Assembly (NCBI RefSeq): GCF_964204645.1
Contig: NC_134026.1
Coordinates: forward strand, 16,402,150 to 16,466,149
Reading direction: 5' to 3'
From: Tubulanus polymorphus
Taxonomy: Eukaryota; Animalia; Nemertea
Length of the DNA: 64,000 nucleotides
Shown: piece after piece, positions 1-64,000 of the stretch
How the letters are laid out: each line of letters begins with the position of its first letter
Numbering within the stretch: position 1 is the stretch's first letter
Translations under genes and position numbers: made by a program
Notes under the pieces: model-generated
Database searches by the model: none
Seen by the model: only the letters and a program-made list of their open reading frames with translations
What the model was told of the DNA's origin: nothing

Positions 1-102
1 GTAATATCTTTATTAAAATCTATTGCAGGAATATTATATTTAATTGATTTTTTATATTGGAAAGCTTTTGGAAAACTATCTGCCATTTATATAATTAAAA
101 AA

Positions 103-518
103 TTAATAATTAACTAATTCTTTTAATAATTTATCTTGTTCTTCAACTGTTATATGGCCATTTAAACTTATTATATAATCTAGTGTATTCTTTAATTTAT
201 TAATTTCTTTTATATTAGTTTTAATATTTTCTTTATTACTTTTTATATTTAATTTTGAACTTATACCGGTTAAAACACTTGAACTTAATCCTAATACACC
301 AAAGGTGTTAATGGACTGAATATTGCTAGAAATGTTATTACAGAACTAATTGTAACCGAACCACTTATAATCAAATAATATATAATTTTACTTTTTAGAT
401 ATTTTTTCTTTTTAACTTTTAAATCAAATTCTAATATTTGTTTTTCTAAATATGTTTTTAATTTAGTTTTATTTATATCATGAGGAATAATATCAATATT
501 ATCAACTTTATCTTCCAT
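103..518 (-). pseudogene. Polinton small membrane protein (frameshifted), homolog of 34171-34588
   Basis: ORF 291-518 has a hydrophobic stretch IIYYLIISGSVTISSVITFLAIF; the frame continues after a shift to about 103; TAAATG start. Confidence 0.7.
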
Positions 519-540
519 TTATTTAGCAAAAAAAAAATTA

Positions 541-963
541 CTAATTAGCAAACTTATAAGCAACAAATATAACAATAACAGTTCCACCTAAAATCCAAAT
601 TATTTCATATTTCTGTTGTTCTTTACTTGGTGTATAATAATCTGATAACTTAGGTTTGTATAGATGTAATTTTTCTTTATTGGTTACCGCGTTATATAAA
701 CTCATTGCATCATCAACTGATTGAAAATCTCTATGTGAAATCTTCTGATCATATAATTCCTTGTTAATAGAATCCATATAGTTTTGTCGTTTTTCTCTGT
801 ATTCTTCTGCTGCTTTATTGTATTTCTCTAATGCTAAGTTATGTCTTTTTTGTTCTGTTAATGATCCATTTTTATCAATATGTTTAAATAAATATCCACC
901 ACCAGTAAATGCCAAAGCGTTAACAATTGCCGATCCTATAATAGTTATAACTGCAGAAGCCAT
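541..963 (-). CDS. Polinton 140-aa protein with N-terminal hydrophobic helix, coiled coil and C-terminal TM segment
   Basis: Intact ORF MASAVITIIGSAIVNALAFTGGGYLF...EQKRHNLALEKY; near-identical copy at 33728-34150. Confidence 0.85.
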   Translation of the reverse strand: MASAVITIIGSAIVNALAFTGGGYLFKHIDKNGSLTEQKRHNLALEKYNKAAEEYREKRQNYMDSINKELYDQKISHRDFQSVDDAMSLYNAVTNKEKLHLYKPKLSDYYTPSKEQQKYEIIWILGGTVIVIFVAYKFAN

Positions 964-987
964 TTATTTAGTAAAATAATTATGTAT

Positions 988-1209
988 TTATATGGGAGGA
1001 ATATATTTTTGTTTTTCCAAATAATCAATAGTTAAATTAGATAAAGTAACTGCTAATGTTAATTTTGAAATATCATTTATATCAAATCTATCAACATTAA
1101 CACTTCCCATTTTGAATACTTTTTTTAATACCATTGAATAACCAACAGTTCCAACTGATAGTAATGCTCCATTATATAATCCAGTTATTATCCACTTATT
1201 ATCACTCAT
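988..1209 (-). CDS. Polinton 73-aa small hydrophobic protein
   Basis: Intact ORF differing by 1 aa from 33482-33703; TAAATG start. Confidence 0.85.
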   Translation of the reverse strand: MSDNKWIITGLYNGALLSVGTVGYSMVLKKVFKMGSVNVDRFDINDISKLTLAVTLSNLTIDYLEKQKYIPPI

Positions 1210-1566
1210 TTATTTATCAAAAAAATTACTATCATCAAAATATTTAGTTATCTTATTTATGATTAGTTCAACATTTATTTCATTACTAGTTTCATTTGTA
1301 TATATTTCAATTATTATTTTTTTAATATCATCGATGATAAAATCTTCATCTAATTCATAAAATCTTAAAGATTCTCTAATTAAATTAGTAATTTTTTCTA
1401 CATTTAAAGTTTCTTTATCTATTGTTGTTTCATACTCAAATGTTGTTTCATTAGAAAATGTAATATTTTTGATATGTGTAATTACATCATTAACGTTAAA
1501 TTTCATTTCTTTGTCACGTTTAAAATCAAATCCAAAACATATGCTCGGCCCAACAGTTATATTCAT
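1210..1566 (-). CDS. Polinton 118-aa hypothetical protein (variable between copies)
   Basis: Intact ORF with TAAATG start; homolog at 33145-33485 shares both ends but diverges in the middle. Confidence 0.75.
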   Translation of the reverse strand: MNITVGPSICFGFDFKRDKEMKFNVNDVITHIKNITFSNETTFEYETTIDKETLNVEKITNLIRESLRFYELDEDFIIDDIKKIIIEIYTNETSNEINVELIINKITKYFDDSNFFDK

Positions 1567-1582
1567 TTATATAATGAAAATA

Positions 1583-1850
1583 TTACTCATTACATCTTAT
1601 AACTAATTCATAAATTACAGGAAAGTTATTCAAATCAATTAAATATCCATTGTGATTTCTTATTTCTAATTTAGAATTATTAAATTGAGGAATGCAAGGT
1701 TTAAAATCACATTCTGTTAAATTATAATTTATTTGATTTCCAAATTGTTTAACATTTTTTAGCGGTAAAATAGTATACTAGAACTACAAATTGTTTCTTT
1801 AGTTGCTTCGAAAGTTTTTGTAGGCTCGATTAAATTGCAATAAATATAAA
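1583..1850 (-). pseudogene. 3' remnant of minor capsid (penton)-like gene
   Basis: Matches 32855-33127 of copy B; the 5' part is removed by a deletion of about 620 bp. Confidence 0.75.
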
Positions 1851-2084
1851 ATATGTTCTGAATTTATATGTATTTCCTTTTAATCCTTCATATTCTAAGT
1901 GTATAACTAATTTATCTCCATATTTGTTAGTAACTGTATCAATATTTGTAATTAGATATTTCTTATGGATTATTAATTCTTTTAACTTCTTAAATTTATA
2001 ATCTACTGATTTGACATTTGAAGTATCTTTTATTCTATCTAGAAATAATTTGTTGTTCTCACTGTGTGCTTGTTTACTCTCCAT
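1830..2084 (-). pseudogene. Polinton small protein downstream of pPolB, truncated by the deletion
   Basis: Nearly identical to the ORF at 32001 up to FRTY, then fused to the penton remnant. Confidence 0.75.
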
Positions 2085-2113
2085 TTATAATACATATTTT
2101 TATTAAAATTTGA

Positions 2114-5100
2114 TTAACACGTTAGAATTCTTTTCATTATCTCGTTCTCTTTTGTTTCTTCTCTTTTAAATTTTAAGTATTCATCTAAATTACAACCATA
2201 AGCAACTGTATGAATTCCATCATCTAAAATATATCGTTTATCATCAAATGGGTTTAGACTTATCTTTTCAATTTCTTCAATAAACATTTCATGATCTTCA
2301 GATCTTAAACATCTCATCTTATGTTTTCTAACTTCTTCATTGAATATACAATTGATGTAATCTTTGAAATGAATATTCTTTTCTACTAAACTTTTGGTTA
2401 TTCCTTTTAACTTTTTAGCTTCATGTTCTTTAGTTTTATATGAATACATTTTAGATCTAATACCGATGAATTCAGTCATTTCTTCACCACCTAATTCATC
2501 TTTGAATGTACCGGGAACTTTTTTATTATCATTGCTAAACAGTTCATGATCTTTAGGTTAGTTACTAAAATCAAAATGATGTTTTAATGTTTTTAAATCA
2601 TTAGTTATGTTATCAGTTTTTATCTTTAATATGTAACTGTCGGTATCAAAATATAATATTTCTATATGTTTTTCTCCAAAAAGTGGTTGTAACACATTAT
2701 AATAGAATTCATACATTAGTAATTTTGATAATTCTAAAACTGAAGCATCAACATAGATTGGTTTATTAAATTTCATTGACGTTCTTCTCATCTTAACTGC
2801 AGCTAAATTTTCATCAAATATTTTGTTACCAATGACTTTAGGATATGTTTGTAAATGTCTAATTCTTTTACCATTACTGACTAACTCAATATCATTTCTA
2901 TTTCTAATATTTTCACAAGTCTTACCATAGAATGCATTATTCATTAACTTGAAGAAATCTTTTTCGAAATCAGTTTTAGCTTCAGTTCTCTGTTTGGTGT
3001 TAAAATCTATATATTTTTCTAACCACTTAGATTGACTAAATGAAATATATCTATGTACTTTTTTTAGAACCATTCCTTGTTTTAGATAAAACTTTAACAT
3101 TCTATAATGTACTACATAATTATATTTATCTTCTTGAGTTACCATTAACTTTTCTGTATGAATATGATTTTCGGCTTTAATTCTTTTTTGGTAATTTGAT
3201 AATTCTTCATGAGTTACAGTTTTATGTTATGGACAGCAAGCTAGATTTCTAGATTTAAATTTCATATGTTCAGGATATTCTAAATCTACAACAAATAAGT
3301 AACCAGTATCTGAATCATCTGCAATATCTAGAATTCTTTTCTTCCAATCAAATTTATCATTATTTTCATTCTGTAAAACTTCACTTATTTCAAATACTCC
3401 ATAAGGTTGTGGTTCCATCATTGCCCAACCATACAAATTATTTGCATCTATATATAATAACTTATATCCAGGGTTATCATTTACATTGAAATATCTATCC
3501 CCTTATACACCTGAAACACCTCCTCTTATAGATTTTTCAAATAAAAATAATTGATCTATATTTGTTAACAAATCCATTTTTATATCTGTAAATTTTAATC
3601 GAAAATCCCATGTTAATCCTGGTGATGAATAACAATGACATGGATCAATGTTAAAATATTTTAGGTTTACATCTCTAAACCTTTCGAATATATCGGTTAA
3701 TATTAATACATCTGATTTTAAATATAAATCTACTAATTGCCCGTGATTTTCTATTTTGAAATGATTCCAAATATTCAATGTTCTATTATATACTTCATCT
3801 TTAACATATTCATTTTTTAATTCATCATAGAATTGTTCTTTCAATAATTCAGTTATATTGAAATCATTATGTGATTTATAAAATGAATATGGAATTGCTC
3901 CTTTATATCTCATTAATTTAAATCATCAATATTTGGGTAGTGTTGTTTTAATATTTGTAATTCATCATCAACTAATGATTTTGATAAGTTATCTAATGAA
4001 CTATTTAAAAATCTATATGAATCTATAAATCTTAGGCAACCAAATTGGAATGATATATAATTCTCAGATGTTTTAGCTAACATTCTAAATTTATAAGTTG
4101 GTATTTTATCTTTTGATCTATTTGAATTTAATCTTTCTATTTCATTATTAATTTCTTCTATTTTATGACATAACTGTTTGATAAATAAATGTGCATCATA
4201 TACTGATAGATTATGAAATATAACTGGTACAAAGTTAATTTTCTTAGCTTGTAAGTTACAATTCTCATGTGCAGCGCCTCTAAACTTTCCATTCAAATGA
4301 TCATGGTCATAATTAAATATCTTTTCACAATAATAACATTTATCTGCAAACTCAAATTCTTCTTTATCTTCTTCTGTCATTATAATTTCGATATTTTTAT
4401 TTAACTTTTCATTAAATTTTATTTCATATTCAATTAATAAGTCACAAAAATGATTAATAACATATTCATTTCTATAATGATAATACTCACTTTCAATTAG
4501 TTCTGGATGATCAGATTTTATATATAACCCGAAAGCAGCAGCTGATTGATGAATCTTTTTAATAGTATATGTTTTTGGTGGTTCATCTGAAAAATCATTT
4601 ACTTTAGAATTTAATTTCTTTCTTTTATAATATATTTCTTTTCTATCTTGATCAGTTAATTCTTTATTTAATGATTCAAAATCTCCATATATAACAAATT
4701 GTACTTTATTTTTGTAATCATGTTTTTTTGAATTCTAATATTTTATCCTTTTTATTTGGTAAAACTAATTTACAATAATCATGATTTTCACATAATTGTT
4801 TATGATTTAATAATGTACTTTCATTACTGAATTTATGTAAACATTATTATTATCTACATAGATATATTTTATTATGGTGATCACTTTCTGTTCTAAAGAA
4901 TAAATCTATTTGTTTAATCCACATATAATGATTCTCATAATATAATATATCTATAACATCGTTTGAATCATAATCTTTTGATAGATATAAAGGTTCTAAT
5001 GTATAATGTTTTATATTATTACCTTTTGTATTTGGTAATTTGATTAAATCAAATACATTTATCTTTATATTATTATCTCTTTCTATTTTTGGGATGTTTT

Positions 5101-6129
5101 TAATTATAACAGGATACTTATCTATCTTATAATTATTTTCAAATGGTTTATAATGAGTTAATCTAAAACTATGTGTAATATCTTCTGTTGGATGTAAGCA
5201 ACTTATAATTGTCCATAGAAAACATTTATCATCAAAATTTTGTACATTTATTACAGCATTAGTTTTAAATGGTAATTTGATATAACTTGATCCATTTATA
5301 CTATCATCTTTATAATATGATACATTATTTTCATCTATTGGTTTCGATTTAGTTATCTTATTATATATTGTGTTATAAACATGTAAAGTCATAAATATTA
5401 TCTCATCAAATATTAAACCAGACCCTTCAAAATATTTCTCTTCTATTTTAGTTTTTACTTCATTATAACATCATCTATATGTTGTTTAGATATAATATGT
5501 TGTGAATGAGAATTTATATTATATATTGGTTTATCTTCAGATTTTATAAACTTTACTTTAACTGATATACTAATTTTAGGGTATTCAACATCAGTTATTA
5601 TTTTTATTATTTCTTTCATATTTTCTAAATGTTTTTTATTTTCTTCTAATGTTTTTCCTTTATGAAATTTAAACTCGATAGCTGCTGGGCCAATATCACT
5701 TTTAAATGCTTCGGTTATCTCTATATCTTTTTTACTATCTAATCAATTAATATATTTTCTTACATCTTCCATGTATGGTCTTTTATTGTTTGATTTATTT
5801 TTTATGCTTTTAATTGACTTCTGTTTCTTATCATTATCTTTATCAAAATAATCTTCACCTAAAATATCATTATTCTTATTTCTAATATGACTTTTAGATT
5901 TTAAATGTTCATTATAATATCTTTTATCACTGAATGATTGATTACATGTATCACATTTATATATTTCTTTTTCATTCTTTAATTCATCTAATTTAGTTTC
6001 TAATATATCATCGTTATATTCTAATTTCAATTTATTCTCTAAATGTGTTTTAGTTTTATTGTGTCTTGCTTTTTGGGATTTATCTATATTGATATTACAT
6101 GTTGGGCAGTAGTACTTATTTGCTTCCAT
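2114..6129 (-). pseudogene. Protein-primed family B DNA polymerase (pPolB), fragmented
   Basis: Consecutive ORF fragments with N-terminal C2H2 fingers, HNLSVYDAH (ExoII), YLKSDV (ExoIII), YGWAM, KLMNNAFYGK, YFDTDS and C-terminal DDKRY; several stops and frameshifts. Confidence 0.93.
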
Positions 6130-6367
6130 TTTAATACTAAATTTTTTTTTTAAATTGATTTTAGAAGTTCAATGATTTATATTATGTATTACTTCAATCA
6201 CACTTTACAAAATGTTTTAATGTTTAAAAATCTAACTCATACAAATATGAATATTGAAATAATGTTTAAAATATATCTATATATCTATTCTATAAGAGCT
6301 CGTTAATTACTCGTTACTTATATATGTTATTCATTTATATTTTATTCATATATATGAATATTTTAAG

Positions 6368-6557
6368 AGTAATAGGGATAATAGGCTTTCATATCAAAGG
6401 TTGAAGGGGCGAGTGAGTAAAAAAATGAAAATAATAATAATTTACAGTTGAATTAGGAGTGTGCGCAACTAATTCAACTGTAAATTATTATTATTTTCAT
6501 TTTTTTACGAGCTCGACCCTTCGACCTTTGGTATGAAAGCCTATAACCCCTATTACT
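6368..6557. repeat. 190-bp terminal palindrome (hairpin module) of Polinton copy A
   Basis: AGTAATAGGG...TTACAGTTGAATTAG, loop of about 12 nt, CTAATTCAACTGTAA...CCCTATTACT; arms about 89 bp with few mismatches. Confidence 0.92.
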
Positions 6558-6980
6558 GTCGTCACGCTTTACTATATAAAATTACAAGGGATGAAACGCC
6601 AGGCCTCCGCTGTACTTAAATTTTCAGCCAGAAAGTTGGGACAGTCACGTGACATTCTGATGACGTCATCGCATTTAAAACTTCAACACGAAAAGTTAAC
6701 ATATTCACAGACCGATATCAATTGTCCGATTATGATTCATGTGAAATAAATAATTTATAAATAATAAATTAGGATGAAATATATAATTCATAGTCAAAAA
6801 ATGCAATTGAATGTAAGTTATTCTCAAATATTTTTCGTATCATAGTTTCTCTCTTATATGCTTCAGGTTCGCGTTCAGTCAAATAAGAAGCGTTAAGTCA
6901 CGTGACTGTCCCCACTTTCTGGCTGGCACGACATTGAACTGCGTTTCATCCCTTGTTATTTTATATAGCCGTCTGACGAC
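6558..6980. mobile_element. MITE-like element with long imperfect TIRs, abutting Polinton A
   Basis: CTATATAAAATTACAAGGGATGAAACGC...AGCCAGAAAGTTGGGACAGTCACGTGAC is inverted at about 6897-6968. Confidence 0.7.
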
Positions 6981-7553
6981 CGTCTGATAATGATTCTTAA
7001 CGACCAATTGTTTATCGAAACATTATAGCGGATAAATAAACAATATAAACACAAGGTATTTCCGTGATATTTTGAATTTATTCGCAGTTCATATTTAGCG
7101 CCATTCTCGCGAGGTTATCAACAACCCGGAAATAAAATCCAAGCCCATCGCCAAACCCCTGTGCGGAGGAACTGGAAAACAAGATGTGGCGGTTTTGGTT
7201 TAGTAGAGAGAGGGACATTTAACGTTCATCTGGACGCGGGGGACAAGCAACTCCTGCGCAGCTGTGCTTGTCCCGCCTCCACCCAACTTGGGCCTCACAC
7301 GACCCGGATCATCTCGGGGCGTCCCCTATCTCTTCGTGCCTCTTCGCCGTTGGTGGGTATGCCCGGGTCCGCTCGTCCTCCTCTTGGAGGCGAGTAATTC
7401 AGCTGAAACTCTCTGCCGGACAAAATGTCGGTAGCGTGACTCCGGCCTCTCATCAGCTGACCGGATTCCTCGTGCCCTAAAAGTTAGACTAATTTGCTCT
7501 GACTCTCTTTCTCACTCCAAACGTCCACGACAACTCAAAAACGGCATTCTTAT

Positions 7554-7745
7554 AGGCCAACGCACACGGCACTGAAAAAACGTTTTTTGCTCGTGAAAAA
7601 AAAAAACGTTTTTTCGGTGCCGTGTGCGTTGGAGCCAAAACACAAAACACCGAACTGAAAAACGTTTTTCACGAGCAAAAAACGTTTTGTGAAAAACGTG
7701 TTTTCTGTTTCGGCGAAACAAATTTTTTGCCGTGTGCGTTGGGCT
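7554..7745. mobile_element. Small MITE (Harbinger/Tourist-like ends)
   Basis: TIR AGGCCAACGCACACGGCA / TGCCGTGTGCGTTGGGCT with TAT/TAA flanks; a shorter relative lies at 24305-24368. Confidence 0.65.
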
Positions 7746-8664
7746 TAATTTGAAATAGTAACTGTATGTACATTTATTTTGCAGACGAATTAAATCCGGC
7801 GTTGTACCTCGCGATAATTTCTAAATATACATTTTTATTAAATGATCCCGGTCGTTTCACATCTTAGCTATTTACACTTAGGCTCCCGGGCAACGAATCC
7901 GCGGGTTCCGGGGACAACCATGTCCACCGGGGACAACGTTGACCGCGGGCCGTACAACGATAAGCAATGAACCCGGGGACAATGTCCGGGCGGCAAATAA
8001 CCTATATTTACATGTTCTATCACACAAGGCGAGCATGCGCGGTCCGGGTGTCCAGAGGTGGACACGCGGACAGGCGCGGACGACGGTTCTTACATGTTTC
8101 ACTTAAGCTGGAAAGCGTAACTGATCGACTTAGTGTTCTACTGTGCGGCGCTTGAAGTAGCCCGGACAGTCCGAATGAACGGTTTGTTGTTCAATCTCGC
8201 GCGCTGCTGGCCTTTTATAGAGCGCGATTGTCCCCCCGCGCTCTCATTGGCTGGAACAAAGCTCGGACACGCGTGATTGGTCACGCATGCCACGTGACTT
8301 CGAGGTTGGCTGAGTTCCAGCGACAATGAGGGCGGAGCCGGGCAACCGCGCGACGGCTACAAAAGGTCGCGGCGGACACGAGAAAGAAACAACACAGCAA
8401 CTAATGATAAAACGGTAAATAAATGCTATACATATCAAAGAAATATGTTCTAGGAAAAAAATGGAGTTAGAAGGGTTCGAACCCCGCACTCAGAAAGGTA
8501 TACAAAATAATTACAAATACAATTCAACCAGAAGGAACAAAATGAATAGATGCGGGCCCGGAATAACCGGACGCGAAACATCGACCAATTTACGACGGAC
8601 ATTTCATAACGATGCTACGCGGTCACGACGAATTAATATGGATAAACAAAAGGCATTAAACAGG

Positions 8665-8668
<4 letters not shown>

Positions 8669-8763
<95 letters not shown>

Positions 8764-8777
8764 CATACATACATACA

Positions 8778-8810
<33 letters not shown>
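8669..8810. repeat. (TA)n(TACA)n compound microsatellite
   Basis: Directly visible. Confidence 0.98.
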
Positions 8811-8811
<1 letters not shown>

Positions 8812-9589
8812 CGGAGCGGTGAAATCCAGGAGAAAGGTGATTTAAAATAAGCGCCAAATTTGGCGGAACCGGAAATTTTACTACACAAAAAGGCTACCAT
8901 CATTGCACTGTAAACCATTCAAAAGAGTTCAAAGCACCAGATGGAAGAATCAGAAGAATGAAGGAAGTGAGACATGAAAAGATTCCCAAAATATTAAATG
9001 ATTTCGCTTATCGATACAGATTTGGAAATGGCTGCAACGCTAACATATTTGCAGTAATACTTCGCGATTTAGCCGTAGTTTAGGCTATAACATAGATTTG
9101 TTTCAAATTTCAACGTTTCTTTTTGTTTGAGAGCAGTGCGTTCTCTATTCCGTTATTCTCAAAGATTGGATGAATTATAATAAAACCAAAGAATAATTTT
9201 TGAATCCTTTTTAGGCTTATTTTCAAAAGGCCATTGAGTGCACCGGAACTGTCCCAGAAGAATTAATTTTAATGGATATGGAGGGTAAATCAAGCGTAAA
9301 CAAATTATTCCAGTAATTTCTTGATTGCTAACGAATCTTGGTGCCATATGGTCGATGTTAACAGTAAATAATGTTAACAGTGGGCCCTATAGGACAAAAT
9401 GACTTATGTGACATGATGTATTTTTTATCCACAAAAGGACGACATTCAGTATTTGTGAAGCAATTGTTTACGCTTTAGCATTTACAGGTGGTGTGGATAA
9501 CAATAAATAATCACCGTTTCAAAATATGGCTTGTTAATATCACTTTCTAGCAATATTGGCACAAGACCAGCTAGACCGGTAGAATGGTA

Positions 9590-9738
9590 ATGGTAATAAT
9601 AATAATGATAACAATAATAACAATAATTATAATAATTATAATAAGTATAATGATTATAATAATTATAATAAGTATAATAATTATAATTATAAAATTATAA
9701 TTATAATTATAATCATAATCGTAATCATAATCATAATT
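9590..9738. repeat. Degenerate (AAT)n microsatellite
   Basis: Directly visible. Confidence 0.9.
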
Positions 9739-9794
9739 TTTCAATAGTACGAAAAACTGTGGTAATGTAATTCTGATTTAACTATATGCCGTAC

Positions 9795-9868
9795 TTTAGC
9801 TGAAACAGGTAGTGGATCAGCTTCTTGGTCACAACATCAAGCAGGTCGCTTGTTCGAATCTCGGTTCA
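9795..9868 (+). mobile_element. Possible degenerate tRNA-derived SINE head
   Basis: A-box-like TAGCTGAAACAGG and B-box-like GTTCGAATC at tRNA-like spacing; no clean cloverleaf. Confidence 0.25.
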
Positions 9869-10224
9869 ACTCCTGTTTTTAAAAATGCAAGTGTGATTAA
9901 ATTTATGAGTCAATGAAACATGGAATGGATCGGACACAAAAGTTATTGTCGATAGTCGAAATTCATTCGAGATAATGATGAAATATTTTATTACCAGAAT
10001 CGTATACAACTGAAGCGTTGAAAATCGCGAATTTGCCCGCTTGAAATCGTGTCCAATGAAGTCAACGAGTTTAATGAAGTCAACGAGTTTGTAACTCGTA
10101 ATATTATGGTGGCTGATTCGGGCCATGCTAAAAAAAGGAAATTTCTTCACGGCTAGAGCTACGTTAAAAATTTTCACTTTGGCCCGTTTTTGGTTTTCTC
10201 GCGCGAGTAAACAAAACATTCTGT

Positions 10225-11630
10225 AATAATCCCCTGTACAGAGGTGCTGGGATCGCGGGGCATTCAGCTCAAGTATAAAATATAGAAAAGTAGTTCAACG
10301 GCTTTTACCTGACGTATCAATACGCACAATGCTGACCAAAGATCTGCCATTCTTACATTCCTGACAATCCGACATACCGGCACTCCCGACATACCGGCAA
10401 TCCGACATACCGGCAATGCCGACATACCGGCAATGCTGACATACCGACACTCCCGACATTCCGGCACTCCAGACATGCCGACATACCGACATACCGGCAC
10501 TCTCGACATACCGGCAATCCGACATATCGGCAATCCGACACACCGGCACTCCCGACATACCGGCACTCCCGAAATGCTGGCACTCCCGATATACCGGCAA
10601 TCCGACATACCGACACTCCGGCAATGCTGCAAACCTACGTACAGATATCCCAGTCATTATTTAACCAGGCCAGTTGTTTTGAGAATATATATTTGTAACT
10701 CTGGGGCGTTCGGTTCCTAATAATCCCCTGTAGAGTGGCAAGATGGGGCGTTCGGTTCCTAATAGTCCCCTGTAGAGAAATACGCGGGATGTCTAGGGAT
10801 CGTGGGGTGTTTGGTTCCTGATATTCCCCTCGGATCGTGGGGCATTCGGTTCTTGATATTCCCCTGTACAGATGTGCCGGGATCGAGGGCCTTCGGTTCC
10901 TAATAATCCCCTATAGAGGGGTGCTGGGATCGTGGTATGTCGAATAGTCGGCTATGTCGGATTGCCGGTATGTCGGAATGTCGGGATTATCGGATTTGTC
11001 GGATTGCCGGTATGTCGGGAATGTCGGAATGTCAGGATCCGATGTTATAATTCAAATACAGAATTATGATACGAATTACTCATTCATTTCATCTTAAGCT
11101 TCCGCAATGAGGGATTATATTACCATATTTTATACTTGATCCGGGCGTTCGGTTCCTTATAATCCCCAGTAGAGATGCTGGGGCCATGGTATGTTGAATT
11201 GACCGGTATTTCGGGTTTTGTATGTATGTCGCTAGTGTCGGTATGTCGGGATTGCCGGTATGTCGCGAGTGTCGGAATGTCGCGAGTGCCGATGTTATAA
11301 TTCAAATACAGAATTATCATGAACCGAATCACTCATTCACTTTGCTTCCGCAATGAGGGACTATATTACCATATTTTATACTTTATCCATCGGTATGTCG
11401 GGAGTGCTGGTATGTCAGTCGTATGAACTGTTTAACTGTTTAACTTGTCGACAATTCCGACGATATAAAAGTTGCCGAACTATTTTGCTTGTCAACAATT
11501 CCGACCTTTTTTAAAATTGCCGACCGACAGTTCGCTAATTCCGATGATTTAAAATTTCCGACCTATTTTACTTGTCGACAATTCCGATGATTTAAAATTG
11601 TCGACCTATTTATATTTAGCTTGTCGGCAA
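10225..11630. repeat. Complex minisatellite cluster: 17-18-bp CCGACATACCGGCA array (10367-10625) with inverted copies, ~39-bp ATAATCCCCTGTA units and ~37-bp CTTGTCGACAATTCCGA units
   Basis: Directly visible; 11040-11140 is also duplicated at 11289-11385. Confidence 0.85.
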
Positions 11631-12589
11631 TTTCAAGGATTTAAAAACGTAGAACTTGTGGAGATTGGCGACATGGAACTTCATAATTTGAATTGGTTAC
11701 TACGAATACGCGTTTACCGCCATCATTGTTGTGATTAATCTTGCCTAAAACTTACAGTAGAAATGTCTTCGCTTCGGATTGACCAAGAAAAGCCCGTTTA
11801 CGGCAAATATTCGGTGGCACAGATTGCGTCGATCGTTGAATCGAAGGAATTATCTGAAAAGAGAGCAAAAAGAACGCCCACATCGCATAAAACAGAATTT
11901 GGTGAAACAAATCCGGTATGTTAATGTAGGCTATAGGTTAGGCGGGCCTTATTTAGTTACTCAAGTCGGCTCAACTCCAGAACAGGTAAAAGTAGATCTG
12001 CGGGCTCATCATTTCACCGTGAAAATAATTACTACGCGCTGATCGATAGAAGTCGACAATCAGCAATCGGCAATTTCACCCAGTCCTGGCAGTGTGGCTG
12101 TCTCCACAGTGTATCTACGTTGCTCTACGATCCTGTGTAACCACTGTGGTACATCAGACACTAAGGTTCTTGGTGAATCAGAAACCTGATTGTCGACCAT
12201 TTCTCGATTTGACAATTGGCAAGCGGGATATATAATGTCTATCTCAACTTGATTTGAGAACATTCCGGGTGGCCTAGCTCAGTCAGTTTTGATAGTACAT
12301 ACAGGCTGATATAGGCCTTATTAGGACCAGGGAGGACCTGCAGTCGGCCTTAAACATCGATTATCAACTCATTTTTCACTATGTCGGAGGATTGGTAAAA
12401 AATCCTTGTTGAAACGCGATGTCAACGACAATTTCAGACGTCATTTAACGCATGCGCTGTGATGAGCTGGGCGGGCCATTTTTTCAAAAAGGGGTGGTTG
12501 ATAAGACAGTTCAATGAATCACAGTGTTGCAAGGTGGTTGCGGGCGCCATCTTCTCGCATAATTTATGCATCAGCTGTGTTGTTGTTTA

Positions 12590-13197
12590 CCAACACACAA
12601 TAGGCCTATATACAAAAGCCGAATGGCGTATATTCCTTTTCGCGGACCATCTGAAGAGAGAAGATCGAAGAGGCCGAATGATACCATAAAACATTGAGGG
12701 CAGAATCAAATTGAAGGAATGCGCATTGAAGGATAAAATATCAATTGCCTCGATCAAGCGTAACTTAAAAGTGCTTAAGTTTGGTGAGTCAAAAGAGCTG
12801 TCAAATCCATCTCGGTTGTTGCATATTCAATTAGCCACGCGCTGCATGTGAGGTCAAAGGCCTTTAACACTGTCAATCCTAAACCAAAAATTAAAACGAA
12901 GTCATAATATGGCCTAATTGTATACACCTATTCTTTATGCCTATGAAAAACAATACAAACAAGGTTTCAGCAAAAAATACTCTAATCTGAATACACCGGA
13001 TAAAATACAAATATTATACATTTTCATTATATATACACACAGATGTGGAAAGAGAATATATTGGCCTAGAAAAGACCAATTCAAGACACAGGCCTGTCCA
13101 TCACAAGAAGGCACTGGATTCATTCGACCAGGAGATAATTCGAAGGGAGATAGATACATGCAATGGTCAAAGAGAAAGTTTTCAAAACAATTAATGG
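12590..13197 (+). pseudogene. Tc1/IS630-like transposase, N-terminal exons (degenerate)
   Basis: KAEWRIFLFADHLKRE...ISIASIKRNL (HTH-like); exon 13043-13197 bounded by cag/gtaag encodes KKALDSFDQEIIRRE-IHAM. Confidence 0.5.
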
Positions 13198-13509
13198 GTA
13201 AGCTTTATATAATGTTACAGACCCGTCAACCAGATTTTTAAGGGGTGTACTTGCTTGGGAAAAAGGCCAACGTCATCAAAAAGCCTTGTCCTGTAAACAT
13301 ATGCCCTTTTCTACGTTTGTGATTGATAGGGACAACTAGGCCTAAATGAGCCCTTTCTACTTAGGGGTTGAAAATTTTCCGACTTGCACCAAGAGGGGGT
13401 TTAGACCCCCCTCCCCCTCCTACCCCTATGTTAGACTGGGTTCAACTCCAGAATAGGTCAATATAGTTCCGTTGTGGGGGGTTTTCTTTAATGAAGTGAG
13501 TGGTTCGGT

Positions 13510-14003
13510 TCCTGATTGTCGACCGATTCTACTCGTCGACAATGTCTACAAACCTGATTGTCGACCGATTGTACTCGTCGGCAATGTCTGCAATCCTGAT
13601 TGTCGACCGATTGTACTCGTCGACAATGTCTACAATCCTGATTGTGAAAATCAACTGATGGAGGTACACAGACCCTCGATCCCAGCCACTTTATATAAGA
13701 GTAATCTACGCACACACGCGGCCCCAACCACTTCATATAGGGGTAATCCACGCTCACACACGGCCCCACGACCCCAGCCACTTTATGTAAGGGTAATCTA
13801 CGCAAACACAGCCTTACACGCACAAATTGATTTACAGTCAATCAGGATTGTAGACATTGTCGACGAGTACAATCGGCCGACAATCAGATTGTAGACATTG
13901 TCGACGAGTATGATCAGCTGGCATTTAGGATTGTAGACATTGTCGACGAGTAAAATCGGTCGACAATCAGGATTGTAGACATTGTCGACGAGTACAATCG
14001 GTC
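13510..14003. repeat. Fold-back element built from inverted 39-bp minisatellite arms
   Basis: CCTGATTGTCGACCGATTGTACTCGTCGACAATGTCTACAAT about 3.5 times at 13510-13645, reverse complement about 4 times at 13839-14003; ~40-bp units in the spacer. Confidence 0.85.
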
Positions 14004-15344
14004 AAATGATTACTCCAAGGTTTAACAAAGCTATTTTCTGTCCTATTTTCGAGGAATGGTCGACTTCGGAAATCTGGAACAGAGCGAAAAAGTAACAAGC
14101 GAACTGTCAGTTTGGAATACCAAAACTGGAACTGATTTATTTTAACACACAAACTATTTATGTACATTGAGATACGAGACAGGTGGAAGCATGGAAAATG
14201 ATACAAAAACAAAGGTGACGAGTAGTGACATGACGGAGAGACAAACAACAATTAACGCATTAGGCACAAACAAACTCAAGAAACATAGAGCTATTACATG
14301 TAAACATTTAAACATTAAAGGAATATAGAATATAGATGAAATTATACAACAATTATCATGGACATTTAGTGTTGTTAAATCCTCCCCCACTACGTTCTAA
14401 AAGTTTCCGTCCCTGAAAAAAAAAGAAAATTATATAATACATCATTTAATAAGTATGAGTATACAATCTCTCAGCTATGGAATAGTTATGAATACACATT
14501 TGATAATTATCATAATGAACTAACAGTCAACAGTAATCACTCAATATCTAAACGCGTTCCTAACCAGATAATATTTCGTCTCTTCTTATCCCATAACTGG
14601 TGGAGGATCCCTAAATCACTCAAAGATTTCAAAGAATTGTTACATTCAATATCCAAAGTTTTCTTGCTTCTCGGGTCCCGATACGTAAAAGCTATTATGT
14701 TTAAATCGTATAAATTCCATATAGGCCTATCATCGAAAACTGATGAAAGAGGTTGCTGCCAAGTAACACTAAATTCAGCGTACTTTTGCGATATCGCATC
14801 TTGTACTCGAACTTAGTAGATTCGATTCGCTGGTTTTTTCGCAGCCATAATTTTCGGATGTACGCCTACACATTGAATACCGATATCCGCTACTGTTTTA
14901 TCGGTATTTTGAGATGATTTCATATCTTTATCACTGGCAGTACTAATACGCATCTTTAGCTTGTCTACTTTTGATTGTAATCCATATATCTCTTTCCGTT
15001 GTCCTTCTCTCCTTCCGTTGTTTTTTTCGCACTAATTTCCATAGCGATGTCACTTAAATCACTTGACACTTTCTCAAAATCTTTTCTGAGACAGTTCTCT
15101 CGCTCGGATGCAACTTCAAGAGAAATCAACTCACAATTTGTTTGGGTATCAGCATCTTTCGTAGAACAGACAGCCATGACAGCAGAATACGCGATCAACG
15201 GTTTACATAGAACACTAGCTGTACTGACCGTGGCAGAGGTTTCAGAAGTCTTCGATTCAGGGCGATCTTTTTCCAGTGCCCTTCTTTTAGTGATGAAATT
15301 TACAGGTTGAACTGCACTTAGAGCACTAAATTAAATGTTGATAA

Positions 15345-15513
15345 AACATTACTGGTTATTTTAGCACCAATCTTCGAAAATTGGCTGGAAAACCAACTGC
15401 TGCCAGCTTTAGGGGAGCCATCAGTAATAGTTATAGATCAGGCATCCTACCATCTCACTTGTATTAAATCCACCATGACGCCAAACAGAACATACAATAA
15501 ATAAGAAATTCAG
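15345..15513 (+). pseudogene. Tc1/IS630-like transposase exon containing the second catalytic Asp
   Basis: FENWLENQLLPALGEPSVIVIDQASYH...K*EIQ followed by the donor CAG/GTAAG at 15513/15514. Confidence 0.75.
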
Positions 15514-15544
15514 GTAAGCTATCTATTGATAGAGATTAGGGATC

Positions 15545-18500
15545 ATTATTAATTATAATAAGTTTATTTCTTCACTAAAGAGATACAATACAGAAATACA
15601 GTCATCACTATTACATAAAAGAAAAGTTACAGAAAGTACTTCTACACTGTAAAGCGTAGTAAAGAAAAAGGACGAAAAGGGACCCCAAAGGGGGGTATAC
15701 TTTTAATGAAAAAAAGCCTAATGCCCTGGCGGAATGGATGGACATGATGTTAAACACAAGTATGATAAGTATTAATACAATCCTATTATATGTCTTTTCA
15801 AATTCCGCTTGAACATATCGATGTTGGATGCTTGCTGAAGTTCAGTTGGAAGAGAATTCCAGACTCTAATACAATTAATGTTAGGAGAAAACACCCTGAT
15901 ATTGGTTCTGTAATAAGGTAAACGAAATTGATTAGAGTTACGGGTGTTGTGGGAATGAAGATCAGAAATACGAATTAAACTATTGGACAATTTGACAGGC
16001 AGCAACACATGGACAGATTTATACATCAGTACAGAATTTTGGAACACATTGATGTCTTGAAGTTTGAGTTGATACGACTTTTTGAACAGTGGAGTAGTGT
16101 GTTCTAGAAAATTTACCCCACTAGCAATGCGAATAGCGCGTTTTTGAAGCAAAATAAGGGGTCGTAAGCTAGTTACATAATTAGATGCCCAGACGATATT
16201 ACAGTACTGTAGATACGGAAGGATGAAACCGTTGAATAACTTGATGAGCGCGGATCTAGGAAAAATACGTCGTGCTTTGCTTAATACACCAATATTTCTG
16301 CTAACAATAGAGCACAGCTTGTTTATGTGGGAGTTCCATGTTAGGCTGTCGTCAATTATTACACCAAGGAATTTTGTTTCTCTGTTTCTAGTTATTGAAA
16401 CATTACCCATTACAAGGTCGATATCATCAAGAATATTGATCTTTTTATGGAAAAGCATATAATTCGTTTTCAACAGATTAGCAGATAGCCTATTGGAGTT
16501 TAGCCAGTTAAACAGTTTAGTGATCTCAACATTAGTATTTGATTGCAGTATATTCAGATCGGAATGAGAGTTAATGGCAGTCGTATCGTCAGCAAATAGT
16601 AAAAAGTTTAAATTACAAGAATAAACGATGTCATTAACAAACAAAATGAATAGCAAGGGCCCTAAGATGGAACCCTGAGGTACCCCTATAGGAATGGGAC
16701 TGACATCAGATAAATAGTTCTTGAACGACACTTGCTGTAAGCGGTTAGTGAGGTAGGATTTGAACCATGAATGAGCAACCCCTCGAATTCCGTAACTATA
16801 CAACTTGTCTAATAATATAGAATGATCAATAGTGTCAAATGCTTTTTTTTAAATCAAGCATGATACTAACAGTAAATTTTCCATTATCTAGATTCTCAGT
16901 GATGTAATTAGTAAATGCGATTAAAGCATGTGACGTGGAGAGACCTTTTCGAAAACCGAATTGGTTACATGAGAGAATATTGTGTTTATCAATAAAAGAA
17001 GATAACCTGTTGCTAACAGCTTTTTCAAAAAGTTTTGAAAATGCTGGTAAAAGTGAAATGGGGCGGTAATTGGACACATTATTTATAACACCGGATTTAT
17101 AAACAGGGACTACCCTAGCCATTTTGATACCCGAATGGACAATACCAGTAACAAATGAATTGTTAATTACATGCATTAACGGTTTGCAAATATGCTCGAT
17201 AGACTGTTTAAAAATAAACATAGGGATTTCATCCCATCCAGATGAAGTTTTGCCTATAAACTGTGAAACAATGTCATGAATTTCTATTTCAGTAACCGGA
17301 AACATAAAGAAATTATCAGATATGTTAGTCACATGTGTTTCCCTATTGGGTTCTGGTTGCGGTATATCGCTAGCAATAGAGGAGCCTATAGTACTAAAAT
17401 AATCATTAAATAGATTAGCAATAGCTTTACAATTATTTATAACAGTACCAGAGGAGTCTAATAAGGCAGATGGTAATTTTGGAGGGCCCTTCAAGGCTAA
17501 GGTCTTTTTAATGACGTTCCATGTATCCTTTACCTTGGATTTAGAAAAATCAATGCAAGAAGCGTAATACGAACGCTCTGCGAATCTGAGTAAGTGTTTA
17601 AGCTTATTATTATATATAGTATACTCAGATTTATCGTCAGAGTTACGAGATTTCAAATACTTTTTATAGAGGGAATTCTTACGTTTAATCGATATAAGAA
17701 GCCCTGGAGTTAGCCACTTATGGTTATTTTCCTTATTTCGAGCCGAGGGTTGTTCACACAATTTGAGGGGAAAGAAATGATCGAATAATTCTTTGTACAT
17801 AGATAAAAACACGGTATATGAAGACTCAGGATTAGGGTCACCAAGCACTGGATCCCAGTCAGTTTTTGAAAGCGCATCACAAAATAATAAAATAGATTTT
17901 TTAGGATAATGGCGCCTGAAAAAAGAGTCTCTAGTGGGTTGACAGGTAGTAATATCAGAAAATACGAAAACAGGCAAATGATCTGAAATGTCAAAGGTGA
18001 GTAAACCCGGTACATGTTTACTCAATGGTATGTCATTTGTGAAAATATTATCTATGACTGACTGAGAGTTTTCAGTTATTCGAGTGGGTTTATCATTTAG
18101 CGGGAGAAATGATAAGGAGCACATAGAATCAAAGAAATGTTGTACTCGGGAGTCTTCGTTATAGTCAAGGAGGTTTATATTGAAGTCACCCAGTATATAA
18201 AATTTACGATTACTAATCAAAGGCCAGGATTCAAGTTTATCAATAAATGATTGGTTAAAAGAGTTGATATCAGGACCCGTCCTGTATACAACGCCTACAA
18301 CTACATTCTTAATTTCAATGAATAAAGATTCATATACATTATTACAAACACATAAATCAGTAAGGATTTTATATTGAATGTTATTCTTTATATACAAACA
18401 GACACCACCACCATTGCTAAATGATCGGCTTTGAAATTCACAGTTATATCCGTCAAGGTGATATAGCGCATTATTGTTGTCATTTAACTTAGTCCACGTT

Positions 18501-20162
18501 TCAGTCACTGCTATAATATCGAATACATGACTTATAGATTTTAAGTTACTTTTTAATTGACTAAAGTTTTTATTAAGACTGCGAGAGTTAATATGAATTA
18601 AACTAAACTTTCGATTAATAGGGAGGAACTTTTCGTTGAAGTCAGCAGAGCAAAAGTACTGACTAGAAGAACAAGAAAATTCGGTATCTTCAGAAGTATC
18701 AAGTGCTATTTTTTTTTATTTAATACTGGCTTTTTTTACAGACTGGCTTACGCTGGGCGAGGGCGTAGACCTGTCACTACGATTTCGTTTTTTGCCTGAT
18801 TTCGCAGGAGTCACAAACGTGTCACCATCATCCTCTCTGGTGATTGATGATAAAAAGTTATCAAGAAGGGCGTTTTTTCCGCTACGAGAAATATGGATAC
18901 CCGAACTATCCGACATCGCGTAATACTGCTCGAGTACGGTGCCCTGTGGCTTGAAGACGCGGTTATTATCAATGAATGGTATTCCTTGTTGTTCGCATAG
19001 TCGCATAGTGTAGGAATTTACAGAGTTAATTACTTCGTTAATTTCATTTGATTTACTGCTATTTCCTCTCTTTGGGAGTATCGACGACACATGAATTTTA
19101 GCGTTTCGGAAGCGTTCCATTGTTTTAGCGATCGAGGTTGAGGTATTGACCTTCACCGAGTCGGGATCCTTTTTGTGCCTGTTTACATCGCACGTACCCA
19201 AATGGATAATTACGGTATCGATCTTGTCAGGGTCTAGGACTGGTTCGCATAGCGATATCAGGTGTTTCTCAAAGTTTTCAAAACCTCCACCAGGTGCACA
19301 GACGACATGGAAATCCTCACCAAACTGGATGTCTCTGATATTGGAGTCTCCGATTACTATTTTAGTTTTTTCTACATTTTCTATAGCAGGTTGCCTTTCA
19401 GTTTCAGTCATGTTGTCAGGTAACAAAATATTCGGATTTTCCGGGGGATTATGATCTGAACTATCGATCAGCACGGGGCAGTCGCGCTTGATGTGCTCGA
19501 CTGAACCGCAGTTAAAGCATTTGCGCGGTTCAATTCTAGGCGGTTTGAGAGCGCAATGATATGACGAGTGATCAGTGCCACCACAGTGCGTACAATTTGT
19601 ACGATTCTCATCACAGTATAATCTTATATTAAAATCTCCAAACTTTGTGTACGTGGGGATAACTTCAGACACATCACACAATTGCAAATATCGAGTCCCA
19701 GTAAATATTTCTGTCCCTTTGATTTTCCCACGTTTGATAGATCCAGCAATATAGGTCCCATATTTGCTCATGAATGAAACGATCGTTCTGTCATCGAGTT
19801 CGATTGGCGCATCAACCACCTTAATCGAAACTACGTTTTTTGTGACATCATGAAGGGAAATGTCTGTGTCTTTGATTATGAGAGGACCACTACACAGAGC
19901 TCTTTTCGAATCGGCATCTTTAACAGTTATTATGCACTGTTTCGGTGTCAGTTGAATAGCCAAAATGTTACTCACATCAATCCGAACATTTATTCCATTA
20001 ATAATATCCTGATGAGCCAGCTTTCCCCTATACTGGGATAAGTTAAAGGCTATAGATAAATCCCTGTTGATATTAGACATTGCTGCACTTATAATACACC
20101 GAAAATAAGATAAATTCTGAAGAGCACGGTCAGTGAACGTGTCCACTATCCGCCATTTTGTA
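15545..20162 (-). mobile_element. Full-length non-LTR retrotransposon (CR1/L2 group, Crack/Daphne-like)
   Basis: ORF1 plus APE-RT ORF2; 5' CAAAATGGCGG motif at about 20160; AATAAA and AT-rich tail at about 15545-15570; TSD not resolved. Confidence 0.88.
15772..18715 (-). CDS. LINE ORF2 (APE endonuclease + reverse transcriptase), one +1 frameshift at the A8 run 16843-16850
   Basis: HINSRSL, IAVTETW, GDFN, SDHLPV, NYRPISLL, DLKKAFD, GVPQGSILGPLLF, FADDT, LQKRAIR. Confidence 0.92.
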
Positions 20163-20182
20163 TTATGGATTGATGCATTCAT
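18716..20182 (-). CDS. LINE ORF1: RRM-like region + two CCHC zinc knuckles + SGNH esterase-like domain
   Basis: CTHCGGTDHSSYHC, CFNCGSVEHIKRDC; IVIGDSNI, HLGTCDV, SGIHIS. The true start is probably the internal Met of MSNINRDLS. Confidence 0.85.
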   Translation of the reverse strand: MNASIHNTKWRIVDTFTDRALQNLSYFRCIISAAMSNINRDLSIAFNLSQYRGKLAHQDIINGINVRIDVSNILAIQLTPKQCIITVKDADSKRALCSGPLIIKDTDISLHDVTKNVVSIKVVDAPIELDDRTIVSFMSKYGTYIAGSIKRGKIKGTEIFTGTRYLQLCDVSEVIPTYTKFGDFNIRLYCDENRTNCTHCGGTDHSSYHCALKPPRIEPRKCFNCGSVEHIKRDCPVLIDSSDHNPPENPNILLPDNMTETERQPAIENVEKTKIVIGDSNIRDIQFGEDFHVVCAPGGGFENFEKHLISLCEPVLDPDKIDTVIIHLGTCDVNRHKKDPDSVKVNTSTSIAKTMERFRNAKIHVSSILPKRGNSSKSNEINEVINSVNSYTMRLCEQQGIPFIDNNRVFKPQGTVLEQYYAMSDSSGIHISRSGKNALLDNFLSSITREDDGDTFVTPAKSGKKRNRSDRSTPSPSVSQSVKKASIK

Positions 20183-20805
20183 TTGTTACGTACATGTACG
20201 CGAATGTATATTAAGCATAACAGTAAACAATAGCACTGACCCCTCCCTAATGCGTACATAATAAATGATTGATCCTTTTTTTGCAGATTATGGTAAAAAT
20301 AATATCTTGTTTCTCATCGCCCTCAAATCCCACCCGTCGGAACTACCTTATAGTCCAAACTCAAAACTTTTCACAATCATAGGAAGTGTCATCAGCTTCT
20401 AATTTCGACATAAACTACACAGATATGAATTCCAGGATTTTTCGTCAACTGTGTTTCCTGTTTGTTAAGGTTAAATATCGATACATATGGTTAGCATATC
20501 ACACATCATTCTATTATATACACAATTCGCCTACCTAAGGCTATTTTGTTACTTAACTAATATTGCAAAATTGTAGTTCGTGACATGTTCTATGAATGTG
20601 GAGAGCTTAAGGTCCGTCTGCATCGGTTTGAGCTTCTTCTCTAGTGTAGATGGAGCATAGTAACTTGTACAGAAACGAAATGCATATATACGACAGCCCG
20701 CCAGGGTTAACACCAAACCACTTATGCTGGTGCACAGGGTAGAGGCTCATGCTGAGGCAGAATTTGATGTTTTAATCTAAGTCTAAGTTTGACTTTCAAT
20801 TTCAG

Positions 20806-21500
20806 GAATGGTTAGATCAACACGGGGCAAATTACGACAAATCAGCCGATAAACAATCTTAGATTGACATATGCAAAAATCTTCATGTGACCCGCAAGTA
20901 CACGAGTGAACACATTGTTAACTCCGCAGGACACGAACTCCTCATACTGCCAGTTAAACATTGCAAACACAAACCCATAGAATGGCTTGCAATCAAATGA
21001 AAGGATACGTCAAGAAAAATAACACTCCATTGAAAATGAAAGACGTCAAGAGACTAACCAGGGAAGGGTGGGATTTAATTACGAAAGAGACATGGACAAA
21101 CTATGAAAATCATGTGATAAAATTCGAATCAGGCTTGTGGAAATCAGATAAATAAACGGATAAATGAATTGAAAATCTTAAAAACATTGCACCGGTAATT
21201 GTAAATCAAAGTGGGGACTCTGGTGAAGATGCGAGTGAGAATATGAGTGAGGGCGAGATTGTGAGTGAGGATGAGAATGCGAGCGAGGATGAGAATGTGA
21301 GCGAGGATGAGAGTGAGAATGAATTTGATAGCGAGGGAGAGATTGATATTGATTTTTGTGCAGTTTGTGGTGAGAAGGATGACAGTGGAGAGGATGAGCA
21401 AGTCGAATGGGTTTCATGTGGCATGCGTGACATGTAGTTTCATGTTTCTTGCATTTCCAATCATTCAATTCAAAATTTCAAATGTTTGAAATGTACTGGA
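20806..21500 (+). pseudogene. Tc1/IS630-like transposase C-terminal exon + acidic tract + PHD-like finger
   Basis: Acceptor TTTCAG/GAA; EWLDQHG...GHELLILPVKHC..PIE-MACNQMKGYV; SEDE repeats; FCAVCGE...WVSC...FHVSC...FKCLKC; frameshifted. Confidence 0.75.
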
Positions 21501-23178
21501 ATATTACACCAATGAATGTATTTCTTAGAACAACAATCAATTTGGAAATGTATGTGTATCAGAAAATCTTAACCTAATTCAAATTCTTATATACAAATTA
21601 GATAGTGTTCTACAAAATCATATAAAATTAGAGAAAAGCTCAACAAAATTTTTGCTCCTCTTGAATTATGCTGGTGGCATTTAAGTCAGTAGACTCTACC
21701 CAAGTTGCATCGGATAAACTCGCATAACCGTTCAACTCCGTCGAATGATTTTCATTTTATTGGTATTTCGCAAATGATGTATTAAAAAGAAATCAAATTT
21801 CCCCAGGTATACCTCCTCCGTGATAAATGCAAGAACACAATCTTTAGGAGGGTTGCAGTCCAATAAGAATGGATGGTTCAGATGTATGGCAACTGGGTCA
21901 TTTTCAGGTCTGTTCCTAGAATATATGTATAGTGATCAAATATACAGACTCGCAATGATCAATCACAATTATCAACAACATTTCATTGTAAAAAATCAGC
22001 TTTTACTCAATTTGCAGGCCGCCCTAAAAACCGGTTATTCAGGTCAGTATTCTTATTTCAGTTCTTTCATCATTTATAAATTGGCATTTCAATGTCCGAT
22101 TACTTTATTTACAGATGTTGTTCAGAAATCCAAGTTGGGGATTCAGAATGACAGGTGGATCGATCGGTCCGGTGCCCTGTCCGACAGTGGGTATCCCCGT
22201 GGGAAAACCCGTTTACTATTTAAAGTAAAAATGAAGAAATTCTGCGTTTTTTGAAAATTCCGCGATTCGTCTTTCCGCGATATGACAACACCGTTTATAA
22301 GTAGGTCTAGTGTGAAACGGTCCCACTCAGCTGTTAGAATCGGGCGACCGAATATTGTAAAATAAAGGAAACGAAAACAAAGTTCCCCTGCTGTAAATTC
22401 CAGACCGGTTTATTTGCACTCATTGAAAAAAATAAACGAATTTAATATCTATTGAATAGCTTTTCGTTGTTATCCTTGGCTTGCTGCAAATGCGAGGAAT
22501 GATTGAATGTTGATTTCGTGGATAACCACAATACTTTGATCAATGTGACCACAATACGCTCAAGTTATCGAGGTCCCGGACTTAGATAATTTGTATCGAC
22601 CTATGTTCGTCCCCTAGCGACCTATTGAACTTCCAAAAATTAGAAGGAAGTTATTAGCTTGAAGAGGTACTCTGCTGGAAACAATTTTATTGAAATCGAA
22701 TCGTTGCCAGCTGCAGCGCGTCACTCCTATTGTTCATTGGCATTTTTGCGCAGGAAATCGGCGTTTTTACTCGTCTCTAGCTTTTTGTTGCAATGTTGCA
22801 CCCAAACATAAAGAAGAGTCAATCGATTCATACCTTCATGCATTTCAGACAGGTATTTTGGCGGTACATCTTAAGAATTGCAAACAGATGAAACTAGATA
22901 TAGACCAATGTATCCTTTCATTTGTATAATTTCCGTAGGACGATTAACCGTTCGTGCTGTGAACTAACTTCAAAAAGTTTAATTATTTTCGGGCCTTCAT
23001 ACAGGCTTTTCCAGTTGGATTTCAGTGCGCAAAAAACCCTTTTAGGCACGTAGCCTGATAAATTTACTGTTTCAATTAGGCTAGCTTTGTTTTCGAAAAA
23101 GGTCCCAGTAAAATTAATTTGGATGAAGAAAGAATGGGTGAAAATTAAATGCTTTTTACAGTTGATTATAAGACTGGA

Positions 23179-23660
23179 AGGATGGCTGATAAGTGCCATA
23201 GCGAAAAATTTCTGGTATGCAAATCAGGGCACCAGAACGCCAGAACGAAAAAAAAACGTCAAATTTTCCCTGAAAGTTCGTTTTGGATCCCATTTTGGCG
23301 CCCCCGCCAAAACAACGAAAAAACGTTCAATTTTCTCTGAAAGTTCGTTTTGACGCGCCAAAACAAAGATTGTTTCGTTTTTGCGCGGTTATTTCCGTTT
23401 TGGCGCCCCCACCAAAAGCATTCAACCACAGTAAAATTATTTTTCAATTTGGCGCGTTAATCCTGTGTGTAATTTGCATAGATTTGCATATATAGAATTA
23501 TTTTAAGTGGTTGAAAGTTCGTTTTGGCGCCGGAATAATCTTTGTTTTGGCGCGCCAAAATCAACTTTCAGAGAAAATTGGACGTTTTTTTCGTTTTGGC
23601 GTTCTGGCGCCCTGATTTGCATACCAGAAATTTTACGCTATGGCCCTTATCAGCCACCAT
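23179..23660. mobile_element. MITE with long TIRs (possibly hAT-like)
   Basis: TGGCTGATAAGTGCCATAGCGAAAAATTTCTGGTATGCAAATCAGGGC is inverted at 23610-23656; flanks AGACTGGA/AGACTGGC (7 of 8 identical). Confidence 0.75.
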
Positions 23661-24304
23661 AGACTGGCCATTCGCCCACTGGCCTTTCCACACGGACTAA
23701 TATCTTAAGCATACTATTAAATACATTGAAATGATAAATTATGTTAGTTATGCTATTTTATAGTTGCATACATAATATTCATACAATTCAATTTATTATA
23801 TTATTAATGAATTTTTAGCTTGTGTTTAAACATTAAAACGATTAGTACATTTATGACAACGTGGCCAGATCTGTCCACCTTGTACGATTAAACTTCGTTG
23901 ACGGAACATGAAGTATTCACAAGCAACAATTTTAGTGTGTACATCAGAATACACAGTGGTGATCAAACACGAATTACGACGAAACAAGATGTAGACTACA
24001 ACACAAAAGAGATTGGAATTAATGAACTCAAACATCTTAGTTTACAGGTAGGCCTACGCAGGGGAGCCTTTAAGGCCTAGCGAGCACCATCCTCCCTGGC
24101 AGGGGTTCGAACCAGATTGTATCGCTACACTCAGCCACGACACAAACACCTGCTACACTATATCGGGTACGCAGGTATATTCGCAGGTTTTGCCGCAAGG
24201 AAACTAGCGGCACCAATCAGACGCTCGTTTTGGCTGGGGAAACTTTAACAGATGAACTATAATGTGAAAGCCCGGGCTAAAATAAAACGGGATTTGATTG
24301 GGTA

Positions 24305-24368
24305 CGCCCGCCGCCCACGGCACCGAAAAAAAAAATTTCTTCAAATGTTTTGCCGTGTGCGGCGGGCT
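24305..24368. mobile_element. Very short MITE remnant related to 7554-7745
   Basis: GCCCGCCGCCCACGGCA / TGCCGTGTGCGGCGGGC. Confidence 0.45.
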
Positions 24369-27274
24369 TTAATAATAACACCAAGCTGTCACCGTCACTT
24401 TAAAATAGTGTGATGCAGTCACTACTTTTATTATCGTGTAGCACTCCGTCTGTTGGGCTTATTTCGGTCTGTATCTTATTTCACTGCACATGAAAGCGCG
24501 TGAATCGTGTTTCGTGTTATTTCTTACTGTGAGTGCTAACATTGATATTAACTTCAGACCTAGTCCGACACTTGGGTTACTTTATTGCCAACTTATAGCC
24601 AGTGATTATTTCAAAAAAATGTAATTTCTTTCTTAGATATGTTCAAAACGCTATGACGCTGGTAATAAGGTTATAATCGAGCTCATTGGCTGTGAAGAAA
24701 ATGAAAAACATAAGATGATTGGTCGAGCTGATTGGCATATCTATGATATGATAAAGGTGTGTATCTTGAGGTCACTGGGGGAAAGCGAGTACTATATATG
24801 CAGTGGAAAGCGCGTATCTCTTACTACGTATTTAATTCGCGAAAATAGCGTCACTTGGCAGGATAAAAGGCTCTAAGATAATAAAAACATAAGTTTTGTG
24901 TATCCAAGTTTATGTGTGCCGTAATATTTGCGAGAATCCTTCTCTGAAGTGTGAAGCTAGTTTACACCATAGGCTGGGTGTTTTCGCTCTTACGGTCCAT
25001 CATCTTAGGGCCAAATCTGGCTTTGGCCACTAAAATTTGTCGCTGCCTTTGTGGAAACAGTTCATAGCTACACACAGCCAAGGCATTTCGAAAGACTGTA
25101 AAATTAGCGCGATATTCAGTGAAAATGAGCATTGTATAATAACGCTTCTGAGTGTGCTGCAGGCGATGTGTTCTCAGAATGACGTCATCAACATCACCGC
25201 GCAAACGCGAGCGTCCTGTTGCTAGGGCCGTTGCTACCGGCTTTTCTCGACTTTGGATAAAGATATTTAAAATATTTTTTCACGAGACTACCATAGATGC
25301 ATACGGTGAATGTTTTATACAAAAAAATTAGATTTGAAATTTTTTTCAAAACCTCTACATGACCCCTTTAACAGAGATATACTCTCCCAACTGCCAATAG
25401 TTTAGTTCACTAATTTCCACGCACATGCATCTTCCAAATGGTAGCAATATGGACGATTTTTTTTTATTACATTAAGTTTTGATGTCTCCTTGTAAACCTA
25501 AACTCAACCCTAACCCTTATCATTCACATTTTAAACTATACTAGAAACCTTCCCATAAGGTTATAGGACCAGAGATTTGAAACATCAACATAAAAAAATC
25601 CACCCATTAACTGTGATTTGACCTCCATAAACCCTTCAACCAATAATCATTAAGCTATCTAGATATATTATATTTGAATGTTATATATACATAAGTGCCT
25701 TTTTGTGTTTCGAAATGCCATTATCATCCAAATCATCCGCGACTTCATAATACGCAATGAATTTATGAGAGACAATGAAAATCATGAAGACAAATGGCAG
25801 TTGGAGGGGTGGAATAACTGTCAAACGTCAGTTCTGATTGACGGGTTCACAGGTTGCCACCTGTTCTCGTAGTTTACTTTAGGTGTCGGCTGTCTACGGT
25901 TAACTGGCGTGAACACTGACCGAATAACGCAGTGTAACTCTACACACGCACTATAATGTCGTATACTGGACTTGCGCCCAAACAGCTTCTAAACGTAATG
26001 TCGAATATTTATCTTCCTTTTTTACCGTTTATATTCTCAACAATGATTTATTTTTCAATTCGTATAGCTGAGTTCCCCTCGTACGAAAGCGAAGAGTGCA
26101 GCTATGCGAAAACCTTCATGGCTGCTTTGCAGCTACATTGTGAACGCGTATTCATTTGTTACCGCAAGTCTGAATACAATCACACGAACTAATAAATGTA
26201 TTTTTCAAATATCCTACAGAAATTGTACATGGTTGAAACGTGTGAATTCCGTCGTAAGGATAAGGTGAAACATGGTATTATTCATAAACTAATTTCTCTT
26301 GGTTTGAGTGATTTGTCATAGTATCCATTGTTTCTATCATAGACTGTCGCAGAACTGGAATATGAAGCCTGTTTCTGCTATGGGACATTTGGTTATGGAT
26401 ATTCCAGCCAGGTAGGGATATATCAACAGTAGTTTTAAACGTTTTTCCACTTTCGCGTACGTAGCTCCAGTAGAGAAGAAATTTAAAATAGGGTAAAACT
26501 AACTTATCTGAGATCCTGTTGAATTCATTATTTCCTGATTCGCTATTTTCGTTTTTCTGATCTAGAAATATCTCACTTCGTGTCTTTTAGTTAGCAAATC
26601 CACTGCGAACTATCCAGGAACAAACGCAGAAATCAATGTTTTTTCGTCAGGAACCACCCCTATCAAGGAGACAAGAAGATGCGTGAGCATACTTTTAGCC
26701 GGATCTTGATAAAGCTATATGTCAAAAAAACAGAATGTCGATACAATGAACTCAATTTTGATGTTAAAAACGAATTTCCATATATCTAACCAATGTTAGA
26801 TGTATATTTCCATTAATAGACAACGTTCGGTGGCTTAATTCAATCAGATTGGTAGGATATACCTGATTAAAGGAGGTATAATGGACGGGCAGTTGAACTT
26901 ATTAATCTAATGAACTAACATTGGTTATTATCCATTTGACACTGTATCGCAGGATCGGCCAAAAATTGTTGTGAAACGAGAAGCGCATGGCGCCTTTACG
27001 CATGCGATGCGATGAAAAAGCTGGGTCATATGCGTCCAGTGCGTACGCCGTTAGAAAAATTGGTCGATCTATTTCCTACTCTGCACCCGAGACGTACGCG
27101 ACTGCGCAGTGTCTAATTGTAAGATAATCTTCGCCGCATAGCCTTACTGACGTAGTGTAGGTCCACTTGCATTTTTATCGCATCTAGCGGTTGCAAATAA
27201 TATGCTAACGAGAAATGATATAAATTACGCACCCCGTGGCCACGTGCTCTACGAAAGTCACCCATAAAGATACA

Positions 27275-27845
27275 AGTAATAGGGGTTTAGTTGGTTCAAG
27301 CCAAAGGTCGAACGGTCGAGCCCATTAAAAAACAAATATTAAAAGTAATTTAAAACTATAATATATTTTCATAGCCGTGTGCATTTTATATTATAACTAA
27401 ATATTTATTCTAAGATATTAATAATTTAAATTTTAAAAGCATATTAGTCGCTCCGCTTCGCTCCCGCTCCGCTCCGCGACCAATCGATTTATTTACAATA
27501 CACAAATTCATATAATCAAATATATTTTAATAATAATAATTATTCTATTATTCAACTGAAATACACACGGCTATGAAAATATATTGTAGTTTTAAATTAC
27601 TTTTAATATTTGTTTTTTAATGAACTCGACCATTCAACCTTTAACCTGAACCAACTAAACCCCTATTACTCTTTAAATATCTATATATATGAATAACATT
27701 TGAATTGACAGATTATTCAATATAAAAGTGTGAGCTCTTATAGAATAGATATATAGATATATTTTAAACATTATTTCAATATTTATATTTGTATGAGTTA
27801 GATTTTTAAACATTAAAAGTGTTAGTAAAGTGGGATTGAAATAAT
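27275..27845. repeat. Left TIR, containing the hairpin module 27275-27670
   Basis: Reverse complement of 41782-42324; internal inverted arms of about 110 bp at 27275-27385 and 27560-27670. Confidence 0.95.
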
Positions 27846-27902
27846 ACATACATAAATCATTGAACTTCTAAAATCAATTTTAATAAAAAATTTAGTATTG
27901 AA

Positions 27903-28173
27903 ATGGAAGCAAATAAGTACTACTGTCCAACATGTAATATCAATATAGATAAATCCCAAAAATCAAGACACAATAAAACTAAAACACATTTAGAGAATAA
28001 ATTGAAACTAGAATATAAAGATGATATATTCGAAACTAAATTAGATGAATTAAAGAATGAAAAAGAAACATACAAATGTGATACATGTAATCAATCATTC
28101 AGTGATAAAAGATATTATAATGAACATTTAAAATCTAAAAGTCATATTAGAAATATGAATAATGATATTTTAG

Positions 28174-28209
<36 letters not shown>

Positions 28210-31200
28210 TTGATAATGATAACGATAAGAAACATATGACAATTAAAAGAATAAGAAATAAATTAAACAATAAAAGACCATACATGGAAGATGTAAGAAA
28301 TTATATTAATTCATTAGATAATAAAAAAAATATAGAGATAACTGAAGCATTTAAAAGTGATATTGGTCCAGCAGCTATCGAGTTTAAATTTCATAAAGGA
28401 AAAACATTAGAAGAAAATAAAAAACATTTAGAAAATATGAAAGAAATAATAAAAATAATAACTGATGTTGAATACCCTCAAATTAGTATATCTTCTAAAG
28501 TCAAGTTTATAAAATCTGAAGATAAACCAATATATAATATAAATTCTCATTCACAACATATTATATCTAAACAACATACAGATGAAAAATTAGATAAATG
28601 TTTTAATGAAGTAAAAACTAAAATAGAAGAGAAATATTTTGAAGGATCTGTTTTAATATTTGATGAAATAATATTTATGACTTTACATATTTATAACACA
28701 AAATATAATAAGTTAACTAAATCGAAACCAATAGATGAAAATAATGTATCATATTATAAAGAACCAGATATTGAAGCATCGAGTTATATTAAACGACCAT
28801 TTAAAACTAATGCTGTTATAAATGTACAAAATGAAGATGATAAATGTTTTCTATGGGCAATAATTAGTTGTTTACACCCAGTTGAAGATTATAAACAACA
28901 TAGTTTTAGATTAACTCATTATAAACCATTTGAAAATAATTATAAGATAGATAAGTATCCTGTTAGAATTAAAAACATCCCAAAAATAGAAAGAGATAAT
29001 AATATAAATATAAATGTATTTGATTTAATCAAATTACCAAATACAAAAGGTAACAATATAAAACATTATACATTTGAACCTTTATACCTATCAAAAGATT
29101 ATGATTCAAACGATGTTATAGATATATTATATTATGAGAATCATTATATGTGTATTAAAAGAATTGATTTATTCTTTAAATCAGAAAATGATTTTGATAA
29201 TAAAATATATCTATGCAGAAAATGTTTACATAAATTCAGAACTGAAAGTGCATTATTAAATCATAAACAATTATGTGAAAATCATGATTATTGTAAATTA
29301 GTTTTACCAAATGAAAAAGATAAAATATTAGAATTCAAAAAATATGATTACAGAAATAAAGTTCAATTTGTCATATATGGAGATTTTGAAACATTAAATA
29401 AAGAACTAACTGATCAAGATAGAAAAGAAATATATTATAAAAGAAAGAAATTAAATTCTAATGAAAATGATTTTTCAGATGAAACACCAAAAACAAATAC
29501 AATTAAAAAGATTCATCAATCAGCTGCTGCTTTCGGGTTATATATAAAATCTGATTATCCAGAACTCATTGAAAGTGAATATTATCATTATAGAAATGAA
29601 AATGTTATCAATCATTTTTTGTGACTTATTAATTGAATATGAAATAAGATTTAGTAAATCATGGAATACAAATAAAGAAATTATAATGACAGAAGAAGAT
29701 AAAGAAGAATTTTTGTTTGCAGGTAAATGTTATTATTGTGAAAAGATATTTAATTATAAAGATAAAAAAGTAAGAGACCATGATCATTTGAACGGAAAGT
29801 TTAGAGGCGCTGTACATGAGAATTGTTACTTACAAGCTAAGAAAATTAAGTTTGTACCAGTTATATTTCATAATCTATCAGGATATGATGCACATTTATT
29901 TATCAAACAGTTATGCCATAAAATAGAAGAAATCAATAATGAAATAGAAAGATAAAATTCAGATAGATCAAAAGATTAAATACCAACTTACAAATTTAAA
30001 ATGTTAGCTAGAACATCTGAGAATTATATATCATTCCAATTTGGCTGCCTAAGATTTATAGATTCATATAGATTTTTAGATAGTTAATTAGATAACTTAT
30101 CAAAATCATTAGTTGATGATGAATTAAAAATATTAAAACAACACTACCCAAATAATGATGATTTCCAATTAATGAGATATAAAGGAGCGATTCCATATTC
30201 TATCTATAAAAATCATAATGATTTCAAAATAACTAAACTTAAAAAGGAACAATTTTATGATGAATTAAAAAATGAATATGTTAAAGATGGAGTTTTTGAT
30301 AGAACGAATAATATATGGAATCATTTTAGAATAAAAAACCATGGTAAATTAGTAGATTTGTATCTAAAATCTGATGTTTTATTATTATCGGATATATTCG
30401 AAAGGTTTAGAGATGTAAACCTAAAATATTTTAACATTGATCCATGTCATTGTTATTCATCACCAGGTTTAACATGGGATTGTGGATTAAAATTTACAGA
30501 TATAAAAATGGATTTGTTAACAAATATAGATCAATTATTATTATTTGAAAAATCTATAAGAGGAGGAGTTTCGGGTATATTAGGTGATAGATATTTCAAT
30601 GTAAATGATAACCCCGGATATAAGTTATTATATATAGATGCAAATAATTTGTATGGATGGGCAATGATGGAACCACAACCTTATGGAGTATTTGAAATAA
30701 GTGAAGTTTTACAACATGAAAATAATGATAAATTTGATTGGAAGAAAAGAATTCTAGATATTGCAGATGATTCAGATACTGGTTACTTTTTGTTGTAGAT
30801 TTAGAATACCCTGAACATATTAAATTTGAATCTAGAAATCTAGCATACTGTCCAGAACATAAAACTGTAACTCATGAAGAATTATCAAATTATCAAAAAA
30901 GAATTAAACCCGAAAATCATATTCATACAGAAAAGTTAATGGTAACTCAAGAAGATAAATATAATTATGTAGTACATTATAGAATGTTAAAGTTTTATCT
31001 AAAACAAGGAATGATCCTAAAAAAGTACATAGATATATTTCATTTAGCCAATCTAAATGGTTAGAAAAATATATAGATTTTAACACCAAACAGAGAACTG
31101 AAGCTAAAACTGATTTCGAGAAAGATTTCTTCAAGTTAATGAATAATGCATTCTTTGGTAAGACTTGTGAAAATATTAGAAATAGAAATGATATTGAGTT

Positions 31201-31968
31201 AGTTAGTAATGGTAAAAGGATAAGGCATTTACAATCATATCCTAAGTTTTTAGGTAACAGAATATTTGATGAAAATTTAGCTGCAGTTAAGATGAGAAGA
31301 ACATCTATGAAATTTAACAAACCAATCTATGTTGGCGCTTCAGTTTTAGAATTATTAAAATTACTAATGTATGAATTCTATTATAATGTATTACAACCAC
31401 TTTTTGGAGAAAAGCATATCGAAATATTATATTTTGATACAGATTCTTACATATTAAAGCTAAAACTAATAACATAACAGATGATTTAAAAACATTAAAA
31501 CATCATTTTGATTTCAGTAACTATCCTAAAGATCATGAATTGTTTAGCAACGATAATAAAAAAGTTCCCGGTAAATTCAAAGATGAATTAGGTGGTGAAG
31601 AAATGATTGAATTCATTGGTATTAGATCTAAAATGTATTCATATAAAACTAAAGAACATGAAGCTAAAAAGTTAAAAGGAATAACCAAAAGTGTAGTAGA
31701 AAAGAATATTCATTTCAAAGATTACATCAATTGTATATTCAATGAAGAAGTTAGAAAACATAAGATGAGATGTTTAAGATCTGAGTACCACAAAATGTTT
31801 ATTGAAGAAATAGAGAAGATAAGTTTGAATCCATTTGATGATAAAAGATATATTTTAGATGATGGAATTCATACAGTTGCTTATGGTTGTAATTTAGATG
31901 AATGCTTAAAATTTAAAAGAGAAGAAACAAAAGAGAACGAGATAATGAAAAGAATTCTAACGTGTTAA
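27903..31968 (+). pseudogene. pPolB (C2H2 fingers, putative terminal-protein/OTU-like protease region, Exo with CxxC..DHDH insertion, Pol), fragmented
   Basis: DDKCFLW...ENHY; YGDFE; CYYCE...RDHDHLNGKFRG; HNLSGYDAH; YLKSDV; YIDANNLYGWAM; MNNAFFGK; YFDTDS. Confidence 0.95.
28176..28208 (+). repeat. (TAT)11 microsatellite inside pPolB
   Basis: GYYYYYYYYYYYFD here versus GEDYFD in copy A. Confidence 0.9.
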
Positions 31969-32000
31969 TCAAATTTTAATAAAAAAAATATGTATTATAA

Positions 32001-32354
32001 ATGGAAAGTAAACAAGCAAACAGTGAGAACAACAAATCATTTCTAGATAGAATAAAAGATGCTTCAAATGTCAAATCAGTAGATTATAAATTTAAGAAGT
32101 TAAAAGAATTAATAATCCATAAGAAATATCTAATTACAAATATTGATACAGTTACTAACAAATATGGAGATGAATTAGTTATACACTTAGAATATGAAGG
32201 ATTAAAAGGAAATACATATAAATTCAGAACATATTTACCAGATAGATTTCATAGATTATCAAGTGAAGATTAAGAAGAATTATGTTCTGGTGATTTCTAT
32301 TTCGTATACAAAGGTAAGAATGAAAAAGGCCACCATGAAATAGATTTCGAATAA
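32001..32354 (+). pseudogene. Polinton small protein (117 codons, one premature stop); beta-rich, possibly OB-fold-like
   Basis: Frame continues past the stop at 32271-32273 to 32354; fold assignment is a guess. Confidence 0.65.
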
Positions 32355-32368
32355 AATATATAAAATAA

Positions 32369-33127
32369 ATGGCGGAATTAAAAGAATACAGAATATTTGT
32401 TGATTCTAGAAGACTTTCAAATTATAAATCACATAATTTACTAGTACAATTAGATAGAGAATTCAAGAATTGTGTTGATTTAAAATTAGTTAATATAAGT
32501 TTATGTAATTCTTTTTACAATGTATCGGATAAAACTATTGAACATAGAGTCTTTTTAATTCATGATAGAAATAAAAGTAAATGGTTTCATCTTTATCTTA
32601 AACCAGGATTATATAATTTAGATACATTAGCGCAGGAAATTAATAGAAGAGCTCGGTTGAAAATGGGTGCATCTGCTGGATTTGGATTAAGACTGATTAA
32701 AAGTGATAGCTCCGATAAAATAAGGATAAAATTAGGTAATGAAGATCAACATCAATTTCTAGTTAAAAAACCTTTTGCTTAAATTTTAGGAATAACCCCA
32801 GATGTAGGGATACGCAATGCTGATGCTACACCAAACTTAATACCTTTTACACACTTTTATATTTATTGCAATTTAATTGATCCTACAAAAATATTCGAAG
32901 CAACTAAAGATATAACTTGTAATTCTGGTTTACTAAACATTTTACCATTGAAGAATGTTAAAGAATTTGGAACGCAAATAAATCATAATTTAGCCGAGTG
33001 TGATTTCAAACCATGCATTCCTAAATTTAATAATTTTAAATTAGAAATAAGAAATCATAATGGATACTTAATTGATTTAAATAATTTCCCTGTAATTTAT
33101 GAATTAGTTATAAGATGTAGAGAGTAA
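32369..33127 (+). pseudogene. Minor capsid (penton)-like protein, one premature stop
   Basis: RIFVDS...LVNISLCNSFYNV...LKPGLY...YIYCNLID...IRNHNGYLIDLN pattern resembles Polinton pentons; 253 codons in one frame. Confidence 0.7.
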
Positions 33128-33144
33128 TATTTTTCACTATATAA

Positions 33145-33485
33145 ATGAATATAACTGTTGGACCGAGTATATGTTTTGGGTTTGATTTTAAACATGGTAA
33201 AGAAATAAGAATTAAACTAAATGATGTAATTACTGATATAAAAATAAATCATATAACAATGCATCAATGATTAATAAAGAAAATTATAATATAGAAAAAG
33301 TAATTGATTTAATTAAAACGCCTTTAGAATATTATGAATTAAATGAAGATGGAATTATTGATGATATTAAAAACATATCCAAAATATATGATAATCATAA
33401 AAGTAGTAATGAAATAAATGTTGAAATAATCATAAATAAGATAACTAAATATTTTGATGATGTAATTTTTTTGATAAATAAATGA
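33145..33485 (+). pseudogene. Hypothetical protein, frameshifted homolog of 1210-1566
   Basis: MNITVGPSICFGFDFK start and SNEINVE..INKITKYFDD end are shared with copy A. Confidence 0.7.
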
Positions 33486-33703
33486 GTGATAATAAGTGGA
33501 TAATAACTGGATTATATAATGGAGCATTACTATCAGTTGGAACTGTTGGTTATTCAATGGTATTAAAAAAAGTATTTAAAATGGGAAGTGTTAATGTTGA
33601 TAGATTTGATATAAATGATATCTTAAAATTAACGTTAGCAGTTACTTTATCTAATTTAACTATTGATTATTTGGAAAAACAAAAATATATTCCTCCCATA
33701 TAA
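33482..33703 (+). CDS. 73-aa small hydrophobic Polinton protein
   Basis: Intact and conserved with copy A. Confidence 0.85.
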   Translation: MSDNKWIITGLYNGALLSVGTVGYSMVLKKVFKMGSVNVDRFDINDILKLTLAVTLSNLTIDYLEKQKYIPPI

Positions 33704-33727
33704 ATACATAATTATTTTACTAAATAA

Positions 33728-34150
33728 ATGGCTTCTGCAGTTATAACTATTATAGGATCGGCAATTGTTAACGCTTTAGTATTTACTGGTTGTGGTTATT
33801 TGTTTAAACATATTGATAAAAATGGATCATTAACAGAACAAAAAAGACATAACTTAGCATTAGAGAAATACAATAAAGCAGCAGAAGAATATAGAGAAAA
33901 AAGACAAAACTATATGGATTATATTAACAAGGAATTATATGATCAGAAGATTTCACATAGAGATTTTCAATCAGTTGATGATGCAATGAGTTTATATAAC
34001 GCGGTAACCAATAAAGAAAAATTACATCTACATAAACCTACAATATCAGATTATTATACCCCAAGTAATGAACAGAAGAAATATGAAATTATTTGGATTT
34101 TAGGTGGAACTGTTATTGTCATATTTGTAGCATATAGGTTTACTAATTAG
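33728..34150 (+). CDS. 140-aa Polinton membrane/coiled-coil protein
   Basis: Intact and conserved with copy A. Confidence 0.85.
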   Translation: MASAVITIIGSAIVNALVFTGCGYLFKHIDKNGSLTEQKRHNLALEKYNKAAEEYREKRQNYMDYINKELYDQKISHRDFQSVDDAMSLYNAVTNKEKLHLHKPTISDYYTPSNEQKKYEIIWILGGTVIVIFVAYRFTN

Positions 34151-34170
34151 TAATTTTTTTTGCTAAATAA

Positions 34171-34588
34171 ATGGATGATAATATTGATATTATTCCTCAT
34201 GATATAAATAAAACTAAATTAAAAACATATTTAGAAAAACAAATATTAGAATTTGAAAGTGACTTAAAAATTAAAAAGAAAAAATATTTAAAATCTAAGA
34301 TTATATATTATCTTATTATTAGTGGTTCGGTTACAATTAGTTCTGTAATAACATTTCTAGCAATATTTTCACCATTAACAGCTTTAGCTATATCAATTGG
34401 TGTATTAGGATTAATGTGTTTTAACTGGTATAAGTTCAAAATTAAATATAAAAAGTAATGAAGAAAAAATTAAAACTAATATAAAAGAAATTAATAAATT
34501 AAAGAATACACTAGATAATATAAGTTTAAATGGTCATATAACAGTTGAAGAACAAGATGAATTATTAAAAGAATTAATAAATTATTAA
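34171..34588 (+). pseudogene. Two-TM Polinton protein, frameshifted
   Basis: Homolog of 103-518 with a different lesion. Confidence 0.7.
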
Positions 34589-34604
34589 TTTTTTTATTAT
34601 ATAA

Positions 34605-34900
34605 ATGGTAGATAGTTTTCCAAAAGCTTTCCAATATAATAAATCAATTAAATATAATATTCCTGCAATAGATTTTAATAAAGATATTACATATAGAAAT
34701 GAAGTTTTAAATTCATTAATTGATTTATATATTTATGTTACTGAAAGTAATAATTTTCATGTAAAGATGGAAAATATATTTCATGTGTATACAATTAATT
34801 TTAGAATTTAAATGAGGCAAAACAATGGTTATTAAAATCTAATATGAAATACTAAATTAGCTTAAACTTGTATAGGAATTGTAATCGGAGGAATATTATA
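34605..34900 (+). pseudogene. Small hypothetical Polinton protein (3' end approximate)
   Basis: TAAATG start; homolog begins at 86 on the minus strand in copy A. Confidence 0.55.
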
Positions 34901-34929
34901 TTTTAAATTTTAATTTTTTTATTATGTAA

Positions 34930-35930
34930 ATGGCAGAAGGAGGTGGAGAAGATTATGAAATGGAAAACAATGGAAATAATGATGATGATAATACTAACAG
35001 TGATGATTATATGTCTGCTGATACTAATATTGATAATGATGATGAATCAGCATATAATTCTAATTTAACAGATAGTGGTTCTTAAGCCCCATCAACAGTT
35101 GAAAATGATAGAAGAACTAGATCGAGAATAGCTCCTGAAAATTTTAATCCAGATTTAGAAAGACAAGATTTAGAAAATAAAAAATTTATTGATGATTTTA
35201 AAACCTATATTTAAAGATTCTGGATATAATATAAATGCCAATTTTTCAATGGTGAATATTATTATCATTTGAAAGATGATTATTATATTAATATCACTTA
35301 TAAAAAACAAGAAAAAATATTAGCAGAATCAACTTTGTTTAAGTAAGACCCATCTAGAATTAAAAGAATAAGAAATAGTAATGAAATAGAAAATGTAACA
35401 CAAGAAGAAATTATTAAAAATGAAAGAGTATTTAAACAAAGAATTAATAAATTATTTGAAACAATCGATAATAATTTAGAACCAGAAACAATTCTTAAAG
35501 AAGTTATTAATTCCAAAACTAGTAAACCTAAATCAAACGAAGTTCAAACTGAAAAACTTTTACAGAAGGGATTACTTGATGCAACAGATCAAGAAATAGA
35601 AGTTTTAAGTATGTTTTCTGATAAAGCAATTAGAGAAATTATTAGTATACGAAATGAAGCTGATAAAATTGCGTGCGATAAAAATATTAGATATAATGAA
35701 ATTAAACCTTTAGAAAATAAATTATTTGACACCAGAAAAGAATTAGAACAATTAAAATTAGATAGAGAATTTAAAGTTATTGAAGAAATTGAATTTAAAA
35801 AAAGAAATGCATATTTAGAAAAAGAAATTGATGATTTAGAATATAACATAGAATTTCAGAAAGAAAAAATGAAATTATTATTAAAATCATATGATTATTG
35901 TATTAATAGATTAAAAGTTGTTGTTAAAGA
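34930..35930 (+). pseudogene. Large acidic/coiled-coil protein (MAEGGGED...), broken and apparently 3'-truncated
   Basis: TAAATG start at 34930; internal stops and a frameshift; coiled-coil ORF from 35611. Confidence 0.6.
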
Positions 35931-35937
35931 GTTAATA

Positions 35938-36117
35938 CTACATCTAATAATGCAATACTTTCTACATCTAATAATGCAATACCTTCTACATCTAATAATG
36001 CAATACCTTCTACATCTAATAATGTAATACCTTCTACATCTAATAATGCAATACCTTCTACATCTAATAATGTACCTTCTACATCTAATAATGCAATACC
36101 TTCTACATCTAATAATG
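35938..36117 (+). repeat. 24-bp tandem repeat, 8 copies (PSTSNNAI in one frame)
   Basis: CTACATCTAATAATGCAATACCTT units. Confidence 0.92.
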
Positions 36118-36673
36118 AAATAATATTAAATATTAGTGGAAATAGAACTTATTGTGATTATTGTAAAGGTGAATTTTCAAACGCCCCATCAAATTGGAAT
36201 AAAAATATGAATACAAAGGTACATATTACTAATGTTATAGAACGTGTTGGTTTAAGAGAATTTATAGAACACCGTTTAGATATGTTACAAAGTTTGTTTC
36301 AAATAAAAAAGTAAATGGTAAAGAATTATATGAACATTTATTATTAGCAACACCTAATAAAGATGAATTAGATTTAACCGATGCTAATAAAATATTAGGA
36401 GCAAACACTGTAAATGAAATATTAGGAGCAAACACTAATAAAGATGATAATGAAAATATAGTTACAGATAAGCATATTGATAATAAAGATTCTATGAAAC
36501 AGAAAGTAGAAAATAATGATAAATTTGATTGGATGAATAAGCATAACAATGAAACAACTATTGATGATGCGGTAAAAAGGACGAAGAATAAGCATAAAAA
36601 TAAAACAACTCTTAATGAAGATACGGTAGAGAATTTGGGAAAATTGTTAGGGTATGATAGTGAAAGTGATTAA
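36118..36673 (+). pseudogene. 3' fragment of a gene with a zinc-finger-like motif
   Basis: GNRTYCDYCKGEFSN...KVH, ending LGKLLGYDSESD*. Confidence 0.45.
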
Positions 36674-36761
36674 AATATTAATGATATTTAACTCAAATAA
36701 TAATATTGGTTGAAAATTGTATAGAATAATAGTAAATAAAAAGGGGGTTTTAAGTATTTAA

Positions 36762-36876
36762 GGTATCTAATCTAATGGGGTATCTAATTGGGTATCTAAT
36801 AGGGTACTAGGTATTACGGTATCTAATTGGTATCTAATACATAGGTAACTAATAGGGTATCTAATATATAGGTATA
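36762..36876. repeat. GGTATCTAAT motif cluster between the convergent gene blocks
   Basis: About 5 exact and several degenerate copies. Confidence 0.7.
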
Positions 36877-36883
36877 TAAATAG

Positions 36884-37491
36884 TTATTTTATAAATTTAT
36901 ATTCATATGGAAATTGAAGCCTCAGTAATAATTTTGAACCTTTATTATTCTTTAATTTATTCATATATTCATCATGTAATTCAGTAGGTATAATTTGATT
37001 TTCTAATGATTGTTGCATAGATTTTTTATCTTTGTTATAAAATAAAACTAGAAATCTTATATTCTCCCTAAAGTCTTTAACAATTGAATTATATTTTTGA
37101 TTTAAAACCCATGTTGTTATCCCGAAATGTCTCCCAGAAAAAGCTAAATAACATAGCTCACTTTCTCTCACTTTTGAATCATGTAAATTTGCGCAATCAT
37201 CTATAATGAATAATGTATTTGATCCTTTATAAGTATCAATCGCTATTTTAATACAATTATCTAAATTTTCTTTTACTGTTTTAGGATCTAATATAATAAA
37301 CTTTTTCATCTTAACTATATCTCTATTATATGTTTTATTCATTTCATAAGTAGGACAGAATAATATTATATTATCAAAATGATTCTTATAAATAGTTACT
37401 AACAAATCTAATATGAAATGTGTTTTACCACAGTTTGTTACTCCAGTAACTAACATATTATGTGGTTCAAATATAATAAATCTTTATTCAT
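36884..37491 (-). CDS. A32/FtsK-like DNA packaging ATPase (frameshift just after the predicted start at 37491)
   Basis: Walker A GVTNCGKT, Walker B LFIIDD, GRHFGIT motif, LNQKY. Confidence 0.9.
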
Positions 37492-38575
37492 TTATTCTTT
37501 TAATTTTACTAGATAAAATCCATTCATTAAATTTATCATCATATCCTTTATATTTCACCAAAGAATACTTTTTTCCTTTTAGAGTTTTTGTTTACAATAC
37601 TTTTTCTATTTTGTATTCTATTTCATCTGGATTTGGTACAAGTGATAATTCTTGTTCATAGAAATAACCTAATATTTCTTCGTCTTTTAGATCTTCTAAT
37701 TTATAAACAAAAGGTTTAGTTAATATTATCTTTTTAATCTTAAATATTTCTTCAGTAAAATTAGGGGTATAACCTTTATAAAATGTTTTTCTATATTTAG
37801 ATATTCTAACGTATCGTCCAATTTTAAATTTAGGTTCACCAAAATCATGTGTAACAAATGCTCCATATAAATTATTCCAAACTATTTCTGAATTATCTTC
37901 TTTTCTAGCTTGTATAGGTTTCATTTTTCTAGAACTATGTTTAGAACTATTATAACCTTTCACCAAATCATCTAACATATCGATATATTCGTATGTTTCA
38001 TTAGCAGTAAAATATTTCCACATTCTAGATTTCAATGTTTTATTAAATCTTTCTATAATAGATGCTTTTTTATCTGAATGTGTTGAAAAATAATCAACAT
38101 CGTTATCAGATAATAGTTTTTAAAAATGTTTGTTATAAAATTCCTTACCTTCATCAAATTGTATCTTACCTGGAATAGCTTCTTTAAATATAGATTTAAA
38201 AGCATTTGTTACTTCTATTCCAGTTTTATTTTTGATTGGAATTGACCATGCGTATCTACTGAATATGTCTGTAACATTTAATATCCAGAAATATCCTTTG
38301 TTGTATTCTTCTAAGTTCTTCATATCAATTAAATCTGCTTGCCATTGTTGATCAATATATGAAACCATAACTTTTCTCGTTAAATAAGTTTTATCCATTT
38401 TCTTGTGGATTTGATATGTTGGTTGATTTTGTAACCATGATTTCAATTCACTATATTTTACATTACCATTTTCTTTATCAGATTTAATTTTATTCCATAA
38501 TTCTGTAACGTTAGAATATGATACTTCACTTTCTGGGTTATAATATAACTCTCTTAAATATTGTTCTTTTTTCAT
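37484..38575 (-). pseudogene. Retroviral-like (rve) integrase with C-terminal chromodomain, two in-frame stops
   Basis: WQADLID, IQFDEGKEF, ASIIERFNKTLK; chromodomain EYKIEKVL...LVKYKGYDDKFNEWI; single frame of 364 codons. Confidence 0.93.
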
Positions 38576-38581
38576 CTTATT

Positions 38582-39552
38582 TTAATCCATTAATAATAAT
38601 TTAGATTTAGTTTCAATGGCTTTATGATTTGACTTATTTTCTGGTATGATAGGTTTATTGTCTGTACACGGATAACTAAGTTTCCGATTATGATTGGAAT
38701 CATCTTTATCATCAGATTTGAATTTTGATTTATATATTACACCGGATGATATAATAACTGTTACTAATCCAATTGTAATATATAAGTAATTATTTCTTCC
38801 AGCATTAGAATAATTAGATGGATTATTATTTGAATCAATAACAGATAATTTCTGTGATTCATTTATATCAGTCAATTTCTTTTTCTTAGCTTTTTTTAAT
38901 TCTGCAGATCTTTTACCTAATTCTCTTGCCCATTTAATTTGTTTCTCGGATTTAGTTAATTTTTGTTCTGATTCATTTTCTGTTTCACCGTTTGGTTGTA
39001 GTACAGCGTCATCTGTTTCGTTCTTACCTGATTTATATTCCATAGGCTTGATATTCGAAAATGTTATGACACCAGTAGAAATTAATGTCATAACCGATCC
39101 TAATTGAAATGAAGCATAACCAACCCATTTTTGTAATTCAGTCATAACTAAGTAGTCATTTTTCAAATCACTACATAATTTATTTTCATCATCAATTGAC
39201 ATTAACTGGTTACATAACTTAGAATAACATTTGACAATACCATCTGAAATAGAATCATTTATTCTAGCTAATGTAGCTTCTTCATAAATCTTAAAATATT
39301 TTATTACTTTATCTGGTTTCATAGTACTAATTCTTGAAAAGTAATAGTCTTAGTCAAAAATTGTTTAGATTTCCCGCCGGCAATTAATAATTCAAGATGG
39401 TGTTTACAATATAAGTAGTATTCATAATCTATATTGTTATTAACTTGAATATTATTTTCAATTTTGGTTGGAATATCCTTATTATCACTAATACCTAAAT
39501 CATCTAATGTTTTTTCAATATCAATATTATTCTTACTCGATTTCTTTGACAT
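38582..39552 (-). pseudogene. Hypothetical protein with TM segments (ORFs 39319-39552 and 38582-39322, probably one frameshifted gene)
   Basis: Overlapping ORFs with a single TAAATG start at 39552. Confidence 0.6.
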
Positions 39553-39800
39553 TTATATTAGAGAAATTTAATAAGAAAAATATTATAAGTATTATAAAAT
39601 GATACCAGTATCTCTTTAGATTAATACTAGCTTAGTTAAAGGTAAAAAAATTTAGTATTAGTTATTGTTTTTTTAGTATTTTTTATTTGTGATATAAAGT
39701 ATTCTTTTTTGAAAAGAAAATATTTAAAAAAACAATAACTAATACTAGCTAGTTGAAGATATGTAATTTTTAATACTTTTTATTTAAAATCTATTATTCT

Positions 39801-40466
39801 TTAACCACTCATTAAAGACTCAACGTATTGTTCATTATTTGGATCATTGTTCCATTGATCAATAAATTTCTTTGCCTTTGTTAACTGTTCTAAATATAAC
39901 TGTAAATCTAGTTTATTAGATTTTATTTTACTTTCTTTCTTTTCAAGAGGTCTTAAATTTTTCCAACCCCAAATAAGTTTTTTATTGTATTAATCATTCA
40001 TGTTAAATTTAGATATCGGTAATGTATGATCAATATGAAAATAATCTCCATAATTATCTATATTCATTTGACTATCGAATTGAAATATAATCCATGATTT
40101 GAGAAATTCATCTGAACAACCCAACAAATTAGATAATGTTTCTGAATGTGTTTCTTTGTTGAATAATTGTGTTAATCTAGATCTTAAGCATTGTTTCAAT
40201 CTAAAATTAAGATCTGTTTGATATCTTTCTCTCATATATTCTGCCATATAATAATTATAATGTTCTATATTATCTTCTCGGTATTGTTTGGTATATAGTT
40301 TAGTGCAAGTTTTACAGCAATATTGAAAACCATCTTTGCTAATCTTACGCTTACTAAATTCTGTTAATGATTTATCTAATTCACACTTAGAACACTTCTT
40401 GTAGTATATATTTATAACGCCGGTGTTATTTGTAATATTGATAGTTTGTGGTTGTTCTGGTTCCAT
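39801..40466 (-). pseudogene. HNH/endonuclease VII-like protein with an N-terminal zinc ribbon, one premature stop
   Basis: KCSKC...SKDGFQYCCKTC; FHIDHTLPISKF...WKNLRPL; frame continues past 39990 to 39801. Confidence 0.8.
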
Positions 40467-40648
40467 TTATTATACATATTTTTTTACTAAATTGGTTAAT
40501 ATTTTAGAATCCTCTTCCATTTCTTCGACCAACGTCATCCTTTTTCATTCCTCGCTGCTTTTGATAAGTCGTTTCGATTCCTTGATATCTAAATCATATC
40601 AGCTACAATACCCGCGTCACATGCGGGCATACAGGAGCGCTTTTGCTT

Positions 40649-40925
40649 AATGCGCATGCGCTAATCATAATTATATATTCATTTTATAAATTCTGTAAAA
40701 TAGAAACGACCGGCATAAAATATCAAAACGTGTTCGCATTAGGCAAGACCGGGCATTCAGGCCCGGTTTGGATCAATGCGCATGCGCTAATCATAATTAT
40801 ATATTCACTCTGTAAATTCTGTAAAATAGAAACGACCGGCATAAAATATCAAAACGTGTTCGCATTAGGCAAGACCGGGCATTCAGGCCCGGTTTGGATC
40901 AATGCGCATGCGCTAATCATAATTG
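40649..40925. repeat. 126-bp tandem duplication (2.2 units)
   Basis: AATGCGCATGCGCTAATCATAATT at 40649, 40775 and 40901. Confidence 0.92.
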
Positions 40926-41781
40926 AAACGACTGAACATAAAAATTCACCAAACAGATTTACACAATACACTATACAAGTATGTTCAGTCGTTTCTTCCA
41001 ATACATCATTTGATTTCTATATATAAAATCTATAATTACAAACATTTTTCAATTGCCGGTAAATATTTAACTACATCAACAAATGTTAAACTTAATCATT
41101 GGAGTCTTAATGTTTTTGAAATTCTCATATAGTTTCTTCGTTGATCTTTTGTGATTCTTGTGTTTCTTGTGCCAATTTCTATTGGTTAGATATCCATTGC
41201 TGTTGATTCCTCAGTCAGAAAGAGTATCTTGAGTTTCTCTATCGCTTCTTGATGCGTATGACGTTTTATTAATCTAAAAGATATTAGCGGTAACTCTAGC
41301 TATCTAAAATATATACTAAATACACGTAAATATATCTAAAGGTTTCATATTTAATAGCCCTAATAACTACAAAAAAAACAGTACTTACATTTAGATTTAG
41401 AATTGTAAACTATAAACTCCTAATTGCGTTTCGAGAGAGAATATCCTAAGCGTTATGTTACATCGTCTATTCAGTTCCGGTGCGATTTCGAAATGAACAC
41501 GTCGTCGATTATGCCACGTCATCTAGTTCCGGTACACCTTCTAAAATGTTCTACACGTTTGTGATTATGACGTGTCATCTCTATTCAGAGTTCCGGTACA
41601 CCTTCTAGAATATTCTACGCGTTTGCAATATTATGTCTCATATGTCTCGGCGTCATAGTAACAGCTGTAACAGCTGTGAATTTATAGATTTATTCAATAG
41701 TTCATTACATGAAATGTATATAGGCTCAAATAGAATCATGTTCTAGTATAAACAGCTATGTATTATATCATGTATATATGA

Positions 41782-42324
41782 ATTATTTCAATCACACTTT
41801 ACTAACACTTTTAATGTTTAAAAATCTAACTCATACAAATATAAATATTGAAATAATGTTTAAAATATATCTATATATCTATTCTATAAGAGCTCACACT
41901 TTTATATTGAATAATCTGTCAATTTAAATGTTATTCATATATATAAATATTTTAAGAGTAATAGGGGTTTAGTTGGTTTAGGTTAAAGGTTGAATGGTCG
42001 AGTTCATTAAAAAACAAATATTAAAAGTAATTTAAAACTATAATATATTTTCATAGCCGTGTGTATTTCAGTTGAATAATAGAATAATTATTATTATTAA
42101 AATATATTTGATTATATGAATTTGTGTATTGTAAATAAATCAATTGGTCGCGGAGCGGAGCGGTAAAATTTAAATTATTAATATCTTAGAATAAATATTT
42201 AGTCATAATATAAAATGCACACGGCTATGAAAATATATTATAGTTTTAAATTACTTTTAATATTTGTTTTTTAATGGGCTCGACCGTTCGACCTTTGGCT
42301 TGAACCAACTAAACCCCTATTACT
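41782..42324. repeat. Right TIR, containing the hairpin module 41957-42324
   Basis: Reverse complement of the left TIR with a deletion of about 28 bp in the hairpin spacer. Confidence 0.95.
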
Positions 42325-44672
42325 GATACACTCATCTTCACGTGGTACGGATATTACGTCAATTCATCAACACAGTGACAATGACGTTAGGATTCCTTCT
42401 TGCCTTTCAATATCTACGTTTTAGCAATCCTTCTGTATAGTGAGACTTGATGTAACATTCAATACTTTGATTCGACTGCCCGTCCATGTACCAAGACTTG
42501 TATCAGACATGTTATACCATCACTATCTGATCTAGATACATGACCTCCTCTCAAGCTAAGTTGAAATAGACAGTAGCCTATAAGCCAACTATTCAACACG
42601 CTAAATTCAAAAGAAAGTTCATAAATCGACCGATTCGAACAACAAATTCCAGTTTTAAAACGACATTTTTCACCAGGAAGCCAATTCACCGTTTCTCGAT
42701 ATCGGGGACCCGTTTTTTGTATCCACAAATAACAAGAGTTGATACCCTTGGTAGGCCAACCATCAGTAAGATACTTTGATACGATATTTTTCAGTGAAAT
42801 AACGACATGTATACCAGTTAGGCAGCCAACCTTTATACCATTCACTAATGACGTGCAAATTGGACTCACCCCAATCGAATTCGGTAAGTAACATTATAGA
42901 ACAAATTCAAAACTTAGAAATTAGAAATACATGTAATATCTAAAAATACTCCATCTATATGTTGACGAATTGATGTTATAATAGCAGTGTCGTGCCGCCC
43001 TAAACATCGTAGTTGGCTGATGTTTTATCATTGTGATAATTGTGGCGCGCTCTTGCCGTTATGGATAAGGGGCAGCTGATTTGGTTCTGCAAAAATTATA
43101 GATGGAGCTGGGGACTACGATTCGGCCAAATTAAATTCATAATGATCCATTACATTCAATGAATAGAATATAATGCGTTGTCAATTACAAACAACACCAA
43201 CCGGAAATCTATTACTTAATCCAATAGATGGTGACAGTGTAACATCGTACTAGCGCGTAAAAACAAACAGTAAACAATCATCATACAATTTCGCACAAAC
43301 ATTTACATCACATTACATAAACAACTACACAGCACACAAAACCGAAATAATTTGTTTTTGCGCGTTAAAAGTTTGTTTTTGCGTGATAATATTTGTGTGC
43401 ACGTTATCATGGAGGATGAAAAAATATTAATACGTCCCGAATCAGCCACCGTAGAGTTATAAACTCAAGATATAATAATTGATTATCAACTCGAACGTAG
43501 CGAGAGTTGCTATAGAATGGATTGGTATTTTGACAAACGACACATAATTCCTATCTCTTCTGAAGAAGACGGCAGCAGGTACACGTCTACTGATAGTCAC
43601 TAACTGACAACACTGTAGCCTTCAAATAGTGATCTGACGGACATTTGACTAGTTGTAAAGATAAATATATCAGACGAGGGCTGGAGGCTTTTCATGGGCT
43701 TGCAGGCTTGTAAGCCCATAGTGCTATCACACGGATTGATAACTTGCTTGGGGAGTCGATAACTTTCGTTAGAAACTTTCTTGGGCTCTGATCTGATATT
43801 TACACACTTTCAATGTAGTAATAGAATATAGGTTCCTTTCGTATATTGGCTATATCGGTTGTCGTTTTCATTGTTTTTTGATTTTGTTTAATCGCGTTCT
43901 TGATATTTCGCATACCAACCTTGGTAGAGCGTGCGTGACCAGTCTTGAAATTGGTATTCAAGCGCGGCATAGTACTGCCGACTATTCAATTCATTCTTTA
44001 TTGACACAACTAAAATTTAACTATAAAACTTACTTACGTTATTAGAAAATTCTTTTAATTTTCTTTTACTTTCATTGGGTGCTTGCGTTAGCGGCCATTT
44101 GACAAATCTCTGTATGGACATTAATATTTTTCAGTTTAAACATCTCAAACTTAAAAACTGCGGACCTAAAGTTTATCTTAAGAAATGCGCTCCTTGGTTT
44201 CACGTCATCACTGTTCTCAATTGTTGCGTTAAAAAAATCCAAGAATCACCGGCAAGTATCTGCATTTCATTTCCTTTAAAATGGTGTATAAATTAAGTTC
44301 ATTATTGAAATTATCGCAACGATGGGGACCTCGAGGAACCCCCACAAAATGGCGCCTAGATTGTATTTATTGTTGAGCAAATAAACTAAACTGTAACTAT
44401 CTGGGGCCGGTTGCTCAAAAGTTGGTTAACTCCTAACGCGTCGTTAAATCACTTAAGATCGGTTGCTCAAAGTTCGGTTGCTCAAAAGTTATCGTGTCGT
44501 TAAATACCCTTAACCAGTCGTTAAATTTAAACAACCTCCTGTAGCGGTTGCACGATAAGTTCGGTTGCTCAAAAGTTATCGTGTCGTTAAATACCCTTAA
44601 CCAGTCGTTAAATTTAAACAACCTCCTGTAGCCACGTTAACTGCTCAACGTGACCGTTAACTTCAATAGAAA

Positions 44673-46140
44673 ATGGCGCGACAACTTTTTTTGGGTGAAC
44701 ATTATGATAATTTAGTTTTGAATCGTAGACAACGGCCAACTATACTCGAGCTTCAGCTGCCAGATGAGGAACTGCGAAAAAAATATCGGCGCTATTGCAC
44801 TTTCGTACCCCCCTCCATAAAATTTTTATTTCAGCATATTTATTATCAGGGAAGTCTAGGGAGTCAAAATCAGTAACTTTTGACCCCAAAAACTTACTTT
44901 TTCTGGGATACAATCTTGTTATTTTGGGCCCTAAATCGCGTGTAAATTCGCCGATTCTCGACGTCAACAACGCCATATTGGATGTCAATCAAAGTTTCTA
45001 ACCCTCTACTGAAATGTCGACATTTGATACGTCAAAAACCGACGTCGAATTGATGTCACGTCACAACCAATTATCCTGGTCGAACTGTGCGACGTCAATC
45101 CGACGTAAGATAAATGTCATGTTACTAACATAACCAAACATCAACCAAAATCCGACGTTGTTTGTCGGTAATTTGCCAGCTGGGTCATGACATTAAAACT
45201 ATGCAAAACACCATGTTTTCAAACATAACCATCTCTGAAAATGACGCGTATGTTTGCATTATTTTCATACTTAGCTATTGATTTAAAGATGTTCTGATGA
45301 AGAAAAGTTATATGCCCAAAAACGAAATTTTGTCAATTCAATTCAATTAAATTTATTGAGATACATTTATTCAGATGTTTTTAGGTGGTAATTAGTGCGG
45401 AAACATGGCCGATCCGTCGGTTTGAATCGAGGAAATCGGCCCCAAATTATCAGAATTTTGGCTTGGAAAAAATTTTTGTCAAAAGTAATTTATTTTGACT
45501 CTACAGACCTCCCAGATTAATAATATACAGAAATAGAAATTTTTGGGAGGGGGTACGAAAGTGCAATAGCGCCCATTGTTGTTATTGACATATCTTGGAA
45601 AAGGTGAGTGAGTGTATAACCTTTGAGAAAATGCTTACTGAATTTTTGAAGCGACGGATTTTCATTGATTCGTAATTGACTGACGTGAAAATAGATACAC
45701 ACTTCCGGTAATGCAAGTGAGGCCTATAACGCGTATTGAAGATGGCTTGCAAAGGGAAACAAAAAGAAATCAAGCACGGAGTGCCCAAGAAATCGTCTTA
45801 GTATCGCTGCGCTTTCTAGCGAGTGGGGCATTTATGGCATTGATCGGGGATACATTTTAAGTTCAGAAGTCGACAGTATCTAGATGTCTTCAACGATTTT
45901 GTGAACTAATGACAAGTCAGTCAGGAGATAATGTCTAGATTTATTCGTTGGCCAATGACTGAGGAAGAGAAGAACAAGTCGAGGGATGGATTTTACCAGA
46001 TGGCTGGGTTTCCCAGAGTCATCGGAGTGGTTGATTGCACACATGTTCGAATCCAGTCACCCGGGGGCCCAAATGAACATACATATGTACATGCGAACAG
46101 AAAAAATTCCACAGTTTGAATGTGCAAGGAATATGTGATA
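44673..46140 (+). pseudogene. Harbinger (HARBI1-like) transposase 5' part, interrupted by a MITE
   Basis: LPDEELRKKYR...LRFLASGAF...KSTVSRC...FYQMAGFPRVIGVVDCTHVRIQSP...NVQGICD. Confidence 0.85.
44788..45573. mobile_element. MITE inserted in the Harbinger transposase
   Basis: TIR GGCGCTATTGCACTTTCGTACCCCC / GGGGGTACGAAAGTGCAATAGCGCC; no TSD recognised. Confidence 0.75.
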
Positions 46141-46739
46141 GTACCCGTAAGTAAGCGGCCTCGTAATTAATATGTGGTAAAACTTACCGTTGCCCTGGCA
46201 GATTGAATGATGGGATTTGATATACTTATTTTTGAAATGAGTGGGCACTAGCACAGGCACTTGAATATGGGCTTTGATAATGGATAAATATTTAATAATT
46301 CACCAGCGATACGTTGTTTCTACTTTGATAATCCGCCATGTTTTATAATATTTTACCCATGATGCAACGCGCGCCCGTCGTTTAACTATACTATACAGAA
46401 AGGCAGAAAACGATCCTATCTCGGTAATGCTTAAGGTTGTTTTGGAAATTTACTAGGTCTGGTATATTTTGGATTACTGTGTATGTCATTTGTCAGGACA
46501 TTAAACAGAAGACGACTTAGGATACTAACTTGCGTGACTCCACTAGTTAGACCGTCTCATTCCAAGATGAGGCGTTCCGTTGATTTCGGTTACAAGTTTC
46601 CGTTCAGAGATAACTGCTGAGCCATTTGGGCGACCTATCGTTGATACTGTTTCCTAATAGCCTGTTTAGTAATGGCTGATGTTGAGCCTTATCAAATGCT
46701 TTGTTGAAATCCCCCGTTGAACAGGATTCTAAGACTGTG

Positions 46740-48981
46740 CAGAAAAACCCGTTATCGCTGCTTTGCAGCTATATTTATCATTATTATTATATTCTTTTTC
46801 ACACTGGATCTTACTGAAAGCATATAAACTACTGCAACTTACTTTCACTGTCGGCGAATCAATTCTGTATCACAAGTACTACGCTGCATTGACATATACT
46901 GCGTATGATATTAATCAGAATGCCACTGTTTACTCACTGTGAGCCTCTAAACATCGAAATTTAAGCCCGATTCAAACAGTATCCATCTACGTATGTGTAT
47001 TGCCTGTGTGTCATTCCCACAGCGCGTCAGTATGTGTGTTTGTGTCAGTGTCCGTCAGTGTCAGCATTGATAGAGCTGGTGTACTAGATCAGTAGTTTTT
47101 TAGTATTTTTATCTCTTATACTATTGTGGCGCACTGAATGAGGTCAGTCTCGAGTGAACGCAACTGAGGAATTTAGCCTCGTTTGTGCCGCCTATACAAG
47201 CAATAGCAATCCTGGCAGTATCTTCCCTGTGTAGAGCTAATTAATGCAGCTATACGCGAGAGCCTGGATGATTATATTCTGCTAGCATTACAATATTCCT
47301 TGACGGATTTACTTGAAACTTTCGTGAGATGTACGGATCACAAGTACCTTGAGTTAAGTCGAAGGGATCTTTGATTGGGGACCCCGTTCACCCACCAGGG
47401 GCGTTTTACTTTTGAAAATTCTGACATCGAAAAGTTACTGTGTGAAAACAATGTTTGTCTTTGAGTTTTCAGCTTTAGCCGAGTACGAAAGTTGTTCATA
47501 ACAGCCTGGAGGCTAAAAAAGTCAATGGCACGCCCTATCTGCGATTAACCGTTTGGGCTCTACGGGCTCGAAAATGGGCCCCCAAATTTTTTAATGACAT
47601 TTTTCTCCTAGCTCCTTAACCGTTGGAGATAGAATCTTGGTTGCAACGAGTGATCAGTTGCCCTTGCGAAGACGCTTTTATTGATGTATGGTATAACTAT
47701 GTAACTCATATGGTTCTCCAGTAGCGCCACCTATAAGGCGCTGGAATACGCATTTTCATCTATATCGACTAAGGGTATCAATGGATTTCTATAAAAATTG
47801 ATACACATGTACCTGGTTACAAAACGAAACGAACCCCTCATATGATTAGTTCCCATTTTAACCACTAGGGGGCGTAACTTTTGAAAAATCGATTTCAGCA
47901 CCCATTTTTCGCATTAAATGCGGTCTGTTTATTATGAAAATCACAAAACTTGGTATAAGAACAATGTCATGGCAAAGAACATGCCATCCTGCATGATTAG
48001 TTCATACACCTGCTACCAGGGGACTGTGAAAACAACGATTTTTGCTCGAACCTATGAAAATGAAAATTGCCGATTAAACCTTTAGTATAGTCGAAATAGT
48101 TTGTTGCGAAAAAAGTATAGATACGCACTGTACTGTAAGTAGATGAATTTGACTAATTAACCTTAGACATATCCCCTGAGAAGTGTTCCGTATTCTAATA
48201 CTTATAGTACGAAATTAAACTAAAATTGATTTATGCCGATTGGAACTAGATGCCTAGAAAAAAAGAATTGTGAATCATACTATTTAAACCGGCGATAACT
48301 TTCTTGATCGTACGGTAGTATCTTATATCCAAATTCCTATAATTTTCTATCATCTTCATCTGACCACTAATTCGAGACAAAGAAGCAACTATATTACCTT
48401 CGGCTGACAAAAAGTTACCGTTATGCATTGTATCCACTGAAACAGCAGCAATGTTCACGATCTGTACGGCCATCTTGTCACAGGTGTAGTTGAATACGAT
48501 CTTCTCGTGAGGTCTACGTTCCAGTCACAATCAATAGTTTAACAGCTTCATCTGTACTGGTGTAAGTCACGAGGACGTAAATTCGGGTTCTCCCCATCTG
48601 TGACCGGCTGGTTGTTGTATCGGCAGGCTGGCTGGGGAACTAGCATTTACACCAGCGGTACAGGATTCCATCCATCAGGAACAACAAGGCAGTTAAACCT
48701 TATATGTACAATCTTTATTGCATCCCGGAATGAGAATGATTATCATAGCTTTACATATTCTTTATATACAGAATCATAAGTATAATGTGAGAACTACGTG
48801 TCAGACAAGTTGTAGACATCAGGACTCAAAAACAAACACCTAGTGACATGTTTGAGAGACATTAATTAATTATCGATGAGCACTGACTATAGCTTATTAT
48901 TGTGAAAACATGTTGAGTAATGTCACATGTTGATTACGACCTTAAAAGCACATATTGACACTATAGTCATAAGATATATTA

Positions 48982-49050
<69 letters not shown>

Positions 49051-49661
49051 CATTAATATGTAGTAGAGCTATGAAATGTTATGAACTGTTCGATATGACA
49101 TTGTAGATCTATATGATTATGAAATATGCAAATTATATCAGGGTGACACTTAACCGTTGGCGATAGAATCGAGGTTGCAATGTGTGGTTAGCAGCCCTTT
49201 TCAAGATACTTGTATTGATGTATGGTTCAAGTAGGTAACTTATATGGTTCTCCAGGAGCGCCACCTACATTTTGCTGGAAATGCATTTTCATTGATAGCT
49301 ACTAAGCGGATAAAGGGATCTCTATGCAAAAATTGATATACATGTACCTGGATATAAGATACAACGAATCCCTGACATAATTAGTTCCTATTCTAACCAC
49401 TAGGGGGCGTTAATGTTGAAAACTCATTCAGTTTTTTCGATTGTAATTCAGTAGTACGCTAACCGGCAAATTACCGACCACTTAGGCATGGTAAAAGTAC
49501 CGTATCTTCGTTATTCTCGTTGTCATTTCCCCTAACCTTGGTACATTAGAACTTTTCGCGTAGTATCCCATGTGAATCAACATAGCCATGTTATCAGCTG
49601 ACCCCTAGGTTGCGCTCCTCGTCCAGCAAGGCAGAAACCCGTTATCGCTGCTTTGCAGCTA

Positions 49662-49712
<51 letters not shown>

Positions 49713-51155
49713 TCTTTTTCACACTGGATCTTACTGAAAGGATATAAACAACTGCAACTTACTTTCACTGTCGGTGAAACCATTCTGTATCACAAGTACT
49801 ACGCTGCATTGACAAATTCTGTACGTGATATTAATCAGAATTGCACTGTTTACTCACTGTGAGCCTCTAAACATCGATATTTAAGCCCGATTCAAACAGT
49901 ATCCATCCATGTATGTGTATTGCCTACGTGTCATTCCCACAGCGCGTCAGTGCGTCTGTTTGTGTCAGTGTCCCTATAAGCAGTGATAGAGCGTGTGTAC
50001 TAGATCTGTAGTTTTTTAGTATCTTTATATATATATATATATGTGGCGCACTGAATGGTCAGTCTCGAGTGAACGCAACTGAGGAATTTTTGCGCCACAT
50101 ATACAAGCAATAGCATCCTTGCAGTAACTTCCCTCTGGATAGAGCTAATGAATGCAGCTACGGTATCTATATGCGAGAGCCTGGATGGCTATATTCTGTT
50201 AGAATTACAATATTCCTTTACGGATTTACTTGAAACTTTCGTGAGATGTACGGATCACAGGTACCTTGAGGTAAGTCGAAGGGATCTTTGATTGGGGCCC
50301 CGTTTACCCACCAGGGCGTGTTTTACATTTGAAAATTATGACATCGAAAAGTTACTGTGTGAGAAAATCTTTTGACTTTGACTTTTCAGCTTCGGGCGAG
50401 CACGAAAGTTGTTCATAACAGCCCGGAGGTTAAGAAAGTCAATGGCACGCCTTATCTACGATTAACCGTTTGGGCTCTACGGGCTCGAAAATGGGCCCCC
50501 AAATTTTTTAATGAGATTTTTGCTCCTAGCTCCTTAACCGTTGGAGATAGAATGGTGGTTGCAGCGAGTGATCAGTAGCCCTTGCGAAGACGCTTTTATT
50601 GATGTATGGTATTACTATGTAACTCATATGGTTCTCCAGTAGCGCCACCTATAAGACGCTGGAAAACGCATTTTCATCTATATCGACTAAGGGTACCAAT
50701 GGATTTCTTTAAAAATTGATACACATGTACCTGGTTACTAAACGAATTGAACCCTTTATATGATTAGTTCCCATTTTAACCACTAGGGGGCGTAACTTTT
50801 GAAAAATCGATTTCAGAATCCATTTTTCGCATTTAATGCGGTCTGTTTATTATGAAAATCACAAAACTTGGTATATGTACAAAGACATGTGTAATATGCC
50901 ATCCTGCATAATTAGTTTATACAACTGCCACCAGGGGACCTTGAAAACAATGATTTTTGCTCCTAGGTCCTTAACCGTTGGCGATAGAATCGAGGTTGCA
51001 ATGTGCGCGTAGTAGCCCTTGTGGGTCAACATATCCATGTCATAAGTTGACCCCCAGATGGCGCTCCTTTAAAAAGGGGAACGTTATGAACTGCTTTCGG
51101 TGAAATGTATCCAGCAAGGCAGAAACCCGTTTTCGCTGCTTTGCAGCTATATTTA
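46740..51155. repeat. ~1.5-kb unit repeat (copies at 46740-48040, 49150-49660 partial, and 49632-51155) rich in CTCF-like motifs
   Basis: CAGAAACCCGTTATCGCTGCTTTGCAGCTATATTTA at about 46740, 49632 and 51120; long colinear similarity between copies. Confidence 0.85.
48977..49050. repeat. (TAT)n microsatellite
   Basis: Directly visible; another lies at 49663-49710. Confidence 0.95.
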
Positions 51156-52599
51156 TAATTTTTTTCCCTTTTCCACACAGTTTTTGTTAAAAGTGTAAAG
51201 GCTTCCTTACCTTACCGCTGTCGCCGATACAATCCGTATGATATCCTTCAGCTCACTTCAATCTCCAGATACTGCATGGGAATTTTGATAAATCCACGTT
51301 ATAAAGGCACTGTCGAGCCGTAAACATCGGAAATTTGGCTCCGTACAATTAGTAGCCATGTTGTGTTTTCTTTCCGAAACTTCTCTCTTCTTTTCGAGGA
51401 AGAGCTATCGAATAATTCCCTCTCTTCCCCACAATCAATTTCAAAGTCAATTTTATGAATTTATTGCTCAGCGGGTCCGAGTCCAAGAGTTTACGAGTCC
51501 GGCGTTCGCGTATCTGACAGGTTTACGGGCATTTGTTTGTTACCTCTTTAATATTTTTGATTTCTTGTTATTCCAGTTATTTCATTTGAGTATATTGCTG
51601 ATCAGTTCATGTAACCAAAAGCGTCAATAAACAGATTTTGAATTGATCAAGTTTAAATCAAGGTCGTTGAGTCGCGGAAGGCTACTAGAATTACGTTCGT
51701 CTCAGAGAGAAAACAAACGACAGAAAAGTATCAGGTGTTTATCGATAGCCTACTACGGTACACACAGTTGACAAATAGTGTAAGGCCTGTGCCGGTTGGT
51801 GCGTACTGGGTTGAATAAATATACTGGTTGGTCAGTTGGTTCGGTTGTGAAGTGTGGAAGCTAAGAAAGCCTACCGGTATTTATTTGTCTATAGGCCTAT
51901 TATATAGTAGCCAATACCATTTTAAGTACGTAGTTGTTGACTGTACGGTGATCTCCACAGGTTAACCGTACGTGAGTTCCCTACTAACGCTGTAATTTTT
52001 TTGTGGAGCGGTGTAGCTTAGTATACACGCGCGATGAAATACTTCAATAGTTCAACTAGGCCTAACTGCATTTTGAATATTTCTCCCGAGAGTTTTAACA
52101 CTGCACCGGGATGAAAATGTATTTGTCGCCACTTCTCCCTAACTTCCTCCACTGACCTCACCTCTACACCCAACGCTGATCTTCGATCTTCTTTTTGTGG
52201 TTTAATTTGTAATTAAAGCCACTGTGAATGGTGTGATAATTTTCTTCAACCAAATTGCACATTCGAATTGAATATTCCTCCCGAGAGTTTTAACACTGCA
52301 CCGGGATGAAAATGTATTTGAATAAGGTGACCCGTATTGTAAACTGTGTTGACATAGTGGGATTAAGCTCCAATTCAAGGACTACTCTACGGTATGTAAA
52401 CTCATTAATTATTCATTTGTTTGACCCTGAACTCTATGACATCATTTGTAAGGAATCCCGACCAAATGTAAAAAAAAAAACAGACTGTACAACTAACCGA
52501 ACCGAAAAATCATGTTTATGGCCTGAAAGCAATAAATCTTTTAGAAATCAAAATACTCTTGTTGAATTAGAAATATACATACTCTCATCATTGACACCA

Positions 52600-53007
52600 T
52601 CTTCAAGTTGAAAAGAGTCTAGATTAATTGTTCCTTCAATCCCAGTGAAAGAAGGGTTTCCATCTTGGATCTTCAAGAATGCCTGACTAATTTCCGAGAT
52701 TTCTTATGGTGGGGGACCTCCACCAGTTTTCTTGATGTCCTTTTCGTATCCCGATTTCTCCTGCTTAGCGTTTGTATTTAACTGTCGCCACTTCTCCCTA
52801 ACTTCCTCCACTGACCTCACCTCTACACCCAACGCTGACCTTCTTTTTGTGGTCTAATTTGTAATTAAAGCCACTGTGAATGGTGTGATAATTTTCTTCA
52901 ACCAAATTGCACAATAGTGTGATCTCTTGTGATGAGAAATTAGTCTTCCTCTTCCTTTTAAAGCACATATTATGAGGAGCATTCTCACTTATATTTGAAG
53001 CGGTAGC
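52600..53007 (-). pseudogene. Harbinger Myb/SANT-like DNA-binding gene (partial duplicate at 52126-52260)
   Basis: MATASN...KRKRKTNFSSQEITLLCNLVEEN...EKWRQ...KKTGGGPP. Confidence 0.8.
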
Positions 53008-53452
53008 CATCTTGGAATCAACTAACGACTGCTTAAGGGACTTTAACGACTCGTTAAAGTTCCTAAACAATCGTTAGCTAACGGTTCCTCTAACGGTTGT
53101 TTGAGCAACACTTTTCAACGCGGATGTTTACTAACGAGTCGTTAGGAACTTTAACGAGTCGTTAGGCTTAACGAACCAACTTAAGTTAACCAACTTTTGA
53201 GCAACCGGCCCCTGAAAACTGTTAGAATCAGGTGACCGCAAATTCAGTATCATAGATACTGCACCTACATGGCTATCGCTGTGTTTATTTGAAAATAAAT
53301 TTCGCGTTCTTGTTAAATTGATTTTGTTGTCAAGCTGCTGCAATACGCTCGACTTATCAAGGACCATGGGCGCTAGTTTGAAAATTGCTTCAGCTAGGAA
53401 CACTGGTGTCAAACGCATTGAGTGGGACTATTTTGTATTTTTGGCTTGCGTA

Positions 53453-53990
53453 AAGGCTGGCTTATGTCGACAAGCAAAGCGACGCCTACCGACGCAACTG
53501 GGTTTATCGCCGATTAGCCGCAACTAGCGGCCTACGAGAGGCCACCAGTTGCTCCTCAATCGGTTCGACATAAGCCGGCTTGCGACGGCAACTCGACGCC
53601 TACCAACGCCTACCGACTCGTCGCAAGCCGTATCCGGCTAGTTGCCCATGTTCTACTCCGGCCTACGATAGGCGGGCAGTTGCTTTCGATCGCAATCGAC
53701 ATAAACTCATCTGCGACGCGACGGAACTGAGCGCAAAAATTCCAGCCAATCAGAGACCAAATCAGAGACCGAATATATAGTACAAATTTTGACCGCTAGT
53801 TAGCGTCATTAGTATCACATCACAAACTTTCAAATTCAAGTAGTTTCAAACGCAAACCAAACCTTCAGCTCGGCAGATGAGTGGACAGAAGATCTCGAAA
53901 TGAAATAGGTAGAATTATGGCGTGAGCGGCCCTCTCTATACGATGTCGCTAGCACGTTGTATTCCAATAAGAATCAGAAAGATAAAGATC
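53453..53990 (+). mobile_element. Fragment of a second Harbinger-like element with a MADF remnant (53878-53990)
   Basis: EWTEDLEMK*VELWRERPSLYDVASTLYSNKNQK; TAA-AGGCTGG-type left end. Confidence 0.5.
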
Positions 53991-54749
53991 AGTGTCTGAT
54001 AACATCAAAGTAAGATATGATCGTCGTAAATTTACCTAAACTAATTCAGGAATTGGTCTAATAATCTCAAAAAGTGACTTGCCAAAACATCGGAAAACAT
54101 TAATGCAATTGATTTGTCAGTTTTCCATTTAATCTTCCTTGGCCTTTTTTCCGTGGCCATTTTTTCCGTTCACCGTATAAATGCAGGGAGGATCGGGAGC
54201 TTTATGTTCAATAGCATTAGGTTCCTATAAATGTTTGCTCTATGGATTTCAAAATAAAAGAAAAATCTACGTTAAACGTGATATCTGTTTCATTACTCGT
54301 TATATATCGGGGAATCTCTGCAATAAAATTTGACGATTTCAAAACTATTACAAAATGAGCAAATTGCGATTCTGGTAAAAATTCTAAAAAATCTAAACCC
54401 AAGGTAAACATGGTAAACATACCCTGGGTAAAAATCCCCAAATATTCAATAATCCCTTGGTGATTGTCAAGAACGAATCCGGGACATAACACCTCCGCCC
54501 AAAATAACTCCCCCAAAATGTAGTACAATGTTTTCTTAGATTATATGACTTATTGATATTCTATAATCTAAATATTGAATTGTTTCCGGAGAAATCTAGT
54601 ATTAGATTAGAGACATGAGATAAACTAATTAATATTCCCAGCCATAACTAATTGCAAGTGAACAATGTCATTAATTGTTTTTCAATTATTATTCAGTATA
54701 GGTTTATTTGAATCTGTTAAATCGTTAAAGGGTATTAGAATTTGAAAAA

Positions 54750-57700
54750 CTTTTCTCTGACGTGCATTGCCCGGTTACAGCAGAGCTCAAGCTTAAAACC
54801 CGAACAGCAAATTTGCCTCCACTTAGTAGAGAAGACGATTATTTGAAAGAAATCCTAAACTGGAAGCCCGAAAGAAGGGAGCAATTTTGTATAGCACTTG
54901 AAAAGGAAATTCCTCTTCTTGATGAAATAACAGAGGGTTTAACCAATTTTAACTTAAACGCTAGTGATGCAAACGACAGAGTGTGTATAATCCTATTAAA
55001 AGCTGTGGGTACTGTCATGGGCAAAAAGGTAATTCATCGCAGAAACAAACCTCGGCCTGCTGCAAAGGCCACTCACGCTGTAACTGTTAGAATGGCGAGG
55101 TCTGATTACCGCCGGGCCAAAAATACTTACCTACATCTCCGAAATAGAAACAATCACTTTGAGATGAATCGTGCTTTTCGCAGGTACAAGAAAGCGATCA
55201 ATAAATGGAAAAACAACAGGAAGCATGAATTCAATTAAAAAAATCAGATCATTGTCGAACTCGGACCCTCATCAGTTTTGGAAATTTTTCAAAAAAGAAG
55301 GTAATAGTAGCTATTGTAAAATCCCTAATTCTGATCTTTTTCAACATTTCAAATCCATGAATGAACCTATTGTATTAAACGGCGAAGAACCACCATTACA
55401 TAATGTAGACGAATTTGTTGAAGAAAATTTAGCCGATGACCTATTAAATCAACCTTTACCCAAGCGGAAATATCGAAATGTATAAAAAAATTATAGAATT
55501 ACAAAGCTTGTGGTATTGATAGTATTCCTAAAGAGTTTCTGAAAACCGCTGAAATGTTATCGTTACCTGTTTTGGAAAGCCTTTGCAATAACCTCCTCGA
55601 TACTGGCAATATACCAGATGCATGGTTGGCAGGCATCATTATCCCTTTGTTTAAACAAAAAGGAAACATCGAGGATCCAGCCAACTATAGAGGCATAACT
55701 CTATAAAAACACTAGTAGACACACCTTAAAAACACTAGTAGACGCTTTTTTGAACAGTAATGGTAAATTATACTGCATTCATATCGACTATATGAAGGCT
55801 TTTGATAGCATTTGGCGAAAAACACTCTGGCATAAACTAATTAATAAATGGTATCACAGGCAAAATTCTCAACGTTATCTATAATATGTATCAAGGCATC
55901 AAGTCCTGTGTCTTTTCTAATGAAACAAGATCAGAATTTTTTGAAAGTTTCACTGGGGTAAGACAAGGTGAGGACCTCTACCCAATATTATTTTCAATAT
56001 TTTTAAATGACCTGGAAGGTTATTTACTCGAAAACAATAGCCCAGCCATAAGCTTTTTCAAACCCGGTCAGCAGAACAGTGTGTGGTTTAAACTTTTAAT
56101 ACTCATGTACGCCGATGATACGGGCTATTCGCCGATAGTCCACAAGAACTTCATCATTTAATTGATAACCTGTATGCCTACTGTAAAAAAGTGGAAATTA
56201 TGTATTAATAGTGATAAGACGAAAGTGATGATTTTTTCTAAACGACGGTTACGGAAACCTGATTTCGTTATAAACGGCCAGAAACTGGAAATAGTTGATA
56301 GTTATAAATACCTGGGTATGATTTTTTCTCATACAGGATCCTTTGTTCGATGTCGTAAAACTCTAGCGGAGCTAACAAGGAAATCGTTATTTTTGGTACT
56401 AAAGAAGGCCAGCGAGCACTCCCTAGACTTAGATATAACCTTAAAACTTTTCGATAGCATGGTATTACCAATTTTATTGTTTAGCTGCGAAATTTTGGGT
56501 TTTGAAAACCTCCAGGTACTTGAACGAGTCTAGTTATCTTTTTTCAAGTACATACTTAGAGTAAAGCGATCCACCCCTAATATTTTCATCTATTGTGAAC
56601 TGGGAGTCCACCCTTTGGATATTTTTGTTAAAATGGTGAAATTTTGGGTCAAATTAGTCAATGAAACAAACAATATTTCTTCGTTAATATATAAACATGG
56701 TTATTACATGCACATCAATGGACAATCTAATAAGTGGATTAGTCATGTTAAGAATTTCCTTGTGAGAAATGGCCTTGGTTACTTCTGGGAGAACCAGGCA
56801 GTCCTGACATCAACCAGCTAACTGCTATTTTGACTGACTGACCAGTATATCCAAGACTGGCACGCGAAAATCAATGAATCACCAATTGCTGTATCTTACA
56901 GAAAATTTAAAAATCATGCCGGTTTCAAATTTGAAGATTATTTAACTTCCATCCCTTTAAACCTCCGTGTAGAGATGTGCCGTTTCAGATGCTCCTATCA
57001 TAGGTTACCTATAGAGGAGGGTAGATATGGGTACTTCTAAAGTACGAAACTACGAAATTAAGAAATGTGCAACGAAATTACGAAATATGAAACGAAATTA
57101 CGAAATGCAAACCGAAATTAAGAAATGCTAAAGTACGAAACGAAATACTATACGAAAAGCTAAACTACGAAACGAAATGGTCATTTTTTCGCGGGTCCTG
57201 CTAAAGTATAAAATGAAATACGAAACGAAAATTTTGTAATTTTTTGCGCTATAGCAGCGGATTCGTGGAGCTGGCTTAAACATGCGCTCCCGGTGCCGCG
57301 ACTGAGTTTAGCGATGCCATCAGGGAGATTGATCTGCGCATGCTCATATACAACTGGTAGGTAGCGATTAATAAATTACGGGTTAGAGAACGAAGTGTGC
57401 CTTAAAATATATCCTGCAGTGTTTAGGCTAAAAAATTGATACCTCGTTTCTCCTCTGCTGAGGAGCTTAAAAGTCTGGATTTTGCAAGGGATGCGGATTC
57501 GAAAAGAAAATTCACGGCCGGAATCTTTTTCAAATTGCTCGTCACTACGCTGTTAAGCGGTAAAAAGATCGTCATGTAGTCCATGTGTAGGGCCTATCAT
57601 TTCACTATGCTTTACCGCGTCTGACTTCGTGGAAATGGCGCAGCGTATTCATTATTTGTTTTTGAGAACATCCTACAAGTTTCTACTAATTGTAAACGTT

Positions 57701-58335
57701 CTTTAAACCCTCCAGTTTAAGAAAATAAATTCTTGAATATGGTACTTTCAAAAGATCATTTACATGCACCGCCGAGATTTTTACAGTCCCGTAGCGTTAT
57801 AACGAGCTAGTATGGGCGTGTGTTTGAAATGTGACCATTTCGTTTCGTATTTCGGTTCGTATTTTAGCACTACTGGCAAAAAATTTCCATTTCGTAGTTT
57901 CGTACTTTAGCAGGACCCGGTAGATATCGCCATATTGAGCGGAATGAAAGAATATGCACTATGTGTAATATGGGAGTGGTTGGTGACGAATTTCATTTTC
58001 TTTTAGTGTGTCCATTTTCACAAATTTAAGAACTAAATACATCCCTAGATATTTCTGGCGCTCCCCACACCAAAGCCAACTCCAAAATCTGTTCAACTTA
58101 TCTGGATCACTCCTTCTCAATTTGGCGATATATATCGAAAAAGGTTTGCAATTATATTATTAATATCTGTCATGTTCGCCGTGTTGTTATTATGTGTATA
58201 TACCCGTATTGTAATTTTTCTCGTTTGTTTTTTGTTTTTTTTTGTTTTCTCTTTTCTATAAATATATTGTATTATATGTTTAGCTCTGTGCAATGAGTTA
58301 ATTGTGGAGCAATAAACTTAACTTAACTTAACTTA
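54750..58335 (+). mobile_element. 5'-truncated, degenerate RTEX-like LINE
   Basis: HCPV (end of endonuclease), NYRGITL, IDYMKAFD, GVRQGE, YADDT, RLPIEEGRY-RHIERNERICTMC...GDEFHFLLVCP; AATAAA followed by an (ACTTA)n tail at 58311-58335. Confidence 0.85.
57029..57918. mobile_element. Mutator-like MITE inserted in the RTEX-like LINE
   Basis: 9-bp TSD GGTAGATAT at 57020-57028 and 57919-57927; TIR GGGTACTTCTAAAGTACGAAACTACGAAAT / ATTTCGTAGTTTCGTACTTTAGCAGGACCC. Confidence 0.9.
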
Positions 58336-61068
58336 TATACCGTAATACATTATATATGATCCTATACAAGTATAATAGTCAATATTGGTGGTACTTTAAA
58401 CATCTAAATAATAGAATTATAGTATTTTCTAAATTCTGGGTGGAGGAATTTTGGACACATATGAGGGTATTCTGGGTGGATGGATTATGGGTGTGGGATT
58501 TTGGACGGAGGTATATTTTGGGCGGAGGTATTATGGGCGTATCCTGTCAAGAATATTTCAAAGCACGATGTTTCTCCAATTTAATTCATTTGCAATGAGA
58601 CTGAAATATGTTTGAACTTTTTAATTAAATCTTTCGTTGCGATAAATTCTTAAGGATAAAATAAATTGTAAGAATTAATGAGAGTAAAAACTTTTATTTG
58701 TAATATCTTTAGATTCGAACTGGAATATTTTTGAACTGCGGACTCTTGTTAACTTGTGGTATATTTCAGCTGTGCGATGCCATGAATTATTAGAAATAAT
58801 GTACTTTTGATATTACATATTTTAGATTCAAGCTAGTGTAATATATTTGAAATGTGCGATGAACCCCTTACTGAGCTGTGCAATAACTACATGTATATGA
58901 ACTAATTTAGTATCAATGAAACGTTAATTTGTAGTATGTTTTAATTCAAATAGCATAGTTTGTATGGGCATATTGATATCCTTATGGTGTTCGACAGTAA
59001 AATATGAATAAATTGGATAGACGTATCAATAATACGAATTAATTGACCTTAAGATTGTGTCTACTTATAATCCCTTCAAAGGGAGGGCATTACGTACTTT
59101 GAAGAATTGGCGATTTTTACCGACGGGATATTTTCTCAGGGGATTTTTACCGCTAACCCTTAGCAATGCACTGTAACGAACAATTTACCTTGTTTTGCTA
59201 AATTAACTACTTGTAATCAATTCGCTATAGAACTGTGGTCGATCCTAACAAAGAGTCCGGCCTGCTATTCTAAACTTCAGTGGACAAAAATCTCTTTTTA
59301 AAAATTATATTGCTAAGATATTCCTGGTCTTCATCCTTCAGCATGAACTCTAGATTTTGGGCCTGGGTATATTTCGGATTAATTAAATGGTATCATGTGG
59401 TTTGGCGGAGGTATTATCCCCCGGTTTCACGCATAAAACAAAGAGAAAAAAAATATTTTCAAACATAGGTCATCGCATTATAGAAATTGAACGGTTGACA
59501 AGTTGTATTAAATCTCTATAGATGAAACACTTTTAAGGAAAACGCATTATGTTTGTAGTTTCTATGTATCTACTATTGACTGTGCGCCTCGGGTTCAGTC
59601 AACGCGTCGTCATCTACATGATTGAAATATTTGATAGTGTCGTAAATTCATACAAGCGAATAATTTGTTGTTTCCAAAGGTTTTTGTTACCGGCTCGTCT
59701 ACACGGTAATGGTCGAAATTCCCCGGTAAAATCCCCTAATAATACCCATTAAAGAGCTTATGATTTGCTGCCGCTGGCATGTTTTCGTTTGTATTGCAAA
59801 ATGATGTTCAAAATAACTGGAATCGTTTTAAAAGGATTTCTGTGAAGATAAGATTTTCAATTTTTCCCCACACGTCAACAAGTGCCTTTCAAATCGAGAT
59901 TCATGCGTAGAAACGATTGTAGCAATTTTTCAGTTTTATTTATTTATGGTTTGATACGTCAAGATTTCAGTAAGAAGGGCAACATCATCGTTTATGTCAG
60001 CGAAGCTTGGTGTACAAGCAAGCTGACAAGAACAAGCCACTGAATTTTATCGGGTTAGGCTTTGTATAGCTCATTATCTATAGAAAGTCAGTGATTAAGT
60101 CCTAAGTAAATATTGCTCGATTAAAAAGAATTAATTAGTCGATGAACAATGTACAAGCGATGACAGGCCTATGAGGCACCTGTAAATCAAAAATGTATTT
60201 CACGGATTCCGCTGTGCGATGCGATAAATCATTGAAACTTTTAATTTCAAATATCTTTGAAATACTATTTGAAATTTGAAATATTATTTTAATCAATGAT
60301 TGTTTATGGAAAATGAATACATATTTACAAATTTGAAACAAATGAAGTAGCATAAAAAAAATATTTTCATATCATCAATTTCAATTACAGGTCCGAACTA
60401 TAGCGACCGTGCTCGTTCCCGTGGTCGACCATTTCCAGACCAGTTCCGACTAACTGACATTTCAGTTTCACTTAGTTCGTCACTCGGCGACTAAGTCCGG
60501 CCGAAGTTAGCATTGGGAGTGATTGGAGTCACCATCCCCACTAGCCGCACAGAAAATCGTAGCCATTCGAGATACTGCCAAAAGCAGAATAAAGACGTCC
60601 TTCTCACTTACAACAAGCCACCATTGACCACAATCACTCGCCAGGGCAGCCTGAGATTCAGGTCTTCCATAAAACACCGCGTTCACGTTTAATGGTATTG
60701 CAGGCATTTGATATTTTACACTAACTCTGGAACTCATAAACTTGAGGACTCAGGATGTAATGAACCCGAGAACTCATGAGCTCAAGATTTCGTCCCAGGG
60801 CTTCCATAAAAGATGTTTGCATTGTATTCCCGCGTCCCCTCGTAAAATATTAAGAAAAAGAAACGACTGTATGATTTCTAACAAAATCTCCACCCCACTA
60901 TCCAATTTGTAACTCTATCGAATGAAAAATTGGATTGAAGTGCAATGACCTGACCTAAACACCCGTATTTCACTGTACAATTCCAAGTCGGGAATGTGAA
61001 ATAAGATTTTTATTGCTTGTCCAAGGATTAAGCAGTTGTATGTAGCTGCGTTCCAGGTCAACATACTG

Positions 61069-61758
61069 GGCCGTTTGCTCAAAGGTTGGTTAAACTCTTA
61101 ACCGTCGATTAAATCTCTAACGATTGGTTTAACTCTGACCTGTCGGTAAGATTGGGTTGCTCAAAAATTTAACCAATGGTTATATTCCCTAACCATTGGT
61201 TAACGTTGAATCACTTATGGGGCAATGTTAAGTTCTTAACCAATGGTTAAAATCGCCGACGTAGTTTTTTATTGCCTACATTTGGCTACAGCAAGAGTTA
61301 ATCTACAGCGATTCGAGCATGTAACTCAATTCTCGGATGAATGTTTTAGAGAAAGAAGATTGCATTTTGAAAGGGATTGGATAAATTTTATACCTGAACT
61401 TTTACGTGAGGAGCCACAGATAGAAGTCATGCTAGGATATTACCTTTCCACCAAGTAGTATAGATAACGTTGACATTTTTTTCCTTTAGAATTGGTTATC
61501 AAATTTCCTAGTCATTATCGATCAAAACAGACTCCATTTTTATGATGTGAGTGATCAATTTCAAAGTGAGAGTGGACAAAATAAAAAGAGGTTAACCAGT
61601 GGATAATGATTAAACGACGGTTTAAGGAAGTTTAACCACCGGTTTGCAAACCGCAACCTAACCGAGGTTTCGAGCAACTGCATTTAGCTAGTGGTTAACT
61701 AACCGGTAGTTAAGAACTTATCCACCGGTTATCTAAACCAACCTTTGAGCAACTGCCC
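61069..61758 (+). mobile_element. Non-autonomous Harbinger related to 44404-53211
   Basis: TIR GGCCGTTTGCTCAAAGGTTGGTT / AACCAACCTTTGAGCAACTGCCC; CTG flanks; short FSDECFRERR transposase-like remnant. Confidence 0.75.
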
Positions 61759-61761
61759 CTG

Positions 61762-61858
61762 GGCCCAGTTCCACAGTTCTGAGTTAAGATTAGACTCTGG
61801 GTTAAAACATCGAAAATGAACTAACTTTAACTCTTACTCATGACTGTGGAACTGGGTC
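61762..61858. mobile_element. ~100-bp Harbinger-like MITE
   Basis: GGCCCAGTTCCACAGT / ACTGTGGAACTGGGTC with CWG flanks. Confidence 0.6.
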
Positions 61859-61909
61859 CAGGATGTTAAAGTTATCCTGTTTCTCGGAGCTTTTCTACGT
61901 GCATAAGTG

Positions 61910-62748
61910 AGTAATGGGAAATATGGGATTTCATACCAGAGGGCGAGAGGGCGTCAAATCACTCATTACCACTATTTTTTTTTTCCCAATAAATTGGAGA
62001 CAGAAATTAAATCGGTGTTTCTAAAATGTTTCTAATTAAATGGATGAAAATATATTAAATCTTATTAAATCTTATTTACAGAAATCAAGAGAAAATGAAA
62101 TCTATTATAATGGTCTCAGGATTAGTTTCATTTTACTCACACTTTACTCACACATTATATAACTTAATATCTAATTCATTCTACTCACACTTTTAGTATT
62201 AATAAATCTAAATCATTTTTACTCACACTTTACTCACACTTTTAGTATTGAAAAATCTAAATTATTTTAACTCACACTTTACTCACACTTTTAGTATCTT
62301 AAAGTCTAAATTATTTTACTCACACTTTTAGTATTGAAAAATCTAAATTATTTTTACTCAATTTTACTCGCACCTTAATCATTGAACAATTTTATCATTT
62401 TCTTAACGCTTTTATATTAACAAGTTTGATTATTTTTGGAAAAAAGCAAAAAAAAAAAAATTTTTTTAAAATCTTTAAACTTATTTTTATTTTTTAATTA
62501 GCTGATATTTTATCTCAATATTTAGTTTTTATCTTTTCTAATTTTGATATTTTATGTTCAATTTCTTTTGTAACATCGACTAACTTTTTTTGTATCAAAT
62601 TGTTTTTTTTTGCTGGTTTTATTCTGTTATTTATTGCCGCTAAGAATGCTTTTCTGTCTCCTATTTATTAGGAAAAAGATTACTAGTGGTGATGAGTGAT
62701 TTGACGCCCTCTCGCCCTCTGGTATGAAAGCCCACATTTCCCATTACT
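61910..62748. mobile_element. 839-bp non-autonomous Polinton-type element (mini-Polinton)
   Basis: 6-bp TSD TAAGTG at 61904-61909 and 62749-62754; AGTAAT...ATTACT termini; near-perfect TIR of about 65 bp; internal repeats resemble the Polinton subterminal motif. Confidence 0.88.
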
Positions 62749-64000
62749 TAAGTGGAACGACTAACTCGGATTTCCTCCAACGTAATCGAAGCTAAAGATT
62801 TTCATGCCAAGACGGTGATAACTTTTATTTCTTATTCGTTTACATTTCAACAATCAAGATGAAGAAGAACTTAAGGTATTGAAAAGGCAATATCCGGAAC
62901 CGAAGATGTTAAATACATATATGAAGCGTGGGATGTATCGTATGTTAAAACAATATTCTGTTCTTGAAGACCGACAAAAACGCATGAGATATCTTGCATC
63001 GCTAATTAACAATACAACAACCACTGACGTAACCGGCGAAGAGGTAACTGGGTATATTGTGTTTAAATTGGTTATCCGGTATGTGCTATAATTTTGTTCA
63101 ATATATATGTCGTATGTTGAATTCCCCATCTTACATATTTCCACAGCCAACTAAACTTGACAAGAGAATGCAAGCACAGGAAATGAGCAGTAAATTACAA
63201 AATGAGCCTGAAAAATCAGGTGATCCTTCGGAGCTTATATCTGACCTTGGAGAAATCCTCGCTGCCGCACCAGGTAATGATCAAATTGAGAAACATGATA
63301 AAATCCTGATCGTTGATATATGTTCACGGATCTGTGGATCCGTTCTAAGATATGCCCTTCTAGCATATTTGAAATATGAAATTAATTGAAGGACAGGCTA
63401 TTTATAATTTGTGAAGCTGCCGCGTCAAGCCCAATGGGGCTCTTGTTTAACTTCATCATGAAATTACCGCCACCTCAATTTAATTCAGTCGACGTGAACT
63501 TCGACGGTCATGTTCATACGGCTCTTTTATTAATTCGTTTAGATTATTTTTAATTTTTATTATAACATATATGTGCCTATGCTGATTATTTGGACCAAAA
63601 GAATCTTATTGGTACCGGTACTGGACGGCCGTAAAATTATAATAATTTCAAAGGAATTTGAACCGGTACTTGTTTGGTCGTAGGATTTCATGTTTGCAAC
63701 CATCTACAACTACGGTCCGACACCGCGAACGTGCTCAATATTTATCTGATAATATTCGTTTCTGAAGTTTTCAAAAAGTCGATGAACTTCGATAACCGAA
63801 GTTTGCCTAGTAGAAATAGACATTAGGTACCTGGTCTCTTTCACCCCACTTGATTCTGACTTCTTCTACAGGTGGCAGCCAGGGCCACCTTCGGTTATCT
63901 GAGTTAGTCGAGTATAGTCGAACTAAACGAAACCGAATGTCCGATAGTCGGAACTATATTCCGGGAAATAGTTCGAAAATCAAGCGCATTCGGTTATTAG

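Follow-up and report, generated by a model that had tools for sequence, protein, structure and literature searches.

TAAATG starts resembling poxvirus late promoters in a Polinton family, and the likelihood of a poxvirus-type helper

For animal Polintons, an autonomous life and parasitism on larger viruses are hard to tell apart, experimental approaches being almost lacking. The question arises for an element in a 64,000-nucleotide stretch of the Tubulanus polymorphus genome (contig NC_134026.1; this whole stretch is hereafter the window), whose start codons nearly all lie within the hexamer TAAATG: which polymerase reads such genes? A conserved helper-type promoter would provide such an approach: it points to a type of polymerase, leads one to expect transcripts that begin at the start codon with a poly(A) head, can be tested in a reporter within 30 bases, and allows Polinton lineages to be grouped by probable helper on the strength of sequence only.

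The element (copy B, 27275..42324) has the termini AG...CT, a flanking 6-bp duplication (GATACA), and inverted repeats, with two arms of the left terminal region (27275..27860, plus strand)—27275-27435 at 99% and 27464-27860 at 97%—pairing with the right one (41767..42324, minus strand). Together with a protein-primed DNA polymerase B (pPolB), an rve integrase, and an A32-type packaging ATPase, the inverted repeats and the 6-bp target duplication, a hallmark of the Polinton/Maverick family, mark it as a Polinton. It is 75% AT and is integrated in nuclear DNA, where the family is present in many copies; a second one in the window, copy A (1..6557, minus strand), is cut by the window start. Copy B is internally deleted and lacks the major capsid gene, and the capsid gene of its relatives gave no tblastn match anywhere in the window; it is a broken relic with no capsid gene and could be mobilized only in trans. 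An Rfam search of copy B returned no match.

On the plus strand, the pPolB gene (27903..31968; PF03175 and PF02945 matches) survives in at least five open reading frame (ORF) pieces, and the copy A fragment, used as query, is 52-55% identical to pPolBs named from spiders. It is followed by eight TAAATG starts. The first, with an upstream A-tract (31986..32003), opens a small conserved 90-aa ORF recognized by start context and homology, and the next (32354..32371) a homologue of a 254-aa ORF of the related locus L001 with a weak DUF5901 match (E 0.014). The remaining six combine a T-run with TAAATG: a small ORF assigned from start context (33130..33147); a 73-aa conserved small protein (33467..33484), a 140-aa conserved protein (33713..33730), and a frameshift-broken gene (34156..34173), all placed by start context and homology; and, from homology, a remnant of a conserved gene of ~410-440 aa, of which about the first 83 codons are left (34590..34607), and a broken homologue of a 485-aa ORF of L001 (34915..34932). 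For the ~440-aa conserved protein, the structure model was of low confidence (pLDDT 41.5), and an Atlas search gave no usable match.

The minus strand carries the ATPase (36884..37491; PF04665, E 3e-10), broken near its 5' end, whose TAAATG start (37489..37506; start context and homology) lies within the end of the integrase frame. The integrase itself (37493..38575) is broken, with a PF00665 match in a fragment (E 1.4e-6); rve and chromo domains both score above the cut-off in the related loci L001 and L033. Beyond it lie a T-run and TAAATG start of a broken homologue of a ~200-aa conserved ORF (39550..39567; start context and homology) and an A-tract and TAAATG start (40464..40481) of an endonuclease VII/HNH-like ORF (39990-40466; phrog_1035, E 7e-16), the only ORF given a name by PHROGs. 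Two more gene remnants, matched at 38974-38648 and 35955-36343, have no placeable start, so the number of placeable starts is 13. No adenain (C5) protease was matched in 21 window ORFs, the ORFs of L001 and L033, or 87 family ORFs from loci that are mostly partial contigs.

The preliminary description had reported, by eye, TAAATG at 11 of these 13 starts, and all 11 were found where it placed them, as were both exceptions: TAAGATG at the integrase (38575) and TGAAATG at pPolB (27903; TAAAATG in copy A). It was also correct that copy A keeps the motif (6 of 7 homologous starts) and that the TAA is mostly not the stop codon of an upstream gene, since in copy B none of the 11 ends a frame of more than 20 codons, in copy A one of six ends a 118-codon ORF, and across the family the count is 16 of 187. 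Of the 621 other ATGs in copy B, TAA stands directly before 32 (5.2%; binomial p 5e-13 for the starts), and TAA in the AT-rich upstream DNA itself has a frequency of 34/416 (p 7e-11 for 11/13 starts), giving an overall background of 5-8%. A simulated null in which the first ATG after a stop is taken as the start yielded 75/1104 (6.8%), and the host control, comprising all ATGs in the window flanks, 28/764 and 18/738. A blind ORF test, weaker because pieces of broken genes count as starts, gave 8/18 versus 17/231 for the plus module (p 7.5e-5) and 2/9 versus 5/79 for the minus module (p 0.15).

This pattern extends well beyond the window. In 80 related loci, 263 starts were checked by homology and 187 of them carry TAAATG, as against 24 of 334 starts in 89 loci of other Polintons; the enrichment over other Polintons held under AT matching as well (104/143 versus 23/181, GC up to 35%), with the caveat that related loci share ancestry, so that p-values on pooled starts overstate independence. 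In a hand-picked spread of 17 family loci, the proportion reached 82/86. Family ATPases are 32-82% identical to that of the window, and the motif parts and their spacing hold across this range, also at 33-45% GC; for instance, 2/2 starts carry TAAATG in L011 (45% GC) and 7/7 in each of L031, L036, and L041 (38-39% GC). TAG precedes only 3 of 263 family starts. At position -3, T occurs in 193/237 family starts whereas a purine occurs in 223/316 control starts, counts that exclude nine TATA loci (below) and four control loci. Where starts lie antisense within ATPase codons, 32 of 34 ATPases of TAAATG-type loci use the codons that spell the motif, as compared to one of nine in TATA-type loci. A synonymous ATPase codon would yield an equally good stop-start, TGAATG. 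Scans with the ATPase, an ATPase alignment, and a capsid alignment found no relatives in IMG/VR, nor did one with the ATPase alignment in GTDB; the capsid alignment, run against PDB sequences, produced a single match, attributable to chance. A sequencing run presumed to be of RNA (X7) yielded 3 partial pieces, which carry no information on expression.

A second part of the motif lies upstream: the layout at family starts is a T-run, an 8-base spacer, and TAAATG. The fraction of T at -14, -13, and -12 is 0.87, 0.73, and 0.75 at TAAATG starts of the family versus 0.35, 0.33, and 0.32 at 279 non-start TAAATG, and at least two of these three bases are T at 165/187 TAAATG starts (144/166 after dropping the gene family with coding-constrained upstream DNA) versus 75/279 non-start occurrences. 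The preliminary description had distinguished T-tract and A-tract starts and compared them to poxvirus late and intermediate promoters. Both sequence types are indeed present, yet they do not divide the genes into two classes: two temporal promoter classes were rejected as homologues of one gene can carry either the A-tract or the T-tract form, and an intermediate-type class—with an AT-rich tract that lies 15-19 bases upstream of TAAA and a base other than T at the 10th position—was rejected as A-tract starts keep T at -12 or -13. The late half of that comparison, in contrast, stands, with both parts and their spacing found family-wide; judged from sequence, the likeness of family starts to poxvirus late promoters is stronger than the window alone could show.

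The motif is not universal in the family. It is absent from L114 (0/15) and L116 (0/4), and from all 26 starts of nine loci that have TATA instead, located at most 12 bases from the start at 22 of 26 starts versus 99 of 977 of all ATGs. A single clade of such TATA-type members was rejected (AU p 0.015) on a capsid tree of 18 rows whose branches are long. TATA lying a few bases ahead of ATG resembles the late initiator TA(+1)TA of African swine fever virus, whose late 5' untranslated regions are described with a median of 9 bases (PMC7163114); however, TATA-rich starts were also seen by eye in the unrelated Polinton-like viruses (PLVs) L089, L091, L098, and L106, so the motif does not single out asfarviruses. 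TAAATG is likewise found in Polintons whose capsid or ATPase is of another kind (L084, L104, L137, L144); their T peak is weak (0.4 at -14, n=20). The capsid of copy B's relatives is a double jelly-roll (model pLDDT 86.5; Foldseek E 6e-17 to an iridovirus capsid); it has no match to PF21738, which does match L084, L096, and L137.

Since the poxvirus-late layout stands at nearly every family gene start, we consider it likely that a co-infecting poxvirus-type helper transcribes the element with its late machinery; the element would then multiply as the helper's virophage, and the virophage strategy would extend from protist giant viruses to poxvirus-type viruses. By extrapolation from vaccinia and Mavirus, transcription by the helper polymerase would begin in the AAA of TAAAT, with slippage adding a poly(A) leader, so that the mRNA would not include the Kozak-poor T at -3. 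All element genes would be switched on late, in the cytoplasmic factory of the helper; between helper infections, the element would be kept in host chromosomes by means of its integrase. Among the genes scanned, which come mostly from partial loci, we found no RNA polymerase subunit, and in the window, L001 and L033, 87 family ORFs, and further scanned ORFs there was neither a polymerase or transcription-factor domain nor a gene of clear poxvirus origin.

An autonomous nuclear element, its motif being a family core promoter or translation signal that works with host polymerase II, perhaps aided by a factor that the element encodes, and resembles poxvirus promoters by convergence, would accord with the many copies in nuclear DNA, the several conserved proteins without an assigned role (such as the ~440-aa protein), and the existence of autonomous PLVs (PMC11296320). 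We nevertheless regard this as unlikely: the family has T at -3, contrary to the purine of other Polintons, the scanned ORFs contain no such polymerase or transcription-factor domain, and a promoter ending on the start codon at every gene leaves no 5' untranslated room. Such an arrangement is not the usual polymerase II layout.

Rather improbable, too, is that a helper polymerase of another sort recognizes the motif, one from a different nucleocytovirus lineage or a cytoplasmic linear plasmid like yeast pGKL2, with a TAAAT-type initiator. Convergence with another polymerase is possible because the motif is short and AT-rich; pGKL elements combine a TAAAN initiator with poly(A) leaders (PMC6211774), helpers may vary given that TATA-type members exist within the family, and a limited literature search for poxviruses of non-insect invertebrates listed bat papers only. 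Yet the upstream T at the vaccinia distance is a poxvirus late-promoter feature (PMC11980589), while the pGKL upstream element is described as resembling poxvirus early promoters (PMC6211774). Finally, an artefact of AT-rich DNA, of tight packing with stops adjoining starts, or of ORF calling might be suspected in DNA of this composition; moreover, no earlier ATG can belong to a frame in which TAA directly precedes the ATG. We hold this to be highly improbable: the simulated calling bias, the rarity of upstream-stop TAA and of TAG before starts, the AT-matched Polintons, and the persistence of the motif at 38-45% GC largely refute all three sources of bias, which would also leave the T peak at -14 unexplained.

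More tentatively, and with somewhat less confidence than in a poxvirus-type helper for this element, a widespread Polinton lineage may consist of endogenous virophages of poxviruses, the helper being recorded in the promoters, with more than one switch between T-run/TAAATG and asfarvirus-type TATA and separate gains of TAAATG in Polintons with other capsids. If so, Polinton start contexts would predict undiscovered poxvirus-like viruses in hosts with none known, and integrated copies might defend their hosts, as Mavirus does in protists.

Among known systems, the start codon in vaccinia late promoters lies within TAAATG, and the 10th base upstream of TAAAT is a conserved T (PMC11980589), at -13 in family numbering. 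The family shares TAAATG and a T some ten bases upstream, although its T peak, at -14, is one base off; TAAATG also serves as the late mark in an entomopoxvirus and in salmon gill poxvirus. Promoter borrowing by virophages is known in protists: the CroV late promoter is described upstream of all Mavirus genes (PMC6723459), and EMALE clades are reported to differ in promoter motif, only CroV-like ones being reactivated (PMC6723459; 10.1101/2025.10.09.676808). With Mavirus and Sputnik (Maveriviricetes, including endogenous EMALEs), the family shares, as far as these accounts describe them, a small integrating dsDNA genome, pPolB, rve integrase, ATPase, jelly-roll capsid, and a helper-type late promoter. 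It differs in a motif of poxvirus rather than CroV or mimivirus type, a host that is probably an animal, and a helper so far proposed from promoters; moreover, Mavirus and Sputnik capsids are not the top fold matches of the family capsid, ranking 46-49, below iridovirus and PBCV-1 capsids.

The PLVs AHEV_PLV1, AHEV_PLV2 as well as CBEV_PLV1, whose sequences were obtained from occlusion bodies of entomopoxviruses (Barth et al. 2024, PMC11296320), are similarly Polinton-like, with mosaic replication genes, and are proposed poxvirus hyperparasites. Compared by description, they encode an adenovirus-type protease with no rve integrase detected, whereas the family has an rve-chromo integrase and no protease match; the word "promoter" is absent from the main text of that report. 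We found no paper on a TAAATG motif in Polintons, in a search covering few subscription journals. Unlike the family, most other Polintons lack TAAATG and carry a purine at -3. From the Mavericks/Polintons described as "adintoviruses" (Starrett et al., PMC8502044), the family differs in a capsid outside PF21738 and the lack of an adenain match, while sharing with them pPolB, rve integrase, A32 ATPase, inverted repeats, and the 6-bp target duplication.

At nearly every gene start of the family, the Polintons related to copy B through their A32-type ATPase, we find a two-part motif that is conserved across this deep family and rare elsewhere. Within copy B, all 11 TAAATG starts claimed in the preliminary description were recovered, together with both exceptions; TAA precedes 32 of the 621 other ATGs of this copy (p = 5e-13), and the excess persists when measured against the TAA content of upstream DNA (p = 7e-11), with a simulated first-ATG null giving TAAATG in 75 of 1104 cases. 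A blind ORF test, which counts fragments of broken genes as well, gave 8/18 versus 17/231 in the plus module and a non-significant 2/9 versus 5/79 in the minus module. The proposal that this TAA is mostly not an upstream stop codon also holds: it ends a gene-length frame at 0/11 starts in copy B and at one of six in copy A, and it also terminates an upstream ORF at 16 of 187 family TAAATG starts.

The element itself (27275-42324) begins with AG, ends with CT, is flanked on both sides by GATACA, and has inverted terminal repeats that are 97-99% alike. Its pPolB, rve integrase and A32-type ATPase genes are broken, and it also carries an endonuclease VII/HNH-like ORF, about 10 small or unknown genes, and two further remnants without a placeable start; among named pPolB relatives, those nearest are from spiders and a beetle. 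A 24-bp tandem repeat marks the internal deletion junction (35938-36117), and a 126-bp tandem duplication lies near the right end (40624-40875). TTTTTNT is scarcer on coding than on opposite strands (10 versus 37 in 27903-36700, 4 versus 14 in 36884-40466), which an A-rich coding strand may cause. Copy A (1-6557, minus strand) is ~90-96% alike to copy B over most matched stretches, and a small third remnant (61910-62748), which has inverted repeats and part of the small conserved ORF, gave 70% in comparison with the family locus L001, versus 31% for copy B. In DNA run X5, which carries the same species label, depth was mostly 400-800 over 27202-42226 versus 10-11 in the left flank (~55-fold higher, most reads 90-95% alike), dropping to 100-200 at 35015-36817. 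A LINE-type retroelement (15772-20182, minus strand) encodes a zinc knuckle and GDSL-like ORF followed by a reverse transcriptase piece; the first of its ORFs opens at ACAAATG, with no TAA.

For the family we used 80 of the 91 confirmed metagenome loci retrieved with the ATPase alignment, whose 50 rows are the window's protein and 49 of 120 homologues among the matches listed. Over all ORFs of at least 70 aa, TAA precedes 233/425 starts versus 392/10071 other ATGs. Checked starts were drawn from 14 gene families judged real, one per locus and family, each matching another locus at the N-terminus, after identical upstream sequences had been dropped; 187 of 263 were TAAATG and three TAGATG, and the proportion was 82/86 in 17 loci hand-picked across the ATPase tree. 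Among 89 further Polinton-like loci, gathered through integrase and pPolB searches as controls, TAAATG stood at 24 of 334 checked starts. The AT-matched comparison, with other Polintons as reference, bore out the excess: for ORFs of at least 120 aa at locus GC contents up to 35%, TAAATG opened 104/143 in the family versus 23/181 in 30 control loci, or 9/159 with three TAAATG-rich loci removed. Four loci outside the family have TAAATG at most starts of long ORFs (L084 7/9, L104 5/5, L137 5/7, L144 5/10), with only a weak upstream T peak; L084 and L137 carry the standard PF21738 capsid. By profile score, L114 and L116 are family members too, but they are without the motif.

The second part of the motif is a T peak, with frequencies of 0.87, 0.73 and 0.75 at -14, -13 and -12 over the 187 family TAAATG starts and G+C of only 1-4% at -14 and -13; T is flat near 0.33 over these positions at 279 TAAATG sites that do not open an ORF. 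At least two of the three bases are T in 165/187 starts versus 75/279 non-start sites, and the peak appears in 12 of 13 gene families, the remaining one having a single start. One family was excluded from a recount (144/166) because its start is antisense within ATPase codons. At that site a codon pair spelling TAAATG occurs in 32/34 TAAATG-type ATPases and 1/9 from TATA-type loci, counts that are not deduplicated. In the L027-L069 group of loci, a divergent ~410-aa gene starts antisense inside the codons Pro-Phe-Asn at the ATPase 5' end, where codon choice is nearly fixed.

In vaccinia late promoters, TAAAT(G) overlaps the start codon and the tenth base upstream of it is a conserved T (PMC11980589); this base is -13 in our numbering, within a family peak that spans -14 to -12. 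TAAATG also serves as a late mark in salmon gill poxvirus (PMC4542343) and in one entomopoxvirus (PMC3061580). Both parts of the family motif agree with the poxvirus late promoter, and the feature is real and family-wide. Of the two upstream types previously proposed, both are present in copy B (seven starts with at least two T in the peak, four with an A-tract ending in T), but their assignment to separate intermediate and late classes is not supported: upstream of the homologous capsid gene there is an A-tract in L015, L024 and L040 and a T-tract in L001. Genes are not tied to the A-tract form; we read both as one promoter type.

Nine family loci (L016-L019, L021, L023, L025, L026 and L080), chosen by eye before counting, have TAAATG at 0/26 starts and TATA within 12 bases of the ATG at 22/26; in L023 (49% GC) TATA accompanies 8/10 starts versus 21/402 of all its ATGs. 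This TATA close to the ATG resembles the late initiator of ASFV (PMC7163114), and unrelated PLVs have TATA-rich starts too. The nine loci are dispersed across the ATPase tree (48 rows, at least 185 aa), and a single TATA-type clade was rejected in the capsid tree (AU p 0.015; 18 rows, L006, L025 and L034 omitted as near-copies). In L023, a Bcl-2 family gene (2448-2861, plus strand; PF00452, E 2e-18) adjoins the capsid gene.

That capsid, a 415-aa ORF of relatives that copy B lacks, has no Pfam match and 2939 relatives at 50% clustering; its confident double jelly-roll model (pLDDT 86.5, 18-row alignment) best matches iridovirus and PBCV-1 capsids. Replication genes vary, with the pPolB of L033 (171-4212) strong to PF03175 and neither of its pieces matching the window, whose own pPolB lies at 27903-31968, in tblastn; since the types differ, the putative promoter motif has been kept through an exchange of the replication gene. 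A further pPolB relative, P0381 (1693 aa), contains PF14890 and PF14528, which we take to be intein and homing-endonuclease families, and L001 encodes a deoxynucleoside kinase (10340-10981, minus strand; PF01712) with a T-run/TAAATG start. Among 21 window ORFs, those of L001 and L033, and 87 further family ORFs, none was recognized as adenain, an RNA polymerase subunit or a poxvirus transcription factor.

Kinship among loci inflates pooled p-values. We consider an artefact very improbable. A signal for host polymerase II, or one specific to the element, is unlikely; position -3 is T in 193/237 family starts (nine TATA loci left out) versus a purine in 223/316 control starts (four TAAATG-rich loci left out). 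Slightly less likely still is a helper of non-pox kind. We favor, as the probable reading by analogy, a promoter serving late transcription machinery of poxvirus type, which a co-infecting helper would provide. Slippage at TAAAT yields poly(A) leaders in vaccinia (PMC6211774); the same slippage in the family would give such leaders and would explain the T at -3.

PLVs have been reported from entomopoxvirus occlusion bodies by Barth et al. (PMC11296320), whose main text contains neither "promoter" nor "motif"; "promoter" is likewise absent from the accessible text of Starrett et al. (PMC8502044) and of a preprint from 2026 on mosaicism in polisuviruses (10.64898/2026.10.13.758929), and our literature search found no description of TAAAT promoters in Polintons. 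Preprints on protist PLVs and virophages mention, in the passages covered, CroV-type motifs only (10.1101/2025.10.09.676808, 10.64898/2026.07.28.741278). Every Mavirus gene carries the late promoter of its helper, and infection activates endogenous copies (PMC6723459). The family motif would then be a variant of this known strategy, Mavirus-like use of a helper's promoter, with a putative helper of poxvirus type.
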